In this document: piece by piece, positions 1 through 64,000 of the stretch
How positions within the stretch are numbered: the first letter of the stretch is position 1
Layout: each line of letters opens with the position of its first letter
DNA from: a virus
DNA length: 64,000 bases
Reading direction: 5' to 3' (one strand)
IMG/VR virus record: IMGVR_UViG_3300045988_076131
Span: 10,380 to 74,379 of that record
Notes under the pieces: generated by a model
Database searches by the model: none
Told to the model about the DNA's origin: nothing
What the model saw: the letters and a program-made list of their open reading frames with translations, nothing else
Program-made: the position numbers and the translations under genes

Positions 1-639
1 TCGCTGTTTGGTGAATGTATTCTCGATGAGGTTTGTACCTCTGACCGGAAAACATACCCGATTATTCTTTTAACCTCTGCGGATACTTTGGTAGGTTTTA
101 CAAAAATTGATGGTTTTGAAGACGCGGAGTGTTCGCTCTTTCCTTCTGCCAAAATGCGTTGTTGGGACAAGTTCTTCAAGCGTGGTGATATTGTGTATAA
201 TCCGCCCAGCCAAATGTACGCTGTATTTGAGTGTTGGGCAAATGATGATTACACGGAGTTTAATACCACAATCAACTACTACAAAGACCACACCTTTGGC
301 GAAGAGGAAGTTTGCGACACAGAATGTTTCGTAAAGGCAAATGATGAACAAAAAACATTGTTTATCGCAGCAGCAGAGAAGCATTACGGCGGCAAATACA
401 ACCCTGAAACGTTGCAAGTAGAGCCTGTTAAGGTTGTTGAACCTAAGTGTTCATTCAAGCCGTTCCAAGAGGTGTTAGTGAGATGCAACGAAGATAGCGT
501 ATGGTGTTGTGAACTCTTCTCTCACTACAACACATTCAATAAGCAATGCCCTTACGTCTGTTTATCAAGTGTCTACAAGTGCTGCATCCCTTATGAGGGC
601 AATCAACATCTGTTAGGCACAACAAACAATTCCAAATAA
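1..639 (+). CDS. hypothetical protein, 5' partial (open from window edge), Cys-rich
   Basis: Frame 1 is open from nt 1 to the stop at 637-639. The track ORF 88..639 is its downstream part. Confidence 0.5.
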   Translation, partial: SLFGECILDEVCTSDRKTYPIILLTSADTLVGFTKIDGFEDAECSLFPSAKMRCWDKFFKRGDIVYNPPSQMYAVFECWANDDYTEFNTTINYYKDHTFGEEEVCDTECFVKANDEQKTLFIAAAEKHYGGKYNPETLQVEPVKVVEPKCSFKPFQEVLVRCNEDSVWCCELFSHYNTFNKQCPYVCLSSVYKCCIPYEGNQHLLGTTNNSK

Positions 640-646
640 CGCTAAT

Positions 647-898
647 ATGGCAAAAGACTTCTCGCTTGCAAATGTTAAGTTCCGCGAGACAGAGCATATC
701 GCTTTTGCGGATGAGTATATCACATCGTATGTGTCAACGGACATCGTGCCCAAAATATACATGAGCGTGCATACTCCTCGTGATGCAACCGGGCTTGTTT
801 CAGGCAAGCCCAAGCGTTACTACCGCACACGATACAGCGCATGGGTAACGGAAAAGACATTTGCCAAGCAATATCAGAAAATAAGAGAAAAATTCTAA
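647..898 (+). CDS. hypothetical protein
   Basis: 83-codon ORF packed 8 nt after the previous stop, same strand as neighbours. Confidence 0.5.
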   Translation: MAKDFSLANVKFRETEHIAFADEYITSYVSTDIVPKIYMSVHTPRDATGLVSGKPKRYYRTRYSAWVTEKTFAKQYQKIREKF

Positions 899-900
899 GT

Positions 901-1455
901 ATGATAAATCTTTCTTTAAATAGACGCGACTTCCTTTATGCGGTTGAGGGCTTCGCAAGAGGCTCGCACCTCCGACAGCATGTTTGGCAGGAGATTGTAT
1001 ATAAGTCAATTCCGCAGATGTCAGACGACGATATGGACTTTCTGTGGTTCTATATGCGACGCAACATCTTCGAGAGATACTTCTACGAGCTGAACGGTAA
1101 GAAGAACACGCATTTCGGCTACGAGGACTTCATGCACGCACTCGCTGCTTTGCACAGAGGAAACCGCTATAAGGTAACATTTTACAGTGAGATAGAGCAC
1201 AAGCAGCTCCAAGCTCTCTGCTACCGCTTCGAAGGCGAATATCATCCGCTTTACCTCTACATTGACGGCAAGATAGTCGGCAAGACGAAGAAAAGCAGCG
1301 GTTTGCAATCGTTCAATGCGTTTGTTCCGAATGAGTGGATAAAGGCAGTTGCAAAGCACAAGACACCCGAAAACAAACACGTAGAACTCGGCAGAGAAGA
1401 ATGGTGGAACGACTTGGAAATTTACGATAATTTTAAAACGACTTACAATGGCTGA
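901..1455 (+). CDS. hypothetical protein
   Basis: Internal ATG at 901, 3 nt after the upstream stop (track ORF 841..1455). Confidence 0.6.
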   Translation: MINLSLNRRDFLYAVEGFARGSHLRQHVWQEIVYKSIPQMSDDDMDFLWFYMRRNIFERYFYELNGKKNTHFGYEDFMHALAALHRGNRYKVTFYSEIEHKQLQALCYRFEGEYHPLYLYIDGKIVGKTKKSSGLQSFNAFVPNEWIKAVAKHKTPENKHVELGREEWWNDLEIYDNFKTTYNG

Positions 1456-1789
1456 TTTTTCAAATGTTAAAGTAGGCGATAAAATTAAGTATTACCCACG
1501 TTGGTGGGGTAACGCTCCGCATTTCGCAACAGTTACAAAGGTAGCGCCAAAACATTTCGAAGATAGCAAGAAAGTCAAATTTCGCAAATCCGATGGTCGG
1601 TGTATTAGTAGCAGTTACATTAATTGTTCAATTGCGACAGAAGAAGATATTGCCGAGTTCAACAGACGTAAACTCCGAGAAAAAATGCTAATGGAGGCAA
1701 GCGTACTTTTGGGCATGGGTAGTTTTAGTCATAAAATCACTGACGAAGACGTGCAAGCGATTTACAACATTATCAACAAATATAGATAA
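1448..1789 (+). CDS. hypothetical protein
   Basis: 113-codon ORF with an 8-nt overlap with the upstream gene. Confidence 0.6.
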   Translation: MADFSNVKVGDKIKYYPRWWGNAPHFATVTKVAPKHFEDSKKVKFRKSDGRCISSSYINCSIATEEDIAEFNRRKLREKMLMEASVLLGMGSFSHKITDEDVQAIYNIINKYR

Positions 1790-1793
1790 CAAT

Positions 1794-2150
1794 ATGATTG
1801 ACAAAATAGATATACGAAAAGCGGCGTCGTCGAAACACAATCCTGCATTTGGAGTCTCTGGCTACTTAGCTGCAAGAACCGCTTTTGCCGCAGGTGTAGA
1901 ATGGTTTAAGAAAGCTCTTTGGCATAGCCAGGATGAAATTCCAGAAGACGGAAGGATAATTCTTGTAAAGGGATGGTATGATTGCAAAAGGTCAGGAGAT
2001 TATATCATAATTAATACTACCGAAGATATAAACTACAGTGATGTTGATCCTGATAGAAAGTTTCAATGGGAGTGCTTTTGTGAACGTGCTGTGACACCTA
2101 TCACATGGTGCTACATAGAGGACTTGCTACCGAAAGGAGGCGAGAAATGA
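1794..2150 (+). CDS. hypothetical protein
   Basis: 118-codon ORF, tightly packed. Confidence 0.6.
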   Translation: MIDKIDIRKAASSKHNPAFGVSGYLAARTAFAAGVEWFKKALWHSQDEIPEDGRIILVKGWYDCKRSGDYIIINTTEDINYSDVDPDRKFQWECFCERAVTPITWCYIEDLLPKGGEK

Positions 2151-2272
2151 AATATGAATTTTATCATACGCTGCCAATACACGGAATCAGCATAAAAGAA
2201 GTAGCCTCCCCAAAGGATTACGGACAGGCGCTTCAAAACTCAAACAGAAGAAGAAAGGGTGCTAATAAATGA
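2147..2272 (+). CDS. small hypothetical protein (41 aa)
   Basis: ATGA start/stop overlaps at both ends (2147-2150 and 2269-2272). Below the ORF-track length cut-off. Confidence 0.35.
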   Translation: MKYEFYHTLPIHGISIKEVASPKDYGQALQNSNRRRKGANK

Positions 2273-2586
2273 TTAAACCAGAAGATTTGCGCATTGGCGA
2301 TATTGTGAAGGTGAAGACGGTATCAGGCGCAGTTAAGTTGTGTATTGTTCAATCTTTAATGCAAGGAGCACGTGGTGCATCCGTTAAAGAGATAAACAAC
2401 GACAATAATGGCTATACTATGGACATTAGCCCTATTCACCTTACTCTTGAACTCCTCGAAAAGAACGGATTTAAGGAGGAGCAGCATCAAAAGGAAGGCG
2501 CTTCGGAATGGTACGACTACTATCATTACGACCTCGGCATTAATATCGTGTACGAGGTCGAAGAAAACAAGTTATGTAGCAGATAA
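2269..2586 (+). CDS. hypothetical protein
   Basis: 105-codon ORF coupled to the upstream mini-ORF. Confidence 0.55.
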   Translation: MIKPEDLRIGDIVKVKTVSGAVKLCIVQSLMQGARGASVKEINNDNNGYTMDISPIHLTLELLEKNGFKEEQHQKEGASEWYDYYHYDLGINIVYEVEENKLCSR

Positions 2587-2611
2587 AGAAAACTACTGGA
2601 ACGGATACACA

Positions 2612-2752
2612 ATGAATGCCATTGTTCAGTTTACTAAGTTTTGGCGTAATCACCGTTTACTAAAAGCTGAACGCGTCATAGAGAAGCATTTTCGTCGTGT
2701 AAATTCTCTGAAATCTGCCAAAATACTCAAACATATAAATAACAATTTATGA
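2612..2752 (+). CDS. small hypothetical protein (46 aa)
   Basis: Internal ATG of track ORF 2408..2752. Its stop overlaps the next start (ATGA at 2749). Confidence 0.3.
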   Translation: MNAIVQFTKFWRNHRLLKAERVIEKHFRRVNSLKSAKILKHINNNL

Positions 2753-3411
2753 AAAAGATAATGTTCAGTGACAAGTACGGTCTCACACAGGCTGTACTCG
2801 AAGGCGGAAAGACCCAGACCAGGCGTATGCTAAATCCTACAATGTTTTTTCAAAAATTGGAGACCTACGAAGGGTGGTCAAATGAGGACATTAGGGCATG
2901 GAAAAGGTCATGTAATAGACGGCTCCACGAAGCCCAAGGAGATACGCTTCAGCAGATGCTTGATTACGCATTGTCGTCTTCACGTTATAAACTTAACGAG
3001 GTGGTAGCTGTGGCGCAAAAATATAAGAATATTGCTTTAGATATGCCAGTAGAACTTGCTGCGGAGTTGATAAAACAACCAGGGTGGAATAACAAGATGT
3101 TTGTCAAGGCAGACCTTATGCCGCACCGCATCCGTATCACCAACATCCGTATTGAACGTTTGCAAGACATCAGCGATGAGGATGTAATACAAGAGGGATT
3201 TAGTAATATCTGCTTTAATAAGAATGTGGGTAACATGCTAAATGAATGGGGCTATGATTTATGTTATTATGATGCTTTTGGCAATTCACAGTCTTTACAT
3301 TCGACAATAGCGAAGGAGGCATATTCCTATCTTATAGCAAAATTATACGGATGGAACTTGTGGGATTTCAACCCTTACGCATTTGTCTACGATTTTGAAC
3401 TTGTAAAATAG
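2749..3411 (+). CDS. ASCH-like (PUA-fold) domain protein
   Basis: The N-terminus MKKIMFSDKYGLTQAVLEGGKTQTRR resembles the ASCH signature (G-x-KT-x-x-R). Confidence 0.5.
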   Translation: MKKIMFSDKYGLTQAVLEGGKTQTRRMLNPTMFFQKLETYEGWSNEDIRAWKRSCNRRLHEAQGDTLQQMLDYALSSSRYKLNEVVAVAQKYKNIALDMPVELAAELIKQPGWNNKMFVKADLMPHRIRITNIRIERLQDISDEDVIQEGFSNICFNKNVGNMLNEWGYDLCYYDAFGNSQSLHSTIAKEAYSYLIAKLYGWNLWDFNPYAFVYDFELVK

Positions 3412-3417
3412 AGCAAT

Positions 3418-3663
3418 ATGGATAGAACAAAGTACATGATAATAGACTGCAAACGCCGTCCACCTAAACGTGATTGCACCGTCCTTCTCTGCAAGGATAG
3501 GTTGACCGACAAGTTTTGTTTTGTCAATACAAGCTCAAAGCACGTTTGCTCATGCCGTTTTGATACGATTAAAGATGCGATAAAGGATTTAGAAAGCCAA
3601 CCAGAGGTTATTTCGTATCGTATTGTCGGGAGTGAGAAGTATCCGCTAAAACCAACAAAATAA
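3418..3663 (+). CDS. hypothetical protein
   Basis: 81-codon ORF, Cys-containing. Confidence 0.5.
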   Translation: MDRTKYMIIDCKRRPPKRDCTVLLCKDRLTDKFCFVNTSSKHVCSCRFDTIKDAIKDLESQPEVISYRIVGSEKYPLKPTK

Positions 3664-3668
3664 ACATT

Positions 3669-4010
3669 ATGAACGAACAAATGAAACAGTACACTGGAAC
3701 TAAGACAGTGAAGGCTATGCCTATGACAATGGGTGAAGCCTACGAGCGCAAGCTCTTGAAAGAGGGCGTAAGACCGTCAGAGTGTGAAACGGAGAAGGCT
3801 TACAAGCCGTCCGAAACACGCCTCGACCGCTTGCGCATTGAGTGTGACGAATTAAGAGCACGTTCAAAGGAACTGGATGCGTATCTGAATGAAGGCTTCG
3901 AAAAAGCTGCCGCAGAGATTGGTCGTTCATTGACTATGCTGCTCGTACTGCAAAGCTCGTACTTGCACAACTACCTGGACGTATTCGAAGCACTCCTTTT
4001 GGAGTGCTGA
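3669..4010 (+). CDS. hypothetical protein
   Basis: 113-codon ORF. Confidence 0.5.
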   Translation: MNEQMKQYTGTKTVKAMPMTMGEAYERKLLKEGVRPSECETEKAYKPSETRLDRLRIECDELRARSKELDAYLNEGFEKAAAEIGRSLTMLLVLQSSYLHNYLDVFEALLLEC

Positions 4011-4080
4011 AAAGAGAAAGAACGTGGATAAATAAACAAATCTCCCAAGTGATAGTGGGAGGGTAAAAAAGAAGAATAAC

Positions 4081-4602
4081 ATGTGGCAGAAAGTATCAGA
4101 AAAGATGCCCGAAATGGGCGTAGAGGTTATTGGATATAACCGAGATTGGGTTGACGAGGATTTTAACCCAAACGGAACAAGAGTGTGTTTCTACGATGAT
4201 ACTGGTTGGTATTCCGCAAAGTGGGACAACGACCAAGACTCGTATAGTACCGTAGGCTGTGCACGGTGTGAATGTTCGGAAGACAACTGCGAATTTAGTA
4301 GTAGTTGTAAGTTAAAGGCAGATCCGACACACTGGATTCCGATGCCAAAAATGGAAGAGGTTGAAATTATCGAACCAGGAAGAGAAGCTGACAAGCTCAC
4401 CAAAATGGCAAAAGCGGTCTACGAAATTGTTGACAATTACAGCGAAAAGAACGAGCTACACTGCCTGGTTCTTATGTCAGACAAAATAGGCGGAGCTTCT
4501 TTTACGATTGGCAGCGAAAGTGCGATAGCCAAAGAGTTTAAGGAACTTACAAAATGCCATGACGCATTTAAAAACATTCTTAATAAATTAAAACAGCTAT
4601 GA
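4081..4602 (+). CDS. DUF551-like phage protein
   Basis: MWQKVSEKMPE... followed by PTHWIPMP resembles the DUF551 pattern (W...P, THWMPLP). Confidence 0.55.
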   Translation: MWQKVSEKMPEMGVEVIGYNRDWVDEDFNPNGTRVCFYDDTGWYSAKWDNDQDSYSTVGCARCECSEDNCEFSSSCKLKADPTHWIPMPKMEEVEIIEPGREADKLTKMAKAVYEIVDNYSEKNELHCLVLMSDKIGGASFTIGSESAIAKEFKELTKCHDAFKNILNKLKQL

Positions 4603-5006
4603 CAATCGAAGAAACAAAAGAACGCATCGCCGTGATGCAGGCGTATGTGGACGGAAAGCAGATACAAGGGATGTGTTCGGATGGTAAATGGGTTGACGTT
4701 CCAGAACCCAGTTGGAGTATTAATGGCAACTTCCGCGTCAAGCCTGAACCCAAGTTCCGCCCGTTTAAGAATGCAGACGAGTGCTGGCAGGAGATGTTGA
4801 AACATGAGCCGTTCGGATGGGTTGTAATAATCGAAAATAATCTTTCAATCAAATACAACATTCAGGCTCTTATACAGAACGGAGTAAAAAGTACGGCTGT
4901 TTTGACTGACGATGTGATGTCAGAAAAGTTCCCATTTGAGGGAGTACTTCAGAAATTCACGTTTGTAGACGGCACACCGTTTGGAATAAAAAAGGAGGAA
5001 GTATGA
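4599..5006 (+). CDS. hypothetical protein
   Basis: 135-codon ORF with an ATGA overlap with the upstream gene. Confidence 0.55.
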   Translation: MTIEETKERIAVMQAYVDGKQIQGMCSDGKWVDVPEPSWSINGNFRVKPEPKFRPFKNADECWQEMLKHEPFGWVVIIENNLSIKYNIQALIQNGVKSTAVLTDDVMSEKFPFEGVLQKFTFVDGTPFGIKKEEV

Positions 5007-5188
5007 TGAAAACAATAGGAGGAACCCTGCTTTTTACAGTGTGTGTATTGTTAGTGGTTGCGATACCCACTATTGTAGGTCTCCGTTTTGGTGCTTTATA
5101 TGGCTTTATCTTATTTCTGATTATAGCTGCAATCTATGGGCTGGTGTTAACCATATATGGAGATAAAATTGAAGATATGTTTTCATGA
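5003..5188 (+). CDS. small membrane protein (2 TM)
   Basis: 61 aa, almost entirely hydrophobic, with an ATGA overlap. Confidence 0.5.
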   Translation: MMKTIGGTLLFTVCVLLVVAIPTIVGLRFGALYGFILFLIIAAIYGLVLTIYGDKIEDMFS

Positions 5189-5373
5189 ACAGAAATAAAA
5201 AATTCACATTAGCAATGCTTTCGGTAGGGCTTGCTTCGGTAGTTTCGGCAGTCAATGCAATAATTAATGCTTATTTCGGTATACAATACTTTTTTGCGTT
5301 ACTGTCAGCGGAATATGTAATCTGCATACTATTGTTAATCAAATCCGATGATAAAACAGAAGATAAATTATGA
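5185..5373 (+). CDS. small membrane protein (2 TM)
   Basis: 62 aa, hydrophobic, with an ATGA overlap. Confidence 0.5.
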   Translation: MNRNKKFTLAMLSVGLASVVSAVNAIINAYFGIQYFFALLSAEYVICILLLIKSDDKTEDKL

Positions 5374-5726
5374 ACAGAGAAATCAAATTCAGAGGCAAAC
5401 GTCTCGACAATGGCGAATGGGTGTATGGCGACTTACTCCACCTTGTAGACGGCGTGTATATAAGCAACGACAACGGATGCAACATGGCGCAGGTAGACCC
5501 CGATACGGTCGGGCAGTACACAGGACTAAAAGACAAAAACGGCAAGGATGTATATGAGGGCGATGTTATAGAAACTTATTCGCATTCGTATATTGTAACG
5601 TGGTTCAAAAGGTCGAGCGCTTTTCTCCTAAAAGAAGATGAGACTGATAACCTTAACGCTTTTACTCCGTCATTGGTGTTACAATCTTCCGATGCTGTTG
5701 TAACAGGCAATATTCACGACAGGTAG
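5370..5726 (+). CDS. YopX family phage protein
   Basis: MNREIKFRGKRLDNGEWVYGDL ... VGQYTGLKDKNGKDVYEGDVIE is the classic YopX signature. Confidence 0.85.
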   Translation: MNREIKFRGKRLDNGEWVYGDLLHLVDGVYISNDNGCNMAQVDPDTVGQYTGLKDKNGKDVYEGDVIETYSHSYIVTWFKRSSAFLLKEDETDNLNAFTPSLVLQSSDAVVTGNIHDR

Positions 5727-5739
5727 AAAGGAGGCTAAT

Positions 5740-5922
5740 ATGCAGGACGTAAAGATAACATTTAGGGTTCGAGTGTCTGACGATGAGAGCCGCGTCATAA
5801 TTACAGAGCCGGCAATGACGCAGCCTATAAGTTTTGATGTCTTCATAGGTATCATCAGAAAACTTGCGGACTTTCAAGAAGAATGGAACGAGGAGCACAA
5901 ATTAGAAAACAAAGAGAAATGA
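5740..5922 (+). CDS. hypothetical protein
   Basis: 60-codon ORF. Confidence 0.4.
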   Translation: MQDVKITFRVRVSDDESRVIITEPAMTQPISFDVFIGIIRKLADFQEEWNEEHKLENKEK

Positions 5923-6095
5923 ATCGTGAAAAATTCTGTTCAACGCCAGCATACAAAAAGCTAAGAAACGAGCTTAATACGCAGCTGTATATTCTTCGTC
6001 ACACAAAAGACAAAGAAGCGAAGAGAGGCGTACAAGCCGAAATAGCACGCTTGAGGAATTTAATGGGAATCAAACCTAAAAACAAAGAACAATGA
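5919..6095 (+). CDS. hypothetical basic protein (58 aa)
   Basis: Internal ATG at 5919 overlapping the upstream stop (ATGA). Confidence 0.4.
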   Translation: MNREKFCSTPAYKKLRNELNTQLYILRHTKDKEAKRGVQAEIARLRNLMGIKPKNKEQ

Positions 6096-6217
6096 CACAA
6101 GAAGAGATTCGGCACATAAAGAAACTGAAAGACGCTGGGTTTGACTGCGGCAGCAGCAGGTCAATGCTCGAAACTATACAGCTCTTGAAACTCTCAAAAG
6201 GAGAAACACGGAAAATT
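6092..6217 (+). CDS. small hypothetical protein (41 aa)
   Basis: ATGA overlap at 6092-6095. Below the track cut-off. Confidence 0.3.
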
Positions 6218-6238
6218 TAATAAAAACAAGCGACAATA

Positions 6239-6376
6239 ATGAAACAGGCAGATTATATCAGACTGACGGCACAGATTGCCGTGCTGAAAGAAATTGCCGT
6301 TGATTACAGCTGCAAGACGATAGACAACATCATACAACAGCTTGAAGCAATTAAAAAGGAGGTAGAGAATGATTAG
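6239..6376 (+). CDS. small hypothetical protein (45 aa, helical)
   Basis: ATG at 6239, with an 8-nt overlap with the next gene. Confidence 0.3.
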   Translation: MKQADYIRLTAQIAVLKEIAVDYSCKTIDNIIQQLEAIKKEVEND

Positions 6377-6749
6377 AGTAAACGCATACCGCTGTTCGCA
6401 CTGCGGAAAGCTGTTTCTTACGGAAATACGTTGCATAAAACATGAGGAAAAGTATTGCAACAAATCTCCTTGCAATATCGCAGCTTGCTATTCGTGCAAG
6501 TGGTACAAAGAAACGGAGCAAACTACGACTATTACAAGGACAGGGGTCAATCCGCTGACAGGGTACGAATACGAATACGGAAAAGAGGTTCGCATAAATC
6601 TATGCTTGAAGCATCACAACGCCAAAATGTTCAACTCGTTTCATGCGTCAGAAGAACTTGTTGAGGATGCTGAGAACGGCGGCTTCCGTATCATGCCGAC
6701 GATGAAAGAAGGATGTTTGGACTATAAAAAGAAAGAAAATGAAGATTAG
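6369..6749 (+). CDS. zinc-finger-like protein
   Basis: Contains CSHCGKLF...CIKHEEKYC plus further Cys pairs. Confidence 0.55.
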   Translation: MIRVNAYRCSHCGKLFLTEIRCIKHEEKYCNKSPCNIAACYSCKWYKETEQTTTITRTGVNPLTGYEYEYGKEVRINLCLKHHNAKMFNSFHASEELVEDAENGGFRIMPTMKEGCLDYKKKENED

Positions 6750-7007
6750 AAAAATAAAGAAGGAGTTTAAGATGCCACTTCGTCCGCTACGAAAAAATAG
6801 AAGCTACAAGGTGGCGAAAAGACTGCGCAAACTATGGGGTATCGGTCCTTTTCCTGATACGATTAGCTACTCGCAAGATATTTGGCAGGGAAAAGCTTTC
6901 CTGCCCTTGTTCTTAACAATAAGGATTGGCAAAAAGCTACACAAGGCATATTTTTCGACCAATTCGCCACTTTTTAACCAGAAACATTAAGTAAAAATCA
7001 AATAACA

Positions 7008-7187
7008 ATGGAAATACTCAAAGAAATCAAAGTTCCTACAGGTGAAATCTACACCGCAAAAGGAGACAAAGGCGCGTTGGAGTTTCTGACAGTAGCCGAC
7101 TACGGAAAAGATGCAAACATCAAAGCCGACTTTCTCAGCATAACAAGAGAGCTGAATGGTGTGCCGAACGGAACACCAATGCCCTAA
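7008..7187 (+). CDS. N-terminal fragment of the radical SAM gene (out of frame with 7199..8017)
   Basis: 59-codon ORF ending at TAA 7185-7187. The downstream radical-SAM frame is already open from 7046 and reads LTEKWVITIST across this stop. Confidence 0.4.
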   Translation: MEILKEIKVPTGEIYTAKGDKGALEFLTVADYGKDANIKADFLSITRELNGVPNGTPMP

Positions 7188-7198
7188 CCGAAAAATGG

Positions 7199-8017
7199 GT
7201 GATAACAATCTCTACACAGTACGGCTGCTCGATGAACTGCAAGTTCTGCGACGTGCCGAAAGTCGGGCCTGGGCGCAACGTAACTCTGAACGACCTGCGC
7301 AACGAGATAACAACGGCGTTAAGTATGCACCCAGAGGTTAACCATACCAAGCGTCTTAACGTACACTATGCGCGCATGGGCGAGCCGACATGGAACGAGG
7401 CTGTAATCGAACACGCACGTTTCTTCTTGCGTGATGATATTATTCCTTACATCGGAAATTCGCTTGTGCATCCTGTAGTAAGCACGATGCTTCCGAAGCA
7501 TAATCGAGGCTTAAAAGACTTCATTCGTGAATGGGTTAGGGTAAAGAATCTCGACTACAACGGAAACGCAGGCTTGCAGTTCTCCATAAACTCTACTGAC
7601 GACTCACAGCGAGAATACCTGTTCTCGGGTAACGCCATGCCATTGAGAGATATTGCAGAACTTGCCGACACACTTGAAACTCCGCGCGGTCGCAAGTACA
7701 CCCTTAACTTCGCACTTGCTGACGACTCAATCATTGACGGCAAGGTGCTTGCTTCGATGTTTGACCCACGCAAGTTTATGTGTAAGATTACACCGCTTCA
7801 CCGAACAAACAGCTGCGAAGCCAACCATATTCAGACAAGTGGCGGCTACGACTCTTTCGTACCGTACAAGAAAGTGGAAGAAGATTTGAAAGCAAACGGA
7901 TTTGATGTAATCGTGTTCGTTCCTTCGTATGACGAGGACAACGGGCTGATTACTTGTGGCAATGCAATCCTGTCCGGCAAGAAGCCGACATCAAGCTACA
8001 AGGAGGTAATATTTTAA
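7199..8017 (+). CDS. radical SAM enzyme, RlmN/Cfr-like (frameshifted from its N-terminus as assembled)
   Basis: Motifs GCSMNCKFCD (CxxxCxxC), ARMGEPTWN, LQFSINSTDDSQRE, CKITPLH and ITCGNAILSG are co-linear with RlmN/Cfr motifs. Confidence 0.8.
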   Translation: MITISTQYGCSMNCKFCDVPKVGPGRNVTLNDLRNEITTALSMHPEVNHTKRLNVHYARMGEPTWNEAVIEHARFFLRDDIIPYIGNSLVHPVVSTMLPKHNRGLKDFIREWVRVKNLDYNGNAGLQFSINSTDDSQREYLFSGNAMPLRDIAELADTLETPRGRKYTLNFALADDSIIDGKVLASMFDPRKFMCKITPLHRTNSCEANHIQTSGGYDSFVPYKKVEEDLKANGFDVIVFVPSYDEDNGLITCGNAILSGKKPTSSYKEVIF

Positions 8018-8031
8018 TCTGACAAACAAAA

Positions 8032-8367
8032 ATGAGCAAAAAGAAAATATACATATCATCACCTATTACAGGCTACAACCTCAACGAGCGACACAAGTTT
8101 TTCGCTCGGATCGAGAAAGAACTGACAATTCTCGGCTACAAGGCAATCAACCCAATGGCTAAGCCGTTGTCCGACTCTGCGCCGTACACGGAACACATGA
8201 AAGAGGACTTACGCCTGCTCCTCGGCTGCGACGGCATCGTCGTACCGAACCGATGGCGCTGCTCGAAAGGCTGTGAAACGGAACGCCGTGTGGCTGACGC
8301 TTGCGGAATACCCGTCGTAGGCGTGATAGGCGAAGCGCACGATTTGCAAATCTTAAACGCGATATAA
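8032..8367 (+). CDS. DUF4406 / nucleoside 2-deoxyribosyltransferase-like protein
   Basis: MSKKKIYISSPITGYNLNERHKFFARIEKELTILGYKAINP matches the DUF4406-type N-terminus. Confidence 0.55.
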   Translation: MSKKKIYISSPITGYNLNERHKFFARIEKELTILGYKAINPMAKPLSDSAPYTEHMKEDLRLLLGCDGIVVPNRWRCSKGCETERRVADACGIPVVGVIGEAHDLQILNAI

Positions 8368-8369
8368 GT

Positions 8370-9116
8370 ATGAGTGCAAGTCAGTTAATAAGCCACACTC
8401 CGAGAATGGCGTATATTATCGCGCCAAGCGTAAAGCAGAAAGAGGAATTGCTAAGGAGCATTGACCGCTATTGTTCGCTGTATTACATCACAATGGGTTC
8501 TGCGTACAACATTGCTCAAACAGCGATGATAGACGCTTACAACGCGATTAAAGATGACAAGAAGCTATACCGTCAGCAGACAAAGCAAAGCATCAACAAG
8601 GCTCTTGCTGCATACAACACATGGGATGCGAAGATGCGCTTTGTCCTCGCCGACCGCTATCAGCTTTGGCTTGACCTATCCGATGCGTCGGAAGCGGAAC
8701 TGAAACCGCTCGTCACAACACTCTATTACTGTATCGACAACTACTTCTTGAAGAACAAGGTGCCGAAAAGTAAGATAATCGCCCGTATGGAGACGGCAAT
8801 GGTGCTGATAGATATTGCTGTAAACCTGTTCAGAAACCTGTTTGACAATATTCAGAAGAAGATAGGAATGGACTTGCGCCAGGCGTTCAACGAAGGCAAC
8901 GCACTGGAGCTGCAACGCAACTGGAACAACGCCATGCAGTCAGTCATAAACACGATACCAGGAATGCCCGACATTGACATCAACGATGATGCGAACAGTG
9001 TTCAGGCGGCGAAGAATATCGTAACGAAAATCTCGAACGAGGGTATCTACGACCGCGCAGGAGAGTATGCGTTACAGGTGAACCCCGAATATAAGCCAGA
9101 GGATTACGGAGGATAG
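8370..9116 (+). CDS. hypothetical protein
   Basis: Internal ATG at 8370, just after the upstream stop (track ORF 8301..9116). Confidence 0.6.
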   Translation: MSASQLISHTPRMAYIIAPSVKQKEELLRSIDRYCSLYYITMGSAYNIAQTAMIDAYNAIKDDKKLYRQQTKQSINKALAAYNTWDAKMRFVLADRYQLWLDLSDASEAELKPLVTTLYYCIDNYFLKNKVPKSKIIARMETAMVLIDIAVNLFRNLFDNIQKKIGMDLRQAFNEGNALELQRNWNNAMQSVINTIPGMPDIDINDDANSVQAAKNIVTKISNEGIYDRAGEYALQVNPEYKPEDYGG

Positions 9117-9127
9117 CTTAATATCAA

Positions 9128-9177
9128 CCGCGCACGGGCAGCAGGAGTGAAATCTTGTTGTCCGTGCGCGGTTTTTT
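9128..9177 (+). terminator. Rho-independent terminator at a convergence point
   Basis: 10-bp perfect stem ccgcgcacgg (9128-9137) / ccgtgcgcgg (9162-9171), followed by T6. Confidence 0.7.
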
Positions 9178-9178
9178 G

Positions 9179-9586
9179 TTATTTGCCTTGCAACGTAAAT
9201 GCCCGACCGTACAGCAGCATCGTAAGAATAATCAGCGTGTAGTCCGCAATCCGTGTCGTTTCTGAAATGCACAGCGTGCCGTGCCCAAGCCTTATCAGAA
9301 TAACTCCTGCAAGATACAGGAACGGTATTCGCCACACCCAGCTGAATTTGAAAAGAAAGCTTGCCGGCAGTAAAACGGAGGGCAGCACGATATACGCAAG
9401 TGCATATAATGACACAACCAAAACGGCGTTCTCGTTCAGATCTAAACCCATTGACGCTGCGTTATGGTGAAACCAATACACGCCGGACCAGTGTAAAACC
9501 ATAAGGAGTATAGGTATCGCTCTTATGCCGATTCTGTAAAACCAAAACAGCTTTTCGGCAAGCGTATTTGTCTGTATTGTTTTCAT
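9179..9586 (-). CDS. membrane protein, paralog of 13171..13734
   Basis: Multi-TM. ASFLFKFSWVWRIPFLYLAGV aligns with ASRFFWLCWKYRIPFFYFFAV of the paralog. Confidence 0.6.
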   Translation of the reverse strand: MKTIQTNTLAEKLFWFYRIGIRAIPILLMVLHWSGVYWFHHNAASMGLDLNENAVLVVSLYALAYIVLPSVLLPASFLFKFSWVWRIPFLYLAGVILIRLGHGTLCISETTRIADYTLIILTMLLYGRAFTLQGK

Positions 9587-9596
9587 ACCGCTAAAT

Positions 9597-9977
9597 TTAT
9601 GTTAGTTTCTTGAATATCCGTTCGCACAGCTCTCCCATGATGTAGCAAGCCTGCTCACCGCTCATGTCAATATCATACGCTTCGCAGATATGTGCGGTAA
9701 CGTGCAACAGTTCGTGACCGATTGTGTTAACCATCTCGCTTTCTTCTTCTGAGTGTCCGATAGTAACCACGCTCACCTTGTCCTTGACGTTGGAGTAGGT
9801 GAGTCCTCTGCTTTCGCCACCGCTTATGAAGTGACGGTAGGCTTTGCTTGTCGCTTCGCTGCCACACCCAATAGTCATAAGCTCGCTACAGAGATGCACC
9901 GCGTCGCCACTGCCATATCCGATGAAGCAACGCACTTCCCAGTCGTACTTGTCGAGCCTTATGTCACGCCTAATCAT
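9597..9977 (-). CDS. small HExxH metallopeptidase-like protein
   Basis: Contains IGHELLHVTAHICE...GEQACYIMGELC. Start at 9977 gives an ATGA overlap with the upstream stop. Confidence 0.55.
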   Translation of the reverse strand: MIRRDIRLDKYDWEVRCFIGYGSGDAVHLCSELMTIGCGSEATSKAYRHFISGGESRGLTYSNVKDKVSVVTIGHSEEESEMVNTIGHELLHVTAHICEAYDIDMSGEQACYIMGELCERIFKKLT

Positions 9978-10402
9978 AACAAGTCCTCCCAAGGTATAGG
10001 CATACCGTTGTGGCAGCAGTCGGCATAGAAGCGGTTGAAGATGAAGCCGTCTTTCTGATCTGTGTCATCAACCACATCTTTCACATAATGCGCCATTTGC
10101 TGCTCGTCCTTTATCGACTTGCCCCAAAAGTCAGCTCTGCACATATTGGCTACATACACGTGGTCGTAGCCGACGAGATTTTCAAGCTGCAAGCCGTTCG
10201 TTTGCAACATCTCCTCGACCTTCTCTTTCGGTAGCATCTCCAAACGTTCTTCCTTGCCAGTAGCAGGGTTAATCGTTCGCATTTGCTTGACAGCCCACTC
10301 GCACATCTTCTTGTTGAAGTGATAGCCGTTGTATCTTAAATAAGCTATCATTCCTTCGGGTTTCAAGTCGTACATATCCAAAGGCATCTTACATCTTCCC
10401 AT
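9974..10402 (-). CDS. hypothetical protein
   Basis: 142-codon ORF. Confidence 0.6.
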   Translation of the reverse strand: MGRCKMPLDMYDLKPEGMIAYLRYNGYHFNKKMCEWAVKQMRTINPATGKEERLEMLPKEKVEEMLQTNGLQLENLVGYDHVYVANMCRADFWGKSIKDEQQMAHYVKDVVDDTDQKDGFIFNRFYADCCHNGMPIPWEDLL

Positions 10403-10463
10403 AATATTTAGGTTTTAAAAGACTGGCAGGGAAGCGAACCTCCCCACCAGTCGGGTTAATTAC

Positions 10464-10730
10464 TTAGTAGCGTCTGCGACCTCGATAACCACCGCGTCGT
10501 TCTCCGTAGCGACCATCGTCGTCATCATCGTACATATCGCGCTCACGGCGTTCGTTCTCGTATCGCCAATCGTCGCGGTAATCGGGCATAGGTGAACGCT
10601 CGCCGTATCGACCTTCGCCACGCTGCAAGCTGTCAAGACACGCCATTGCCTTGCCGCCATAGCGCAAGCATTTCTCCACGTTCTCGACAAGCTCACCCAT
10701 CTTGTTCTCTGTGATTTCTATCATGTACAT
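10464..10730 (-). CDS. hypothetical protein with Arg/Gly/Asp/Tyr-rich disordered tail
   Basis: C-terminus is RGEGRYGERSPMPDYRDDWRYENERRERDMYDDDDDGRYGERRGGYRGRRRY. Confidence 0.5.
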   Translation of the reverse strand: MYMIEITENKMGELVENVEKCLRYGGKAMACLDSLQRGEGRYGERSPMPDYRDDWRYENERRERDMYDDDDDGRYGERRGGYRGRRRY

Positions 10731-10742
10731 AGCTCTTGCATT

Positions 10743-11261
10743 TTAGTTATTGCTGTTTGACTTTTTCAGTGCCTTTTGCAACATGCTTTCTATGTTTGAC
10801 AAAGTACCCTCCATGCCGCAGACCTTGGTTTCGAGCTGAGATATTTTCTGCTCCTGCTCCTTGTCTTTAGCTATCTGAGGATTGAGAACACACATTATCT
10901 TCTCGCAGTTGCACACCACCTTTTCGTGATAGTCCTTGCTTGCAAGCACCTCCTGCGAGTGTCGTAACATCGCTTCCACTTCGGCAATCATCGCTTCGCG
11001 ACTTTCGCTTACTACCACATCGCCCGAGTTGGCAATCTGTCCGTTTGAAGGCAGTTGCTTGAACTCTGCTTCGCCGTCGGGCAACTTTACTTTCACATCT
11101 ACAACCGTTTCCATAGGCTGCGCTGTAAACTGCCCTGGTTGATAGGTAGGGAACTTCGGCTGAGGATTACTTACGCTTACCACCTGTCCGATTTTCAATG
11201 TCGGCTCTTCGCCTTTTTCAAGCACATAGAATATGCTGTTTGTTCTTAGTCCACTGAACAT
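10743..11261 (-). CDS. hypothetical protein
   Basis: 172-codon ORF with a coiled-coil-like C-terminus. Confidence 0.6.
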   Translation of the reverse strand: MFSGLRTNSIFYVLEKGEEPTLKIGQVVSVSNPQPKFPTYQPGQFTAQPMETVVDVKVKLPDGEAEFKQLPSNGQIANSGDVVVSESREAMIAEVEAMLRHSQEVLASKDYHEKVVCNCEKIMCVLNPQIAKDKEQEQKISQLETKVCGMEGTLSNIESMLQKALKKSNSNN

Positions 11262-11283
11262 AATACAATTCGCAATTTAGTTG

Positions 11284-11628
11284 TTAAACAATACCCGTCA
11301 TTAGCTGAAGGGTGTTAGTATCTCTCTCGAACCAGAGCTGGTATACACCGGTCCCGGCTACATCAGCAACCGTAAGAGCCGCACCTCCAAACTTGGTGAC
11401 AGCCTGTGTTGCGCCGTTGGTCTCAAAGAGTATCGGCAGCGTGGTCGTTGTGCCCGTCGGTATCGCCTGTCGCAGATTTACGAATACCGTACCTCTGTAG
11501 TTGGCGTTCAAGAAGGCATGGTTTCTGAATGAGAATACCACACCGTTTGCACCCACCGACACACCGGTAGAACCGATAGCTGCCGAACCTCTTCTGTTGA
11601 CCCATGAATAAGGATTACCCCAAATCAT
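11284..11628 (-). CDS. hypothetical protein (beta-rich)
   Basis: 114-codon ORF. Confidence 0.6.
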   Translation of the reverse strand: MIWGNPYSWVNRRGSAAIGSTGVSVGANGVVFSFRNHAFLNANYRGTVFVNLRQAIPTGTTTTLPILFETNGATQAVTKFGGAALTVADVAGTGVYQLWFERDTNTLQLMTGIV

Positions 11629-11650
11629 AGTCGTTCCTCCAGTTAGATGG

Positions 11651-12586
11651 TTAGCCCCAAAAGCCGTTAGCTCCGTTGACTCCGTAAAGTCCGTATTGTG
11701 CTGCTACGCAGTTTGGGACAGCAACGAACGGCTGGTAAGGTACAGTCGCCGTCTCGGGCATCTTGCACTTGATACCTGCAACCTCCTGCTGCAAGCCTGC
11801 CAACACCGCATTGATAGGAGCGACCGCCTGACCTACAATCTGACTTGTCATAGCCGACGACTTAAACGTTGAGTTCTCCTCGCGCAGAGCGTCAATCTTA
11901 TTCTGCATTTCGCGCATTTCGGCTTGCTTCTGACCGTTGACAATGGTCTGTGTGCTGTCCTTGATGGCGTTATGCAAGTCGCAGGTCTGTCTCTGTGTCT
12001 CATAAGCGACATTTGAGAAACCGCGTTCCTGACCGACAGCTACGTTGTTGATGGCGTTCTGCAAGGTGTTGGTCTGCTGGCATGTGGCAAGTCTGTTCTC
12101 GCAGCAACAAGAAGCGAGCTGCTGTGCAATCTGCATATTGCCTTGCTGGAGAGCGTTGATAACTTGCATACCGCTCATGCCGACCTGATTGCCCACACCC
12201 TGAACCTGTGAGGTAAGAGCCGAGATAGCCGCCTGTATCTGACCTTCGGTGCAGTTAAGCTGCGTAGCGAGGTTGCTTAGAGCGTTTCTGTTTCCACCGA
12301 TGGCATCCATGAGGAGCGAGCGACCGTAGTCATTGTTGATTTCATTAGCAATACCGCCTGCGCGACCATTGCCGAAACCACCCCAACCATTACCGCCCCA
12401 ACCCATGAGGAAGAAAAGGAAAATTACCCACATGAAGCCGTCGCCCCAACCATTGCCGTTCTTGTTCATGGCAAGGAGGAGATTAGGGTCAAGACCTCTC
12501 TGCTGAAGCAGAGGAGCGAGCAAACTCATCATGCCGCCCTGTCCGCCACCTTCATTGCCGAATACATAAGTTTTTGACTCAGACAT
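11651..12586 (-). CDS. Gly/Trp-rich membrane-anchored, Gln/Asn-rich protein
   Basis: Contains NGNGWGDGFMWVIFLFFLMGWGGNGWGGFGNGRAGG, then Q/N-rich helical repeats with a CCC motif. Confidence 0.65.
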   Translation of the reverse strand: MSESKTYVFGNEGGGQGGMMSLLAPLLQQRGLDPNLLLAMNKNGNGWGDGFMWVIFLFFLMGWGGNGWGGFGNGRAGGIANEINNDYGRSLLMDAIGGNRNALSNLATQLNCTEGQIQAAISALTSQVQGVGNQVGMSGMQVINALQQGNMQIAQQLASCCCENRLATCQQTNTLQNAINNVAVGQERGFSNVAYETQRQTCDLHNAIKDSTQTIVNGQKQAEMREMQNKIDALREENSTFKSSAMTSQIVGQAVAPINAVLAGLQQEVAGIKCKMPETATVPYQPFVAVPNCVAAQYGLYGVNGANGFWG

Positions 12587-12647
12587 AATACAATCTTTTT
12601 TAAAAATTTTACCTTAGTTGACTAAACACTATTGTAACGTTACACCG

Positions 12648-12655
12648 CAAAGTTA
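12648..12655 (-). promoter_or_regulatory. candidate -7 box (TAACTTTG on the minus strand) for operon 12586->9179
   Basis: Plus-strand CAAAGTTA matches TAnnTTTG, about 60 nt upstream of the ATG at 12586. No good -33 element. Confidence 0.35.
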
Positions 12656-12793
12656 GCGAGTTGTGACGGATAATGCCATAACACGCTCAAAGATTTTATA
12701 TTATGCTGATAATCAGATATATAAGGTGATAGTCGGTACTATCACATCGCAAAACGTTCTTTCCAATGTTTAAAGAATTGGAAAGAATTGAAA

Positions 12794-12829
12794 ACAAAAA
12801 AAAGAGAAGCCTCTTTACTTGCTTCTCTT
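12794..12829 (-). terminator. Rho-independent terminator of the 13734->12815 two-gene unit
   Basis: 9-bp stem aagagaagc (12802-12810) / gcttctctt (12821-12829), with a U-run on the minus strand (plus-strand A8 at 12794-12801). Confidence 0.6.
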
Positions 12830-13159
12830 CTGTTTTATAAAGTGGAGAATATCCCACTTCTTCCAGTATCGTGTGTGTCCGCGCTTCTTGCACTCGCCGT
12901 TCGGTATCTCGCCGCGCTTTACCATTCTGTTGAGCGTTGCATCGCTAACGCAAAGTTTGTCCTTTACTTCCTCTGCGCTCATCATCGGGTTGAGCATATT
13001 AGGAAGTATGTCCTGGCAGAGTGTTTCTATATCGTCGTCACTCATACCGCAAGCCGTCACTTTCTCGCCGTTGCGCTGCTGCTCGTCCGCCTTAAAGCAC
13101 GAATTGGCAAGCGATTGCAACAACGTGCCGAGCATTTTGTAACCGAAAATCTTTCTCAT
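12815..13159 (-). CDS. helix-turn-helix DNA-binding protein (excisionase/MerR-like HTH_17 type)
   Basis: Contains KDKLCVSDATLNRMVKRGEIPNGECKKRGHTRYWKKWDILHFI. Confidence 0.6.
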   Translation of the reverse strand: MRKIFGYKMLGTLLQSLANSCFKADEQQRNGEKVTACGMSDDDIETLCQDILPNMLNPMMSAEEVKDKLCVSDATLNRMVKRGEIPNGECKKRGHTRYWKKWDILHFIKQKRSK

Positions 13160-13170
13160 AGCATTTCTTT

Positions 13171-13734
13171 TTAACTGAACATCTTTTTGCCAAGGCTTGA
13201 CTTGCTACAGAACCAGTCAATAGCTCCATAGACATACAGCAACAACGTAAACGCCATGATTGCAAAATGCGCCATTATCATCTCTTTGGTGGTGTACCAA
13301 CTCCAATATACAAGATGTATCGAGTTGACAGCAAAGAAGTAGAAGAACGGTATGCGATACTTCCAGCATAGCCAAAAGAAGCGTGACGCAAGAATAATAA
13401 CCATCGGCAGTATATAGACCATGACATAGATGAACGCATAGCACGCCCAGTTCGCCTCGTGTACCACAAACATCTCCTTCGGATTGCGGCTAAAATCGAA
13501 CATGCCGTACATGTGCGTTAGCATTATAAAAAACGGAACCCACTTGCAGAACCAACGGAAGAACCGCAGTATTCTGCGTGAATACTGATTGCCGGACTCT
13601 GCCAGCAAAGACATAATCTCCGATATGTCCTTACCCTTCACAAGAGCAAGAAACATCCTTTTATCATCATCGTTCATAGTGATTTTTTTGGTTTGACGTA
13701 ATTGTCTGTTAGTTTCTTGGTGCAAGTTAGTCAT
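13171..13734 (-). CDS. membrane protein, paralog of 9179..9586
   Basis: Multi-TM with a shared WKYRIPFFYF core. Carries an extra ~50-aa N-terminal extension. Confidence 0.6.
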   Translation of the reverse strand: MTNLHQETNRQLRQTKKITMNDDDKRMFLALVKGKDISEIMSLLAESGNQYSRRILRFFRWFCKWVPFFIMLTHMYGMFDFSRNPKEMFVVHEANWACYAFIYVMVYILPMVIILASRFFWLCWKYRIPFFYFFAVNSIHLVYWSWYTTKEMIMAHFAIMAFTLLLYVYGAIDWFCSKSSLGKKMFS

Positions 13735-13914
13735 TTTTTCTCAAAGTTGTATACACTGTTATTTATATTTATATTTATTTAAACACCGTAAAAACCGCAA
13801 ATCTTTAGTTCATGGGTAGTTCACTTAAACTCCTTGCCTATCCATCACGGACAGGCAAGGCTCCTGAAAACAAATCACCTTAAACTAAAAACTAACAACT
13901 AACCAATCTATATA

Positions 13915-14598
13915 TTATCTCTTTCTGTGTATCAGCCAAAGCAGCAGTGATATAGCGAATAACACCACCGCTCCGACCACTATCTTTCCTACGAACATCT
14001 GCGTCCGCTCCCACCATGTCGCCTTACGCTCAACTGGCACCGGCACTGGAATTGAGTCCGCTCGCAGGATAGACTTGTATATTGTGTCCGTCTTAACGCT
14101 CACCCTGTCACGCCATTTGTACACATTCTTTGTCTTATATATTGTATCTCCTATCATGTAGCTCTCGACATAGATAGAATCATGTACGCGGAACGTATCG
14201 GCTTTGTAGTTGGTCTTATACAACGTGTCCGTCTTGTTGATTACCCGTTCAAGCACAACCGGCTTCGGAGTCGTGCAGCTTGTCATAACAAGCAGGATCA
14301 AGTGCAGCATAGAACCAACGATGATAGTGAAGCCGTAGCGGCAAATATCATCCCATTCGATACTCGGTAGTTTGTAACGCTTCCATTGATACACCTCGCG
14401 CAGCACCATTACGGGCAGCGCGAGCGCTCCCACGAATATAGATGCGATAAACCATCCGATAGCACCTTGTCGGTTTCGCTTATTCTCGTCGTAGTCTTCA
14501 TCGACCACATCGTGCTTATCTGCCTTGTAGAAAAAAAAGAGCGTTATCGCTCCCAATACGATGCAGTTCAGCAGCATCAGTATTTCTCTTATATCCAT
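13915..14598 (-). CDS. lysis-associated membrane protein with an internal lipobox-like segment and a C-terminal TM
   Basis: Two N-terminal TM segments, MLHLILLVMTSC at residues 97-108, DT(I/L)YK repeats, and a C-terminal TM followed by HRKR. Confidence 0.6.
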   Translation of the reverse strand: MDIREILMLLNCIVLGAITLFFFYKADKHDVVDEDYDENKRNRQGAIGWFIASIFVGALALPVMVLREVYQWKRYKLPSIEWDDICRYGFTIIVGSMLHLILLVMTSCTTPKPVVLERVINKTDTLYKTNYKADTFRVHDSIYVESYMIGDTIYKTKNVYKWRDRVSVKTDTIYKSILRADSIPVPVPVERKATWWERTQMFVGKIVVGAVVLFAISLLLWLIHRKR

Positions 14599-14619
14599 AC
14601 GCTTTTACTTTTGACATTA

Positions 14620-15009
14620 TTAATCAGTTTCTTCTCTCCCATAATCACGAGGCGGTTTGCGCTTCATACATCCGTTCACGGTACACTCATTCCATTGCAG
14701 CTCGTGCATTTTCATAAGGAGCGTGTTCTTCTCGTCTTTGAGCTGACGGATGGTTGTTCGCTGCTTGCCAATGTCGTCGTAGAGCGAGTCAATTTTTTTG
14801 TTTAGTCGGTCGCGCTCCTCTATGTGCTCCTCATGCTCATGGTCGTAAAGGTTGTGCCACTCCTGGGCGTAAGCGAGGGCGTTAGCGTCCTCCACCTTTT
14901 GTGCTTCAGCTGCCTCTTTGCGCTTCCGCGAGTTGTAGTAGAGCAGCTGCCCCACGATGCCGCCGCTAACAAGCAGCGAAAGTATCTGTAAAACCATATC
15001 CATCTGCAC
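14620..15009 (-). CDS. i-spanin-like protein (N-terminal TM plus coiled coil)
   Basis: MVLQILSLLVSGGIVGQLLYY followed by a charged helical region. Lies directly downstream of the lysin-like gene. Confidence 0.5.
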   Translation of the reverse strand: MQMDMVLQILSLLVSGGIVGQLLYYNSRKRKEAAEAQKVEDANALAYAQEWHNLYDHEHEEHIEERDRLNKKIDSLYDDIGKQRTTIRQLKDEKNTLLMKMHELQWNECTVNGCMKRKPPRDYGREETD

Positions 15010-15013
15010 CTCC

Positions 15014-15475
15014 TTACTCTATTGTTATCCAAATCTGCTCACACCGCTCGTCCGCAGCCTTCAGCATGGTGTACACTTTGCGGAACGTTGACGTTGAGTT
15101 CAGTACCTTGCCTTTCTCCTTATTCTCGCCGACAAGGATGCAGCCATCCGTGTCCTTCGCCGTGTTACCGATGTGTATCAGCACACCCTGGTAGCCGGGC
15201 GTGTTGCACAGTCGCGGCAGTCTCCCCTTGCAGAACTGGTACTGCGGTCTACCTCCGAAGCGTGGCGACACCGTCTTCATGTCGACGAGGTATCTGCCCG
15301 TCGGAATGGCGGTTTCGCCCTTGATTTTAACTCCGCATATCTGTGCAACCGACATATTAGATGTCAGTCCTCTGTCTTTGTCTTCGAGCGTGTCGCAGAC
15401 GTATGCGCCGTCAACGTACATCTTACCGATGGTGTACGCCTCCTTCCTTGCTATTCGTTTTACCTTGATTTCCAT
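15014..15475 (-). CDS. putative cell-wall hydrolase / endolysin-like protein (DUF5675-like)
   Basis: TIGKMYVDGAYVCDTLED ... GVLIHIGNTAKDTDGCILVG has His...Gly-Cys spacing reminiscent of YkuD-type active sites. Sits in the lysis cassette. Confidence 0.5.
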   Translation of the reverse strand: MEIKVKRIARKEAYTIGKMYVDGAYVCDTLEDKDRGLTSNMSVAQICGVKIKGETAIPTGRYLVDMKTVSPRFGGRPQYQFCKGRLPRLCNTPGYQGVLIHIGNTAKDTDGCILVGENKEKGKVLNSTSTFRKVYTMLKAADERCEQIWITIE

Positions 15476-15485
15476 GTTTATAGAT

Positions 15486-15938
15486 TTAAATGAATAATGT
15501 TGTTACGATGTTGAGTATCGCGCAGCACTCGACGACAAACAGCCAGTAGCGGCGCTTACAGATGCAGAGCACAGCAGCGAGTACAGCGAACAAAACAGTA
15601 GGCAGTGCGCTGATACTGCACGCCCATGCCACGCTTGCTATTGCCGACGTGATAGCTCCGCACTTGTGTATTGTGCGCTGGCTCTCGTCGAGGTACGCAG
15701 GAGCTGCGCCAACAAAGACAATGCCCACACAGGTAAGGTATGCCATCCACTCCAGTCCACCCTTTGAAAGCATGAGCGGCAGGAACGATACTCCGAGCGT
15801 CACCATGAGCGCAGGGAAGAGCCAGTCTTTATCCGTGAGGTAGTACACCTCCGAGAGCATGGTGGGCACTCGTCTTGCCACGCAGCAGCTAAAAACATAC
15901 AGCGCAAGAGCGAGGAGTATAATGATAGCTAATGTCAT
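15486..15938 (-). CDS. putative holin (4 TM membrane protein)
   Basis: 150 aa, four hydrophobic segments, immediately upstream of the lysin-like gene. Confidence 0.5.
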   Translation of the reverse strand: MTLAIIILLALALYVFSCCVARRVPTMLSEVYYLTDKDWLFPALMVTLGVSFLPLMLSKGGLEWMAYLTCVGIVFVGAAPAYLDESQRTIHKCGAITSAIASVAWACSISALPTVLFAVLAAVLCICKRRYWLFVVECCAILNIVTTLFI

Positions 15939-15942
15939 AATA

Positions 15943-16560
15943 TTACACCTCCATCTTTAGCTGTGCAGGATATCCTGCCGTGATGTCGAACTTCTCCACC
16001 TCCTCGATGCTCGTCAGCTCGCTCACTGCTACCTTGTGCGCTGCCGTCACGTTAAAGCACTCGTATGCGTAGTTCTCGATGCTACGCATGAGCATTTCAG
16101 CTTGTGCGCACGGCATCGTGAAAGACATGCCCTTCATCCATATTGAGATGTTTTCCTCGCCCAACGCTACCTTGTCGGCGATATTCTGTCGCAAGCCCAT
16201 GCGCTTATCGACGTTCGGAGATGAAGGGTCGTCTTTGCTCCACGGAATAAGCATACCGTTCAGGTAAAAGCCGTTGACAGCAGAAGATTTGTCGTAAGCG
16301 TCTATCTCTGCCAATAGCATCTCCTTCGCTTCTTCGAGTGTCTTGCCCTCGTACTTCTTTTTGTTCTCGGCTCTGAGGTAGTCGCTGTATGCAACCACCT
16401 CATAATCCTGCAACTCCGCGTCTTTGGCGCAGTATATCTCACTCGTATAAGTGTCACCGCCTTTAAGTATAAATCCCTTGTCTGCCGACACCTTCACGCA
16501 GCCGTTTTTCACCTCCGTAACGGTTACGTTGCCTTTCTTTTTCAGTTCTTCTATCTTCAT
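15943..16560 (-). CDS. tail-fibre-adjacent protein (DUF4376-like, possible fibre chaperone)
   Basis: Lies directly after the fibre gene; loose resemblance to DUF4376. Confidence 0.4.
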   Translation of the reverse strand: MKIEELKKKGNVTVTEVKNGCVKVSADKGFILKGGDTYTSEIYCAKDAELQDYEVVAYSDYLRAENKKKYEGKTLEEAKEMLLAEIDAYDKSSAVNGFYLNGMLIPWSKDDPSSPNVDKRMGLRQNIADKVALGEENISIWMKGMSFTMPCAQAEMLMRSIENYAYECFNVTAAHKVAVSELTSIEEVEKFDITAGYPAQLKMEV

Positions 16561-16567
16561 ATCTTTT

Positions 16568-19534
16568 TCAAGCTATAATATATCCCTTTGCCGTCATTGC
16601 TGCGATGTCATCCTCCGAAAGCACTGCCTTTGTTTGTTTACTAAGTGTTAACGTAAAGTCCGGCAAGCCGTTTGCCTTGCGGTCGTAAGAATTTACAACG
16701 AGGCTTTCCTTGACAGAAGCATCCGTCCATGTAGTAAAGTATAAACTTGCTTTAGTTGCTGGGCATTTAAAGAATCCAGTACCTAATTTCAACGTTTTGG
16801 GTATAAAGTTGTATTGACCGAGATAGTCAATGTTTTTGCAACTCTCAAGATTCCAGCCGCTTAAATCCAAACTCCGCAACGAGGAGCATCCGTAGAATAT
16901 TTGGTTCATGCTTGCAACTTTGCTCACATCCCAACCCTCAATGTTCAAACTCTGCAACGAGGAACAAGAAGCAAACATTCCGTACATGTCTGTAACCTTG
17001 CTCACATCCCAACCCTCAATGTTCAAACTCTGCAACGAGGAGCAACCAGAAAACATTCGTTTCAGTGTGACGTTCTTACTGATGCCAAGATTATTGAGGG
17101 TTAATGACGATATTTTGTTACAGCCTTGAAAAAGTCCTTGAGCATTTCCTTCTTTAAAATAAGATAGTCTTATCGCTGATGTCAAATGAGACAAGTCTGC
17201 CCATAACAATGGGATGAACGAACCATACTGCTTACCTCCAAATTGAAGTTGTTGTTTGGGGTATAGACGGGTTCTTGTCTTGCCTTTTATGATTACTGCT
17301 TTGTAATCTACATACACCGTCGTATCTGCCAAAAACAAGACATCTACCCAGTTTCCGTGCAGCTCGTCTATCTTCTTTCGTGTCTCGTCCTCCATCTGCG
17401 ACAGGTTGCCCAGCTGCGTTGATACGCTCGCCAGCACGCCATCTCTTGTAACCTTCATCGTCAAGTCTGCCACGCCCACCTTGTAGCTGACTACCACCTT
17501 TATAGCGGAGTTGCCCTTGAAGTGACTCATGTATCGACAGTAGCCGTCCTTCGGAAGCTCCGCGTCTGCGTTAAGACTAACGAGCGGCGAGTATGTGCCC
17601 ACCTTTGTTTCGTACACCATAGGCAGAGCGTCTACCGCAGCGCCCGTCTCATCAGTAATGGCAAAGCTCTTGTCCTCGGCGTAGGTGTATGTGTATGTGT
17701 GTGTCGCGCCAAGATACGTAGCCGTCGCTGTTGCCGTTGTGCCGTCGGAGTTGTATGTGTATGTGTAATCAATACCGCGCGTCTCCACGCTCTGTATATA
17801 CTCCGCAAAGATGCACACGCTTTCATCTATCACGTTCGGCTTGAACAGATATACGTTGCCCTTCTCCGCAGTAAACTCCGCAATAGCCCAGCCGCTCTTG
17901 TTTACCTTCGCACCGCTTGCCGATATAGCCTTGTTCGTCTCCTTCGCCGTCAGCACGATGTCTGGTCTGTCCGTGTATGCACCCATTGTTTCCGACAGGT
18001 GTTTCACCTCGCTCACCACGTCGCCCACCTCGGCATATCTTGCCAGTTGCAGTGATGTGCTCTCTCCCTTGCGGTTTGTGACGGTCAGAACATCGTTAGC
18101 GAGGGTAGCATCCACATTCTCTGCTGCCACTACCGCCGCGTTTGCTTTCTCTGCCGAAGAATTGGCTTTGGAGGTAGCAAGAGTGGCTTCACTTGCGGCA
18201 TCAGAGGCTTTCTTTGTCGCTGCCTCGCAGTTCGCCTTAGTGGTTGCGAGGGTGGCTTCGCGCTGTTCTTCGGCTGAAACACGGGATGCTTCCGCAGCGA
18301 TTCGGGTCTCTTCCGCTTTCTTACGCTGTGTTTCCGCCGTCTTTCTTTCCGTCTCGTTAGTCTTGCGTTCCTGCTCGTCGGCTTCACGTTCATTCTCTGC
18401 TGTCTGACGTGCCGTTTCTCCGTTGACTCGCTCTGATTCTGCCGTCTTTCGAGCGTCCTCGTTGCTCATGCGCTCTGTTTCTGCTGACACACGCTGCTGT
18501 TCTGCTGCAACTCTATCACTTTCGGACACCTTGCGTGCGCTCTCGTTACCTGCTCTTTCTGCCTCCGCAGTCTGACGCACCGATTCCGCAGCCTCCCTCG
18601 CTGTTTCTTGGCGTACACGCTCGGTTTCAGCCCCCAGTCGTGTGTTCTCGTTCTGCTTGCGTGTAGCTTCCGCGTCGGCACGCAGATTTTCGGCTTCTGC
18701 ACGCTTACCCTCCTCCGCATTTGCCTTGTCGGTAGCCGTGTTTGCTGCACTTGCTGCACTGTTCGCCTTGCTGACGGCTGCGTCAATGTTTACTGAAAGC
18801 TCCGCAAAGGTTGTTGCTCTCTGCTTTTCAGCTGCTACACGGGCGGTTTCGTTTGCGGTACGTACCCTTTCCGCTTCCACACGTCCAACTTCAGCATTGG
18901 CGCGCTGCACCTCTGTTGCCTTTCGTGCATCTTCGTTGCTCACGCGTTCGACTTCCGCTGCATGGCGAACACCCTCACTCTCGCTGCGCTTGTTTTCTGC
19001 TGACACACGAGCGACTTCTGCCGATGCTCGCTGCTGTTCAGCCTCCGTGCGTTCGCTCTCGTTAGCCTTGAGCGTTGCGTCCGTCTGCTTAGCCGTTTCA
19101 ATAGCCGTGTTTGCGTCGGTTATGAGCTGTGTCAGTTCTGCCGTCGGAGGCAGGATAACAAGCGCCGTGTTCATCTCCACCGAGTCCTCGCCCTCGATAA
19201 GCTCGCCGTTGAACGCTGTGTCGCCCGAAGCGTTGTTATCTACGATGGCGAACTGCTCGTACTCCTTGCTGCGCCAGTCGTTGCCGAAAATCTTACCTCG
19301 GACTTCGAGGGCGTATGTACCCACCGATACGGCGTCGCCCTCGACGCGCGCATTGAGGATATTGTCCTCCGTCGTGTCGATAGCGTAGCTCAGAGCCACA
19401 CGCCGATACTGGTTTACGATATTTACAACGATGTCCGTGCAGGCAGGCAGCGGAAAAGCCACCTGCTCGCCGTTCACTATTTTGCATATTGGTATGCGCA
19501 GAGTGAAGTCATTACCTCTAACTATTTTCTTCAT
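16568..19534 (-). CDS. tail fibre protein: Ala/Glu/Arg coiled-coil repeats plus C-terminal BspA/DUF285-type leucine-rich repeats
   Basis: Long (AE..ER..A) repeat block. C-terminus reads FSGCSSLQSLNIEGWDVSKVTDMYGMFASCSSLQSLNIEGWDVSKVASMNQIFYGCSSLRSLDLSGWNL. Confidence 0.8.
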   Translation of the reverse strand: MKKIVRGNDFTLRIPICKIVNGEQVAFPLPACTDIVVNIVNQYRRVALSYAIDTTEDNILNARVEGDAVSVGTYALEVRGKIFGNDWRSKEYEQFAIVDNNASGDTAFNGELIEGEDSVEMNTALVILPPTAELTQLITDANTAIETAKQTDATLKANESERTEAEQQRASAEVARVSAENKRSESEGVRHAAEVERVSNEDARKATEVQRANAEVGRVEAERVRTANETARVAAEKQRATTFAELSVNIDAAVSKANSAASAANTATDKANAEEGKRAEAENLRADAEATRKQNENTRLGAETERVRQETAREAAESVRQTAEAERAGNESARKVSESDRVAAEQQRVSAETERMSNEDARKTAESERVNGETARQTAENEREADEQERKTNETERKTAETQRKKAEETRIAAEASRVSAEEQREATLATTKANCEAATKKASDAASEATLATSKANSSAEKANAAVVAAENVDATLANDVLTVTNRKGESTSLQLARYAEVGDVVSEVKHLSETMGAYTDRPDIVLTAKETNKAISASGAKVNKSGWAIAEFTAEKGNVYLFKPNVIDESVCIFAEYIQSVETRGIDYTYTYNSDGTTATATATYLGATHTYTYTYAEDKSFAITDETGAAVDALPMVYETKVGTYSPLVSLNADAELPKDGYCRYMSHFKGNSAIKVVVSYKVGVADLTMKVTRDGVLASVSTQLGNLSQMEDETRKKIDELHGNWVDVLFLADTTVYVDYKAVIIKGKTRTRLYPKQQLQFGGKQYGSFIPLLWADLSHLTSAIRLSYFKEGNAQGLFQGCNKISSLTLNNLGISKNVTLKRMFSGCSSLQSLNIEGWDVSKVTDMYGMFASCSSLQSLNIEGWDVSKVASMNQIFYGCSSLRSLDLSGWNLESCKNIDYLGQYNFIPKTLKLGTGFFKCPATKASLYFTTWTDASVKESLVVNSYDRKANGLPDFTLTLSKQTKAVLSEDDIAAMTAKGYIIA
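16843..17076. repeat. three tandem 78-bp (26-codon) LRR units inside the fibre gene, two with an identical 43-nt core
   Basis: tgctcacatcccaaccctcaatgttcaaactctgcaacgagga occurs at 16921 and 16999, with a diverged copy upstream. Confidence 0.8.
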
Positions 19535-19537
19535 ATT

Positions 19538-22500
19538 CTATTCTTTTGGTTGTTCTTCTTCTGTTGTGGTTATAGGCTCGTCAGCAGTACCTGTCGGGTC
19601 GGACTCGCTTTCAAGTGCAGGGTTAAAAAACGGTAACTGTCTGCCGTTCCATACCACAGTGCAACTATTCTGGCCTTTATTGACAACGCAGGTTATCATC
19701 GCGCCTTGGCCTCTTTCAAAATATTTGCTGGCATGGTCGAAATCCATACTCGTATATCCGATTGTAGTCATTTCTGTATCGCTATCATTGACAACAATAA
19801 TGGTCTGTCCGACATACGCCATAGCCTCGTAAACCGTCTTTGTGCTCAGTTTGCCCCAGTTTGTATGGTTGGGCATGTAGAAAGGTGGAACAATAACAAC
19901 ATCAGCCTTAGTCATCGCCTTTATGTTACCCGTAAACTTCACAAAGCAGCCGGTCTTCTCGAAGTCAATCTGAATATTTCCGAGAGCCAGTGCCGGCACG
20001 TCTGTAACGTACTCCTTTAGGTTTTCAGGGGTAATCTCCGTCATCTTTTTGCGGATAAGCCCCGAGAATACGCCTGCGCCAACCTCAAGCATGCCATTCT
20101 CGTTCACGCTCGCCGTCACTTCTCCGCTGTTGTTCTTGACCATGAACTTGTTAGCCGTCGCCGTGATGGTGTCGTCCTCAAGGTCGATACCTGCTTTTTT
20201 CAGCCCCGACTCAAGTTTGCCTGCTTCCGTCTTGTCGTAGGGCGATAAGCTCCAGCCTCCGTATTCCGTGCCCTCCATTATCATCGGGCGGCACACGTCG
20301 ATAGCGCCGTTTCTGCGCACGGCAAGTTCAAGCAACAGCTTCGTGCAGCCGTCGGGCACGGTAAACGTCGCAGTAAAGAGCTTCCAGCCACCTATATTCA
20401 GATAGATATTGCCCGACTTGACAACAGCACCTTCCGTACCGCCGTCAAAGCGCTTGATAGAGTAGTAAGCACCGTTATCAAAAAGACTGACAATCTTCGC
20501 CCATACACTGAATACGTACGTCTTGCCAGCCGACACACGCACATCCTTAAAGTACAGACCTGTGTATGTGTCCGCTGTAGCGCCCGACGCACTGAACGTT
20601 GCGTAGTTTGAGCCGCCAACACCCCCACCGCTTGTTATCTCCACCTTTTGCGAGTGAGCGGCTGCTATCTTTGTGATTTCATCCCACGGACGCAGCGCAG
20701 AGCCGACGATGCTGTTCTTTAGGTTCGTGGTCGTTTCAACCTGTAGAGAGATTTTGTCAGCGTTCTGCTCAACCTTCGAAATTCTGTTCTCCAGCTCCTG
20801 CTTGTTCGCAGACACTGTAGAAGTCAGTCCGTCTACGTTTGCCACAATCTCTGCAAGCGTCGTTTCCTTTGTTGTGTCGCCATCCTTCACTTTGAGTTTG
20901 AACATTGACGCAAGCGCATAAATCTCGTCGCGTGACACCACGAATATCTCCTTGCCGTCGAGCGTATAGTCGTTCACGCCCTTGTACAGCTTGATTGACG
21001 GAGAATCAGAGCCGTAAGCCGAGAGGTAGAGCACCGACTGACGCGCCACATCGGTTGTATTGCCCATCTGAACAAGCTCATCGCCTACTTCGGGCTGTGA
21101 GTCGCCGTAGTTACCTCCCGACAAGGCGAGGATGTCGATGTAGTCCGTACCAATCAGCATCACTCTGCGCCAATAATATTTGTTCTTTGCGTTCGCCGTC
21201 GTGCCCTCCTTTATGTTGAACGTCTGGCAGCGCACAAGGTCGTTGACAGCAAACGGGTTTGTTATCTCCTCGTCGCCTCGCTTCGTTAAAAACGAACAAC
21301 GGTAGACATCGTATCGCAAGGGCGTCGGTCCGTATTCGGGTAGCAACGTGCCCTTTTTCAAGAAGTCCACCTTACTGATCTTCATCGACGCAGGCGACAG
21401 GACTACCTCGCCGCCGACACTTTGCAGCTCTCTAATTACGAGCTTCACGAACTCCGCTGCCTTGCGCACAAGCAGACGGTCTACCTCCAGGTAGCTATCA
21501 CCACCTCCGTTGTAATCGCCAAGTTTAAAGCCAGAGCCGTTTGCGCCAGACTTAAAGATTTGAGAGACGAGTTCTTTAAATATCGCCACACCTTCAGGAG
21601 TTACCCGATGTGTGCCATCGCCGAACGTCAGTCCTTTTTCAAAGTTTATAAGTTCTTGTGCTGTATCTCTTTTTACCTTAGAGAGGTACATTTTATCTGC
21701 AACAGACGCATTAAAACTATTACCACCGGTTGAAATATTGCCCAGCCCCCTCACGACTTCTCCTTCTACAGACTGAATTATCTGCTTGATGTCGCTTTGC
21801 CCTGCTTCGAGGGAATTAACGAGTTCTACCTCCGCGCTTACAAGGGCATTATCATCAATCTTTACCTGATAGTTGCTTACAAAAGCATCTACAAGCTCGT
21901 TGTTGTATTTTATTGTGAGCTTTGTGTTCTCGTTGAGCATCGCGGCAAAGTCGGGATTCTCCTGCAGGAATATACGCGAGAATTTAACGGAATAACTGAA
22001 CTTATCTTCGTTGTTCTCGCTCATGTGTTTAATAAGGGCCTCGTCGAGTCGTCTTTCTGCTGCCGTTATCAACACTGACGGCGCTTTTATACCGGTTATA
22101 ACAAACTTGTCACCCTGCTTTGGTTTGAAGCCAGCCGACGCATTAGGCATGACAACTCCGAGCGTAGAGGTCTCCTTTTGGACCGCAATCCATATTTCTT
22201 TCGTTTGAGAATTTTGATTAAGCGTGTCGGACTTAATGTCACTTTCCTGCATTATGTAGTCCTGAAAATCTTCTCTAACGGCTTTTAGGTTGCCGTTTTT
22301 ATCGACGCTCACTGGATTGTAGCAGATATTGTTTGCCTTATCCCAGTAGCACATTATCGGGAAAGAGCACGCAGGGCATCCATGACACTCAATCATTTCT
22401 ATCTTTCCGGTTTCGCTTTCAAGAGCGTGTTTGAACAAGTCAAAGCCGAACTCACCGCTAAACTTATGGAGCTTGATGTAGAAATACGGATGCAGGAGGT

Positions 22501-24451
22501 TACTATTCTCGTCTTTCGCGTCGCTATCAGCCTTATCAAATGCCACATCTGCGATTTCTCCGAAAAGCTGACCGAGGCCATCCGTCTGAATTAAGTCGTT
22601 GCGTATTCCTTTAATGGTCGGCTTAATATCGTCAAATGTTACATACCCTTGATGTGGATTTTTGTCCTTGTATGGGTTGTTGAAATGATACAGACTATCA
22701 GTGCCAGGTATTGTGTAAATCTCTTTCTGGTCGTCGCTTGGGGAGTTGGTCGCATAGTAAAAGCGCTCCGCTCCTCCGCTTTTTCTGTAAATAGACGGCA
22801 TGAGGTTCGCGGACGGATATATCCATGTACGACCTGTTACCATGACGGACACTGCCTTTGTCGTATCGTTTCTTGTTATTTTAGCAAAGGTGTAATTCCC
22901 CTTTTCGTCCTTAGTAAAGTTGTATTCAAACGATATTGCGGCGGCGCTTGACAAACCTTCTATCTCTATTCCGCATTTGTCATAAGATGCACTTTTATCC
23001 CCGTCGTAAACCCATATATATTCGGATTTGGGGGCGTATGAAAACTTTACAGAGCCAAGCGCGGACATATCGAAATACGACCTGTCTGCTTGGTGATACA
23101 CACCCTGCGAGTCTTTCCAGCTTTTGCTTTTGTAAGAGTACAAAAAATCCAAATGTAGCGTATAATCGCCGTCTTCTTTAAACTCGTGTATACAAGTTGT
23201 TCCGACTGTCTGCCCTTTAGAGATACTTTTATCTTCGCTATTTGTGTTTACGTTATCTCGTAGATAAATATCACGGACAACCTCCTTGGAATCGTAAACA
23301 AGCCCTTTGTGATATTCGTTGGCCCAATCGTTATAAGCGAACCCAACTCCAACACTGGTTAGGTCAATAACCATTCCTTTTTTGGCGAGTATTCTCACTT
23401 GGTAGTGGGTAGTAATAGAACACTTGTCGCTCCCAATAGTGGACGAATATCCTCCTGTGTACGAGAGTCCTGATGTAAGAATTTCACCTTTATATACACC
23501 GTCTTCTTTGCCTTTGTACAATGTAAGTTTCTTCTTGTCTCCAGTGCCAACAACTCCCCAATATTTCGATAACACAACGGACACCTTGTCATTGTCGATA
23601 TTTTCCACATTGAATACGGCTTTTCCATACTCATCGGTATTCGGATAGTAATACGGTATATTGTCAGACGAACCGCACCCTGTAATCACATCTATTGCCT
23701 TGTTGTTAGTGTTGTTGCGCTGTATAGACATTAAAGCTGCGTCGCTGCCGTATTGCAGAACGTACTGACTTCCATAATTTCCGCTTGTACTTAAATCATG
23801 CTGCACGCTGCCCACGTGGCACACCTTGCCAACCCAGTAATAATCAAGCTCAAATGTTGTTTTTATAAGCTGAATAACAGCTGATAAATACTGCGACTCA
23901 AAGGATAATTCTTTTATTTCATCCGTACCATAACCTTCGTCTACTACAATGCAATAGCCATCAACTCCGTTTTTGTCATAAAGTCCACAGTAAGCCATAC
24001 TGTTGTTTATGCGACTAACAAACTCGCCAATGTCGCCACCAAACGAGAATTTAGTTTGATTGGAACGGTACTTGTCTCCTCCGTTCGTGTCGTTAGGGTC
24101 CTGCGATACGACATCAAAAAACAAAGTGTTATCTAAGACCTCTCTTTTGGAAATAAAAGAAGCCTCGTGTTTGTATAATCCCGATGTGCTATCTTTGATT
24201 GAAGACGGAATAGATGTTGCATAATATCTCTCGCCGTCAAACTCCACATACTCTTCGCGAGACCACTCTTTATCGAGAGGGCGCGAGAAATAGAATGACG
24301 CAGAAATAGACGGAGCTCCACCTTCGCGATTACGGCTGTTTGTGTAGCTCTTGATACAGGCAAAATCTGCGTCAGACGGAAACAGATGTGTCTCCATAAC
24401 TCCGTCTTTCGCCGTCTTGTCTATCTTTATGTATAATGCTTCCGCTTTCAT
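19538..24451 (-). CDS. large tail/baseplate structural protein (Tal-like N-terminus, carbohydrate-binding-like C-terminal region)
   Basis: 1637 aa, sits between portal and fibre. The N-terminus resembles the phage minor structural / tail endopeptidase family. Confidence 0.65.
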   Translation of the reverse strand: MKAEALYIKIDKTAKDGVMETHLFPSDADFACIKSYTNSRNREGGAPSISASFYFSRPLDKEWSREEYVEFDGERYYATSIPSSIKDSTSGLYKHEASFISKREVLDNTLFFDVVSQDPNDTNGGDKYRSNQTKFSFGGDIGEFVSRINNSMAYCGLYDKNGVDGYCIVVDEGYGTDEIKELSFESQYLSAVIQLIKTTFELDYYWVGKVCHVGSVQHDLSTSGNYGSQYVLQYGSDAALMSIQRNNTNNKAIDVITGCGSSDNIPYYYPNTDEYGKAVFNVENIDNDKVSVVLSKYWGVVGTGDKKKLTLYKGKEDGVYKGEILTSGLSYTGGYSSTIGSDKCSITTHYQVRILAKKGMVIDLTSVGVGFAYNDWANEYHKGLVYDSKEVVRDIYLRDNVNTNSEDKSISKGQTVGTTCIHEFKEDGDYTLHLDFLYSYKSKSWKDSQGVYHQADRSYFDMSALGSVKFSYAPKSEYIWVYDGDKSASYDKCGIEIEGLSSAAAISFEYNFTKDEKGNYTFAKITRNDTTKAVSVMVTGRTWIYPSANLMPSIYRKSGGAERFYYATNSPSDDQKEIYTIPGTDSLYHFNNPYKDKNPHQGYVTFDDIKPTIKGIRNDLIQTDGLGQLFGEIADVAFDKADSDAKDENSNLLHPYFYIKLHKFSGEFGFDLFKHALESETGKIEMIECHGCPACSFPIMCYWDKANNICYNPVSVDKNGNLKAVREDFQDYIMQESDIKSDTLNQNSQTKEIWIAVQKETSTLGVVMPNASAGFKPKQGDKFVITGIKAPSVLITAAERRLDEALIKHMSENNEDKFSYSVKFSRIFLQENPDFAAMLNENTKLTIKYNNELVDAFVSNYQVKIDDNALVSAEVELVNSLEAGQSDIKQIIQSVEGEVVRGLGNISTGGNSFNASVADKMYLSKVKRDTAQELINFEKGLTFGDGTHRVTPEGVAIFKELVSQIFKSGANGSGFKLGDYNGGGDSYLEVDRLLVRKAAEFVKLVIRELQSVGGEVVLSPASMKISKVDFLKKGTLLPEYGPTPLRYDVYRCSFLTKRGDEEITNPFAVNDLVRCQTFNIKEGTTANAKNKYYWRRVMLIGTDYIDILALSGGNYGDSQPEVGDELVQMGNTTDVARQSVLYLSAYGSDSPSIKLYKGVNDYTLDGKEIFVVSRDEIYALASMFKLKVKDGDTTKETTLAEIVANVDGLTSTVSANKQELENRISKVEQNADKISLQVETTTNLKNSIVGSALRPWDEITKIAAAHSQKVEITSGGGVGGSNYATFSASGATADTYTGLYFKDVRVSAGKTYVFSVWAKIVSLFDNGAYYSIKRFDGGTEGAVVKSGNIYLNIGGWKLFTATFTVPDGCTKLLLELAVRRNGAIDVCRPMIMEGTEYGGWSLSPYDKTEAGKLESGLKKAGIDLEDDTITATANKFMVKNNSGEVTASVNENGMLEVGAGVFSGLIRKKMTEITPENLKEYVTDVPALALGNIQIDFEKTGCFVKFTGNIKAMTKADVVIVPPFYMPNHTNWGKLSTKTVYEAMAYVGQTIIVVNDSDTEMTTIGYTSMDFDHASKYFERGQGAMITCVVNKGQNSCTVVWNGRQLPFFNPALESESDPTGTADEPITTTEEEQPKE

Positions 24452-24474
24452 CTTATTATATGTTTATTTTCGTG

Positions 24475-25983
24475 TTATTCCCCTACGCTTCCGTTTGCCG
24501 GTTCGTTCTCATTATCAAGTCGTATTTCTTCGTCGGGTGTTGATACCGTGTTCTTCTCGATGCCGGTCTTAGTTGAAATTAATCCTGCACCCTTTAGCGT
24601 ACAAAGCATCTGATTCCATGCCGCTTCGTCAAATGGCTGCCAAGGCTTAAACGATGCACTTACTTTCATTTTTGCAAATTCAGTAATAGCATTTGGATTC
24701 TCGCCGTTCGCCACAAGCTGTTTTGCAAGACCCTCCTTAAACAGACGGACGTGTTTGCTTACAAAGTTCTGCCACTCGATAACAGCGTTTGCCGTGCGCT
24801 CTATATCCAATGATCGCGTCATCTGAATCGCGAGTCCGCTAATATCTCCACTTGACTTTACATCTTTTGGAAGAATAAATGTCACGCCACAGCCAATCTG
24901 TATCTGGTCAAGAATTGTTTGCATAAACTCAATCATGCCTTGAGGAGAAGGAGGTGTCTTAAACTCCGCAGAACCCTTGCCGTCAAGCGTAGTATCATTG
25001 AGGATTATTGAGCCTGCAATTTTCTTCGCTGTTTCGTTAAAACGTCCTTTGATGTAGAGAATACCCCAACCATGACGTTTTTGTATTACTGCAAACAGGT
25101 TGAAGATTATCTCGAAAAGTTCAATCAAATCCTGCACCTTATTCCACGCTACATCACCGCGCTTTGTGGTTAGCGGACTTTCAGAGAAGCCATGTTTCTC
25201 TGAATACGCCATGCGCCACTCGCCTGTTTCTGTTGTGCCGGAGCCGTTTCCTGCTGTCACATCCTCAACAACCTCATCGGTAAAGTGGTAGTGAGATGTA
25301 TTATCGTAAGCGTCAATATGTCTTGAGCCGTCTTCTGTCTGATAATAGACACAATCAAGCAGAGGTTCTCCGTTGTCGTCTTTATGTGTGATTATTTGAT
25401 AACCATCCACATAAGAAAACAATCGACTTCTAACCTCGTTATTTTCGTTCATATATGTCAGCAGACCAGTATCGCCATAACTTAACTGTGTCGCAACAGC
25501 GAGCATCTCTGCACCGTCCTGGTTGCTATTCTCCCAATGCCACTTCAAATCCGCGAAATTCTTTTTCAGGGTTTCACTCGGGTTACTATCGTGAAGCACA
25601 AAGACACGTTTGTTGCCACAAAGAGAAAGGGCGCATTTCTCCACTATTCGCGCCTGTAGTGCGATGCCGAATTTTTTAAAATCAATTTCAACATATCCAC
25701 CATTCTTGCCCTGTTGCTTAACGCAGATGCTTGGCAGATTCTCGTCGAAGATTACACTGTGACAGTTAGGATCGAGTTCTTTAACAAATCGCTCCTGGCT
25801 TACAACCGTCATTTTAACGTTTGGTAATTTTGCCTCCATGCGGCTGTTCGTGCATACGGCCTTTCCGTCACGACTATCATTTACCGAAGGTGTGTCGCAA
25901 CCGCGTAAAAACGGCTTCTTGAACAACATCTTTTCGGGATGCGTCAGGAAATCTGAAATTATATCTTCTCTACGTCTGCTCAT
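24475..25983 (-). CDS. portal protein (SPP1 Gp6-like)
   Basis: 502 aa, downstream of TerL, acidic C-terminus. Size and position are typical of a portal. Confidence 0.55.
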   Translation of the reverse strand: MSRRREDIISDFLTHPEKMLFKKPFLRGCDTPSVNDSRDGKAVCTNSRMEAKLPNVKMTVVSQERFVKELDPNCHSVIFDENLPSICVKQQGKNGGYVEIDFKKFGIALQARIVEKCALSLCGNKRVFVLHDSNPSETLKKNFADLKWHWENSNQDGAEMLAVATQLSYGDTGLLTYMNENNEVRSRLFSYVDGYQIITHKDDNGEPLLDCVYYQTEDGSRHIDAYDNTSHYHFTDEVVEDVTAGNGSGTTETGEWRMAYSEKHGFSESPLTTKRGDVAWNKVQDLIELFEIIFNLFAVIQKRHGWGILYIKGRFNETAKKIAGSIILNDTTLDGKGSAEFKTPPSPQGMIEFMQTILDQIQIGCGVTFILPKDVKSSGDISGLAIQMTRSLDIERTANAVIEWQNFVSKHVRLFKEGLAKQLVANGENPNAITEFAKMKVSASFKPWQPFDEAAWNQMLCTLKGAGLISTKTGIEKNTVSTPDEEIRLDNENEPANGSVGE

Positions 25984-26509
25984 TTTCTTTTACTTCTTTA
26001 AGTTGGTAATGTTTCATGCACGCCGTCTTGGATGGCCAAAAGTTACATTCTCTGTTTGTGTGTGGGCAAACAATATCATGTTTACTCGGTACGATGATTA
26101 TACGCTTCTGCTTCTGCGTCTCCTCCATTTCAAACTTATCGTTAAGTTTCACACGAAGGTCGCCTTCCATTTTTAATGCGTCTTTTATATCTATCGCCTT
26201 GCTTTCGCCAAGCATCTGAACTCGCTCCAACAACTTTATAAGGTCGTTTTTGTTTTGTTCTTTAGTTATAGCTGCAACGTTTACTACTCCTACGCCGAAC
26301 GGCTCTAAGGCTACAAGCATCTTCTTAAAGCGCGGTGTTTCGTAAAGAGCATCTCCGTCACCCTTCTTGCCGTAAGCAATGCGGTATGCAAAATTCTTGT
26401 CCTCGAACGTATCGCAAAGTGCAGCAAAGGCGACATCTTCTGCTGTCACCTTAGACCACTCTCCTCGCACGGAGTCAAGTATTATTTTTATATCGTCTGT
26501 TTTAATCAT
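25970..26509 (-). CDS. hypothetical protein
   Basis: 179-codon ORF between TerL and portal. Confidence 0.55.
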   Translation of the reverse strand: MIKTDDIKIILDSVRGEWSKVTAEDVAFAALCDTFEDKNFAYRIAYGKKGDGDALYETPRFKKMLVALEPFGVGVVNVAAITKEQNKNDLIKLLERVQMLGESKAIDIKDALKMEGDLRVKLNDKFEMEETQKQKRIIIVPSKHDIVCPHTNRECNFWPSKTACMKHYQLKEVKENEQT

Positions 26510-26519
26510 ATCTTATCAT

Positions 26520-28190
26520 TTATCCCCACAACGTTTCATCATATATGCTTTGCGCGAACGGGTTCTTATGACGCTCTTCCTTGTATTCTGCCGTTGCCAC
26601 AGCCACAAGTGCAAGGCTTTCTTGTATCTCCCTGCCGTACTCGTAGTTTACACAGGGCAGAAATCTCATAGCACACGGGTCAAGCAAGTCCATTGATCGA
26701 CCTTTTCCAAGGTTACGGTTCATCTCTTTCTTGCTCATCAACTTACGCTTGCCGTTCGGCATTTTCTCAAACCTAACTACGGCGCACTCCTCCAAAAACT
26801 CATTTTGTATAGTTACCTTGTATTTGAGGTTTTGGTGTGTATAAGTCTTTTCCGCAACCGCATCTTCCATCGTCAACTCGCCGGCGTTAATCATCCTGCA
26901 AAGTCTGAGGTAACATAGGTCTTTAAGTGTCATGGCGGTGGGGTAGTATATACCTATCGGCTTTGCGCTGCTCATATACGGGTTAGCATCGGGTATATAG
27001 TCGTTAAAGTACCTACCTGCCGTTGCGTCATATATGATGTGACTCTCGGCGATACCGTGTTTTATGGCAAACTGACGAGCAAACTCGGCGTTCTGTCTCG
27101 GAGTTGAGTGTGGATGTATCTCTATATCGACTATATGAAAACCATTCCACGCTATCATAAGCATATTGTCCGTACCATAGTCTGCAAGGTCAATCGTTAT
27201 CCACTTTTCTCCCGTTAAGGCAGGGTCGTTAGTAAAAACCCTGCGTGCATTGATGCCGCTAATCGGCAAATCCTCTTCTTCCTCGGGGTCTACATTCCAG
27301 TTTCCTTCAACAAGAGCCTGTGCCATCTTGCCGCCACTCGCCGCAATAGAGCCGATGTAACCGGCGTTTCCATCAAGCAAACCCTTATTCTCACTAAGTC
27401 TACCTTGATAAAATACAAAGCTCTTGATAATATCCTTGTAACTAAAATTGCCACCAATAGCAGCCAGTTTCCGGTCTATATCTATCTTGCATTTTAGGTA
27501 CACCTCTTTTTTAGAGTCTCCCCATACCACATCTTTTACAGATGCCCCATTGACGTAGAAATACCTAACCTTGCCGTCTCTTTCAGGATTTATCTTGCCG
27601 TCAATCCCGATATACCAGTCTATGAATGTTCTTATCCAGTGGCTTCTTTTCGGGTTCATGGTGGCAAAGAACTTACCTGTGAAAGTTTTGCTTTGTCCTC
27701 GGTTTCGTGTTATCACGTACGAGAAGGCCTCCCACGACATCTCTGTAAGCTCGTCGATCGCAATCATATCATACTCCCAACCTTTTGCACGCTCTCGGAG
27801 TTTATCCATGTTTGAGTCGTCAAGATAGGTAAGGTCACAGAAGGTGCCGTTTGGAAACGAAATGCGAGGGCTGTCACTTTCCTTTACCTTTATATAGTCT
27901 GCGCCGAATATCTGCTTAAACTTCTCTACGAAGCCACCTCCTGCCTTCTGATTACCAAGACTACGACGCGAAATCATCGCGCGGAAGTCGGGGTCTGTCA
28001 TTAAAGGTTCCGCCATAGCGAGAACGAGGGCAAACGACTTTCCGGCTGCCAAAATTCCACCGCCGAAACAAACATCTACGTTTGCGGTCACAAAAGACTC
28101 CTGAAAGCCTTCTTGCGGTTTTATTATAATATCCTTATCCTCGCCCCTCATACCACAAAAGTAATACTTTAATTCGCTTAGATACAGCAT
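26520..28190 (-). CDS. terL: terminase large subunit
   Basis: Walker A-like GGGILAAGKS, Walker B-like MIAIDELTE, and a C-terminal nuclease-like region. Confidence 0.85.
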   Translation of the reverse strand: MLYLSELKYYFCGMRGEDKDIIIKPQEGFQESFVTANVDVCFGGGILAAGKSFALVLAMAEPLMTDPDFRAMISRRSLGNQKAGGGFVEKFKQIFGADYIKVKESDSPRISFPNGTFCDLTYLDDSNMDKLRERAKGWEYDMIAIDELTEMSWEAFSYVITRNRGQSKTFTGKFFATMNPKRSHWIRTFIDWYIGIDGKINPERDGKVRYFYVNGASVKDVVWGDSKKEVYLKCKIDIDRKLAAIGGNFSYKDIIKSFVFYQGRLSENKGLLDGNAGYIGSIAASGGKMAQALVEGNWNVDPEEEEDLPISGINARRVFTNDPALTGEKWITIDLADYGTDNMLMIAWNGFHIVDIEIHPHSTPRQNAEFARQFAIKHGIAESHIIYDATAGRYFNDYIPDANPYMSSAKPIGIYYPTAMTLKDLCYLRLCRMINAGELTMEDAVAEKTYTHQNLKYKVTIQNEFLEECAVVRFEKMPNGKRKLMSKKEMNRNLGKGRSMDLLDPCAMRFLPCVNYEYGREIQESLALVAVATAEYKEERHKNPFAQSIYDETLWG

Positions 28191-28236
28191 TTTAGTAAGC
28201 CTTATTTGACACGTATCAAATACACATTTGTAATTA

Positions 28237-28268
28237 TTTGTGCTTCATGTAATATAAAGCTAATTTTG
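28237..28268 (+). promoter_or_regulatory. Bacteroidetes-type promoter of the head/tail operon
   Basis: TTTG (28237-28240), a 20-nt spacer, TAATTTTG (28261-28268), and the ATG at 28294. Confidence 0.55.
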
Positions 28269-28293
28269 TTTCAAACAATAAAACACAAAGCAC

Positions 28294-28947
28294 ATGAAGT
28301 TTACAAAAGAACAGCTTTTAGATGCCCTAAAAGCGAAACTCACTGCAAACGGGAAACACCTTTCCATCAGCGAGAAGACAATCAAGAGTTTGAGTGACTC
28401 CCACTACGACCTTTTGGTTAGCGAAGAAACAGAGGTTGACGATTTGGTTAGCAAAATTCTTCCACAGTACGTTTCCCTTAACGGAAACTACGAAAAGGAC
28501 AACGCGGACTTTATCAAAAAGTGGAAGGAAGAGCATCCTGAGCCAAAGCCAAAGCCGGGTAAAACTCCTAATCCCGACGACAATGGTTCTTCTGAGGTAG
28601 AAAAGAAGCTGCTTGAGCGACTTGAAGCCTTGGAAAGAAGGGAGGCGGAAGCGGAGGCTGCAAGATTAGTATCTGCGAAACGCGGTGAACTTCTTGAAAA
28701 GTTCAAGGAGAAAGGAATTAGTGACAACAAGTGGATTGATGTCTACTTGAAGAAACTGTCAATCTCCAAGGACACAGACATTGAGGCAGAAACAGCCGAT
28801 GCGCTCGACTTCTACAACCTCTCTCATGCAAACAACGGAGGTCGCCGTACACCTGATAATAGCGGCAGCAATAACAACAGCGACATCAGCGCAGAGAGAT
28901 GGAAAGGTGTAAACAAGGCACTCGGTGGGATTACTCCTCAGAAGTAG
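28294..28947 (+). CDS. scaffolding protein
   Basis: Charged helical 217-aa protein directly upstream of the capsid genes. Confidence 0.55.
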   Translation: MKFTKEQLLDALKAKLTANGKHLSISEKTIKSLSDSHYDLLVSEETEVDDLVSKILPQYVSLNGNYEKDNADFIKKWKEEHPEPKPKPGKTPNPDDNGSSEVEKKLLERLEALERREAEAEAARLVSAKRGELLEKFKEKGISDNKWIDVYLKKLSISKDTDIEAETADALDFYNLSHANNGGRRTPDNSGSNNNSDISAERWKGVNKALGGITPQK

Positions 28948-28981
28948 TGTTGTAATTTATTAATTTTTTAAGGTAAGTTTT

Positions 28982-29734
28982 ATGGATAACTTTTTTTCAA
29001 GACAGGCTAACGGCGGTGCGGTATTCATGGGGCGCACCCTCGTACAGGCGCACGGCAATATTGGCGGCTATAGAAACGTCTTCGTGAAAATTGTCAATAG
29101 CAACAAGGGCGCGCTTAGCTATCCAACCTCGGGTGGCATCGTAAAAAACCCGTTCCCTGGTCGTGCGAAAATCTACGCAGGTGATTTCTGCGAGTACACG
29201 CCAAACCTCGACGATACCCACGGCGCAGAGGTGAAAATCCTGAAGTTCTACGAGGCAGCAAAAGAAGCTACAAGCACCGACGTAACCATCAAGATCGTTC
29301 GTGACGGCTATCGCCATATTCCGTTTGCCGGTGACAACATTATGATTGGTCAGAAAGACTTTACGACCAAGGCTAAGGCGGTTTCGGTCACACGCGTAGA
29401 GAAGTCAACGGAGGCTGGTGTGGATGTATGGGTTCTTACGCTCTCGGAGGCTCTCGGCGCAGCGATTAAGAAGGGCGATATTCTTGTCGAAGCAGCAGGA
29501 GCGGGAGCGAGCGTGCTTCCAATGGTAACAAACCCCAACTCCTATGCAGACAAGGATATGGACTTCCTGTATGATCCGAGCACATCTGACGACGATTACG
29601 ATGGCGCGAGATACATGTTTGCTCCGGCGTTAGCGCAGCAGGACACCATTATCGACCTTTTGGCTGTCGGCAAGCTACCACCTGCCGTTCTCGCCCTCAA
29701 CAAGAGTCGCGTCAAGACTTGGTTTAACCTCTAA
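28982..29734 (+). CDS. capsid-associated protein (decoration/auxiliary; call based on position)
   Basis: 250 aa, between scaffold and major capsid. Confidence 0.35.
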   Translation: MDNFFSRQANGGAVFMGRTLVQAHGNIGGYRNVFVKIVNSNKGALSYPTSGGIVKNPFPGRAKIYAGDFCEYTPNLDDTHGAEVKILKFYEAAKEATSTDVTIKIVRDGYRHIPFAGDNIMIGQKDFTTKAKAVSVTRVEKSTEAGVDVWVLTLSEALGAAIKKGDILVEAAGAGASVLPMVTNPNSYADKDMDFLYDPSTSDDDYDGARYMFAPALAQQDTIIDLLAVGKLPPAVLALNKSRVKTWFNL

Positions 29735-29771
29735 TAAATATCATGTTTAACACACAAAACTATTAGCAACT

Positions 29772-30947
29772 ATGAGATTTGATTTCAATAACTCCGATTG
29801 GGCCGCTCTGTTTCGTTCGCGCGACAATGGTAGCGAGCTGTTCCAGTCGCTCGTAGATAATACGCCTGTCCTCAATGATTTGGGCTGGGCCTTGTCTCAG
29901 GGTCATATCGCAGACGCTCCGACACCGACCGCAGATGACGGCTCTGCTACATTCCGCATTGAATCGAGCAAGTTGGAGGCAGCTCCACTTATGGACCTTC
30001 GCGCCCCACTTGGCGAGAGTCACCAGATGGACGCAGAGGGCGCAGAGGAGTATGTGGCTTCTATTCCTGACTTTATCGCTCGTGGCTGGACTGAGACAGC
30101 AGCACAGCGTGCCTATAAGGAGCGTATATATGCACAGCTCGGCAATACGGACAGAATTATTGCCAACTGGGTAGAAAAGGTACTTCTCCGCGGCTTGAAC
30201 TCGGCTAAGTCTACCCTTAATCAGATTGGAGCTCAGTTGGCCACCAAGGGCAAGGCTGACTACAAGGGCTTGGGCGCAGGTATCTACGCAAAGCTTCACG
30301 ATGCACGTATTCCAGCTGAGAATTTCGTTAAGGCTGGCGCAAAGGCTTGGACTGACCCTACATGCAAGATTCTTACACAGATGCGCAAGATTGAGGATAA
30401 CTACCGCGACAAGCGAGGCGGCTACTCTGGAGCTCTCACATGGAGAATGACAAAGAATATGTACGTCAATACCTTCTTGCAGAATCAGGAGGTTCGCGAC
30501 CTTTACGCCTCTTGGTGCAAGGCAAACTATATCGCCTACGTCGATGGTATGCCTATCACCAACGAGCAGTTCTTGCAGTCGTTCACTGACATTCAAGGTG
30601 TTTCACCGATCGGGATTGTCACCGAGAAGGAGCGCAACAAGACGCGCACAACCGACACTATGGTGCAGGGATGGGCAGACAATATCGCGGTTCTCCGACC
30701 AGCAGGCGATATGTTCGAGTTCAAGTACGCCAATGTTCTTGAGCGTGAAATGTACACCAAGTATGGCGCGAAGAGTATCGACACAACTTTCGCAACTATG
30801 CTCAACGGACTGGTTACAGCAATGAACACCACCACCGATAATGGCCGCTTGCAGGAGTGGCATACCGACGTGATGATGTCTGCAACACCGGCACTTCTCT
30901 CTTTCACAAACCATGTAATTATCAACACTGCCAACGCAGGCGAGTAG
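29772..30947 (+). CDS. major capsid protein
   Basis: 391 aa. Position after the scaffold/decoration genes parallels the lambda D-E order. Confidence 0.6.
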   Translation: MRFDFNNSDWAALFRSRDNGSELFQSLVDNTPVLNDLGWALSQGHIADAPTPTADDGSATFRIESSKLEAAPLMDLRAPLGESHQMDAEGAEEYVASIPDFIARGWTETAAQRAYKERIYAQLGNTDRIIANWVEKVLLRGLNSAKSTLNQIGAQLATKGKADYKGLGAGIYAKLHDARIPAENFVKAGAKAWTDPTCKILTQMRKIEDNYRDKRGGYSGALTWRMTKNMYVNTFLQNQEVRDLYASWCKANYIAYVDGMPITNEQFLQSFTDIQGVSPIGIVTEKERNKTRTTDTMVQGWADNIAVLRPAGDMFEFKYANVLEREMYTKYGAKSIDTTFATMLNGLVTAMNTTTDNGRLQEWHTDVMMSATPALLSFTNHVIINTANAGE

Positions 30948-30988
30948 TTATCATGGCATTACAATAATCAAATCCACTTCTCTTAAAA

Positions 30989-31372
30989 ATGGCAGTATTG
31001 AAGTTTGATATAATCGAATACCTAAGCGGTTTGACAAGTTTTGTCTTTGACAAGGCCGTTCTTAACCGCGTAGCTTTTGAGTGCGGAGTTTGTCACGTTG
31101 AAACCTATGCAGACCTTTCAGAGGAGGATCGTGACAGATGCAAGGCGGCGTTACTCGAAACCATCGTGTTCGGGCCGTATCAAACGGCATCTTCCACAAG
31201 TCAGCATGGTTCTTACACTCTGACGGTGGGAGCACAGACCATTACATCGCAAGCATTAGAGACTATCAAGGCGGAGCTTCGCAGACTATATACAAAGTAC
31301 TCCGAAGACACCAAGCTTGAAGCGCTCAATGCTTCCGGTGGGGAGATAAAATGGGTTTCAGAAACGGACTAA
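30989..31372 (+). CDS. head-tail connector/adaptor protein (call based on position)
   Basis: 127 aa, after the capsid gene. Confidence 0.4.
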   Translation: MAVLKFDIIEYLSGLTSFVFDKAVLNRVAFECGVCHVETYADLSEEDRDRCKAALLETIVFGPYQTASSTSQHGSYTLTVGAQTITSQALETIKAELRRLYTKYSEDTKLEALNASGGEIKWVSETD

Positions 31373-31375
31373 GCT

Positions 31376-31747
31376 ATGTACACCGATAGAAGCCGGATGG
31401 TAGAATACGAATACGATGGCGTGTTCTACCTAAGAGAACACGTAATTCCTTCTGACGGCAACCTGCTTGCGGAGGACAACGACAAGGAAGTTATCATTCA
31501 CAAGACAAAGTGCGACATACAGAAAACGGACAAGTTGTTTAATTCAGGTGTCGTCTCTATGGGTTATAATATCTATTTCCCAATGCCGACAAACGAAAGC
31601 GGCGAAGAGAAGCTCCCTAAAGGTCTGAAGATTGGCATACGCTTTCGGGGCGATATTTGCGGACTTGAGGTTGACGGAATGGTTATAGGTATCGAACCGA
31701 CAAAGCTTCATGGGTGCGTAGCTTACATAAAAGGAACTGACATTTAA
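31376..31747 (+). CDS. head-tail joining protein (call based on position)
   Basis: 123 aa. Confidence 0.4.
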   Translation: MYTDRSRMVEYEYDGVFYLREHVIPSDGNLLAEDNDKEVIIHKTKCDIQKTDKLFNSGVVSMGYNIYFPMPTNESGEEKLPKGLKIGIRFRGDICGLEVDGMVIGIEPTKLHGCVAYIKGTDI

Positions 31748-31757
31748 CAAATAGATT

Positions 31758-32156
31758 ATGGCGCAAAAAACACAAAGAAGGCTGTCTCGCATTGAAAACT
31801 TCTTTTCGATGCTCCTTTCTAATAAGGGTTTGTCCGACAATATCTTCATCGGAGAATTGCCACCTACCACAAACAAGGAGTGGGAAGACTTTGTAAATGT
31901 TGACATCGGACAGCAGCGCGACTACGGCGGCTACTCGCTCGGTTACGCCAATATCTACCTGTATGCAAGACCGAAAGGCGCGTTGCGCCGAAAAAACGTA
32001 AAAACCCTCGACAAAATGGAGGGTGTCCTGGATATGATTATCGACGAGGCCAACAGCGAGGATTATGTTATTCAGGAGCTTTACCGCGACAGTGGCTATG
32101 ACACAAACCGCCAGTTTCATTTCGATATGATCTCCGTTTCGGTTACAGTAAAATAA
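31758..32156 (+). CDS. tail completion / head-tail joining protein (call based on position)
   Basis: 132 aa. Confidence 0.4.
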   Translation: MAQKTQRRLSRIENFFSMLLSNKGLSDNIFIGELPPTTNKEWEDFVNVDIGQQRDYGGYSLGYANIYLYARPKGALRRKNVKTLDKMEGVLDMIIDEANSEDYVIQELYRDSGYDTNRQFHFDMISVSVTVK

Positions 32157-32199
32157 TTTCAACACAAAAAATCAGATTAACGTTTAAAAACACAAGAAT

Positions 32200-32775
32200 A
32201 TGGCTAAAGTAACAAATACCGGCGCAGGCGCACTGAAGCTTGTTAAGCCTGACGCAATCGTTGTAACCCTGTTTACCGGTGAGGAGCAGGACGATACTCC
32301 AAAGGGCGATTCTTACGTTCTTGATGATGTTATCCGTGATACTACGAGTATCGCACAGGACGACAACAGTACAAGCGACATTGAACGAGAGACTTCCGAC
32401 ACGCCGATTCTTTCAGTCGTAACAAGCGGCAAGTATCAGCTTGCAGCAGAGGTTGCGGACACACAGAAAGACCTTTTGGTTGCTTTGTGCGACTTCACCT
32501 ACGACGAAACAACCAAAAAGGCGTACGCCCCTGCCGCATACAAGACAAAGTACGCAAAGGTCGATGTCGTGTTCGGCACCAAGGCGGTTGTTGTACCGAA
32601 GGTACAGCTCAACTCGAAGGTAACTATGGGGTCGCTTAATACAAGCATCGGCAAGATTGCTCTTGCTGGTACGGCACAGCTTGCGGCGCTCAAGATTGGC
32701 GCGAGCGGCACTCAGAAGACAATCAAGACACCGTACTATCTTGACGAGAACTACACCATGCCGACAGGCGCGTAA
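32200..32775 (+). CDS. major tail protein
   Basis: 191 aa, followed by a terminator-like hairpin. Position before the chaperones and tape measure. Confidence 0.5.
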   Translation: MAKVTNTGAGALKLVKPDAIVVTLFTGEEQDDTPKGDSYVLDDVIRDTTSIAQDDNSTSDIERETSDTPILSVVTSGKYQLAAEVADTQKDLLVALCDFTYDETTKKAYAPAAYKTKYAKVDVVFGTKAVVVPKVQLNSKVTMGSLNTSIGKIALAGTAQLAALKIGASGTQKTIKTPYYLDENYTMPTGA

Positions 32776-32809
32776 GTAGATTCTTTATAACTCTCGATTA
32801 TATCTTCAT

Positions 32810-32849
32810 GGGGCGGCGGCTTTAGTGCCGTTCGCTCCATTTTTAGTTT
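32810..32849 (+). terminator. terminator/attenuator hairpin after the major tail gene
   Basis: GC-rich imperfect stem ggggcgg / ccgttcgctcc, followed by atttttagttt. Confidence 0.4.
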
Positions 32850-32857
32850 AAAGACTT

Positions 32858-33307
32858 ATGGCAGACTCATTGTACAAACAAGCCATCAACGCAATTCTTT
32901 TAGAATTGGAGAAAGATGCGGAAAGTGTAATGAACGAGTGTATTCAAGAAATCACATACACACATCGTTCATACAATCTGTACGACTCTTACGGATATGG
33001 TATATATCTCAACGGAAAGCTAACCAAATCCGGCTTCCTCTCTGCAACACCAAAAGCAACTGAAGGCAAGAATTGGTATGGAGAAAATATAAAAGGTCGT
33101 GATGCAATAAGCGACTATCTCAAGAAGGACTACAAGCCAAGTGGCGGGATAGACTTAGCTATAGTGGCAGCTATGCCATACGCCAAAGTGCTGGAAGATG
33201 GAAGCGGTAATCTCAAGAGGTCGTATAGAGTAATATCTATGTCCGTTCAGAAGTTGCGAGCTTTAGCGGCAAAATATAATGGAGTTGTCAAAGTAATCAG
33301 AAAGTAA
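32858..33307 (+). CDS. hypothetical structural protein
   Basis: 149-codon ORF. Confidence 0.5.
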   Translation: MADSLYKQAINAILLELEKDAESVMNECIQEITYTHRSYNLYDSYGYGIYLNGKLTKSGFLSATPKATEGKNWYGENIKGRDAISDYLKKDYKPSGGIDLAIVAAMPYAKVLEDGSGNLKRSYRVISMSVQKLRALAAKYNGVVKVIRK

Positions 33308-33320
33308 AAGCAAGAACAAC

Positions 33321-33878
33321 ATGGGAAAGGTTCACAGTATAAAAAAAGACCCGACAAAAGCGAGGAAACAGGCCGAAGAGGATGCAAAAAGAGTAACCCC
33401 CAGTACACCCTTGTCCGATGCAGCAATGGAACGCCTTGCGCAGATTATGAATGACACGCCGACCATTGTAAGGCTACAAGGCACCGAATGGGAGATTAAA
33501 GCCCTAAAGCCTGGCACCCAGTGGATGATTGCGGAAGAAGCCTGCAAGATAGTAAAAGGCGAAAATCTGTCTATGGGTGATGTCATTAAGGAGTTTGCCG
33601 TCAATTTGCCTTCCGTGGCAAAAGTTATCACGCTCGCGCTACTGAACGACAAAGACCGCATTAACTCTGACGAACACCAACAAGTCTACGACCAGCTCCT
33701 ATGGGGAGATTACGACATCAAGGACTGGGCGACACTACTCGTTGAGATTCTAAATCTTCTTGATGTGGATTTTTTCTTCGCGAGTACCAATGTGATTCAG
33801 ACCGTTCGCAACCAGGCTCTGACGAGAAAGACACAAGCAGCAGAATTGTGCCTGCAAGAACGGAGTATGGGCAGATGA
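33321..33878 (+). CDS. tail assembly chaperone (call based on position)
   Basis: 185 aa, immediately upstream of the tape measure region. Confidence 0.45.
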   Translation: MGKVHSIKKDPTKARKQAEEDAKRVTPSTPLSDAAMERLAQIMNDTPTIVRLQGTEWEIKALKPGTQWMIAEEACKIVKGENLSMGDVIKEFAVNLPSVAKVITLALLNDKDRINSDEHQQVYDQLLWGDYDIKDWATLLVEILNLLDVDFFFASTNVIQTVRNQALTRKTQAAELCLQERSMGR

Positions 33879-34090
33879 TAGATTTCTTACGTGCCAACAC
33901 ATGGTGCTCGCAGGAAGAATATAAATGGCAAATGACCGTTCCACAAGTCCGACTTGCATCAATGGACTTCACACATATCGAATACCTATCCGACAATGAG
34001 AAGCAGAACGGAAGCCTGAAAAACGCAAAGGTAATCAACGGAGTGGAAGACCTAAAAAATCTCAACGACCTCGGAATACCTATTTTATAA
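33875..34090 (+). CDS. small protein upstream of the tape measure
   Basis: ATG at 33875 overlaps the upstream stop (ATGA). Track ORF 33848..34090. Confidence 0.45.
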   Translation: MIDFLRANTWCSQEEYKWQMTVPQVRLASMDFTHIEYLSDNEKQNGSLKNAKVINGVEDLKNLNDLGIPIL

Positions 34091-34112
34091 ACTCTAAAAC
34101 TACGAATTAATT

Positions 34113-37100
34113 ATGGGCAATTCAGCTTTAGGCGCAGCGCTATCAATACCGAAAAGCGCTCTTGATGCCATAAAGGAGGCAGACCAGAAACTGAAAGACA
34201 TACAGAGTACCGCGAAAAACACCGCAGCCGGAGTTACTAAGTCCTTTAAGAACATGGCGGTGGGTACACAACCGTTTCTTGACGCATTAGACAAGGTAAT
34301 AGCAAAACTCAATACAATAAACACCTCGGCAACAAGCGCAAGTAGCAGTCTGAGCAACATTGGAGCAAGCGCAGGCAGTATGAGCGGCAATATCACGCAG
34401 GCTTCGCAGAATATACAGCAGATGGTTGCACAACTTTCAAACATGAAAGGTGCAGGCACAAGTAGTATCATGCAGGCAGTATTTGCGTTTCGGAGATTAC
34501 AGGAGGCAACCAAGGGTGCAAGTGGCATGAATATCGCTGAACTCAAAAAAGAGATTGGCGCGATTGATAGCATATTGAAAGATACAAACTATAACCTTAC
34601 CAAGGCAGACCAAGACTCCCTAATCAAGCGCAAGAAAACACTCCAGGACGAGCTGAAATACCAACAGCAGATGTGCGAGGAACGCGTTATTGCGTTTCAG
34701 AAAGCTCTTGATAAAATGTCGAGTGCGGAAGCTTCATTTAACGCCAAGCAAAGAAAAGCTTACTCTGACAGAAGTAAAGGATACCAAGAAAAGAACCACA
34801 AACAGAACACATCGTACAAAGGTGCGCTTGATTTCTCCGCAGCGGCTAACACGCTTAACCGACAGGCGCGTGCGATTGAGTATCTGAAAGAAGCCCGTAT
34901 GAAGCTGTCACAGACGGATGCGGACTATAAGCAGAAACTTGAGACGCTGAACGCAGCAATCGCTCGGCACACTCAAAACCTCAAAGAAGCAGGCGTAAGC
35001 TCGCGCAATCTCGCCGAACAGACATCATATATGTCGGGCTATATTTCTCGTTGGGCACAGCGCATGACGTTTGCGTTCTCTATTAATACCGTGCAAGGTT
35101 TTGTAGAGCAGATAGCCGCGGTGCGAGGTCAGTTCGAGTTGTCGCAGCGTTCGCTTGAAGCAATCTTGCAGAACAAGCCGAAAGCGGATGAGATATTCAA
35201 CAAAACGGTAGAACTTGCCGTTAAATCTCCTTTCCGTATTAAGGATTTGGTTGATTATACACGACAGCTTTCTGCTTATCGAATTGAATCTGACAAACTT
35301 TATGATACCACCAAGCGACTTGCCGATGTTTCAGCAGGTCTTGGTGTTGATATGGGTAGACTTATCCTTGCTTACGGACAGGTAAAAGCGGCTGCGTATC
35401 TCCGTGGTTCAGAGGTGCGTCAGTTTACGGAGGCAGGCGTAAACATGTACGGAGAGCTACAGTCTTACTTCAAAGAGGTTAAAGGTGAAGCATATACAAC
35501 AGCGCAGATTGTGGATATGATTTCCAAGCGTAAGGTCACATTTGAGGACGTTGAGGCAATATTCAAACGTATGACCGATAAGGGTGGAATATTCTACAAT
35601 ATGCAGGAGATACAGGCAGAAACTCTTCAAGGTAAGATTTCAAACCTGAAAGATGCTTTCGACGTAATGCTTAACGACATCGGCAAGTCAAACGAGGGCT
35701 TTTTCAAAGGCTCTATTCAGTTCGCCACAAACTTACTAAATCATTGGGAGGCTATAGCAAATGTTGCAAAAGCCTTGCTTTCCATTGTTGTTGCCATAAA
35801 GGTTAATTCTATGTTTATGCAGTCTAACTTAGGCAAAGCTTTTATTCTTAATGCCGCAATGGTGGGCAGATGGCGAGCCTTTTTAAACCTTATCGAATCT
35901 ATGCCTACTGCTTTTGGCAAGATGAAAACCGCAATTTCTGCTATAGGAGGTTCCTTAAAGGCTGCTTTGGGAGGTTTTGCTTTCTATGCTATTCTTCAAA
36001 CTATAATGAACTATAGAAATGCGTTGCAGCAGTTTGACGGAACCATAAGAAAGGCACGTGAAAGCACCATTGACGCATTAGGAAAAATCTCCGAACTCTC
36101 TGCCAAATACAAAGACTTTTCTAATGTTATATATAGAACACAGAACAATGTTGATGACAGCAAAGCCATAGAAGAAAAACGCAAAGCTCTAAACAAACTT
36201 ATCGAACAAGCGAACAGAGATGGCTTGGAGATTAAGATTAATGTTACAGAGCTTAATGAAACACAGCTTGATAAAGAATTTGAGACTCTTAAAAAGAGAT
36301 ATAGGGATTTCGTCTTTGAACTTGAAGCCATAAAGGAGCGTGCTGCCCAAAGCGACAAGAGCGGTTGGTGGTGGGGAGTATCCGGCATCAAAGAGGGTTT
36401 GGACGAATACAAAACGGCTGCTATAGACATTATCTCTCAAACCAACAAGATAGAGAAAGCGATGGCTTTAGCCAATATCGGCTATAAAGACGCGAACATA
36501 CAAACACAGAAGTATTTTGACACTTTGCGCAATGGACGTATTGATGGTGAAGCCGATATTGATTATCTCAAACGTATGCACGATGCGTGGAAAGGCCTGG
36601 AAGATTATTATTCTCGCAATAGCATGGTCTTACCCGATTGGCTTGTCAAAGGACAGGGATACATGAAGGGCGTGTCGGACGGCTTCGATGATTTAAGTTC
36701 TGCAATAAAACAAACAGAAGAGAACTTTAAGGATGTTTTTGTTGGGAAAGGCGGCATAGAAGAGTTCAAGAAGAGATACCAAAAAGACCCTATAAAACTC
36801 AAAGTAGAAATAGACCAATATGCCGCAGAAAACAGTTTGTCTGATACACAGAAGCGTTTGCTGTATGAAATTGCCGCAAAAAAATACGGCATTAAGTTCC
36901 CCGTAGAGGTTGACGATTCTGATACAGAGCCTGCCATTAAGACCATTATAGAGGATTTGCAGGAGTATGCCGACAAAAACAAAATTAAGATAAGTGTTGA
37001 GGTAAAAGACCCGAAGAACCTTAACGACACTATTAATGACTATCAGAAGTCGGCTAAAGACTGGCAAGAAACGATAGACAACATCAAACGTTCGCCCAAA

Positions 37101-39872
37101 AATTTCTTCACTGGTGCTTATCTCGATATTGGCAACGCAGAGAGATGGGGAAAACAGTACGTTGATAGTCACACTGTATTTACTAAAGAACTTGCGTTAA
37201 AATATGCCGAAAAACAAAAGCAAGCTGCACTGTATTGGAATGGACTCCTTGGAGGCAAAGACCCGTTTGCAAAAAAGAGTAATTCCAAAGCTCAACGTGA
37301 CATTCTTCAGGAGCGCATATCACTCCTGAAAGACATGAACGCCAAGTACAACGAGCTTATCAAGATTGAAAGCAAAGAGCGAGCTTTAACAGACACACGC
37401 AAGTACTTCAAGGAGGCAGCACAAAATGTTGGATGGAACGCCAACGATATTCTCCCCGACGACAAATCTATTGCCAAGCGTATTCGAGAAATCGGCAATC
37501 AGTACAAGGATGTGGGTAAGCGTGGCAATGCACTCCGTATTGCAGCAGACATCGACTTGAACATATCTAAAACGGAGTACGACAAGCTTAAAGATGATAT
37601 TTCTCGCAATATCGAAGACGCGTTCTCGCAGTTGCAGCTATACAAAAAACTCAAAGATGAGGGATTGTCAGACACGCTCATCAAAAACATGTTCGGCGAT
37701 ATTACCACATCATTTGAGAGCGTCCGCGAAAGTATTGACGACGAGTTTAACAAGTATATCTTCAAAGATTACGAGAGCAAATACGGTGGCGACATCAACA
37801 AATGGAGTGAGAATATCGTCAATCAGTACAACAAGGATATTAGCAACACGGCGAATGTCCTCAAGGAGCGATTTGGCGACAGTGACATCTACAAGCAGTA
37901 TCTTGACCGAGTACAAAAGCTCGACAAGCAGGTTTATCAAGACCAAGTAGAGCAAACACAGGAGTTAATCAAGGCATACAAGCAGCAGCTTTCCGACAAG
38001 TTGCAATTGGATAAGTGGTACATTGAGGAAAAGCAGAAAATCCAAAACAATGCGAATATTGCCAAGAATCCTGAGTTACAAAAGCAGTTGCAGGAGAATT
38101 TGACTGCCCAATACAAGAAAAAGACTGGCGAGAACACTTGGAAGAATTTCCAAGGCTCTGATATGTATGTTAAGATTTTCGAGAACCTCGACCATACATC
38201 CACCAAGGTACTCGACTATATGATACAGAGGCTACAATCCTTGCGTGAAGAAATGAAGAACCTCGACCCTACACAAGTCAAGGCTATCACGGAGCAGATT
38301 AGCAAATTGCAGGAAACTCGAAATTCAAGAAATCCTTTCAAGGCTTTCACAAGTGGACTGAAGGAGTTGGTAAAGTACACTAAGGAATACAAGAAACTCG
38401 GTGGAGACAATGCTTTAATCTCCACAAGCGACAAGTACGACAAAGAAGAAAAGAATATAGAGAATCAAGGTAAGATTATCGCCAACTTGGATGCTGAATA
38501 CAACAAGTCTATGTTGCTTAACGGATTGGACGATGAGAAGACCATGACGTTGAAAACCAATCTTGATTTGTCGAAGAACCTACTCGACAATATGAAGAAG
38601 CAGCACAGTGAGACAAAAGGCACTCTTGATACACTTAACAATGTTCAAGGCGAGACCGACAATGCTAAGAATAAGTTTAGCAAGTCCGTAACAGATATTA
38701 CCTCTATTGTTTCATCTATGGCAACAGCATTCAATGGATTGTTTGATGTTTTGGGCGGTTCAGATGAACAACTCGAAAACACTCTTAGTGTCGTTGACAA
38801 TATCGGTCAAGCAATCGGTTCGTACTATAGCGGAAACTATGCAGGTGTCGTATCGGGCGCAATGGGCGCGCTTACAGGCGTAGCTAAACTCTTTAGCAAC
38901 GAAGGAAAGATTGATAAGGAAATTGCACGCCAAGAACGCGCTGTAAATTCCTTGCAACACGCTTACGAAAAGCTTAAAAAGAGTATGGACGATGCCTTTG
39001 ATACACAAAGGCTCTACGAATATAACAAAAAATCGGTCGATGCCCTTAAAAAGCAGCAGAAGGCGTACCAAGCAATGATTAATGCAGAGCGCGGTCGCAA
39101 GAAGCCCGATGAAGGTAAGATTCAAGAATGGGAACAACAGATTGATGATTTGAACACAACCATCCAAGAATTAGGCGAATCTATGACAGAAGCACTTGGC
39201 GGTTTTGGTTCTCAATCTAACTATAAATCTGCTGCTGAAGCTTTCTCGGAAGCGTGGGTAGATGCTTTCAATGAAGGTAGTGATGCACTCGAAGCACTCA
39301 ATAATAAGTTTGACGAGTATTTCAATACAATGCTCACCAAGCAGTTAATGAATAGAGCTACTTCAAAATACATTCAGCCTATCCTTGAAGCATTCGATAA
39401 AGCGGTATCTGAGGGCAGCGAAGGTGGAAACAATGGTCTTGACGTTACCAAGAAAGAACTCGAAGGTATCAAGGAACTGAAAGACAAGAACCTTGCATTA
39501 TTCAATGAGTATGCAAAGAACTTGATGGATGTTCTCAACGTCAAGCCTACTGGCAGTTCAAATATCTCTGCTTTGCAGCAAGGTATTCAGTCTGTAACTG
39601 AATCAACCGCACAGGCGTTGGAGAGTCTGCTTAATTCCATGAGGTATTATTTGGCAACCCAACAGGCTGATGTGCGGATAATCCGTGATACACTGATTGA
39701 ACGGCTCGGAGCGTCGGTCGGTGCAGTCTTGCAGGATGCGAACAATAACCCTGTATTGGTAGAGTTGCGCTTACAAACGACACTGCTCACTGATATTCGA
39801 GATACGTTATCAAGCTGTGTAAAGTCGGGCCACTCGCAGGGCAACAAGGGCATAAAGGTGTTTATGAACTAA
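34113..39872 (+). CDS. tape measure protein
   Basis: 1919 aa, highly helical, with hydrophobic central segments, at the canonical position. Confidence 0.85.
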   Translation: MGNSALGAALSIPKSALDAIKEADQKLKDIQSTAKNTAAGVTKSFKNMAVGTQPFLDALDKVIAKLNTINTSATSASSSLSNIGASAGSMSGNITQASQNIQQMVAQLSNMKGAGTSSIMQAVFAFRRLQEATKGASGMNIAELKKEIGAIDSILKDTNYNLTKADQDSLIKRKKTLQDELKYQQQMCEERVIAFQKALDKMSSAEASFNAKQRKAYSDRSKGYQEKNHKQNTSYKGALDFSAAANTLNRQARAIEYLKEARMKLSQTDADYKQKLETLNAAIARHTQNLKEAGVSSRNLAEQTSYMSGYISRWAQRMTFAFSINTVQGFVEQIAAVRGQFELSQRSLEAILQNKPKADEIFNKTVELAVKSPFRIKDLVDYTRQLSAYRIESDKLYDTTKRLADVSAGLGVDMGRLILAYGQVKAAAYLRGSEVRQFTEAGVNMYGELQSYFKEVKGEAYTTAQIVDMISKRKVTFEDVEAIFKRMTDKGGIFYNMQEIQAETLQGKISNLKDAFDVMLNDIGKSNEGFFKGSIQFATNLLNHWEAIANVAKALLSIVVAIKVNSMFMQSNLGKAFILNAAMVGRWRAFLNLIESMPTAFGKMKTAISAIGGSLKAALGGFAFYAILQTIMNYRNALQQFDGTIRKARESTIDALGKISELSAKYKDFSNVIYRTQNNVDDSKAIEEKRKALNKLIEQANRDGLEIKINVTELNETQLDKEFETLKKRYRDFVFELEAIKERAAQSDKSGWWWGVSGIKEGLDEYKTAAIDIISQTNKIEKAMALANIGYKDANIQTQKYFDTLRNGRIDGEADIDYLKRMHDAWKGLEDYYSRNSMVLPDWLVKGQGYMKGVSDGFDDLSSAIKQTEENFKDVFVGKGGIEEFKKRYQKDPIKLKVEIDQYAAENSLSDTQKRLLYEIAAKKYGIKFPVEVDDSDTEPAIKTIIEDLQEYADKNKIKISVEVKDPKNLNDTINDYQKSAKDWQETIDNIKRSPKNFFTGAYLDIGNAERWGKQYVDSHTVFTKELALKYAEKQKQAALYWNGLLGGKDPFAKKSNSKAQRDILQERISLLKDMNAKYNELIKIESKERALTDTRKYFKEAAQNVGWNANDILPDDKSIAKRIREIGNQYKDVGKRGNALRIAADIDLNISKTEYDKLKDDISRNIEDAFSQLQLYKKLKDEGLSDTLIKNMFGDITTSFESVRESIDDEFNKYIFKDYESKYGGDINKWSENIVNQYNKDISNTANVLKERFGDSDIYKQYLDRVQKLDKQVYQDQVEQTQELIKAYKQQLSDKLQLDKWYIEEKQKIQNNANIAKNPELQKQLQENLTAQYKKKTGENTWKNFQGSDMYVKIFENLDHTSTKVLDYMIQRLQSLREEMKNLDPTQVKAITEQISKLQETRNSRNPFKAFTSGLKELVKYTKEYKKLGGDNALISTSDKYDKEEKNIENQGKIIANLDAEYNKSMLLNGLDDEKTMTLKTNLDLSKNLLDNMKKQHSETKGTLDTLNNVQGETDNAKNKFSKSVTDITSIVSSMATAFNGLFDVLGGSDEQLENTLSVVDNIGQAIGSYYSGNYAGVVSGAMGALTGVAKLFSNEGKIDKEIARQERAVNSLQHAYEKLKKSMDDAFDTQRLYEYNKKSVDALKKQQKAYQAMINAERGRKKPDEGKIQEWEQQIDDLNTTIQELGESMTEALGGFGSQSNYKSAAEAFSEAWVDAFNEGSDALEALNNKFDEYFNTMLTKQLMNRATSKYIQPILEAFDKAVSEGSEGGNNGLDVTKKELEGIKELKDKNLALFNEYAKNLMDVLNVKPTGSSNISALQQGIQSVTESTAQALESLLNSMRYYLATQQADVRIIRDTLIERLGASVGAVLQDANNNPVLVELRLQTTLLTDIRDTLSSCVKSGHSQGNKGIKVFMN

Positions 39873-39967
39873 GATTACGGGAGGTTGAGTCATTTCCGAC
39901 CTCCTGTAATTGTGTTAAATTGGTGTTAAATACAAAGTGGCACAATGGTTAACTGGCTCAATTATAC

Positions 39968-39975
39968 TACTTTTG
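39968..39975 (+). promoter_or_regulatory. -7 box TACTTTTG upstream of the lipoprotein moron
   Basis: Matches TAnnTTTG, 27 nt before the ATG at 40002. Confidence 0.45.
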
Positions 39976-40001
39976 TATAATATTAACTATAAGCAATAAA
40001 T

Positions 40002-40598
40002 ATGAGAAATAGAATTATTACAGCGATTATGGTAACATTTGCCTTTTTTGCGCTATCATGCACACAGAAACAACAGAAAGTAACCACCCATAAACCGACA
40101 CCATCCACAAAGCAGGTTTTTCTAAACAAAACAAAGGATGCGCTTAAAAATTTTGTAAAAGACAAAGCAAACAATCCCGATGCTATGAAGATTAGCGGGA
40201 TGAAAGTGGCGTTTCTTTGTGATAGCGCTTGTGCTTTAAACTTTCGTTTCGTTGCAGAAAACAAACTCGGAGGGCATGTTAACGGAAAGGCTCAATTTAT
40301 ACTATTAGAATATCAAGACGAATACTATTGGTCGTGGCAAGACGACAAAGACGATTCACCTCACTGTATTGGAGACTGGCTGGGGAATTTTGGCGCATTT
40401 TTTGCGGCAACTTTGCATTTGGAATTTAAAGACACTGACGCTTTTGTAAAATCTAAATGCCCCAAAGATAGTAGTGACTGTGCAAGCATCACCATGGAAG
40501 ATGAGTATGTACAAGCATATTGTATAACAAAGAAGTTTGGCGAAAAGGCAGATATGACACCTTCTACTTCGTGTGATCATACAATTCCAGTACAATAG
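40002..40598 (+). CDS. lipoprotein, paralog of 61544..62095
   Basis: Signal peptide with lipobox FFALSC. NPDAMKISGMKVAFLCDSACALNFRFVAENKLGGHV aligns with NPEDFKVSNLKVVWATDSLCVINFRAIGENGFGGHV. Confidence 0.7.
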   Translation: MRNRIITAIMVTFAFFALSCTQKQQKVTTHKPTPSTKQVFLNKTKDALKNFVKDKANNPDAMKISGMKVAFLCDSACALNFRFVAENKLGGHVNGKAQFILLEYQDEYYWSWQDDKDDSPHCIGDWLGNFGAFFAATLHLEFKDTDAFVKSKCPKDSSDCASITMEDEYVQAYCITKKFGEKADMTPSTSCDHTIPVQ

Positions 40599-40972
40599 CC
40601 ATACCATTAGCCGCCACGCCTTTGTGCATGGTGGCTAATATTGTTCTTGTCTTATCGTTGGGGGGGTAATATTCCCCCAAATCTTATTTATATCACTATC
40701 AGTTCTCATAAAACTCAATTATATACGTTACACTATTATTCCCTCCTCCCTTATAGAGGGTGGCGCACATGCAAACGGCTTTGCTTTGCCCCCCTAATCT
40801 GTTTGGATATATTTTCCACTTGGTGTGTTGCTGTCATAATTCGTAGATTGTTAAAACGTGCGGTAAACCATAGGAGTTGGTTCTGTGTGCTATCTCTGTC
40901 GTAAGACAGTTGTATTTACCCCCCCCCTCACTACTGATACAGGCTTTTTGTAGCCTTGGATAATCAGAATGT

Positions 40973-41128
40973 TCATATCTCTTTCAATTCTAAAACAAAT
41001 GGACGTAAATCAAAACCTCCCAAGCCGTGAGCGTAAAATGCAGTCAGCGTGCCTGTTTTTGCTCTGGGGGGGGTATGAATAACTATTGACTTATACAAAG
41101 TCGGATAAAAAACTATTCTATTTTCCAT
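40973..41128 (-). CDS. mini-protein, array unit F2 (51 aa, intact; in-frame C8 tract read as Pro-Pro)
   Basis: MENRIVFYPTLYKSIVIHTPPRAKTGTLTAFYAHGLGGFDLRPFVLELKEI, with an ATGA overlap with unit G. Confidence 0.35.
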   Translation of the reverse strand: MENRIVFYPTLYKSIVIHTPPRAKTGTLTAFYAHGLGGFDLRPFVLELKEI

Positions 41129-41268
41129 AAAGCTCTAATATTGCCGGTCTGATATTATAGTTCGGATCTATGCCTTTATAGTCGTTTGCCTTTATCGGCT
41201 GGCATTTACCCCCCCCCATATATAGACCTTGGCTTAAAATGGTCAAGTATATACTTCCTCATACACCT

Positions 41269-41442
41269 CTAACAAATAATTGATTTGCCCCCCCGCATAA
41301 CAGAACTCGTTTTGAAATCGGGGCGGCACGAAAAAGCCATAAGATTGTGCCTTGTGCCGTATTTTCGTTCACCGCAAGCGTATTGCCCCCACACCTTTCT
41401 TCCAAGCTCAGTGCGGTACTGATTAAGTATTTTACTTCTCAT
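41269..41442 (-). CDS. mini-protein, array unit E (57 aa as assembled; contains G5 and G7 tracts)
   Basis: MRSKILNQYRTELGRKVWGQYACGERKYG...SSVMRGGKSIIC. One extra G gives ...RGGQINYLLEVYEEVYT. Confidence 0.3.
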   Translation of the reverse strand: MRSKILNQYRTELGRKVWGQYACGERKYGTRHNLMAFSCRPDFKTSSVMRGGKSIIC

Positions 41443-41562
41443 ACAGTTCTAAGATTTTCATCACACTTCTATCATAACTACCGGTTAAAAGGCAAATACC
41501 CCCCGAATATGGAGTAAAACCGATGTTGTTGATGTGCGGTGTTCCCCCATTCGGAATTTCCG

Positions 41563-41727
41563 TTAAGTTGACTGATTTTCTTCATACATTTCAAATAATA
41601 AATTATCTTTCGCCGCAGAGGTGAGAGAGGATGATTTTTGTCCTCTAAGTTCAATTCTCTGTTCGTGTGGTGAATTGTACCAATCATCAATAGAACGTCC
41701 TCTAACGGCAATCACATTACTTCTCAT
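41563..41727 (-). CDS. mini-protein, array unit C (54 aa, intact)
   Basis: MRSNVIAVRGRSIDDWYNSPHEQRIELRGQKSSSLTSAAKDNLLFEMYEENQST. Overlaps the start of unit D. Confidence 0.35.
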   Translation of the reverse strand: MRSNVIAVRGRSIDDWYNSPHEQRIELRGQKSSSLTSAAKDNLLFEMYEENQST

Positions 41728-41848
41728 ACGTTTCTAAAACACAATCGCATTGCGAGTTATTGCCTGCCCCATGTGCGCCAACACATAAAGCCGAGCCTTT
41801 GTGCGACTCAACAATATCTCCCTTGCGACTAATCTTTATCTTTCTCAT
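41717..41848 (-). CDS. mini-protein, array unit B (43 aa, intact)
   Basis: MRKIKISRKGDIVESHKGSALCVGAHGAGNNSQCDCVLETYEK. Its stop lies inside the start region of unit C. Confidence 0.35.
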   Translation of the reverse strand: MRKIKISRKGDIVESHKGSALCVGAHGAGNNSQCDCVLETYEK

Positions 41849-42066
41849 ACACTACAAACACATACCCCCCCCGATGTGCGGTCTGCAAGCATTGGTGTTT
41901 GACGGACTTATACCTTGCCTTGTTACAGCAACTCCGTGTAATCTATTTTTCATAAATCTCAACAATTCCTGTATGCTGCCTATGTCCTGGAACGTACCAC
42001 CAACCTATGTATCTTGCGTTTAACGCAGTGGATTTGGTGGTGGGGGGGGTGATACCACTCCCCATA

Positions 42067-43299
42067 TTAAACGCTCTTGTCGTTCTCATTATACAAGCCT
42101 TCAAGTCTTTGTTTTTCTAAACCAAAGCTAAACTCCGCCAATTCACGCTTTTCTTCACCTGTAAGCGCATTAAACTCGTCAGAGGTACAAATATACTCAA
42201 ACAACTCTTTAACGCTTACCTGTGGCTCTAAAAGATAGTCTTTGAGTTTTCTTTTATCTGTCCTTGCCATTAACTGCGCTACCGTTTCGTCTTTCAGGTA
42301 GTATTTCTCACCTGCCTCTTCTTGGAGAATATCCTTAATAACGATACCTCGGTCTTCCGGCTGCGGAATATCCACTTCAAGCGGAGGCCATGCAAACGGG
42401 TCGCTTTCATCATAAAACAAGCCTTCTCCTGCGACTGGCTTTGTCTTGATATTAGTCCAATAGATACGTCGTCTGTTCTGTGCCGATACAAGCGCAGAGT
42501 TAATATGAATACCACGCACACCGATAGCGTGAGAAAGACATCTTTCCCACTTTTCAAGCATCTTGACGTTTTCAAGAAAGAAATAAATATCGGGATTGTA
42601 CTTACGCAGCTCCGTAAGTATTCGCATATATTCCCAAAAGAGATAGGACTGACCTTCAAACTGAAAGCCTTGTGACTTTAATTCGAGATAGCGTTCGAGG
42701 GTGTAAATTTCCTCGCCACTCTTTGTACTCATGCCTTTCATCTTTCCGCTAAAAGAAAACGATTGGCACGGAGAACCTCCGATTAAGATGTCGGGCACCC
42801 CGTATTTTTCAACTATCTCGTCTATATTCAAATCCGTAACGCTACCCAACTGGATAGTATTCGGAAAGTTGTGCATCGTGTTCGCAATAGCGTGCTTATC
42901 AATCTCCGATGCAAGATAAGTCGTTATGTTAGCACCGATGCCGCGTAACGAAACTTGTCCCCCTGAAATTCCGTCAAACAAAGACAAGACCTTGAGGTTG
43001 TTCAACTTGATTTTAGGAATGAAACTGAAAATATGCTTGATAGTTTCAATGTTCCAGCCGTTGCCAAGCCCTTTGTACTGCTGCGTTTCGCTTGTAACAA
43101 ACTCGTAATCGTGCGGCATAGTCTGCAACTCGGCACACTCTTGCGGTGTCAGTCGTCTGATAGCTGCCACATATTTTACTCCATTTGCCTCAAACTCTAC
43201 GCCCTGCTTATTATCGGGCATGCGCTCCTGAAATTCCTTCAGTTGCTTTTCTTTTACCTTGCGGTAAACATCCCTTGCGATTACTTCTTTATTCTCCAT
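42067..43299 (-). CDS. DNA (cytosine-5) methyltransferase with circularly permuted motif order
   Basis: Motifs IX/X (RRLTPQECAELQTMPHDYEF ... GLGNGW) lie at the N-terminus. They precede I (LFDGISGG), IV (GGSPCQSFS), VI (LENV) and VIII (SAQNRRRIYW). Confidence 0.85.
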   Translation of the reverse strand: MENKEVIARDVYRKVKEKQLKEFQERMPDNKQGVEFEANGVKYVAAIRRLTPQECAELQTMPHDYEFVTSETQQYKGLGNGWNIETIKHIFSFIPKIKLNNLKVLSLFDGISGGQVSLRGIGANITTYLASEIDKHAIANTMHNFPNTIQLGSVTDLNIDEIVEKYGVPDILIGGSPCQSFSFSGKMKGMSTKSGEEIYTLERYLELKSQGFQFEGQSYLFWEYMRILTELRKYNPDIYFFLENVKMLEKWERCLSHAIGVRGIHINSALVSAQNRRRIYWTNIKTKPVAGEGLFYDESDPFAWPPLEVDIPQPEDRGIVIKDILQEEAGEKYYLKDETVAQLMARTDKRKLKDYLLEPQVSVKELFEYICTSDEFNALTGEEKRELAEFSFGLEKQRLEGLYNENDKSV

Positions 43300-43473
43300 G
43301 TATCTCCAAAATTAAATTATCTTGTGTAGAAGTACTTATTGTTCCGCATCTTTTGTCGGGTCGGCATGAGTACGAGCGCATGTTGGAGCGGTTGCACCAC
43401 TCGCTCCTCGTACCACTATCGTACATTTTTCGGTATGCTCAGCCCAACTCGTTGCGGTATTTGTTCAGTATGA

Positions 43474-43989
43474 CTATTTGCGCCATTGGCTCGCCTTTAT
43501 GTCCTTCCTTTTTACTTTAAGCGACTTAGCACACTTCGTAACAGCCCGTTCGTATTCCCCGTAAACGAACAACTCTATCGAACCACCATTACTACCGAAT
43601 ATCAGACTGTCACCATCTCCACAAACATAAACCCTTCCGAAAAAGTTGGGTGGAACAATGACACTCGCACGACCTCCGGCAATAACCGTAAGGGTACTCC
43701 TAAGCTCTATTTTGCCATGAGGTTCTACATAAAGCTCACTTGTGTACCCGTCTTTCTTGCGCTGATACTTGCCGTTGATGAAGTCCGCAAACTCATTCAG
43801 TAGAAACTCCTGCGAACACCCCCAACCGAAAGTTATTGCATCTGCAAGAAACTCAACGCCGTTGGAGTCTAACACCAAGTCCATAAGCTCTTTCTTTGAG
43901 GCGCAGCTATCCCACTTTTTCTTGTATTCTCCGCACAATCCCAACATAAGGGCATTGCGTTTCATGTTTAACAGCTCATTATTGCTCAT
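43474..43989 (-). CDS. hypothetical protein
   Basis: Internal ATG at 43989 (MSNNELLNMK...). Track ORF 43474..44025. Confidence 0.55.
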   Translation of the reverse strand: MSNNELLNMKRNALMLGLCGEYKKKWDSCASKKELMDLVLDSNGVEFLADAITFGWGCSQEFLLNEFADFINGKYQRKKDGYTSELYVEPHGKIELRSTLTVIAGGRASVIVPPNFFGRVYVCGDGDSLIFGSNGGSIELFVYGEYERAVTKCAKSLKVKRKDIKASQWRK

Positions 43990-44317
43990 TTCCGATTTTC
44001 TTTTTAACAACACTACGAATTTCAATATACAAAGGGTCGCTCATCGTGTACTGATGATATTTGCGGACGCACCGCATAACACTCTTCTCTGTCATGCAGG
44101 CACGCTGTGCAATCACTGGATATGTAAATCCGTAGTAGAAGTGCATTATATGAAAGCAGAAGTTGCGAGCAATACTTCTTGCGAGCGGTATGTTTTTCTT
44201 TCCAATATAAAGCTCCTCTGTGACGATAACACTACGCTTGTATTGGCGCATAACAGAACTCACTGCGTTACACACCATATCTTCAATTTTCTGCATCACA
44301 ACTTCTTTTCTTTCCAT
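43979..44317 (-). CDS. HTH protein resembling the DnaA C-terminal DNA-binding domain
   Basis: PLARSIARNFCFHIMHFYYGFTYPVIAQRACMTEKSVMRCVRKY follows the DnaA domain IV pattern loosely. Confidence 0.4.
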   Translation of the reverse strand: MERKEVVMQKIEDMVCNAVSSVMRQYKRSVIVTEELYIGKKNIPLARSIARNFCFHIMHFYYGFTYPVIAQRACMTEKSVMRCVRKYHQYTMSDPLYIEIRSVVKKKIGNEQ

Positions 44318-44328
44318 ATAATATTTTT

Positions 44329-44736
44329 TTACTTCTTTTTACCACAAAAACCAAAATCGCGCACACGGAAGCCCATACACGGCTCTGACCACGGCGTATA
44401 ACCAGGAAGCAACAACCCCTGCTCGACAAGCTTTTCGTGTGCTACTCTTGAAATGCACGGAGAGTAAGTCTTGACTCCCAATTTTGATGCTGTATTCACG
44501 TCGGGATATAAAGACTGGATAATCTTGTCACGTCTATCGTGCACCGTGATGCCGTTCTGCAAGAAAGGCAAGAAAATGCCTTCTCTTATTACTCCCTGTG
44601 CGTCCGCCATTTGTACTACTCGCCAATCTCGAAGTCGAGCGAAGTTATACACAAAGAAATGTCCGCGCCCCGTTAGGTTGAGTATCGGATTTAGCTTGTG
44701 CTCCGGCTGCTCGTTTTGAATGTTTTGTTCTTCCAT
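44329..44736 (-). CDS. hypothetical protein
   Basis: 135-codon ORF. Confidence 0.55.
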   Translation of the reverse strand: MEEQNIQNEQPEHKLNPILNLTGRGHFFVYNFARLRDWRVVQMADAQGVIREGIFLPFLQNGITVHDRRDKIIQSLYPDVNTASKLGVKTYSPCISRVAHEKLVEQGLLLPGYTPWSEPCMGFRVRDFGFCGKKK

Positions 44737-44771
44737 AGTCTATTCCATTTAGTCTATCCCATTTGTTTTTC

Positions 44772-45344
44772 TTACACCTCGTCCTTCTTGAGCTCCTTTG
44801 CGACCTGCTCCGCAATAATCGCCACCTGTCCGTCCTCGAAGTTCTTCTTCAAGTCCTCCTCGGACTCTTCTCTTACGGCGGTATTGATTGTATTTTCAAG
44901 CTCCTTGGATTTGGTTAAAAGCCAGTTCAAACGCTCGTTTGCGAACTTTACAGCCTCGTCCATATCGACGAAAGCGGTTGCAGGATGGCAAAGGTTCGCC
45001 TCTGTCATAATGATCATGCTGTCAAGCATATCAGCGTAGGTTGTGTCTGTTTCGGGAAATTTCAAATTCTCCTTTCCTTTGGTTTCGTGCTTCATATCTA
45101 CGAGATTTGCAAGCCACATGAAAAGCGAAGCGTCGTTTGCCTTACCCTCTAAGTTTGTAATCCACCGCTTGCAGCGTACCTCCAAGCCGATGTGTGTGTG
45201 AAAGATAGCCTCGTCTTTTAAGAGAACTACGATAAATCTACCGAAATCCTCTACGCAGACAACCTTCTTTCTGTCAATACCTTCGATTGTTTTCAACAAC
45301 CCTGCGTTGTTGTCAACTGTCTTTTTACTTGCTGCTTTTGCCAT
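44772..45344 (-). CDS. hypothetical protein
   Basis: 190-codon ORF. Confidence 0.6.
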   Translation of the reverse strand: MAKAASKKTVDNNAGLLKTIEGIDRKKVVCVEDFGRFIVVLLKDEAIFHTHIGLEVRCKRWITNLEGKANDASLFMWLANLVDMKHETKGKENLKFPETDTTYADMLDSMIIMTEANLCHPATAFVDMDEAVKFANERLNWLLTKSKELENTINTAVREESEEDLKKNFEDGQVAIIAEQVAKELKKDEV

Positions 45345-45375
45345 ATATTTATACGTTTATGTGTTTAAATTCGTT

Positions 45376-45885
45376 TTAAAGGCATTTCCTTCGCCCATAT
45401 TCGCATATCAGCGTTGCGTCGCACTTGTTATCGTCTACGTTCTTGCACTTGCTTGTACGCCTAAAATCTTCGGTCGGAAACAGTCGTCTTGCGGCGTTGA
45501 TGGATGTCGCCTTGTTGTCAGTGCTTTTCTTTCCGCAATAACTCTTGACAACCTTATCGTGACTTATCCAAATCTCCTTCTGCCAAGTCTTCGGAGGTAC
45601 AAGATGATAGGGTATCTCAAGCGCAATCAACAGACCTTGCAGTACTCCGAACGTTTCTCCGAACGAGAATGTGGACTTTGCTGACGAACCGAAGATGGCG
45701 TGTATCTCCTCCATACAGCACACGCAATTTTCCTCGCACACCGTCTTGATGTTTTTCAGAAATATCGCAATGTCGTGATAGTCGCAATCCTGTAAGGAGC
45801 AATACTCGCGCGTGCCATCAGGGTGCATTACTGCTATGAAACCCTTTGAGCCAGGGTCTATGCCGATGTATGTCTTGCTTGCCAT
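45376..45885 (-). CDS. RuvC-like Holliday junction resolvase
   Basis: TYIGIDPGSKGFIAV at the N-terminus, MEEIHA, and a C-terminal CDATLICEYG (analogous to the RuvC ADALAIA region). Confidence 0.7.
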   Translation of the reverse strand: MASKTYIGIDPGSKGFIAVMHPDGTREYCSLQDCDYHDIAIFLKNIKTVCEENCVCCMEEIHAIFGSSAKSTFSFGETFGVLQGLLIALEIPYHLVPPKTWQKEIWISHDKVVKSYCGKKSTDNKATSINAARRLFPTEDFRRTSKCKNVDDNKCDATLICEYGRRKCL

Positions 45886-45886
45886 A

Positions 45887-46372
45887 TTATTTTACTCCCG
45901 ATGAATTAAAACCGTTGTCGCCACGCTTCTTGTCATCATTTTCTTCTTTTTTGATGACACCACTCACAAGTTCCGTGTTCGGTATTTCCACAATGCGCAT
46001 CTGTGCTATCTTGGTGCCGGCTGGGATAATAATTTTCTTTGACAGATAACCCCCAAAATAATACAAAAGCACACCGTAAACTTTCATTTCTGCTTCCGAA
46101 AGTTGCTTAAAACACTCAAAGTCACAGTCCTTATTTACATAAGTCCGAATTGGAGGTGCAAACCTTTTTTGCTTAACTGCTATTGTATATTCAGATTTGT
46201 GTGGAAAAACAGAATCCATATCCTCAATAACCGTGCATATAACCATTCCGTCCTCTCTGACTTCCGCATAACTTTCTATTTGCTGCTTTAGCTTTCCGAC
46301 GGAATTATTTAGAAAAAACTCTATGGGCGCAAGGTAAATGTCACCAAGTTTTAATTTCTCATTTTTATCCAT
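45887..46372 (-). CDS. dUTPase-like protein (divergent)
   Basis: AGTKIAQMRIVEIP (motif-4-like) and C-terminal RGDNGFNSSG (motif-5-like). N-terminal motifs are not recognisable. Confidence 0.5.
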   Translation of the reverse strand: MDKNEKLKLGDIYLAPIEFFLNNSVGKLKQQIESYAEVREDGMVICTVIEDMDSVFPHKSEYTIAVKQKRFAPPIRTYVNKDCDFECFKQLSEAEMKVYGVLLYYFGGYLSKKIIIPAGTKIAQMRIVEIPNTELVSGVIKKEENDDKKRGDNGFNSSGVK

Positions 46373-46398
46373 AAGCTACTCCTCCTTGTCTTTGATTT

Positions 46399-46803
46399 CT
46401 ATAAAATCACCGACTCCCAAACGAGCGTTGTTGATGCAATTACATATCCAACCCATGAGGTATGCCTGGTGCTCATTTCTGCCGTTATACATCCTTTCCA
46501 AATCGCACGCATCGTTGATAGACGATAGAACATGATAAGCCTCATGACAGTTTTCATAGTCATATCGCTCTTCTTTGGAAATACAACGAGATTGCCGAAG
46601 TATTTCCCTGCCTTACTCATACATTCGTCATAAACCATACCTCCGTAGCTTCCTTCACTCATAGGCTCGCCGTTGTGAACAAGAGGCTCGCCTTTCATGT
46701 TAGTAAAGCATTTGTCTATTTCTTCTTCCGACGTATTGTACATCACCCAAAGTTTCCTTGGGTAAATCTGCGGTGTATATTCGTAATATCCTTTCTTCTT
46801 CAT
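46399..46803 (-). CDS. HExxH metallopeptidase-like protein, frameshifted as assembled (true end probably 46376)
   Basis: After ...KKSDMTMKTV the sensible continuation HEAYHVLSSINDACDLERMYNGRNEHQAYLMGWICNCINNARLGVGDFIEIKDKEE is in another frame, ending at 46376-46378. Confidence 0.55.
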   Translation of the reverse strand: MKKKGYYEYTPQIYPRKLWVMYNTSEEEIDKCFTNMKGEPLVHNGEPMSEGSYGGMVYDECMSKAGKYFGNLVVFPKKSDMTMKTVMRLIMFYRLSTMRAIWKGCITAEMSTRHTSWVGYVIASTTLVWESVIL

Positions 46804-47156
46804 AATTCACGAATTAGCTTAGTTATACGCTTGTATACCTTAATAATGATTGGAGCATCAAACCATTGTGTTTTAACGATATATGTCCTACCTTGTTTTA
46901 TAACTCCAACGAGTTGGGCATTACCCCAGACTCCATACAAATCTATACGATACGCTCCCTTATCTGTAGCCACAAGATAATAGGTCTCTGTACCAAACAA
47001 CTCTTTGCTACCAGACATTTCTACGATTTTATCGACAGAGTAAACCGTAATAGTGTCGTACAACTTACGATTGCCTCCTTGGAATCTCAGACTCCTGCTA
47101 CACGATGCCAATAGCGACACCACCGCAACTAATACAAATAATAAAAACTTCTTCAT
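46800..47156 (-). CDS. lipoprotein
   Basis: Signal peptide plus lipobox: MKKFLLFVLVAVVSLLASC. Confidence 0.65.
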   Translation of the reverse strand: MKKFLLFVLVAVVSLLASCSRSLRFQGGNRKLYDTITVYSVDKIVEMSGSKELFGTETYYLVATDKGAYRIDLYGVWGNAQLVGVIKQGRTYIVKTQWFDAPIIIKVYKRITKLIREL

Positions 47157-47163
47157 ATCTCAA

Positions 47164-47535
47164 CTATTTTATTTTAACTATGTCAACTATTTCTATTGGC
47201 GCAATAGATTTGATATAATGATACCCTAACGGATCTGTATAGTTCAAGCTATTCCACCCTCTCCCGACACGAACATACGGAACCCTGCATGTACGGATGT
47301 TTATGCTATCCGCTTTGTCAGGGTAATGGATAACAATGGTTGCAGAATACCATACCGTATCGTCTTTAACAAATCCGCCGTTCTTGTATTTTTTACTTTG
47401 CCAAATAACAAAACCAAAGATTAAAACCGCTAAGGCAAAAAGTGATAAAAAACACATTTCTGCACTCCAGTCATTCAACCATCTTTTCACGTTCATATCC
47501 TCAATATTTATTTGTGCAACCTTCCGATATGCCAC
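47164..47535 (-). CDS. membrane-anchored protein
   Basis: 123 aa with one TM (CFLSLFALAVLIFGFVIW). Confidence 0.55.
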   Translation of the reverse strand: MAYRKVAQINIEDMNVKRWLNDWSAEMCFLSLFALAVLIFGFVIWQSKKYKNGGFVKDDTVWYSATIVIHYPDKADSINIRTCRVPYVRVGRGWNSLNYTDPLGYHYIKSIAPIEIVDIVKIK

Positions 47536-47738
47536 TTAGAGCACAGTTCGCAGAAATACGGACGTTCTCCCATTGTTTTCAGCTTCGGGTTCTGCTCAAG
47601 AAACTCCCATGCCTCATCCTCGGTATCGTAGCCAACCTTCTGCTTCCACGAGTTCCCCTTGCGAGTCCAGTGCCTTGCGTCGGGATGCAAGGTGGAGTAG
47701 GGTGCTTTGTTGTGGTATCTGTTTTTGCTCATATCCAT
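47508..47738 (-). CDS. small hypothetical protein
   Basis: Internal ATG (MDMSKNRYHNK...) just after the methyltransferase stop. Contains CELCSKWH near the C-terminus. Confidence 0.45.
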   Translation of the reverse strand: MDMSKNRYHNKAPYSTLHPDARHWTRKGNSWKQKVGYDTEDEAWEFLEQNPKLKTMGERPYFCELCSKWHIGRLHK

Positions 47739-48334
47739 TTTACGGTTGTTTCTCCGTTGTAACCTTTCTGCCATACAAACCATGCGTAGCTGACTGCACT
47801 GCCGCCCCCATTGCGCATTGCAGCGAACTTGCCGTTCTTTGCGCATAACACTCTCTTTGAGAATTGCAGTACGTACTTAGGTGGCGTGTTCTTATAGAGC
47901 CTCTCGTAGCGTTTCTGCCCCTCCAGGAATGTTGTCTTGAGAAACATCACACACAAACCTCCGTCGTGAAGCAAGTCAAGCGAGTGCAGCACGAACTCCA
48001 ATGCGTACTTGTAGGGTGGGTTGGTCAGTATGCACTTGCAGCTGTCGGGCATCGTGTCCGCTTTAAAGAAGTCCTGCACGCCGCCGTAGCCTCGGTCTAT
48101 AAGGTCGGTACTCACTACATCGTGCCCGAACTCAATAAGACGCTCTGACAAGCATCCAGTACCACAAGCGCACTCCCATATCTTCTTCGGCAGCTCGAAG
48201 TTGCGGACAAGTCTGTCAATCGCAACAGGGTTCGTAGCGTAGAAATCATGCTCCTCACGCTCCTTGTCCGTGTGGTTGCTCGCACCGATGGTTATGAAGG
48301 TGCTCTTGCCGTTTCCGTTCCAGTCCTTAGTCAT
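47729..48334 (-). CDS. N6-adenine DNA methyltransferase (NPPY type)
   Basis: Motif I ECACGTGCLSE and motif IV ILTNPPYKYA. Confidence 0.8.
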   Translation of the reverse strand: MTKDWNGNGKSTFITIGASNHTDKEREEHDFYATNPVAIDRLVRNFELPKKIWECACGTGCLSERLIEFGHDVVSTDLIDRGYGGVQDFFKADTMPDSCKCILTNPPYKYALEFVLHSLDLLHDGGLCVMFLKTTFLEGQKRYERLYKNTPPKYVLQFSKRVLCAKNGKFAAMRNGGGSAVSYAWFVWQKGYNGETTVKWI

Positions 48335-48566
48335 TTTTTCTGCATTTCATTGTTGAACTCTCTTTGTAATATCCGTTCGATATTCGCAGGCGACCCATAC
48401 CAATCATACTTCTCCTCGGCCGGAGCATTTTCTGCTGCCTCAATGGAGTTTTTGAGTGCTTCACACGCCTCTTTGTCCGAAAGCCCCATGTTTCTTGTAG
48501 CACTAAAAATAGTTTGGCAAATGCTTCTATTGCGCTTTCCTCGGGGTCTAAAACAATCTTCGCCAT
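48327..48566 (-). CDS. small protein, probably frameshifted as assembled
   Basis: The N-terminus MAKIVLDPEESAIEAFAKLF is plausible in this frame. The plausible C-terminus MGLSDKEACEALKNSIEAAENAPAEEKYDWYGSPANIERILQREFNNEMQKK (48331..48489) is in another frame. Confidence 0.4.
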   Translation of the reverse strand: MAKIVLDPEESAIEAFAKLFLVLQETWGFRTKRRVKHSKTPLRQQKMLRPRRSMIGMGRLRISNGYYKESSTMKCRKND

Positions 48567-48567
48567 A

Positions 48568-48729
48568 TCACTTCCTTGTTTTATCAAGTTCCATAATTGT
48601 AAGTATCGCATAGTTCGCAAGGTCAAGCAGGGAGTCTTTCATACTCTCGCCCTTCACCTTCGCCTCGTCAGACATCAGAGACTTCACGCGCTTTAGCTTC
48701 TCGGACAGGTGCCCGTAGGCGTATGTCAT
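48568..48729 (-). CDS. DUF1599-like domain, C-terminal piece (split from 48726..49343 by a frameshift)
   Basis: MTYAYGHLSEKLKRVKSLMSDEAKVKGESMKDSLLDLANYAILTIMELDKTRK. The upstream ORF ends ...KAKNHDYGNS, which is the start of the same domain. Confidence 0.5.
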   Translation of the reverse strand: MTYAYGHLSEKLKRVKSLMSDEAKVKGESMKDSLLDLANYAILTIMELDKTRK

Positions 48730-49343
48730 ACCACACTCCTTAAACAGCTCCGCAAACTATTGCCGTAGTCGTGATTTTTAGCCTTGAAGGTGTCGTACAT
48801 ACCGTTGGTAATGTCGCGGAACGCATCGGCATCTCCAGTTGGATGCTCTGTAAACGCGGAAGGCTTTGCAAGAACGCCAACTGGGTCAGAGGTAAATCCG
48901 TAATACTCCATACGGTATCTTTTACCGCCGCTACGACTGCCACCCCAAAAGGCGTTGTACGCCCAGTTGTTTTTCGGAATCTCTGCACTGAAAATGGGGT
49001 AGAGATTAGCGTCGATGGCACGTATTCCGCGTTGCATCACGTCGCCCAGGGATATGTAGAGCGGTTTCTTTCCGAGCGCATCGCTGCGAACCTTGATGTA
49101 CTCGCCGACCCATGCGCAATGCGGGTCTTTCTTGTCTGCTAAGCTTATCAGCTTCGGACCGCCGCATACCTCGAAAAGCGGTACTTGGAGCGTTACATAA
49201 TTTTTGTCTCCGTGCGGAGTTTTCAGCGTTGTCAGATACTGGATGGATTCACACATATCCGTGGCACCTTGATGCTTACGCTCGATTTTGTTATTGGGCA
49301 TCCTAAACTTCAAGCCCTCCTTAATGTCCTCTCTGTTAATCAT
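48726..49343 (-). CDS. hypothetical protein whose C-terminus enters a DUF1599-like domain
   Basis: 205-codon ORF ending ...MYDTFKAKNHDYGNSLRSCLRSVV. Confidence 0.6.
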   Translation of the reverse strand: MINREDIKEGLKFRMPNNKIERKHQGATDMCESIQYLTTLKTPHGDKNYVTLQVPLFEVCGGPKLISLADKKDPHCAWVGEYIKVRSDALGKKPLYISLGDVMQRGIRAIDANLYPIFSAEIPKNNWAYNAFWGGSRSGGKRYRMEYYGFTSDPVGVLAKPSAFTEHPTGDADAFRDITNGMYDTFKAKNHDYGNSLRSCLRSVV

Positions 49344-49348
49344 TGTTA

Positions 49349-49528
49349 CTACTCCTTTCTTTGTAAAAAATCCATTAACATTTCGCGGTTGTCAGAATTA
49401 TTATCTAAGCCGTAAACTTCAACGATATGATTATCTACAACCTTATTCCATAGTTCGCAAGGAGTAACCTCACGAAATCCAACCTTGGCAAATCCGCTGT
49501 CGGCAAGTCTGTTTATTATCTTTATCAT
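49349..49528 (-). CDS. small hypothetical protein
   Basis: Start chosen at MIKIINRL (an alternative ATG lies at 49561). Track ORF 49349..49729. Confidence 0.45.
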   Translation of the reverse strand: MIKIINRLADSGFAKVGFREVTPCELWNKVVDNHIVEVYGLDNNSDNREMLMDFLQRKE

Positions 49529-49538
49529 TCTCGAATTA

Positions 49539-49952
49539 CTATCCTTTGCTACTCCTTTCATTATATGGCACCCATATCTCCTCCATCTCGCGCAGCGCAA
49601 GCTCGTAGGCGTTTCTGTCTTTGTTTGTGGGGTTAGACTGCGCATGATAGTAAATGAGCGTGCACATGAGGCGGCGGAACGTGATAGCCGCATTGTAGTA
49701 TTTCTGCGCATATTGCCCGAAGTTGTCAAGACAGAGACGGTCTAAACCGCGAGGCCGCATTTCGACTTTTATCGGACGCTCCAGCCACTTAGCATCAGTC
49801 GGATCACCGTTGTTCAATTCTCTTTTCAGGTCGTACGCCTCATCCTTCCATCCGCTCAACGCACCGTCCTGCAAAGCCCTATCGGCGCACTCTGTCTTTG
49901 GCTTTGGGCATTTCAGCAAACGCTGCAAATCATCCAATAACTCCTGTTTCAT
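49539..49952 (-). CDS. hypothetical protein
   Basis: 137-codon ORF. Confidence 0.55.
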   Translation of the reverse strand: MKQELLDDLQRLLKCPKPKTECADRALQDGALSGWKDEAYDLKRELNNGDPTDAKWLERPIKVEMRPRGLDRLCLDNFGQYAQKYYNAAITFRRLMCTLIYYHAQSNPTNKDRNAYELALREMEEIWVPYNERSSKG

Positions 49953-50341
49953 ATCTCGTTCTTGTTTTCTTTTTCTTGTTTCTTCTTGTTTTCGTAATAT
50001 CTCTTCAATGCCTCCGAAAGCTTCTTGTTCGCTTGCCTCTTCGCATCCTCTTTTGCCGACTCTCTTGTAAACAGCGTTTCAATAACCTCTTCTTTGCCGT
50101 ATTCGTTCATCATTGCCTTGCCCTTCTTGATGTGGCGTTGTGTCTTTTCTCTTTTGAAGTAATAACGATGCTTTATGATGGTTCTACGCTCTTTATATGT
50201 CAGCTTTCGCTGCTCCGGCGCAAGCTCTTTTTCGTTCGGGTCCTCCGCAGGCTTGAAAAGCTCGTCTTCGTTAAATGAAGATGGTGTTTTTTCGCTTGCG
50301 GACTCCATCGCGTCACGCAATTCGGAGAACTCGCCGGTCAT
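49949..50341 (-). CDS. hypothetical basic protein
   Basis: 130 aa, Lys/Arg/Glu-rich. Confidence 0.5.
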   Translation of the reverse strand: MTGEFSELRDAMESASEKTPSSFNEDELFKPAEDPNEKELAPEQRKLTYKERRTIIKHRYYFKREKTQRHIKKGKAMMNEYGKEEVIETLFTRESAKEDAKRQANKKLSEALKRYYENKKKQEKENKNEI

Positions 50342-50373
50342 CTCTTGAAGGAAGTCCGAAGTCCGGGTGTCAG

Positions 50374-51057
50374 TTAGGCTTTCGCTGCTCGTTTCTTCGG
50401 TTTTGCAGTCGCGGCCTTCTTTTTTTTTGCTACAGGAGCTTTTTTAGGCGTTGAGGTCGTCTTTTCTTCTGTTTCTACCTCCGCTGCCTTTTCGGCTGCC
50501 GTCGCCTCCTCGTGCTGTGCATCAGCTTCGAGCATCATGCGCTCAATCTCACCCTGCTCGTCGTCGGCAACTGACGGCGTTGTATCTTCAGCATCGTCGT
50601 ACTCTACAATTTTAGTGGCCGCGAGGTCGGACTCATCGCTCTCAAGCTGCAATCTAATACCGCGTTCACGGAGTTTTAAGATTACCTCCTCGTCGCTCAT
50701 GGTCATTACCTTCGATTTCTCCTCTTCGTCCTCTGTGACGGTGAACAGATGATAACGTCGATCTTTCTCGTCGCCCACATTGACATAACGAGCCTCGTCA
50801 AGAAACATATACGGATGTATTCTCACACGCTCTCGTATGGGCGACATACGCCCGTAGTCCGTCTTGTAGATAATCAGTCCTTCGGCATTGCGCTCAATAG
50901 CATAATAGGAGAGGTCCCCATTGAGTTTGCGAACAAGGGCGAGTGCTTTTATCCAAAATCCATCCTGCTCACCTCTCCACATCTTCGGTAAGCCAATCTG
51001 TGTAAGACCAAGGTCGGTCAACGCTGATTTCAGCGAGTCTTCTGTAATATTTGCCAT
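50374..51057 (-). CDS. acidic protein with a Lys/Ala/Pro-rich histone-H1-like tail
   Basis: C-terminus reads TPKKAPVAKKKKAATAKPKKRAAKA. Confidence 0.6.
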   Translation of the reverse strand: MANITEDSLKSALTDLGLTQIGLPKMWRGEQDGFWIKALALVRKLNGDLSYYAIERNAEGLIIYKTDYGRMSPIRERVRIHPYMFLDEARYVNVGDEKDRRYHLFTVTEDEEEKSKVMTMSDEEVILKLRERGIRLQLESDESDLAATKIVEYDDAEDTTPSVADDEQGEIERMMLEADAQHEEATAAEKAAEVETEEKTTSTPKKAPVAKKKKAATAKPKKRAAKA

Positions 51058-51070
51058 GTTTTTAATAATT

Positions 51071-52099
51071 TTATAAGTTATGAAACAGGTCGCTTTGCCC
51101 AGACTGCTGCATCATGGAGCGATATTTGTCAAGCTGATTTGTCGGCACGAACAGCCTCTCAGTAACAGAGCTTGTCTTTGTGGCGCATAGGCTCTGCTTG
51201 TGTTTGATGTTCCGCACCTCCGTAAATCTGTCTGCCGGCATGTAATACTCACTTATCAACACCAACTCCTCCTGATTGCAGCACCAGTCGTAAAATTCAC
51301 TGTGATTGAACGGCTGTGTAACCGAAGAGTTCTTGCCATAAGCATTTGTAGAGAAATACGGAATATCCGCATATATAACAGAGTTAGGCTGTATCTTAAC
51401 CTCTCTGTAGTCCACCTCGGAGTACCGAAAGCTCTGTAGACGTTCGAGGCTTTCGAGGCTCTGTAGACGTTCGAGACGTTCGAGGCTCTGTAGACGTTCG
51501 AGACGTTCGAGGCTTTCGAGGCGATCAGTGTCGTAGCTTGTAGACAAGCTTGCGAACGAACCCGCCGAATTAGTCTTTAAACACTCCCTTATGGCAGAGC
51601 GGAACTTAATCCTCCTGTTATGCCAACCCATAACTTCTCTGAGTGCCTCCTTGCACACCTCGCTTACGCCTGGATATAGGTCGCTTAAAAGACCAAAATC
51701 TCCGTATATTATAGCATAATGACACGCTTTCTTGTACGGCTCAATGGCTTTCGAGTACAGATAATCACGCTGATTATTGCCGAAGCTCCAGCAGCAGGAG
51801 ATGTATGGGTCGGTGTCTTTTAGCTTGGAGAAGTCCTCGCGGCTCACCCATCTCGTTTCCATGGCGTATTTGCCGTCCATGCCGTCACGGAAAAGCCTCA
51901 ACGCCCGTCCGTCTATGTCGTTGGCGTAGCAGTGTCTATACCTGCCTTCGAGTAGCATTTTATGGGTCACGGCGCAGCCACCGGCAAACAAATCGTAGAA
52001 ATTGTCAACGTCTTTATACGGAATCGCCTCCACCAATCTGTCTACTACCTGCGACTTGCTGCCCTTGTACGGAACTCCCCACCACTTGCGCTTAACCAT
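51071..52099 (-). CDS. Dam-like (D12 class) N6-adenine DNA methyltransferase with an internal 9-aa tandem repeat
   Basis: KWWGVPYKGSKSQVVDRLVEAIP...FYDLFAGGCAV and a DPPY-like IYADIPY. Start at 52099 gives an 8-nt overlap with the upstream gene. Confidence 0.75.
   Translation of the reverse strand: MVKRKWWGVPYKGSKSQVVDRLVEAIPYKDVDNFYDLFAGGCAVTHKMLLEGRYRHCYANDIDGRALRLFRDGMDGKYAMETRWVSREDFSKLKDTDPYISCCWSFGNNQRDYLYSKAIEPYKKACHYAIIYGDFGLLSDLYPGVSEVCKEALREVMGWHNRRIKFRSAIRECLKTNSAGSFASLSTSYDTDRLESLERLERLQSLERLERLQSLESLERLQSFRYSEVDYREVKIQPNSVIYADIPYFSTNAYGKNSSVTQPFNHSEFYDWCCNQEELVLISEYYMPADRFTEVRNIKHKQSLCATKTSSVTERLFVPTNQLDKYRSMMQQSGQSDLFHNL
51431..51520. repeat. 27-bp tandem repeat, about 3.3 copies, inside the Dam-like gene
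   Basis: gctctgtagacgttcgag plus (a/g)c(g/t)ttcgag units; encodes (LERLERLQS)n. Confidence 0.9.
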
Positions 52100-52658
52100 T
52101 CGACACCTTGCCTCCGTTTTTAAGCCAGTCCTCAATGGTTGTACTCGCACCGTCAAATGTTCTACCAAAAATATTGACAAGTTTCACCGAACACTGGAGA
52201 TACGGCGTGTTTTTTATCACATCGGAAGACGGCTCGCAGGCATCCTGCACAAGAAACAACGCCTTGCGCTGTCTGTAATCGTCTTTCCATAGCACCAGGG
52301 AGCCTTCCAGGTAGGAGTAAAGCTCATCCCATGCAGCCTCCATTTTCTTCGTCTGCTCCTCAATCGGCAAGCTCGTAGTGGTATCAATGTTATACCCGAA
52401 CACATAAACAGAGAGCGTACATGTTGTACTTTCGTGTGTGGCGTTCGGGTCTACAAAAACCCTGAGAGCGCCTGTTTCAGCATAACTCTCTGTGTACACG
52501 CCTTTCTGCTTACCCTTGGAGTTGAGACCAGTCATTGACTTGTAGCGAATAACACCGCCAAAATCATCCTCAAGACTCTTTGGCGTGCCGTCACTCGCCC
52601 ACGCACCCTGCGCAGACTTCGTGTATCGCTGTATGTAAAATTTCTTATTATCGGCCAT
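52092..52658 (-). CDS. hypothetical protein
   Basis: Internal ATG at 52658 (MADNKKFYIQRY...). Track ORF 52092..52739. Confidence 0.55.
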   Translation of the reverse strand: MADNKKFYIQRYTKSAQGAWASDGTPKSLEDDFGGVIRYKSMTGLNSKGKQKGVYTESYAETGALRVFVDPNATHESTTCTLSVYVFGYNIDTTTSLPIEEQTKKMEAAWDELYSYLEGSLVLWKDDYRQRKALFLVQDACEPSSDVIKNTPYLQCSVKLVNIFGRTFDGASTTIEDWLKNGGKVSNG

Positions 52659-53041
52659 CAGATTTCGTTTTGAATACAAAGTAAGGACATACAAACAAGC
52701 ATTGCAAGCTTTTGAACTGCAAACCCTATTTTTTAACATTTTATGTTAATTTATTTAACTATTGTACAGGTTGCAATAATTACAACCATAAGTTCAGGAG
52801 AAACAAGATATAAACATACACAGGCGAGTAATAAAGACAAAAAGGCTGTTTATTTGTGTTCTAAGCGTGTTTTAACTGAAAGACTAATAACTACACCAAA
52901 AGGAAATGAAAGTGCGGCAGAACGCAAATAAATAGGCAAATAAACGGCTTTTGAAGTATGGTGGAAATAATAATGAAAATAACAAAAAGTGAAGCACTGC
53001 TGCGTGTGACACCTCCAAAAATAAAAAAAATAAAAAATTAA

Positions 53042-53090
53042 GGGAAAGGGTGGGTGCGGTGGGTGCGGTGGGTGCCTGGGGGGGTGGGGG
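53042..53090 (+). repeat. G-rich block: three tandem ggtgggtgc units plus G7 and G5 runs (G-quadruplex-capable)
   Basis: Seven runs of G3 or longer within 49 nt. The 9-bp unit sits at 53049, 53058 and 53067. Confidence 0.8.
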
Positions 53091-53213
53091 TTTAACCCCT
53101 GCGGATGGCGAAGGCTCAAAAAGCAAAGAGTATAAAGCACGTAACACGCTGATACATAACTACTTACAGGCTCTATAAATACTATTTTTTACATACAAGA
53201 CGGACGTATTACA

Positions 53214-53320
53214 CGAAAAAGGCGAAAAAGGCGAAAAAGGTATTATATTTATATATACTATTAGATATATAGATATAATATATATAAATATATAATATAT
53301 AGCTAATAATATATATATAC
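53214..53320. repeat. three tandem cgaaaaagg units followed by an 80-bp almost pure A/T (TA-rich) block
   Basis: Units lie at 53214-53240. 53241-53320 contains only a handful of G/C. Confidence 0.75.
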
Positions 53321-53348
53321 GCACGCGCGAGGAGCTGCACCTACACCA

Positions 53349-53735
53349 CTACGCCACGCCGAACTTTTTCGCCTCGTCGTGCCTGCCTGCCTTCCACTCC
53401 TGCTCCTGCCTTCTCTCTTCCCCCCTATATCCCCCCCCCACGGTGCGCAGCCTCGCCGCCGTTGTGCGCTCTGGATGCAGCGCCGTGCACCACTCGCCGC
53501 CTCGCTTTCCGTCGATCATTAGGCACGCCCGCCGCCCTTCCGTGCTGCCATCTGTAAAATGTTCTTTCAGGCGCGCGAGGCGTTCGGCTATTTTGCGCCG
53601 TTCTGCCGCTTTCTTTCGTGCCGGCTTATAGCTTACACGCCGCCGTATCTGCACGCCGTTACACGCAAAGAAAACAGGCCTATTTGCGAAGTTGTGCGCC
53701 GTGCCTATCTTCCTCCGTGCCAACGTTTTATACAC
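53349..53735 (-). CDS. doubtful ORF in a GC-rich islet (basic protein; GTG start; contains G9 and G6 tracts)
   Basis: 128 codons. Composition is visibly more GC-rich than the flanks, and no promoter was recognised. Confidence 0.25.
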   Translation of the reverse strand: MYKTLARRKIGTAHNFANRPVFFACNGVQIRRRVSYKPARKKAAERRKIAERLARLKEHFTDGSTEGRRACLMIDGKRGGEWCTALHPERTTAARLRTVGGGYRGEERRQEQEWKAGRHDEAKKFGVA

Positions 53736-53779
53736 TCAAAAAAAAGTTTCACTTTTTGAAAAAAAAACTTACAAAAAAA

Positions 53780-53811
53780 CTTGCACGTTTCAAAAAAACA
53801 TGCTACCTTTG
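53780..53811 (+). promoter_or_regulatory. Bacteroidetes-type promoter P1 facing the accessory operon
   Basis: CTTG (53780-53783), a 20-nt spacer, then TACCTTTG (53804-53811). Confidence 0.55.
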
Positions 53812-53879
53812 CACTCGCAAGATGGGAACAAAAAAACATCTTACTCGTTCTTTGAACTTATTGTATATTTATATATAGG

Positions 53880-53961
53880 TAAAATAGAAAAAGCCCGCAA
53901 CTGGCTGCAACCAGTTGCGGGCGGCGTGAAGGCAAAACGCTTCACCTGCTTAAATCCTCAA
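53880..53961 (-). ncRNA. candidate ~75-80 nt antisense sRNA (two hairpins plus U-tail)
   Basis: Its own promoter lies at 53968-53999. It has a 6-bp hairpin (53926-53945), a perfect 12-bp hairpin (53893-53922), then UUUUUCUAUUUU. Confidence 0.45.
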
Positions 53962-53967
53962 GCGGTG

Positions 53968-53999
53968 CAAATTTAGCTATTTTATTCGGTCCCTGCAAA
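53968..53999 (-). promoter_or_regulatory. Bacteroidetes-type promoter of the sRNA candidate
   Basis: Minus strand reads TTTG (plus-strand CAAA at 53996-53999), a 20-nt spacer, then TAAATTTG (53968-53975). Confidence 0.55.
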
Positions 54000-54278
54000 T
54001 TTGGCGGCGGTTTTCTTCGAATAAAATTATTTTTCCAACGGTATAAATATTTGATATTATAGCGTTCTTTGGCTTGTTTACATACAAAAAAATACTTCTG
54101 TATTAACATTATTAAACGTGTTATTACAGCCTGTCGGAGATGTGTCGCGCTGTGCGAGCGTGTAAAAGATAGTAGCTCAACGGGGCAAAATGCACTTAAT
54201 TCGCACATCAAAACACCTGCCTCCCGTGGCGGTTGAAGTCCGCCGCAGGCACGATAATAACAACAAATATTTAACAAT

Positions 54279-55595
54279 ATGGAAAAATTAAGCACATCAC
54301 AGATGCGCCAGAACGGTCTGACAGCCTTCGAGGCTGAACTCGTCAACTACATTTTAACAAATGAAATCAGCGAGGGCACAACGTTTCGCGGCGTGCCAGG
54401 GCATCCCCGTTACGGCGCAAGTAAGGAGGAGGAGCTCGTTGTGGTCTTCAACTCCGAGACTCTGAGCGTTGAGCGTGTAGGCAAGAAAACAATAACAATA
54501 AATTTCGCAGACTACACAGCAGGACGAAAGAGAGCAGCAACAAACACCACCACCACAACAACAAGCAATAACACAAATAATAATAACAATAATAATAATA
54601 ATAATACGGAAGAGCAGAACACAGCAGCAACAACAAACACTAACAACAACAACGTAAATAACGCGGCGTTAAGTTTTATGCAGCAGATGTTCGCGCAGCA
54701 GCAGGAGGAGGGCTACCAAAGAGCGAAAGCAGAAAGCGCTGCCGAGATCGATAGCCTTAAAAAGCAAATAGAGGAGGCGAAGAAGGTAGGCACAGGCAGT
54801 GTTATTAACGTTGTCGTGGATGGCAAGAAGACAACGACAAAAACCGAACAGGTTTTAGATCCGAATTTTGGAAACATCTTGAAACTTGTCGCAGCACACG
54901 AAAATGTGTATTTGTACGGCCCGGCAGGCAGCGGCAAAAACACAATAGCCGAGCAGATAGCCGACGCCCTCGGAGTTGATTTTTACTATCAAAATACGTT
55001 GGTTACAAAGTTTGACGTATCAGGCTACAAGAACGCACAGGGCGAGTACGAAGAAACACCATTTTATAAAGCGTGGAAAAACGGCGGTTTATTCTTTGCC
55101 GACGAACTCGACAACAGCACCGCCGAGGCTATTATAGCCATAAACGCTGCACTCGCTAACGGTTACTACACATTCCCCAACAGCGGCGAGAAGGTAGCAA
55201 AAAACCCGAATTTCTACTGCATCGCAGCCGGAAATACCAACGGACAGGGCGCAACGGAAGAGTATTGTGGGCGCTATCAGATAGACGAGAGCAGCCGCGA
55301 CCGCTTCGCCTTCATCGAAATAGGTTATAACATGAAAGTAGAAGAGAGTATTTGCGGCGGACATCTCGATATATTGGAGTTCGTGCGCGACCTTCGCAGC
55401 GTTACAAAGAGTTTACAAATTAAATTAATTTGTGGATACCGCGCAATTTCGCGCCTCGCAAAGTTCTACGGCATGAATACGAAATTTGTGCTCGACTCCT
55501 TCATCTTTAAGGGCCTCGCCCTGGATGATATACGAGAGATCGCCGCAGCGTTGAGCAGCGAAAACAAGTACATGAAAGAGACTAAGAAATATTAA
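54279..55595 (+). CDS. AAA_5-type ATPase (CobS/MoxR/dynein-related) with an N-terminal Asn/Thr low-complexity tract
   Basis: Walker A LYGPAGSGKNT, Walker B LFFADELD. Residues ~88-128 read TNTTTTTTSNNTNNNNNNNNNNTEEQNTAATTNTNNNNVNN. Confidence 0.8.
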   Translation: MEKLSTSQMRQNGLTAFEAELVNYILTNEISEGTTFRGVPGHPRYGASKEEELVVVFNSETLSVERVGKKTITINFADYTAGRKRAATNTTTTTTSNNTNNNNNNNNNNTEEQNTAATTNTNNNNVNNAALSFMQQMFAQQQEEGYQRAKAESAAEIDSLKKQIEEAKKVGTGSVINVVVDGKKTTTKTEQVLDPNFGNILKLVAAHENVYLYGPAGSGKNTIAEQIADALGVDFYYQNTLVTKFDVSGYKNAQGEYEETPFYKAWKNGGLFFADELDNSTAEAIIAINAALANGYYTFPNSGEKVAKNPNFYCIAAGNTNGQGATEEYCGRYQIDESSRDRFAFIEIGYNMKVEESICGGHLDILEFVRDLRSVTKSLQIKLICGYRAISRLAKFYGMNTKFVLDSFIFKGLALDDIREIAAALSSENKYMKETKKY

Positions 55596-55653
55596 GTAAA
55601 ACCCGTCCTACACGCAAATATAAAAGCGTGTAGGACACAAAATAACAACGAAT

Positions 55654-56451
55654 ATGGATATAACAGTTAAAGAACGTTACAACAGTATAGCCGAATTCCA
55701 AAAAGCGTTAGGACGCAAGAGAATAGGCAAAATGTACGACGAGAGCAACGAACACGTATTTGACAAAGATTTTTGCGGAACAAACACACATAAAGAAGCG
55801 GACGAACTTCTAATAAACGGTGACACATTCACGGCGAAAATAATTGAAGGTTGCAACAAAAATAAACGTCTTAACAGAACTACAAACACAATAAAGCAGG
55901 ACTTTTGCGGATTTGTTCCGAACGTCGGCGCCGTTGTTTCCGGAAGTCCTATAAATATGTACAATGTTGTTAAGCAAACGACATACAAAAATACAAAAGT
56001 GCTAAATTTTGTTTACTTTATTGGTGCGAGCTGTGACGTTGACAAAAAAGAATTAGCCGCCGCAGGCGCAAAACTCCTAAATATTATTAACACATTAGAG
56101 GCTCAAGGCTATAGAACGAATATTTTTGCCGCTCGTTGTATTGTTCCAATTATCAACGGAAAAGCACAAAATAAAAGCCTTTTAAATTTGGCCGTGAAGA
56201 TAAAAGACAGCGGCAAGCACCTAAATATAACAAAAATAGCCTATCCAATAGCGCACCCCTCCTTTTTTCGCCGTCACTGCTTTAAGTGGGCGGACACCGT
56301 TTGCAAAAATCTTACAAGCACATACTCCGAGAGCGATCAGGGTGTTTTGAAGGCAGCAGCCGACAAAATTTGCAAAGGTGCAAAGTTTATCAACTTCTAC
56401 ACATTGAGCAAACAAAGTGAAGAAGACATTTTAAGGTACATATTAGGTTAG
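55654..56451 (+). CDS. hypothetical protein, likely partner of the AAA_5 ATPase
   Basis: 265 aa, immediately downstream on the same strand. Confidence 0.55.
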   Translation: MDITVKERYNSIAEFQKALGRKRIGKMYDESNEHVFDKDFCGTNTHKEADELLINGDTFTAKIIEGCNKNKRLNRTTNTIKQDFCGFVPNVGAVVSGSPINMYNVVKQTTYKNTKVLNFVYFIGASCDVDKKELAAAGAKLLNIINTLEAQGYRTNIFAARCIVPIINGKAQNKSLLNLAVKIKDSGKHLNITKIAYPIAHPSFFRRHCFKWADTVCKNLTSTYSESDQGVLKAAADKICKGAKFINFYTLSKQSEEDILRYILG

Positions 56452-56526
56452 GATGAAAAACCGCTGCGCCCTGCACCTATAAGGCAGGGCGCAAACAAAC
56501 GGCACACAACGAAAATAAACGACATT

Positions 56527-56727
56527 ATGAAAGAATATACTACAAGATACGACACGGAAAAGTTGCAGGGCGTGTGTTATAGCTTCCGCGCTGAAAGCGA
56601 CGAGGCGGCAAGAAGTTACGTTAAGCATAACATTGTAAACATCACGAACGTACAACTATACGACGACACCGACACGGCGAGAGCCTGCGCAGGACGTTTA
56701 GTTTTTGACAACATCAACACAATATAA
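56527..56727 (+). CDS. hypothetical protein
   Basis: 66-codon ORF. Confidence 0.45.
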   Translation: MKEYTTRYDTEKLQGVCYSFRAESDEAARSYVKHNIVNITNVQLYDDTDTARACAGRLVFDNINTI

Positions 56728-56743
56728 ATATAAATATAAATAT

Positions 56744-56833
56744 ATGGCAACATTAGTAATACTTTTAGCCTTCATTTCGTACGTCGTTGGCGTATTCGTA
56801 GGCACGCACATTAAGGAGTTCACAACTGAATAA
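56744..56833 (+). CDS. 29-aa hydrophobic peptide
   Basis: MATLVILLAFISYVVGVFVGTHIKEFTTE. Below the track cut-off. Confidence 0.3.
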   Translation: MATLVILLAFISYVVGVFVGTHIKEFTTE

Positions 56834-56856
56834 ATAACACTTTAAATTATTGCATT

Positions 56857-57780
56857 ATGGCAAAGTTAACAATTTTAGACGCCGCCGTATATTGCGGCAC
56901 GTACAAAAAGTACAACGAGGGCAGCCTCGACGGTGGATGGCTGCACCTTGGAAGATACCAGAACGCTGCGGCGTTCTTGGAAGCGTGCAAGAAGCTGCAC
57001 GCCGACGAAAGCGATCCGGAGTTTATGTATCAGGATTTCGAATACCTGCCGGACGAGTTCTACTCCGAGTCGTGCATATATCCGGAAGTCTTCGAGGTTA
57101 TACAAGCAATAAAGCAGATGAACCCCGACAAGCAAGCCGCTTTTGCTGACTTCTGCGAGCGTGGCGCGTGCATCCCTGATATGTTCGACGTTGAGGAGTT
57201 TTTGCTCACGTACAAGCCAAATAGAAAGCCACACAAGACAGCGCAGAGCGAGGACATGAAGGAGTTCTCCGAACTCTTCAAAACGTGGTATTACTTGGAT
57301 CATACCGCCGAAGCTCTGAAGGTAGACGAAAAACACTTCATTACATTCGACAGACAAAACATCGAGAAGTCGTTTTGCTTCGGCTGGAGCTGTCAAGGGG
57401 GGATGACGTGCGAAGAAGCAACCGACATGTGCCACAACTTCGGCGAGGCTGAATTTAAGGCAGAAAACCTCGAGCGCTTCGACCGGGAGTACAAACACGC
57501 CTTGGAAGCGGTTGAAGAAAATCAGATAACACTCGGGCAACATTACACGCGCGGCACGTCTGAGGAGTTCGGAGCTGAAATCATGTTTATAAAAAAGCGT
57601 GGCACCAACGACGACGACGGCGACATAACTCTAAGCGTTGAAGATAGCACCAAACTACGCGAAGCGTACAAACAGAAGGTGCAGGATCTTCGCAACGAGT
57701 TCGAAAAACGCTTGGACGCGTACCTTAAAAAATACGGACTGAGTAAAATTCGCCGTTGGACTTATTGCGCCGACGATTAA
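56857..57780 (+). CDS. ardA: ArdA-like antirestriction protein (N-terminal ArdA domain plus an unrelated ~180-aa extension)
   Basis: AAVYCGTYKKYNEGSLDGGWLHL ... DPEFMYQDFEYLP parallels the ArdA VYIANLGKYNEGELVGAWFTF ... EYAIHDYELPF. Confidence 0.7.
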   Translation: MAKLTILDAAVYCGTYKKYNEGSLDGGWLHLGRYQNAAAFLEACKKLHADESDPEFMYQDFEYLPDEFYSESCIYPEVFEVIQAIKQMNPDKQAAFADFCERGACIPDMFDVEEFLLTYKPNRKPHKTAQSEDMKEFSELFKTWYYLDHTAEALKVDEKHFITFDRQNIEKSFCFGWSCQGGMTCEEATDMCHNFGEAEFKAENLERFDREYKHALEAVEENQITLGQHYTRGTSEEFGAEIMFIKKRGTNDDDGDITLSVEDSTKLREAYKQKVQDLRNEFEKRLDAYLKKYGLSKIRRWTYCADD

Positions 57781-57871
57781 AAACGCACTTGGTGCCAGGA
57801 GTTGAATAAACGGCCTGCTCCCGTGTTCGATGCACGGGCACCAACTAATAACAGCTAAAAAAAATACGAAT

Positions 57872-58165
57872 ATGACAGACGACAAAGACATTTTACAGGC
57901 ACTATACGCCGCATGTGTTCAAGCCTGGGCGCGGTTTAGAAAGCGTTGGAAGGGCGGCAAAAGTTCCGACAAGTACACGGCGAGCGAGGTTAGCAAGTAT
58001 TTTGACTGTAGCCTCCGCGAGGTTTTCGCATACGACATGAAAACCGAAATAATTGTCGGGAGCTTCTCCTGTTCGGTCCGCACAAGTGATTTATTTAAAT
58101 TCGCTGCGAGGTTTGAACGAATAAGCAGAACGAGAACAAACGAGAGATTGACATTTGAATTATAA
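57872..58165 (+). CDS. hypothetical protein
   Basis: ATG at 57872 within track ORF 57830..58165. Confidence 0.5.
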   Translation: MTDDKDILQALYAACVQAWARFRKRWKGGKSSDKYTASEVSKYFDCSLREVFAYDMKTEIIVGSFSCSVRTSDLFKFAARFERISRTRTNERLTFEL

Positions 58166-58185
58166 ATCATTAAAAATAAAACATC

Positions 58186-58419
58186 ATGGAGTTTAATGTA
58201 TTGAAAGAAGCATTGATTAATGCACAGGAGAACATGTGGAACGGAGTTATCAAAACACACAACAGCTGCACAGACTTTAGTTTTATCAAGGGCGACCCCA
58301 GCGAAGATGACATTATCGGATACGATAGCAGGACGAAAACAATAACAATACTCGGCAAAACTCATAACACTTACATCGACTGCGACGCAATAGAATGTAT
58401 AGAGGTATATAGAAACTAA
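58186..58419 (+). CDS. hypothetical protein
   Basis: 77-codon ORF. Confidence 0.5.
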   Translation: MEFNVLKEALINAQENMWNGVIKTHNSCTDFSFIKGDPSEDDIIGYDSRTKTITILGKTHNTYIDCDAIECIEVYRN

Positions 58420-58502
58420 GTAGCGCAGCCGCGAGTAGCTAACGGCTATCTCTCAGAGCAAGACTGGGCGCGGCACAAGTTTAACAATAAAAATAAAGCA
58501 CT

Positions 58503-58796
58503 ATGAAACAGAATGTAACAAAATTCGAGGCGGGCAAAACCTATATAATGGTCTCGCCGTGTAACACCGATGCACGTTGGAAGCTCGAAGTAATTAGCCG
58601 GACTGAAAAAACTATCACGGTAATGGGCGACCTTCTGAGAGGTGTAAGAACAAAGAAGCTCCGAATATCCGTAACTCCTGCCGGACATTACGGGATGCTC
58701 GAAGAAACCTGCAAGCCGCTCGGCAACTACTCGTTGAGTCCGACACTACGGGCAACAGCGACAACGGAAGATTTTAAAATCATCTACGGATATTAA
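58503..58796 (+). CDS. hypothetical protein
   Basis: 97-codon ORF. Confidence 0.5.
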   Translation: MKQNVTKFEAGKTYIMVSPCNTDARWKLEVISRTEKTITVMGDLLRGVRTKKLRISVTPAGHYGMLEETCKPLGNYSLSPTLRATATTEDFKIIYGY

Positions 58797-58810
58797 AAAC
58801 ACTTTGGAAT

Positions 58811-59110
58811 ATGAATACAAGGAAGAAGACACCGAAAGCGATTTACGAGCAAATAAACCGCATCGTAGGCTATCTTACAAGAAAAACCTGGAAGAACGGA
58901 ACGCCGAGCGACGAGGAGTATAATAAGTTGCTCGAAACCTGTAGTGCTATCGGCTTAACAGCATCGCGGTACATTTCTAATATCTACAAGTTGGCAGGAG
59001 TCGACATGAACTGCGCTTCGGCACCGGAAAGCAACGAAGTTTGGAACAACTACCAGGCGAGCAGGGAAGAGTACACAAACAACAACCGCTTACACAAAAA
59101 AAGCAAATAA
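58811..59110 (+). CDS. hypothetical protein
   Basis: 99-codon ORF. Confidence 0.5.
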   Translation: MNTRKKTPKAIYEQINRIVGYLTRKTWKNGTPSDEEYNKLLETCSAIGLTASRYISNIYKLAGVDMNCASAPESNEVWNNYQASREEYTNNNRLHKKSK

Positions 59111-59123
59111 TATTTATAAAAAA

Positions 59124-59168
59124 CTTGTAGTTCTTTGCAAAAACAACTACCTTTGCAAAGAACTACAA
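59124..59168 (+). promoter_or_regulatory. promoter P2 embedded in a perfect 17-bp inverted repeat (operator or recombinase site)
   Basis: CTTG (59124-59127), a 20-nt spacer, TACCTTTG (59148-59155). Inverted repeat: ttgtagttctttgcaaa (59125-59141) / tttgcaaagaactacaa (59152-59168). Confidence 0.6.
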
Positions 59169-59187
59169 ACTAAAAACAACAAACATT

Positions 59188-59256
59188 ATGATGGAAATTA
59201 TGATTATATTGTGGATTATAGGAGTACTATTCGGTGCTTCTCAGGGTCGCAAGTAA
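59188..59256 (+). CDS. 22-aa hydrophobic leader peptide
   Basis: MMEIMIILWIIGVLFGASQGRK, between P2 and the recombinase gene. Confidence 0.25.
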   Translation: MMEIMIILWIIGVLFGASQGRK

Positions 59257-59275
59257 ACAACAAGGAGGATATATT

Positions 59276-60052
59276 ATGAAGAAGTTTGTAGCATGGCGTC
59301 GAGTATCGACGAAACAGCAGGGCGCATCAGGTCTCGGACTTGCAGCGCAGAAACAGATAATAGAATACTTTGTGCAGGCAGAAGGGGGTGAACTCGTTGC
59401 TGATTACAGCGACGTGTACACGGGCAAGGACCTGGAAGGCTGCACCGAACTCCAGAAGGCTATGGCACGATGTAGAGAAGAAGGAGCTACGCTTATTATA
59501 GCGAAGTCCGACCGCTTCCGTAACACGGTAGAAGCCCTTGGAATATACGACCAGATGGAAGGAAACATCTTTTTCTGCGACCTCCCGAAGACAGACAAGT
59601 TCACACTGACTTTGTTTTTCGCACTCGCTGAGCGTGAAGCTTTGCTCGTCTCGATCCGAACAAAGCAGGCACTTGCAGCAAAGAAAGCCGGCGGAGTTAA
59701 GCTCGGGCGACCGAAGGGCTGCGACATATCGAAAGCCATTACAGCCTCCAGCGTATCACGTCGCCAACAGATGATCGAAAACAAGTCAAATAAAACAATA
59801 TGGCAGGTGTGCCAGCTCTGCACAGAGCGAGGCACAGACCGCAGGCAGGCGAATTTCGAGAAGGCGACAAAGATACTTGTAGATATGGGTATCAAGACAA
59901 GCAGGGGCAACGACCTGACATTGACAAATGTTCGCCAGACTTGGTATAACCTCCGTAAGGTATTCGGGGACTCAAAGGACACGTTGTCAAAGCGTGACTA
60001 TCAACGCCGCTTGGAACAGGCACCCGAACAGCTCCAGGAAACGAACGTCTAA
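59276..60052 (+). CDS. small serine recombinase (resolvase/invertase family)
   Basis: MKKFVAWRRVSTKQQGASGLGLAAQ... (the Y/W-x-R-V-S-T-x-x-Q catalytic Ser motif) and a C-terminal HTH-like region. ATG is preceded by aggagg. Confidence 0.85.
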   Translation: MKKFVAWRRVSTKQQGASGLGLAAQKQIIEYFVQAEGGELVADYSDVYTGKDLEGCTELQKAMARCREEGATLIIAKSDRFRNTVEALGIYDQMEGNIFFCDLPKTDKFTLTLFFALAEREALLVSIRTKQALAAKKAGGVKLGRPKGCDISKAITASSVSRRQQMIENKSNKTIWQVCQLCTERGTDRRQANFEKATKILVDMGIKTSRGNDLTLTNVRQTWYNLRKVFGDSKDTLSKRDYQRRLEQAPEQLQETNV

Positions 60053-60070
60053 CCAGAACAAGCAGGAACT

Positions 60071-60337
60071 ATGGCAAGATATATTGACGAAATTGTCTAT
60101 CAGCAGAGAGACAAGTCCTTTGAGTTCGGAGTTTTGGAAAACTCCTTGGATAGGCATTATGAACCCATTGAGCTTTCCGGCATCAGTGAGGTTAAACAAG
60201 TCTACGGTGGCCACGGATGTAAATACCTGGGTAGTCACAATATCTGGAACTACCAATATAACAAAGAGGTTAAAACGGAAGTCTTCTACGACAAGACAAA
60301 CGACCTATTCTTTGGAGTTTTTGAAGTACAACAATAA
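60071..60337 (+). CDS. hypothetical protein
   Basis: 88-codon ORF. Confidence 0.5.
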   Translation: MARYIDEIVYQQRDKSFEFGVLENSLDRHYEPIELSGISEVKQVYGGHGCKYLGSHNIWNYQYNKEVKTEVFYDKTNDLFFGVFEVQQ

Positions 60338-60377
60338 TAACAGATTCAGCCCTACGCATCACGGTAAGCGAAATATT

Positions 60378-60653
60378 ATGAAGAAGTTAAGCAAAGAAGA
60401 AGCTATTGATAAGTTTGGCGAGGATACCGTCAACAAGGCGATGCAAACAAACGCAGAGCCTACCAGTAGAGTCATGTATCCATCTTACGAGGTTCCTTCA
60501 CATATTGGCAAGGCTGAGTATGCGGGAGACCCGGTAAAGGTTGGCGGTTGGAAACTGACGGCATACTATTATCTTTCTCCTGAGGACGAAGAGAACACGG
60601 AATCCTTCGACTGGGATGGTAACGTGGAGTTTGAAGCAGAAGAAATTTGGTAA
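60378..60653 (+). CDS. hypothetical protein
   Basis: ATG at 60378 (MKKLSKEEAIDKF...) within track ORF 59928..60653. Confidence 0.5.
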   Translation: MKKLSKEEAIDKFGEDTVNKAMQTNAEPTSRVMYPSYEVPSHIGKAEYAGDPVKVGGWKLTAYYYLSPEDEENTESFDWDGNVEFEAEEIW

Positions 60654-60690
60654 ACACCTAAGCCCTCGACAACACGGTTAAGTCAATATT

Positions 60691-60960
60691 ATGAAGAAAT
60701 ACAGCGTATATTGGAACAATAACGTTGAGTGCAACAAGGTTGCGGAGTTCGCCACATTGGACGAAGCTAAAGCCTATTGCACAGAGAACACAAAGGGCTG
60801 CGACGAGGTTTGTGCAGGCGACAACTGCTATGAAGGTCGCAGCAACAATTTCCGTTACGAAGTCTACGAAGGCGACAGCTGCTTTGTTCTTAACGAGGAC
60901 GGCGACGTTGCGGAGTTCAAGAATACCGTTTATGAAACCGAACAGTTTTATTGCAATTAA
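60691..60960 (+). CDS. hypothetical protein
   Basis: 89-codon ORF. Confidence 0.5.
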   Translation: MKKYSVYWNNNVECNKVAEFATLDEAKAYCTENTKGCDEVCAGDNCYEGRSNNFRYEVYEGDSCFVLNEDGDVAEFKNTVYETEQFYCN

Positions 60961-60976
60961 TATAGCTAAGAATATC

Positions 60977-61180
60977 ATGTACGAAATAATAGATGTAATA
61001 CACGACTATCTGTTTGTTACGCTCCGTCTGCGCGATGTACGGACGGGCGCAATAAGAGATTGGCAGCACTGGGACGACCTCGAAGACTGGCTGTGCGAGG
61101 AGTACGGCGTGAAAGAATTGAAAGGTCTTGTTATGGATGCCCTGCCCAAACATGGCGGCTGGGTAGACTCTGAAAAATAA
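60977..61180 (+). CDS. hypothetical protein
   Basis: ATG at 60977 (MYEIIDVIHDY...) within track ORF 60725..61180. Confidence 0.45.
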   Translation: MYEIIDVIHDYLFVTLRLRDVRTGAIRDWQHWDDLEDWLCEEYGVKELKGLVMDALPKHGGWVDSEK

Positions 61181-61211
61181 AATTATTAGTCATAAATTTA
61201 AAACAATCAAT

Positions 61212-61523
61212 ATGATGGACACAGCAAACATAAAGTTTAATCGAGTTGTAGCAAAGAACAACTTTAAGTTCTCCGACATGGAAGAACTGAAAGCAGCGGT
61301 CGAGAAGTCTATCCTCGGCGAAACTGGCTTGATAGTCGCCGGCACGGAAAAGAAAGCGAAGGAGATTTTGACCCCGGACGGCACACTTGAAATACAAAAG
61401 AGCATCGCAGGCGAGGCGATAGCCTTCCTCTCTGACGAAACCGCTGTTAATGTGAGGCTCATACAGCTCAACGCACACGGCTTATTCAAGTTCGTTTACG
61501 TTTTAAAGGTTAGATTGTTATAA
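61212..61523 (+). CDS. hypothetical protein
   Basis: 103-codon ORF. Confidence 0.5.
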   Translation: MMDTANIKFNRVVAKNNFKFSDMEELKAAVEKSILGETGLIVAGTEKKAKEILTPDGTLEIQKSIAGEAIAFLSDETAVNVRLIQLNAHGLFKFVYVLKVRLL

Positions 61524-61543
61524 CACAATGAACAAAGAAAGAT

Positions 61544-62095
61544 ATGAAGAAGATTTTATCAGTGCTGGCTATCATGTTGGCGGTAGTGGCGCTTGTATCG
61601 TGTAATGTAAAGCCAAAACAACCACCTAAACCAGCTGAAAAGCCATTTGTAACACAAACCAAAAAGAATATGTACAAATGGATTGATAAGAACGCAATTA
61701 ACCCAGAAGACTTTAAGGTATCAAACCTTAAAGTAGTTTGGGCTACGGATAGCCTTTGCGTAATAAATTTCAGAGCTATTGGAGAGAATGGTTTTGGAGG
61801 TCATGTTAGAAAAGAATACCAATACTTTAATATTAAAGTTGATGGTGTACTTTGGGAGTTCGTTGATGATGACAGATACGAGAACGGAGTGTTGAATAGT
61901 GCAAAAGATGGTTTGAAATACGATATGATGTTTTATAAGAAAGACAAGACATATCTTCGTTTGTTAAAGAATAAAACCAAAGCAGGAAAAATATTCTTAA
62001 ACGCTTACGCTGATATATACAATGATGCAACAGGTGTACTTAAATCAGGTAATATAATAGATGACAATATTGAAGTTGCAGACACCGTAAGATAA
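61544..62095 (+). CDS. lipoprotein, paralog of 40002..40598
   Basis: Signal peptide with lipobox VALVSC, and a shared core with the 40-kb lipoprotein. Confidence 0.7.
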   Translation: MKKILSVLAIMLAVVALVSCNVKPKQPPKPAEKPFVTQTKKNMYKWIDKNAINPEDFKVSNLKVVWATDSLCVINFRAIGENGFGGHVRKEYQYFNIKVDGVLWEFVDDDRYENGVLNSAKDGLKYDMMFYKKDKTYLRLLKNKTKAGKIFLNAYADIYNDATGVLKSGNIIDDNIEVADTVR

Positions 62096-62223
62096 ACACC
62101 CATTTCACCCATTTACCCCACAAAGGTAGGTGGGTTTATTGTATAATGTTACTTCTTAAGCACGCAGATAGGAATATTTTTCGTATCTTTCCTCTGTGAA
62201 GTCCGAAGCCCATGAGTCTTTTA

Positions 62224-62453
62224 ATGCGGTCGCATAACACGCATTTTATATTGCCTGAATAAGCATGAAATCCTGTCTGTACAGCAATGTGCAGGCGGGA
62301 TTTTTTATGCTCCTAAAACCACCGAAAATATGCCAAATTATGCGATCGCATAAGTCGCATAAAACATGGTATTTTATATATAATTTTCATCATTGTAAAC
62401 GCTTGATTATCAATGTGTTCAACCAACTTTATGCGACCGCATGCAATCGCATC
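62224..62453. promoter_or_regulatory. three copies of the 12-bp palindrome ATGCGnnCGCAT plus half-sites (candidate arm-type or repressor sites near att)
   Basis: ATGCGGTCGCAT at 62224-62235, ATGCGATCGCAT at 62340-62351, ATGCGACCGCAT at 62431-62442. Half-sites at 62354-62360 and 62446-62452. Confidence 0.5.
62270..62306 (+). terminator. Rho-independent terminator of the plus-strand accessory operon
   Basis: 13-bp stem atcctgtctgtac / gtgcaggcgggat (three G-U pairs, valid only for the plus-strand RNA), followed by T6. Confidence 0.6.
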
Positions 62454-62592
62454 TATTATATATTATATATATATGATATATTCATACTAACGTATTCATA
62501 TATCCTATACACATAATATATATTTTTTTTCTCTTCAAGGAGAGAGCGATTTTTGGGTGTTGGAATTGGGTGTTGGAATGGTTGTTAAGAGG

Positions 62593-63786
62593 CTACGCCT
62601 TGTCGCCGTTCACGTAGTCGATAATCTTGCGCGCTGCATCATCAATTCGTTTCGTGCCGTAGGCGATGTAGTGGTCGGTCACGTCTGCCCAGGAGTGCCC
62701 GAGGCAAAGGGCAATAGTCTCACGAGGTATCTCAAGTTCTGCACCAATAGAAGCGAATGTGTAACGAGCGGTGTACACCGTCATGCTTTCCGCTATCGGA
62801 TGCCAGACGACCTTGCGCAGCCTGCCCACCTTGTCCGGCACAATCTCCTTGCGCCCGATTTTCTTGAGAGCGTCGTTCCAGTGATGGCAGAAGTCGCGGT
62901 AGTTTGTATAAACGTCAAGAGGGCACAGAAGCCAACCCTTGCCCTTGTAGCGTCTGATTATTTCCATCGCCTCGGGAGGTATTGGAATGTCGTACAAGTG
63001 TCCTGTCTTCGCTCTCTTATACCTGATACGTCCGTTGTGTACGTTGGACGGCTTGAGCGTAAGCAGGTCTATTGGGTTGATGCCGCAAAGGTAGAACGTC
63101 AGCAAGAACAAGTCGCGGTATATGCGTTGCCATTCCTCGACCTCGCAATCCCTTATCTTCCTCAGCTGCTCAACGCTGATGTTGTTGATAGCAACCTTCT
63201 CCTGCTTTATCTTATACCGCCTGAATGGGTAGTTTGTGGTCAGCTCGTTGTCGAGCGCCCAGTTGAACACCGTGCGTATGTTGCGCAGCATGATAGCCTT
63301 GTAGTTCACGCTCGCTTCGCCCATATATCGCTCGAAGCCGTCAAGCCATGCTTTGTCTACACTGCCGAATACCGCTCTGCCGTCATACTCGCGCACCTTC
63401 CGTGCCGACATTCGGTAGAGGTCTGCCGTTCCTTTGCGACTCTTTGTGTCGGCGAACCTTTCGATGTAGTCCGCAAGACACGTCGCTTTCTCCTCATGCG
63501 CCTCGCCCGATACCAAGGTTGTCAGCTCTCTCTTCATCTTTGCGAGGTCGGTGCCGGCATTGTTCAGCAGATACGCCTCCACATCGTCGATGATGCTCGT
63601 CAATCTTCTGAGCTTCGCCCTGTAGTTCGTTTCTTTAGGCGACATAGAAAGACCCGAGAACGCAGTCAACACGTAGATACCTGTTGACACAACGAACTCC
63701 TTACCGTCATTGCGGAACAAAATCTTCACTGCAATTCGTCCGTCCTTACCCCTCTTGCTCTCTTTAGCTGCGATATAATACTTCAT
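62593..63786 (-). CDS. int: tyrosine recombinase / phage integrase
   Basis: 397 aa. C-terminal catalytic region reads ...TARYTFASIG...LGHSWADVTDHYIAY, with an N-terminal SAM-like arm-binding region. Confidence 0.9.
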   Translation of the reverse strand: MKYYIAAKESKRGKDGRIAVKILFRNDGKEFVVSTGIYVLTAFSGLSMSPKETNYRAKLRRLTSIIDDVEAYLLNNAGTDLAKMKRELTTLVSGEAHEEKATCLADYIERFADTKSRKGTADLYRMSARKVREYDGRAVFGSVDKAWLDGFERYMGEASVNYKAIMLRNIRTVFNWALDNELTTNYPFRRYKIKQEKVAINNISVEQLRKIRDCEVEEWQRIYRDLFLLTFYLCGINPIDLLTLKPSNVHNGRIRYKRAKTGHLYDIPIPPEAMEIIRRYKGKGWLLCPLDVYTNYRDFCHHWNDALKKIGRKEIVPDKVGRLRKVVWHPIAESMTVYTARYTFASIGAELEIPRETIALCLGHSWADVTDHYIAYGTKRIDDAARKIIDYVNGDKA

Positions 63787-63817
63787 AGTTTTTTGGTGTT
63801 TTTTGTTTCGGTTTTTG

Positions 63818-63825
63818 CAAATATA
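63818..63825 (-). promoter_or_regulatory. -7 box (TATATTTG on the minus strand) upstream of int
   Basis: Plus-strand CAAATATA, 32 nt upstream of the int ATG. Confidence 0.4.
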
Positions 63826-63950
63826 CCCATAAAACCCGAGAAAAGCAACAAGATTTTCGGTTGAAATGGGCCTGTTTGTGGGACTCTACAATTCCCAAGT
63901 CCGTAAAACACTAATCTCCAACGACTTGCGGTGTTGCAAGAAAGTTTCCC

Positions 63951-63987
63951 AAGCCAGAGGTCACGGGTTCGAACCCCGCTTGCCGCT
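63951..63987 (+). other. tRNA 3'-end-like fragment (variable loop, T-arm, acceptor 3' strand); probable att core
   Basis: aggtc, then acggg-ttcgaac-cccgc, then ttgccgc-t. No matching 5' half upstream. Confidence 0.45.
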
Positions 63988-64000
63988 CTTGATTATAAAG

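Follow-up and report, generated by a model that had tools for sequence, protein, structure and literature searches.

A predicted disassembled C5-cytosine methyltransferase of a phage, with a putatively phase-variable array of target-recognition mini-genes

In the stretch of viral DNA analyzed here (64 kb, hereafter the window), an apparent gap of 1.4 kb separates a minus-strand C5-cytosine methyltransferase gene from a convergent lipoprotein gene, and gene callers place no gene within it. What this gap encodes, and how its content relates to the neighboring methyltransferase, is the question that the locus raises. The answer developed below is that the locus is a candidate disassembled multispecific C5-cytosine methyltransferase of a phage, whose host is probably Prevotella.

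An earlier note on this DNA had read the gap as a tandem array of start/stop-overlapping mini-ORFs belonging to one paralogous family and had listed ten of them; that reading holds, and all ten are present on the minus strand where it had placed them. They are "entry" ORFs, each opening at an ATG within a junction, but the list left out two units, namely, U0, which overlaps the methyltransferase stop, and U-1, which lies upstream of the methyltransferase gene. Nor does the array end at 40635: because the broken units have true 3' halves, which had been omitted, the end lies at 40564. The array is thus bigger than described, with eleven overlapping downstream units (40564-42089) and a twelfth upstream, and its modules are 41 to 67 residues long (Table 1).

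Table 1. Mini-genes and methyltransferase core of the locus, in order along the minus strand
Feature	Coordinates	Strand	Length (aa)	State in window	Details
U-1, upstream TRD mini-gene	43289..43486	minus			E-like type; MAQIVILNKYRNELG-stop-AYRK...DNLILEIHGE-stop
C5-cytosine methyltransferase catalytic core	42067..43299	minus	410		PF00145 1e-38; TIGR00675 dcm 2e-38
U0	41943..42089	minus	48	ON	C8 run 42042-42049
A	41829..41953	minus		OFF	G8 run 41865-41872; in frame if G9 or G6
B	41717..41848	minus	43	ON	without homopolymer; G2 paralog
C	41563..41727	minus	54	ON	without homopolymer
D	41432..41585	minus		OFF	G6 run 41499-41504; in frame if G5 or G8
E	41243..41442	minus		OFF	G7 run 41288-41294; in frame if G8 or G5; U-1 paralog
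F	41118..41262	minus		OFF	G9 run 41209-41217; in frame if G8
F2	40973..41128	minus	51	ON	C8 run 41066-41073
G	40834..40976	minus		OFF	G9 run 40919-40927
G2	40699..40837	minus		OFF	G6 run 40789-40794; in frame if G5 or G8
H	40564..40709	minus		OFF	C7 run 40660-40666; in frame if C8

Each mini-gene has its ATG inside the conserved codons for L-E-x-Y-E-K with which the preceding ORF ends, and each ORF overlaps the next by 4 to 23 nt; at the end of the array, unit H extends with its 3' end 35 nt into the convergent lipoprotein gene. A weight-matrix scan of the 64-kb window bears out the junction as real and specific, with the form [LIV]-[LIV]-E-x-Y-E-K-stop: sites scoring at least 15 are exclusively array sites, the top site outside the array scores 14.8, and two array junctions are weaker (12.6 and below 9). 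Across 79 related viral loci, arrays of junction matches scoring at least 14 occur only beside close methyltransferase homologs (L001-L017), always on the methyltransferase strand; of the remaining 62 loci, 9 contain isolated matches, one or two apiece. The C-terminal peptides that the earlier note had obtained by frame correction, as well as the paralogy that it proposed for B and G2 (GAGNNS/GGGNNS), are likewise correct. Programmed ribosomal frameshifting at the junctions, as a route to fusions, was set aside because UAU GAG AAG UAA contains no recognizable slippery site and the units differ in the shift that leads into the following frame, which is mostly +1 but +2 for F2 to G and G to G2.

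The conserved junction of ~20 nt and its regular spacing of 104 to 180 nt could also be read as a DNA- or RNA-level element, either an iteron or binding-site array, which the earlier note had itself named as the alternative to its claim, or a set of structured RNAs. However, the junction is conserved at the amino acid level with synonymous variation, Rfam finds no match in 40300-43600, and TRF finds no tandem repeat at the DNA level in 40000-42600; a recent DNA repeat is also ruled out, since the units are diverged paralogs. Between the window array and six relatives, substitutions fall at codon positions 1, 2, and 3 in the ratio 228/165/529 (p = 3e-53), and dN/dS is 0.08 to 0.32 in the proposed frames versus 0.8 to 2.7 in shifted frames. 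Because the substitutions are codon-periodic, we reject the DNA- or RNA-level reading as exceedingly improbable, and the comparison shows the modules to be protein-coding units under purifying selection in the proposed frames. A sigma-70 promoter scan of the locus gave only chance-level scores with a tool that does not cover Bacteroidota promoters.

The adjacent methyltransferase ORF itself opens at one junction and closes at another. Its 410-aa product has the conserved motifs of the PF00145 family, which in the translation run in the order IX/X (RRLTPQECAELQ, GNGWNIETIKHIF), I (LFDGISGG), IV (SPCQSFS), VI (ENV), and VIII (QNRRR). The core is hence circularly permuted, with motifs IX-X placed before I-VIII, which is the type H (M.BssHII-like) order. 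Its PDB matches in phmmer searches are DNMT3A/B, M.HhaI, and plant DRM, the last of these being colinear in the same permuted order over query residues 50 to 207. After motif VIII and a ...YYLKDE segment, the core runs into ~75 predicted-helical residues, a C-terminal extension that ends in LEGLYNEN; it is exactly at the point following ...YYLKDE that the target-recognition domains (TRDs) of canonical relatives begin. We observed that the core has additional helices at both its N and C termini. The TRD signatures of canonical relatives were sought in the 410-aa core and none was found there, and the N-terminal TRD that type H enzymes have in the same polypeptide is also absent from the core in the window. 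C5-methyltransferases need a TRD to bind and flip their target, as the structures of M.HhaI and M.HaeIII illustrate.

Sequence comparisons of the mini-genes point to the whereabouts of the missing domain. When joined across their frame breaks, the units match multi-TRD relatives of canonical order in the variable region that separates motif VIII from motif IX (residues 230 to 441), with E-values of 5e-6 for U-1, 3e-3 for C, 1e-2 for G, and 1e-7 for H, whose top TRD match pairs NITPPNDKTRTILATMHKGVAANGMAIV with NIRSIDDKAHTLLATSHKGAMANGMALV. Unit C (AVRGR...QRIELRGQKSSSLTSAAKDNLL) displays the classic TRD signature of this enzyme subfamily, and the 3' half of unit G (GGGKYNCLTTE...) matches RGDGKTNCLTT of canonical TRDs. 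A profile of 22 stand-alone U-1-type proteins aligned in hhalign with the first TRD module of canonical enzymes (82% probability, E = 1e-5), and a search with the U-1-type profile found 103 proteins among 1.84 billion representatives. All ten of the long proteins tested from this search are PF00145 enzymes, matched either within the variable region or immediately N terminal to motifs IX/X, and the module stands alone, at 63 to 84 aa, in 22 clusters. Altogether, the locus has twelve units homologous to TRDs, which fall into five or more sequence types, and each mini-gene encodes one homolog of a TRD of multispecific phage C5-methyltransferases.

Related phages carry the same modules in several arrangements. 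The U-1 type is fused in frame to the N terminus of the core in P0031/P0032, and in-frame N-terminal TRD-core fusions are found among the homologs P0031, P0047, P0060, P0085, P0103, and P0110; in the fused homologs the order is TRD-IX-X-I...VIII, the same as in type H. Elsewhere the module is fused to a neighboring unit (L081, L006) or embedded in one polypeptide (L018-L060), and in this last group one to four modules have been gained or lost between enzymes that are 85 to 98% identical. At the other extreme, L003 has only downstream stand-alone units, four of five of them ON, and the near-identical L014 has the same junction layout.

Several searches returned little. Pfam, PHROGs, and NCBIfam assign no family to individual units; the concatenated frame-joined units found nothing at E <= 0.01 among 5.8 billion proteins, a null that says little about homology given such short domains and so huge a database, although it does indicate that the downstream products were not found in that collection as called proteins. 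Megablast of the locus against cultured phages gave no match, a protein search of the same phages recovered only canonical-order enzymes of Bacteroides and Phocaeicola phages (49 to 62% identity), and a metagenome scan with a 26-mer of unit B retrieved one further contig only. AlphaFold2 modeled the natural fusion P0031 (61 homologs) with a confident core and a module at pLDDT below 50; placing 21 stand-alone modules in the alignment at the N terminus gave a worse second model (mean pLDDT, 62), and as the module stayed below 50 in both runs we offer no docking model. With the first model, Foldseek recovered only the DNMT3-like catalytic domain.

The earlier note had viewed the array as an independent, moron-like micro-protein system. 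That view does not survive the observations that the units are TRD homologs and that the adjacent methyltransferase ORF shares their junctions; rather, the units probably belong functionally to this methyltransferase. They might instead have been derived from TRDs for some other role, for instance as antirestriction factors or DNA-binding decoys, or to inhibit or regulate the core or inhibit methyltransferases of the host, and both the purifying selection on units whose partner is a candidate and the extra terminal helices of the core would be compatible with this. Against it, the core lacks the TRD of its own that such an enzyme requires, and naturally occurring in-frame fusions have the module at the position that the TRD occupies in permuted enzymes of the M.BssHII type (PMC5944983). 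We regard such another role as quite unlikely.

The frame breaks within the units deserve separate consideration. The earlier note had corrected for them, and its corrected frames are right; the breaks are not noise, however, as each falls at a G or C homopolymer. The "GGGK" that it listed as shared by several units mostly reflects hypervariable poly-G runs being translated. Of the 11 downstream modules, 9 have a run of 6 to 9 G or C residues inside the coding sequence, and its length sets whether the 5' and 3' halves share a frame: all seven broken units break exactly at such a run, one base from in-frame. In the window, four of the eleven downstream units are ON (U0, B, C, and F2) and seven are OFF (A, D, E, F, G, G2, and H). 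The runs are concentrated in the array, whose 2.4% of the sequence contains 9 of the 13 G/C runs of at least 6 nt in the window (p = 2e-12). Arrays of L001, L002, L008, L015, L080, and L081 have seven to eight runs each versus zero to two elsewhere in these loci, and none occurs in 43 canonical multi-TRD genes (54 kb in total).

Comparison of orthologous cassettes that are 96 to 99% identical reveals run lengths of 5 to 9 nt with ON/OFF states to match, these lengths being read from consensus metagenome assemblies in which homopolymer calls can be wrong. The U0 run, in a unit whose ATG sits in the C-terminal junction of the methyltransferase, is C8, C8, C7, C9, C9, or interrupted in relatives, with matching states. 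Unit A is ON at G6 (L001, L015) and OFF at G7 (L080); unit E is ON at G8 (L002) and at G5 (L015); unit F2 is ON at C8 (the window, L001) and OFF at C7 (L002, L015, L008) or C9 (L080); and the unit D run is G6, G7, or G9. The ON state was seen in 14 of 46 cases of units with a run and in 10 of 11 without one; unit B is ON in all six close relatives, and the 30% ON among run-bearing units is about what random lengths would give. Indels between relatives are mostly changes in run length. Over 3,701 nt, the single difference between the window and independent assemblies is the unit F run (9 versus 8, the latter its ON length), the methyltransferase and lipoprotein genes being identical, and each allele occurs twice among four otherwise identical sequences. 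The locus thereby displays two features of an SSR phase-variable locus, i.e., a frame-shifting repeat within an ORF and length polymorphism between near-identical genomes. Taken at face value, the runs are length-variable homopolymers predicted to switch the units ON and OFF.

Might the differences in run length be sequencing or assembly errors, such that real TRD mini-genes are constitutively in frame and there is no phase variation? All the sequences are consensus metagenome assemblies, G/C homopolymers of 8 to 9 nt are error-prone, and the single-base distance of every broken unit from its frame would fit such errors. Yet the deviations go in both directions, spanning 5 to 9 nt for one cassette, and both unit F alleles recur among the four sequences. 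The rest of the window is ~85% ORFs of at least 100 aa, and its eight A/T runs of at least 8 nt show no sign of a frameshift, whereas the concentration of G/C runs in the arrays and their absence from canonical fused enzymes are a signature of selected mutability. We therefore assign a low probability, of about one in ten in rough terms, to artifactual run lengths.

Some units are damaged in other ways. In the window, U-1 carries an inactivating in-frame TGA at 43439-43441; the TAA of the unit (43289-43291), in a frame that differs from that of the core, overlaps the methyltransferase ATG at 43299 inside the junction motif, and an intact 65-aa U-1 ORF is found in L002, L015, L008, L004, L013, and L081. 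Unit C has lost its ATG in L002, and G2 is OFF in all seven close relatives parsed; L013 and L004 have an intact, run-free G2 homolog. Because of these three cases, some decay appears to be tolerated. One could go further and regard the whole array as the nonfunctional wreck of a once-fused multispecific methyltransferase gene, pointing to the broken frames of 7 of the 11 downstream units in the window, the U-1 nonsense codon, and the near-random ON frequency. This is hard to reconcile with the low in-frame dN/dS and with the codon-periodic substitutions in both halves of window-OFF units, each in its own frame, at positions 1/2/3 (48/63/148 for the 5' halves alone and 73/34/123 for the 3' halves alone). 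Moreover, breaks occur almost only at runs, and the architecture of the array is kept down to ~63% core identity. In L013, which has a single G6 run in its whole array, all eight downstream units are open: seven are intact, overlapping, and terminated by the junction motif, and the eighth has a different ending. Decay into remnants is accordingly very unlikely.

A further possibility is that only the upstream or fused unit is used and that the downstream units are unexpressed donors recombining at the junctions, a silent-cassette reservoir in the manner of pilS/pilE or vls. Cassette content indeed differs strongly between close relatives, the module type at the upstream/fused position differs between phages, the junctions are direct repeats, and L091 has a hybrid E/G2 cassette joined at G-run microhomology. 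Nevertheless, every downstream unit retains a junction ATG and a stop of its own, together with an overlap resembling that of coupled translation; the run-free downstream units are nearly always ON; L003 has no upstream site at all; and the homology offered by a junction amounts to only ~20 nt. Furthermore, the upstream site is always of the U-1 type throughout the clade of the window, and thus no swapping is seen. On balance, we consider a silent reservoir unlikely.

We therefore favor, as the somewhat more probable reading, a multispecific methyltransferase that has been disassembled into a core and stand-alone specificity subunits, the latter being coupled in translation and each subject to its own phase variation. 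Under this proposal, one transcript beginning upstream of the methyltransferase would carry all modules, which would be translated as separate small proteins by termination-reinitiation coupling. Each ON module might then bind the core noncovalently, in trans, supply the missing half of the DNA-binding cleft, and confer one sequence specificity on the holoenzyme, in a role that may be likened to that of HsdS in type I systems or of the multiple TRDs in enzymes of the SPR/phi3T kind. At the runs, slipped-strand mispairing would switch individual specificities ON and OFF at high frequency, such that a phage population could hold many combinations of m5C patterns and hedge between being protected from the restriction enzymes of its hosts and escaping restriction that depends on methylation (type IV). 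A more specific formulation, to which we give even chances, is that a TRD-less core uses a type I-like logic with a bank of about twelve interchangeable specificity peptides of 41 to 67 aa; as about nine of these have their own homopolymer switches, one genotype could yield hundreds of m5C patterns (2^9 or more).

The statement of the earlier note that no phage system of this kind had been described stands, in that we found no such description in the literature or in family libraries. Reportedly, Sorensen et al. (2021, in Cell Reports) tied poly-G tracts of Campylobacter phages to phenotypic diversity within a phage population, but those tracts lie in receptor-binding or tail genes rather than in DNA modification specificity modules and form no tandem array. 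Among the closest known systems are M.SPRI, M.Phi3TI, M.Rho11sI, and M.H2I of temperate Bacillus phages, in which, as in the window, one catalytic scaffold is associated with several different short, tandem, modular TRDs; such multispecific phage enzymes presumably serve to guard against many restriction systems simultaneously (PMC12707154). There, however, the TRDs are constitutively present in one polypeptide between motifs VIII and IX, as they also are in L018-L060, whereas the TRDs of the window are separate ORFs beside a permuted, TRD-less core, most of them with an ON/OFF homopolymer. With M.BssHII, M.Alw26I, M2.Eco31I, M.Esp3I, and M2.BsaI (type H), the core shares the placement of motifs IX-X before I-VIII (PMC5944983), but its TRD lies outside the polypeptide and comes in twelve alternatives, and it has the extra terminal helices. 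Assembly of C5-methyltransferases from separate polypeptides has precedents in M.AquI alpha/beta and in engineered M.HhaI, M.SssI, and M.MpeI pairs (PMC5944983). The break in the window differs from these M.AquI-type splits in falling between the TRD and motif IX, a position at which we found no characterized natural split, and in detaching a piece of only 41 to 67 aa with many alternatives for one core.

Among bacterial SSR phase-variable methyltransferases, in which homopolymer length in an ORF sets the frame and turns a specificity ON or OFF (PMC7383803, PMC4889913), the comparators are type III mod phasevarions and the type I hsdS/hsdM and type IIG genes with homopolymers of Neisseria, Haemophilus, Helicobacter, and Campylobacter. 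Most of these are N6-adenine enzymes, and each enzyme or specificity gene has a single switch, in contrast to a phage locus with about nine independent switches in separate specificity modules of one C5 enzyme. HsdS is also a separate specificity polypeptide for a catalytic subunit, encoded by an overlapping ORF that is translationally coupled to hsdM (PMC3510504), but it belongs to another enzyme class and fold, is large with two TRDs, and is not homologous to the units.

For annotation, the locus illustrates that real genes can lie densely arrayed within apparent gaps of 1 to 1.5 kb beside methyltransferase genes; gene callers miss them because they are short, overlapping, and frameshifted at homopolymers. 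Modules of 41 to 67 residues that re-target a common core would suit programmable m5C writers and would offer a natural data set for TRD-to-motif rules. If the proposal is true, this would be the first C5-methyltransferase to draw its specificity from separate, exchangeable mini-subunits and the first phage-encoded combinatorial phase variation of methylation specificity. Gut phage metagenomes would then hold a stepwise series leading from an all-in-one multispecific enzyme, through a permuted TRD-core fusion, to a split core with a TRD array, and the array would be a combinatorial epigenetic bet-hedging device of phages against both classical and methylation-dependent restriction.

The ten minus-strand mini-ORFs (A to H) downstream of the methyltransferase gene that the earlier note had read from sequence alone were all recovered exactly where it placed them, but its array was incomplete, as it missed a preceding unit (U0), the end of the last unit (H), and a twelfth unit (U-1) directly upstream of the methyltransferase (see the table). 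The ATG of each listed ORF sits within the final codons of the ORF before it, with overlaps of 4 to 23 nt and a junction-to-junction spacing of 104 to 180 nt. The junctions take the form [LIV]-[LIV]-E-x-Y-E-K-stop (n = 12, or 13 with one at the methyltransferase start). Since U0 starts within the methyltransferase's own C-terminal junction and the methyltransferase ATG lies within that of U-1, the methyltransferase ORF itself belongs to this overlapping chain. In the 64-kb window, junction weight matrix scores of at least 15 were confined to the array (top unrelated site, 14.8); across 79 related viral loci, the same matrix found arrays only beside close homologs of this methyltransferase, all on its strand, and one or two isolated matches occurred in 9 of 62 other viral loci without arrays. 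A synonymous TAT-to-TAC change in the junction tyrosine of unit B in one relative (L002, ~6629) removes the ATG of unit C, whose frame is still open, and illustrates the dual coding constraint on the junction. Gene callers behind the public collections annotate no genes in the array.

Features of the array and its surroundings, with homopolymer run lengths in the window and in orthologous cassettes
Feature	Coordinates	Strand	Run in window	In frame at	Run lengths in orthologous cassettes
U-1	43486..43289	minus			
Methyltransferase core	42067..43299	minus			
U0	42089..41943	minus	C8		8, 8, 7, 9, 9, or interrupted
A		minus	G8	G9 or G6	
D		minus	G6	G5 or G8	6, 7, 9
E		minus	G7	G8 or G5	7, 8, 5
F		minus	G9	G8	9, 7, 8
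F2		minus	C8		8, 8, 7, 7, 7, 9
G		minus	G9	G10 or G7	
G2	40699-40837	minus	G6	G5 or G8	6, 6, 6, 6, 9, 7, 7
H	3' end at 40564	minus	C7	C8	7, 8, 6, 6
Terminator-like hairpin	40658-40680	plus			
Second ORF-poor gap	52740-54278				

Of the eleven downstream units, seven are broken, in every case at a G or C run one base off the in-frame length, and U0 and F2 are intact with their runs. Such a region could be read as a DNA-level iteron array or as a set of pseudogenes. The codon periodicity that the earlier note proposed as a check was found: when six relatives of graded divergence are compared, the proposed frames show substitution counts of 228/165/529 at codon positions 1/2/3 (p = 3e-53), and dN/dS (Nei-Gojobori) is 0.08 to 0.32 in these frames versus 0.8 to 2.7 in both shifted frames. 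Within units that are OFF in the window (5' and 3' halves out of frame with each other), the 5' halves give 48/63/148 in the entry frame and the 3' halves 73/34/123 in the exit frame. Two related arrays, L004 and L013, are nearly free of long homopolymers (none and one G6, respectively), and simple, uninterrupted ORFs make up most of their units. Of the eight downstream units in L013, seven are intact, overlap, span 45 to 66 codons, and close with the junction motif; the eighth is open with a different ending. On the basis of the periodicity, the low in-frame dN/dS, and these intact units, we reject both the iteron and the pseudogene readings; the same evidence shows that, in its functional form, a "broken" unit has both halves joined in one frame.

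The runs are strongly concentrated: 9 of the 13 G/C runs of at least 6 nt in the window fall in the 1.55-kb array (binomial p = 2e-12). Arrays in L001, L002, L008, L015, L080, and L081 hold 7 to 8 runs each, and the rest of each locus (7.5 to 10 kb) holds 0 to 2; none of this length is present in 43 genes for canonical enzymes with multiple target-recognition domains (TRDs) (54 kb). Three of the four remaining runs in the window (G7 at 53078, C6 at 53420, and C9 at 53431) lie between divergent genes in a second, 1.5-kb gap with few ORFs, along with three A runs of at least 8 nt, 9-nt repeats (GGTGGGTGC and CGAAAAAGG, three copies each), and a TA-rich repeat of ~75 nt; this gap resembles a replication origin or regulatory region. 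Separately, 60 nt past the lipoprotein stop (40598) there is a terminator-like hairpin (TTGGGGGGGTAATATTCCCCCAA) with a T-rich tail behind it. It is built from the unit H homopolymer and a nearby G5 run, so the former may be both terminator stem and frame switch.

Orthologous cassettes that are 96 to 99% identical differ in run length, and reading frame tracks that length. Among run-bearing units, 14 of 46 are in frame, near the one-third share that random lengths would give; among run-free units, 10 of 11 are. Indels between relatives are mostly run-length changes, with seven such and zero others separating the window from L015. Three same-strain assemblies (ENA ERZ28575677, ENA ERZ19692903, and Logan SRR24653432), with methyltransferase and lipoprotein identical to the window's, differ from it over 3,701 nt solely in the unit F run, which is 8 nt (the ON length) in two and 9 nt in the third and the window, as read from assemblies, where homopolymer miscalls are possible. 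This pattern has the apparent signature of hypermutable contingency repeats. G2 is OFF in all seven close relatives parsed, and both its halves are codon periodic despite this state; run-free intact versions occur in L013, among the downstream ORFs, and in L004. U-1 is inactivated in the window by an in-frame TGA (43439-43441, after ...NELG), in L012 (~4870) by a CGA-to-TGA change in the same Arg codon, and elsewhere by a frameshift (L001), an internal deletion (L080), or a poly-G run (L006).

The 410-aa neighbor is a C5-cytosine methyltransferase (PF00145, 1e-38) with a circularly permuted motif order (IX, X, then I, IV, VI, VIII, then a helical tail) and no TRD. Individual units belong to no Pfam, PHROG, or NCBIfam family, and three independent lines, namely, natural fusions, canonical multi-TRD relatives, and profile searches, identify them as predicted TRDs. 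In longer homologs (P0031, P0047, P0060, P0085, P0103, and P0110), one unit is fused in frame to the core N terminus (e.g., MTKAVILNKYRNELG...DNLILEMFEK-MNKKDIAS...), and the resulting order, TRD-IX-X-I...VIII, is the topology of natural permuted enzymes such as M.BssHII and M.Alw26I (PMC5944983). More distant viral relatives (L018 to L060, ~50% identity) follow the canonical order I-VIII, TRDs, IX, X; their single polypeptide holds one to four tandem TRD modules, with whole modules present or absent among enzymes 85 to 98% identical. Multispecific methyltransferases from Bacillus temperate phages share this architecture (PMC12707154). Units H (NITPPNDKTRTILATMHKGVAANGMAIV against NIRSIDDKAHTLLATSHKGAMANGMALV, E = 1e-7), U-1 (E = 5e-6), C (E = 3e-3), and G (RGGGKYNCLTT against RGDGKTNCLTT, E = 1e-2) match these canonical relatives, always between motifs VIII and IX. 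The U-1-type module, used as a query, retrieved 22 protein clusters, all stand-alone (63 to 84 aa), whose profile aligned with the first TRD module of canonical enzymes (hhalign, E = 1e-5). Scanning 1.84 billion representatives with this profile yielded 103 proteins, about half of them small and stand-alone; all 10 long matches tested are PF00145 enzymes whose matching stretch lies either in the variable region or immediately ahead of motifs IX/X. In P0160, P0181, P0194, and other proteins of 110 to 250 aa, the TRD-unit profile matched two separate stretches each; these may be either gene fragments or proteins made of tandem TRDs alone, with no catalytic domain.

One module type is found free, fused to the core, fused to a neighboring module, or embedded in a canonical enzyme. 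At the upstream site, the free and fused states differ by one base. Units A and B share a single frame with no intervening stop in L081 (5334-5543) and L006 (6475-6666; ...IYLEYMRQIRISRRG...), a TRD-TRD fusion intermediate between the split and canonical multi-TRD states. L003 lacks the upstream module and has only downstream free modules, four of five in frame; the near-identical L014 has the same junction layout. In L009 and L010, the core carries a fused N-terminal module (453 aa) and the downstream array is short. Between TRD units, these loci also carry a 66-aa ORF (L009, 5951-6151) with two CxxC pairs (MKKNKKQFCPNCGKEM...YQCTSCGYQV), resembling a zinc ribbon. A hybrid cassette in L091 (OOAE01000612.1, ~2000-2150) joins the 5' half of unit E in frame to the 3' half of G2 (MRSKILNQYRTELGRKVW-RQSKAVCMCATLYKGAGNNS...). 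As the join falls at a G-run/CAA microhomology, the runs may double as joints at which recombination shuffles half-modules.

Homopolymer phase variation of bacterial methyltransferases is known, as are multispecific phage, permuted, and split C5-methyltransferases, each singly. Poly-G tracts are known from Campylobacter phage tail genes. What appears new is their combination, in a phage: TRDs as separate translationally coupled mini-genes, a split between TRD and motif IX, and an independent switch for each module. Full-text literature searches found no description of such an array.

Taken together, the comparisons show a permuted core that lacks a TRD and twelve TRD mini-genes under selection, linked to one another where stops and starts overlap, with length-variable runs deciding frame. 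We are highly confident that the units are selected TRD mini-genes with hypervariable runs, and lean modestly toward the full model of trans-acting, phase-variable specificity. In two AlphaFold runs on a natural fusion, module pLDDT was below 50 in both. The case for action in trans is comparative: the free, fused, and embedded module states, the one-base difference between free and fused forms, and L003 without an upstream module suggest it, and C5-methyltransferases tolerate fragment complementation and circular permutation (PMC5944983). A single transcript would be translated along the chain by termination-reinitiation, and each in-frame module would be released as a protein of 41 to 67 aa that binds the core and provides its DNA recognition. 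A locus with 81% identity in a Prevotella MAG makes Prevotella the probable host. Run slippage would toggle single specificities ON or OFF, generating many m5C patterns across the phage population. A plausible selective logic is bet-hedging, in which methylation of a motif would shield the phage from the cognate restriction enzyme but expose it to methylation-dependent nucleases.

Follow-up and report, generated by a model that had tools for sequence, protein, structure and literature searches.

In our best explanation, the carrier of the locus described here is a tailed phage of Prevotella-type Bacteroidales with an integrase, and the locus itself is proposed to be a split, multispecific C5 methyltransferase whose target-recognition domain (TRD) subunits are switched as contingency loci. 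We give this reading a probability of about 0.6, switching within one population and assembly in trans both being inferred. The DNA analyzed (hereafter the window) is a stretch of 64,000 nt of the IMG/VR record IMGVR_UViG_3300045988_076131, positions 10,380 to 74,379, and was compared with about 45 related Prevotella-type phage loci. Because many of the comparison contigs come from related samples or collections, the loci cannot be counted as wholly independent observations.

The anatomy of the locus is clear. An array of 11 mini-cistrons of 41-66 aa, U0 to U10 (42089-40564, minus strand), lies directly behind the methyltransferase core (43299-42067), all in direct orientation, and one further mini-cistron, U-1, lies upstream of the core, which makes 12 in total. 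As TRD-like sequences, U-1 to U10 are mutually divergent. A unit consists of an N-terminal strand, a Gly/Pro loop, a recognition segment of the K..TL.A...KG type and a closing strand, the motif hhhE-h-Y-E, with which each array unit ends. Calling a unit ON when its C-terminal peptide is in frame, U0, U2, U3 and U7 are ON in the window, and U1, U4, U5, U6, U8, U9 and U10 are OFF. U1, U4, U5, U6, U8 and U9 are respectively the units A, D, E, F, G and G2 of a preliminary description of this DNA. In the following list, tracts are given as read on the coding strand, with their plus-strand equivalent in brackets.

43289..43486, minus strand: U-1, upstream of the core, a paralogue of U5 (BLASTP E=2.7e-13)
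42067..43299, minus strand: C5 cytosine DNA methyltransferase core, 410 aa, circularly permuted (Pfam PF00145, E=1.2e-38)
40564..42089, minus strand: whole array, U0-U10, 11 head-to-tail mini-cistrons (three-frame reading and unit homologues in related loci)
41943..42089, minus strand: U0, 48 aa, in frame, MRTTRAFNMGSGITPPTTKSTALNARYIGWWYVPGHRQHTGIVEIYEK; tract C8 (G8, 42042-42049)
41829..41953, minus strand: U1, broken at G8 (C8, 41865-41872); three-frame reading
41717..41848, minus strand: U2, 43 aa, no tract of 5 nt or more in the window; ORF reading
41563..41727, minus strand: U3, 54 aa, no tract; ORF reading
41432..41585, minus strand: U4, broken at G6 (C6, 41499-41504); minor G5 run (C5, 41544-41548)
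41243..41442, minus strand: U5, broken at G7 (C7, 41288-41294); minor G5 run (C5, 41386-41390)
41118..41262, minus strand: U6, broken at G9 (C9, 41209-41217); three-frame reading
40973..41128, minus strand: U7, 51 aa, in frame, MENRIVFYPTLYKSIVIHTPPRAKTGTLTAFYAHGLGGFDLRPFVLELKEI; tract C8 (G8, 41066-41073)
40834..40976, minus strand: U8, broken at G9 (C9, 40919-40927); three-frame reading
40699..40837, minus strand: U9, broken at G6 (C6, 40789-40794); three-frame reading
40564..40709, minus strand: U10, last unit, broken at C7 (G7, 40660-40666); G5 run (C5, 40674-40678)

In the related loci L166 and L168, public gene callers left the array without called genes. A megablast of positions 40500-43300 against GenBank phages gave no match, and an exact-protein look-up of U2 found it not on record. 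Over positions 39800-43700, an Rfam scan detected no RNA families and Tandem Repeats Finder no DNA-level tandem repeat; a sigma-70 promoter scan, ill-suited to Bacteroidota, returned 8 sites for 8.6 expected, which is chance level, and 6 terminator-like sites were found for 3.0 expected, three of which merely overlap G/C tracts. The window does not wrap around a circular genome, its two ends having no mutual similarity. The same phage has genes for a Dam-like methyltransferase and an anti-restriction-like protein.

The 410-aa core ORF contains readable C5 methyltransferase motifs I, IV, VI, VIII, IX and X in the circularly permuted order of the M.BssHII type. Motifs IX (RRLTPQE, residues 48-54) and X (GNGW) occupy residues 48-82 and are followed by motifs I (FDGISGG), IV (GGSPCQ), VI (ENV) and VIII (QNRRR). 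This order, IX-X then I-VIII, is kept in 40 core homologues, and the core family comprises at least 120 protein clusters of about 410 aa each. Sequence matches in the PDB are DNMT3 and M.HhaI, and the AF2 model (pLDDT 78) has DNMT3A/B and DRM2 as best Foldseek matches. About 47 residues precede motif IX; they include a helix and a hairpin and no N-terminal TRD. Motif VIII is followed only by the conserved first part of the variable region and by helices, the C-terminus being a helical extension with LEGLYNEN as last residues. The mini-cistrons and the fused relatives have a TRD of the K..TL.A...KG type, which the core ORF lacks. Motif I of the core includes a G-run, which is G5 followed by A in the window (plus strand 42959-42963) and G7 or G8 in L008, L012, L160 and the protein cluster P0067, where the core is frameshifted.

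The upstream unit U-1 is a separate ORF in another frame than the core, and its end (ILEIHGE) overlaps the methyltransferase start codon. In the window it has no homopolymer tract and is interrupted by an in-frame TGA at codon 16 (43441-43439); intact 65-aa versions are found in L002, L015 and L008. The place of U-1 directly before motif IX is the natural position of a TRD.

The mini-ORFs look like target-recognition modules of the adjacent methyltransferase, an inference from their sequences that extends to the recognition function itself. U10, and more weakly the whole unit family, match a TRD, the match being statistically solid for U10 only. L026 and L161 provide fused multi-TRD relatives of the window enzyme; in the methyltransferase of L026, the TRD that immediately precedes motif IX is similar to U10 (BLASTP E=1e-8). 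U10 also has tblastn matches in 61 conventional loci. The unit-family profile aligned to the same TRD when compared with the fused multi-TRD enzymes (hhalign E=5.5e-4), with a probability of only 30%. The comparison of the U7 family with these enzymes was not significant (hhalign probability 0.1%), nor was that of U5 with a fused enzyme (BLASTP E=19), so that a resemblance noticed by eye between RTEYGKQIRKEY in U5 and NQYRTELGRKVW in the fused enzyme is unsupported. U9 alone gave only chance matches to PDB sequences (E=1.4). When a de-permuted synthetic construct (core, U9 and N-terminus) was compared with the PDB, the catalytic motifs aligned and the unit did not, an outcome that says nothing on TRD identity, and an AF2 prediction of a de-permuted core fused to U7, run on a single sequence without alignment, was uninformative (pLDDT 38).

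Both halves of the units are coding and under purifying selection. The pN/pS ratio is 0.22 before the tract in the frame of the ATG and 0.17 after the tract in the frame of the C-terminus, against 1.1-2.3 in the other frames; for U9, which is OFF in 11 of 14 loci, the values are 0.31 and 0.14. The start codons at the junctions are under selection as well. The ATG of the next unit lies inside the Tyr-Glu codons of the preceding one, an overlap found at 64 of 71 distinct unit ends, and the junction Tyr codons are TAT in 67 cases and TAC in 4, compared with 143:168 in the genome (p=1.5e-15); three of the four TAC codons belong to the last unit of an array. Such a placement of the ATG suggests translational coupling, as far as can be inferred from gene arrangement. 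At the level of gene structure, the specificity module is thus encoded as a separate polypeptide, synthesis of the peptide being inferred. All credible U7 homologues in two very large protein libraries are stand-alone (29-88 aa), those of 51 aa being conserved down to 59% identity, and a profile of the U7 family, run against 1.84 billion representatives, found no fused form. The long multi-stretch hits of this profile that were examined (P0145, P0149) are unrelated repeat proteins.

In this clade, nine units have their Gly/Pro loop encoded by a run of G or C, 6-9 nt long in the window and 6-10 nt in relatives. The preliminary description, made from the sequence alone, had listed 12 G/C runs here, all of which were confirmed in plus-strand position and length. 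It had regarded the twelfth (42042-42049) as intergenic, which failed, this tract being inside the in-frame unit U0 (42089-41943), and the conserved flank that it had proposed, G(n)-[T/C]AAA, held only in part, for 4 of 6 G tracts. The array region (1.4 kb) holds 12 of the 27 G/C runs of at least 5 nt in the 64-kb window (binomial P=1.4e-13), and the window runs of at least 7 nt are all in the array except those in a non-coding patch at 53078-53439. This second cluster of G/C tracts (53050-53440) is unrelated to the array. Over 43 loci, runs of at least 6 nt occur at 1.72 per kb in arrays versus 0.06 per kb in flanks, an enrichment of about 29-fold (P=1.9e-121) that recurs in separate lineages. 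The array tracts thus satisfy one criterion for contingency loci, that of a repeat inside the reading frame that is over-represented compared with the rest of the genome.

That the tracts are homopolymer sequencing or assembly errors, as the preliminary description had allowed, is all but excluded. The contigs are metagenomic assemblies, and some sequencing platforms are known to read homopolymers poorly. However, an independent assembly, Logan SRR24653432 (L169), repeats all tracts over 11.9 kb with zero differences, and tract lengths are therefore reproducible. Further arguments against errors are the presence in the window of more than 240 A/T runs of at least 5 nt, up to 9 nt, alongside long intact ORFs (such as a 1919-aa tape measure), the restriction of long G/C runs to arrays, and tract lengths that span 5-10 nt, more than single-base miscalls. 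The SPAdes-style NODE names of many contigs also suggest short-read assemblies.

Across strains, the tracts are hypermutable and set the reading frame. The preliminary description was right that U1, U4, U5, U6, U8 and U9 break at the tract as assembled, as does U10, and that shifts in tract length restore the C-terminus hhhE-h-Y-E. Its frame corrections occur in nature for all units but U8, natural variants restoring the frame in six of the seven broken units. U1, a 61-nt deletion derivative of a longer unit whose long form is seen in L002, L008 and L004, is in frame with G6 (L015) or 9 nt (L001). The tract of U4 is G6, G7, G8 or G9 in relatives, G8 (L100) being in frame, and U5 is in frame with G8 (L002, L100) and G5 (L015), giving a 66-aa product. 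In the near-identical strain L168, U6 has G8 and reads through to a 47-aa product. U9 is in frame with G5 (L081), GAG6 (L085) or G8 (L104) and in a tract-less orthologue (L004), and U10 with C8 or an interrupted tract (L001, L002, L080). U8 is present in four loci and in frame in none of them, and a U8-like unit exists in the non-permuted arrays of L062 and L158. The tracts of U7 (41066-41073) and U0 (42042-42049), in frame in the window, also vary in relatives: U7 has C7, C9 and C10, all out of frame, and U0 has C7, C8, C9 or an interrupted tract, C7 and C9 being out of frame. U2 is in frame in all tract-less copies seen, and U3 in all loci but L002, where its start codon is ACG.

Each tract takes three to four different lengths across independent assemblies. 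Between the arrays of phages whose methyltransferase is 90-99% identical to that of the window, indels fall at the tracts, except one 61-nt insertion and unit-end differences. The proportion of shared tracts that differ in length is 13% at less than 0.2% methyltransferase divergence and 74% at 1-3%, with a plateau at about 80%. Over 21,233 nt, all that separates L168 from the window is 4 SNPs and one base in the U6 tract, which is G8 and ON in L168 and G9 and OFF in the window. A further criterion for contingency loci, the occurrence of ON and OFF states among nearly identical relatives, is thus satisfied. One tract change for 4 SNPs in 21 kb, and tract differences saturated by 1-3% divergence, are only indirect signs of fast switching. 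The independent slipped-strand switching of each mini-ORF put forward in the preliminary description is therefore supported by the relatives, whereas reversible, high-frequency switching in one population is inferred, in the absence of reads. Tract-bearing units are ON in 20 of 62 cases, no different from one third, versus 30 of 37 for tract-less units (Fisher p=3e-6). For several tracts, interrupted "locked-ON" versions exist, always in the ON register, and a clade without tracts (L004) has the same units, mostly intact.

These observations bear on two other explanations, both of which we consider unlikely. The first, not excluded and already mentioned in the preliminary description, is slippage at the level of expression: RNA polymerase or the ribosome would slip on the G/C runs, all units would be made at some level and DNA length variation would be mostly neutral. 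In its favor, the halves of mostly out-of-frame units (such as U9, OFF in 11 of 14 loci) are still under purifying selection, which would also follow if OFF genotypes yielded some full-length product, and the ON fraction is a random one third. However, interrupted, fixed tracts are always in the ON register, therefore the frame at the DNA level matters, and tract-less orthologues are in frame. Known programmed transcriptional slippage occurs mostly on long A/T runs, which also counts against this explanation.

The second is decay, the array being the broken-up remnant of a once-fused multi-TRD methyltransferase and the homopolymers functionless mutational hot spots. It is consistent with the existence of fused multi-TRD relatives (L026, L161), with damage independent of the tracts (the deletion in U1, the nonsense mutation in U-1 and, in L002, a U3 that starts with ACG), with the frameshifted core of some relatives and with two thirds of the tract-bearing units being OFF. 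Against it are pN/pS values that, on either side of the tract, are 0.17-0.22 in the proposed frames and about 1-2 in the remaining ones; the strong selection on the junction ATG (TAT 67:4, p=1.5e-15); the stand-alone 51-aa U7 homologues, kept to 59% identity; the tract-free clade with mostly intact units; the natural restoration of frame in 6/7 broken units; and the approximately 29-fold tract enrichment that recurs in separate lineages. The dead-pseudogene outcome considered in the preliminary description fails, as both unit halves are under purifying selection.

The set and order of units vary between close relatives, as if whole cassettes had been gained or lost at the conserved junctions. 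This variation could fit a silent cassette library, in which units would be donors that recombine via the junction into one expressed site by the core (the U-1 or U0 position), like antigenic-variation cassettes, the state of the tract being secondary. So would the presence of a unit just ahead of motif IX, where a TRD naturally sits. However, a silent cassette would need neither a start codon kept by selection nor purifying selection on its N-terminal half in the frame of the ATG, and each unit has both; moreover, every unit is in direct orientation and no chimeric units were noticed in the array alignments. We thus consider this explanation very unlikely.

We therefore retain a split methyltransferase with contingency-switched TRD subunits as the best reading. 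In this model, replication slippage would alter the length of a tract by one or two bases, and this change would put the recognition half of the unit in or out of frame with its start codon. Because tract length sets its frame, each specificity module would be an independent ON/OFF contingency locus. The TRD peptides are predicted to dock in trans onto the core and complete its small domain, by analogy with complementing C5 methyltransferase fragments and without an assay or a model of the complex. Each docked peptide would confer a different methylation specificity, an inference for which there are no methylome or expression data, and by varying its self-methylation in this way the phage population may hedge its bets against the diverse restriction systems of its hosts, those blocked by modification as well as those that depend on methylation. 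Some observations count against this model: an ON fraction of exactly one third is also expected from unconstrained drift, some units look degenerate (the 61-nt deletion of U1, the nonsense codon of U-1, and U8, never seen ON), and the core itself is frameshifted in some relatives.

Multispecific C5 methyltransferases are known from the Bacillus phages SPR, phi3T, rho11s and H2, and M.phiBssHII is another example; the studies of Wilke et al. 1988 and Sethmann et al. 1999 are cited in PMC8936443. These are phage C5 methyltransferases with several short serial TRDs of about 40-50 aa, each of which gives one target specificity to a single core, with a presumed role in self-protection against several host restriction systems; on the reading proposed here, the window locus would resemble them in these respects. 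In contrast, the TRD-like units of the window are separate cistrons with their own starts, outside the enzyme chain, the core is circularly permuted and without TRD, and most cistrons have a frame-setting homopolymer. Split or permuted C5 methyltransferases, natural or engineered, include M.AquI alpha/beta, M.BssHII, M.Alw26I, M2.Eco31I, M.Esp3I and M2.BsaI (PMC5944983). The window core shares with M.BssHII-type permutants the location of motifs IX-X before I-VIII; however, in the natural permutants known so far the TRD is still part of the chain, at its N-terminus (Type H), and known split enzymes consist of two halves, whereas the core of the window would be served by any of many peptides that are TRDs alone. 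The split into alpha and beta seen in M.AquI recurs in a related lineage (L108, L062), which has C8, C9 and G8 tracts in its TRD units.

Repeat-driven phase-variable methyltransferases include Type III mod phasevarions, repeat-bearing Type I hsdS and the Campylobacter Type IIG cj0031 (PMC6902483, PMC4889913). As proposed here, a repeat in the coding sequence shifts the frame by slippage, turning a methylation specificity ON or OFF and making the population heterogeneous. These systems are cellular and adenine-specific, with one switch per enzyme or specificity subunit, whereas the window would be a phage C5 system with about nine independent switches, and a tenth in motif I of the core in some relatives. 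Contingency loci of phages are also on record, with polyG tracts in receptor-binding genes of Campylobacter Fletchervirus, loci in T2/T4 and a polyG tract in the methylase gene of Bordetella phage BPP-1 (PMC12633550). Like the proposed system, they involve hypermutable homopolymers, in G/C tracts of 7-11 nt, whose reversible frameshifts produce subpopulations of different phenotype, but they are single genes of ordinary size, mostly for receptor binding, and not a mini-cistron array for the specificity modules of an enzyme. Finally, the HsdS subunits of Type I systems, including the invertible hsdS shufflons of Bacteroides and pneumococci (PMC7641763, PMC7672463), place specificity on a polypeptide separate from the catalytic methyltransferase, and the expressed specificity varies in the population; for the window, docking is inferred. 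HsdS differs in serving adenine methyltransferases, in its large size with two TRDs and in its use of site-specific inversion instead of homopolymer slippage, and it has no homology with the window units.

A bolder reading, toward which we lean slightly less than away, is that of a "plug-in" methyltransferase, a TRD-less core that would accept about a dozen interchangeable peptides of about 45 aa, each from its own coupled cistron and with its own specificity and homopolymer toggle. If so, one genotype would yield hundreds of heritable combinations of methylation specificity (2^9 from the tracts alone), a bet-hedging counter-defence against modification-blocked and methylation-dependent restriction, and this would be the first C5 methyltransferase to take its specificity from a minimal, free-standing subunit. 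No prior description of TRD mini-cistron arrays was found in the literature searched.

Confirmation of the proposed system would extend contingency-locus bet-hedging, only recently recognized in phages, to a counter-defence function, with an unusual density of about nine independent switches in 1.5 kb, and would establish a new C5 methyltransferase architecture in which the TRD is a free-standing peptide of about 45 aa. A fixed core with natural swappable modules would then be available for the study of sequence recognition and, potentially, for programmable cytosine methylation. The proposed system, if confirmed, would also explain a stretch of gut-phage genome left empty by public gene callers. 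The core family is widespread in human-gut metagenomes, with at least 120 protein clusters, and, if our reading is confirmed, could shape both the host range of Prevotella phages and their methylation-based host assignment.

A homopolymer scan of the whole window reproduced, with the same coordinates and lengths, all the G/C runs listed in the preliminary description. Twelve of the 27 G/C runs of at least 5 nt fall in 40660-42049 (binomial probability 1.4e-13), and those of at least 7 nt are confined to this interval save a second patch at 53078-53439, the overall G+C content of the window being 45%. A/T runs of at least 5 nt number more than 240 and coexist with long intact ORFs, including that of the 1919-aa tape-measure protein. 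The G/C runs coincide with eleven mini-cistrons (U0 to U10), placed head to tail behind a C5 cytosine DNA methyltransferase core, and a further unit (U-1) lies upstream. The twelfth tract, previously assigned to a spacer between the methyltransferase stop and U1, sits inside U0, and this part of the earlier claim failed. Hereafter, a tract is a G/C homopolymer inside a unit, and a unit is ON when its C-terminal part is in frame with its ATG and OFF when broken.

Methyltransferase locus in the window
43486-43289, minus strand: U-1, twelfth, TRD-like (target-recognition domain) unit, overlapping the start codon of the core
43299-42067, minus strand: C5 cytosine DNA methyltransferase core (Pfam PF00145, E=1.2e-38)
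42089, minus strand: ATG of U0, in frame
41953, minus strand: ATG of U1, broken at the tract
41848, minus strand: ATG of U2, in frame
41727, minus strand: ATG of U3, in frame
41585, minus strand: ATG of U4, broken at the tract
41442, minus strand: ATG of U5, broken at the tract
41262, minus strand: ATG of U6, broken at the tract
41128, minus strand: ATG of U7, in frame
40976, minus strand: ATG of U8, broken at the tract
40837, minus strand: ATG of U9, broken at the tract
40709, minus strand: ATG of U10, broken at the tract
40564, minus strand: end of the final stop codon of the array

The second G/C-run cluster (53050-53440; G7, G5, C6 and C9) is not related to the methyltransferase array. It occupies a non-coding stretch of odd composition, where no convincing ORF was found, with three copies each of GGTGGGTGC and GAAAAAGGC and a long AT-only block (53240-53320) followed by a C-rich block; it could be a replication origin, or serve in regulation or packaging.

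Scans with the core protein yielded 79 loci from viral contigs, 80 from metagenomes and 6 from genomes, the last including L160, a contig of a Prevotella MAG that carries an array of this kind, and exact-protein look-ups retrieved near-identical strains (L166-L169). These contigs are not independent samples, and L003, L014 and L083 are near-duplicates. Two more of the genome loci (L161, L162) belong to a prophage of Prevotella sp. oral taxon 376 whose methyltransferase is of the conventional fused type; downstream of it (4275-5327 and 5647-6387) lie genes encoding long, perfect tandem repeats of peptides (IGSSGD[SY]AK about 17 times, plus GSGYG-type); a position-by-position comparison of the two prophage copies, found on the same scaffold, gave 581 differing positions over 7.3 kb.

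The motif order of the core is circularly permuted, with RRLTPQE (motif IX) and GNGW (motif X) at residues 48-82, ahead of motif I, followed by FDGISGG (I), GGSPCQ (IV), ENV (VI), QNRRR (VIII) and a C-terminal helical extension whose last residues are LEGLYNEN. Its nearest solved relatives, in sequence or in fold, are DNMT3A/B, DRM2 and M.HhaI, and it is devoid of the target-recognising segment of ordinary enzymes. The two glycines of motif I (FDGISGGQ) are encoded by a G run, which in the window is G5 (42959-42963) with an A after it; here the core is intact. In some relatives the run is G7 or G8 and the core is frameshifted (L008, ~6337; L012, ~6327; L160, ~3327; and protein cluster P0067, whose 28 members start just past this frameshift). 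It is conceivable that, in lineages of the L008/L012/L160 type, this run acts as a master ON/OFF switch of the entire system.

The C-terminus of every unit consists of three hydrophobic residues and then E-h-Y-E, and the ATG of the next unit is embedded in the Tyr-Glu codons (T-ATG-A). Some units are degenerate. In the window, U1 (41890-41905) is devoid of 61 nt of a longer form (GIRPFLNDGHKGSLTEYGTISFKS...) seen in two relatives (L002, 7398-7449; L008, 7388-7439), and because of this deletion the residues between it and the tract are read off the ancestral frame; U1 may thus be non-functional at any tract length. Codon 16 of U-1, which is paralogous to U5 (E=2.7e-13), is an in-frame TGA in the window (43439-43441), where relatives read CGA; the unit is frameshifted in L001, and L002, L008 and L015 each have an intact 65-aa version. 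As for U8, no in-frame copy was seen among the four loci that carry it. Since public gene calls on two near-identical contigs (L166, 3834-5300; L168, 11234-12700) place no gene across the ~1.5-kb array, a stretch equivalent to ~42066-40600 of the window, existing annotation does not reveal the mini-cistrons. We also observed that the G5 run and C7 tract of U10 (40658-40680) form a 10-bp inverted repeat flanking AATATTA (TTGGGGG-AATATTA-CCCCCCCAA) and that U0 (42042-42066) has a similar arrangement (GGGG...CCCCCCCC), G.ITPP being encoded at both sites.

Several lines of evidence show, at the sequence level, that the units are real coding sequences, each separately started. Nei-Gojobori counts between tract-bearing units and their distinct homologues gave a pN/pS of 0.22 in the ATG frame before the tract (1.4-1.8 in the other frames) and of 0.17 in the C-terminal frame after it (1.1-2.3 in the others). 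Even U9, which is OFF in 11 of 14 loci, has values of 0.31 before and 0.14 after the tract. These comparisons are pairwise against the window, hence phylogenetically non-independent, but the contrast between frames is large all the same. The overlapping ATG is present at 64 of the 71 distinct unit ends in 29 arrays, and the junction tyrosine is encoded by TAT 67 times versus 4 for TAC, as opposed to 143:168 in the long genes of the phage (p=1.5e-15); three of the four TAC junctions correspond to the last unit of an array, without a following cistron. Homologues of U7 form 22 clusters of 50-83 aa, with identity down to 59%, for which no Pfam domain is recorded and the sole source name is "hypothetical protein". 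A profile search with the U7 family against 1.84 billion representatives returned short stand-alone proteins and four long repeat-rich matches; two of the latter were inspected and both were unrelated. Finally, a tract-free clade (L004, L005, L013 and others, with cores 73-76% identical) has arrays of the same type in which long runs are nearly absent and units mostly intact.

A joint alignment revealed a common layout consisting of M, a short strand and a Gly/Pro loop housing the tract, then K-x3-(L/I)-x-(A/T)-x3-(K/H)-G, a variable stretch and hhhE-h-Y-E. U10 matches a segment of the fused L026 methyltransferase, NIRSIDDKAHTLLATSHKGAMANGMTLV, located directly ahead of motif IX, with 57% identity over 28 residues (E=1e-8); the enzyme of the Prevotella prophage and 61 conventional loci also possess this TRD. 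With the unit-family profile, hhalign aligned the U10-matching TRD at an E-value of 5.5e-4 (probability 30%), and neither U7 nor U5 alone gave a significant match to fused enzymes. Similarity between units is weak, as expected of TRDs with different specificity. The TRD assignment is accordingly strong for U10 and rests on family resemblance for the remaining units. Conventional relatives hold three to five TRD modules per chain, which indicates that the family at large is equipped for more than one specificity. Two other loci (L108, L062) encode a split, non-permuted enzyme, in which one ORF holds motifs I-VIII and a second holds motifs IX-X together with the TRDs, and L062 has additional TRD mini-units between the two. 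Since the TRD units of this lineage carry C8, C9 and G8 tracts, part of them in frame and part not, tract-controlled TRD units recur beyond the clade of the window.

Unit-by-unit alignments with relatives whose methyltransferase is 90-99% identical to that of the window located the indels at the tracts, apart from a single 61-nt insertion (in U1) and variation where units end.

Tract lengths observed
U0: C7, C8, C9
U1: G6, G7, G8, G9
U4: G6, G7, G8, G9
U5: G5, G7, G8, G9
U6: G7, G8, G9
U7: C7, C8, C9, C10
U9: G5, G6, G7, G9; in one clade GAG6, GAG7, GAG8
U10: C6, C7, C8

Frame-fixing interrupted tracts, such as CCTCCCCC and ACATCTCCC, also exist. The changes in tract length that had been proposed to restore the C-terminus of the broken units were found in natural relatives for all units but U8. 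Over 43 loci, runs of at least 6 nt amount to 1.72 per kb in the arrays versus 0.06 per kb in the flanks. The ON state accounts for 20 of 62 cases among tract-bearing units, a proportion not distinguishable from one third, and for 30 of 37 among tract-less units (p=3e-6); the one-third fraction is compatible with unbiased switching and also with drift. Shared tracts differ in length in 13% of cases at less than 0.2% divergence of the methyltransferase gene and in 74% at 1-3%, with a plateau at ~80%. Between the window and L168 (scaffold_309 of ENA analysis ERZ28575677, sample SAMEA4545396), 21,233 nt differ by four substitutions, all within the tape-measure gene, and by one base in the U6 tract, which is G9 in the window and G8 in L168, where U6 reads through to a 47-aa product. 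Plain homopolymer miscalls had been considered as an alternative explanation for the broken frames. However, L169, a Logan assembly of SRR24653432, shows no difference from the window over 11.9 kb, all tracts included, which is evidence against random miscalls. The slipped-strand phase variation initially proposed thus holds as frame-setting variation from strain to strain; heterogeneity within a population and reversibility are not shown, no reads being available.

Genes for a portal, terminase, major head protein and tape measure are present in the window, which belongs to a tailed phage, and three further genes are listed below.

Other genes of the phage
51071-52180, minus strand: Dam-like N6-adenine methyltransferase (PHROG 56; PF02086 in public annotation)
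56857-57780, plus strand: anti-restriction-like protein (anti-restriction PHROG match, E=1.7e-11)
62593-63786, minus strand: integrase

The first two indicate that the phage has several counter-restriction functions, and the integrase makes a temperate lifestyle likely. The Prevotella-type host is assigned from a single contig of a binned MAG and from prophage relatives that are more distant. Elsewhere, a 438-aa protein (54279-55595, plus strand) has long Asn/Thr low-complexity runs (NNNNNNNNNN, TTTTTT) before a CobS-like, AAA-ATPase-like domain (PHROG 249, labelled "porphyrin biosynthesis").

A TRD-less core thus adjoins twelve TRD-sized cistrons, each with a selected start codon, and a hypermutable homopolymer is placed in the loop joining the N-terminal strand to the recognition segment. 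Its length sets whether the recognition half is translated, as deduced from sequence, the synthesis of the peptides not having been observed. We propose that the unit peptides would act in trans to make up the missing part of the core's small domain, each conferring a different target sequence; this is an inference, in the absence of activity or interaction data. Translation may be coupled along the array through the overlapping stop and start codons, in which case the early stop of an OFF unit may lower the expression of the units after it. Stochastic switching, not shown within a population, would produce a phage population with mixed self-methylation patterns, which may be useful against hosts with differing Type II systems and against methylation-dependent systems, and it might also curb the competition of too many peptides for a single core. 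Because unit sets differ between close relatives, a second, slower layer of variation is suggested, in which whole units would be gained or lost at the conserved junctions.

Multispecific phage C5 methyltransferases with tandem TRDs occur in Bacillus phages. Permuted and split C5 methyltransferases (PMC5944983) and bacterial phase-variable methyltransferases driven by repeats (PMC6902483, PMC4889913) are already known. Contingency loci are known from phages as well, affecting receptor-binding genes in Campylobacter phages and also present in T2/T4, and phage BPP-1 has a polyG tract within a methylase gene (PMC12633550). In the open-access full-text literature, to which our search was restricted, we found no account of mini-cistrons encoding only a TRD, nor of arrayed specificity modules that can each be switched independently; each ingredient is known separately, and their combination at this locus was not found described there. 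If confirmed, a free-standing TRD subunit would represent a new enzyme architecture.
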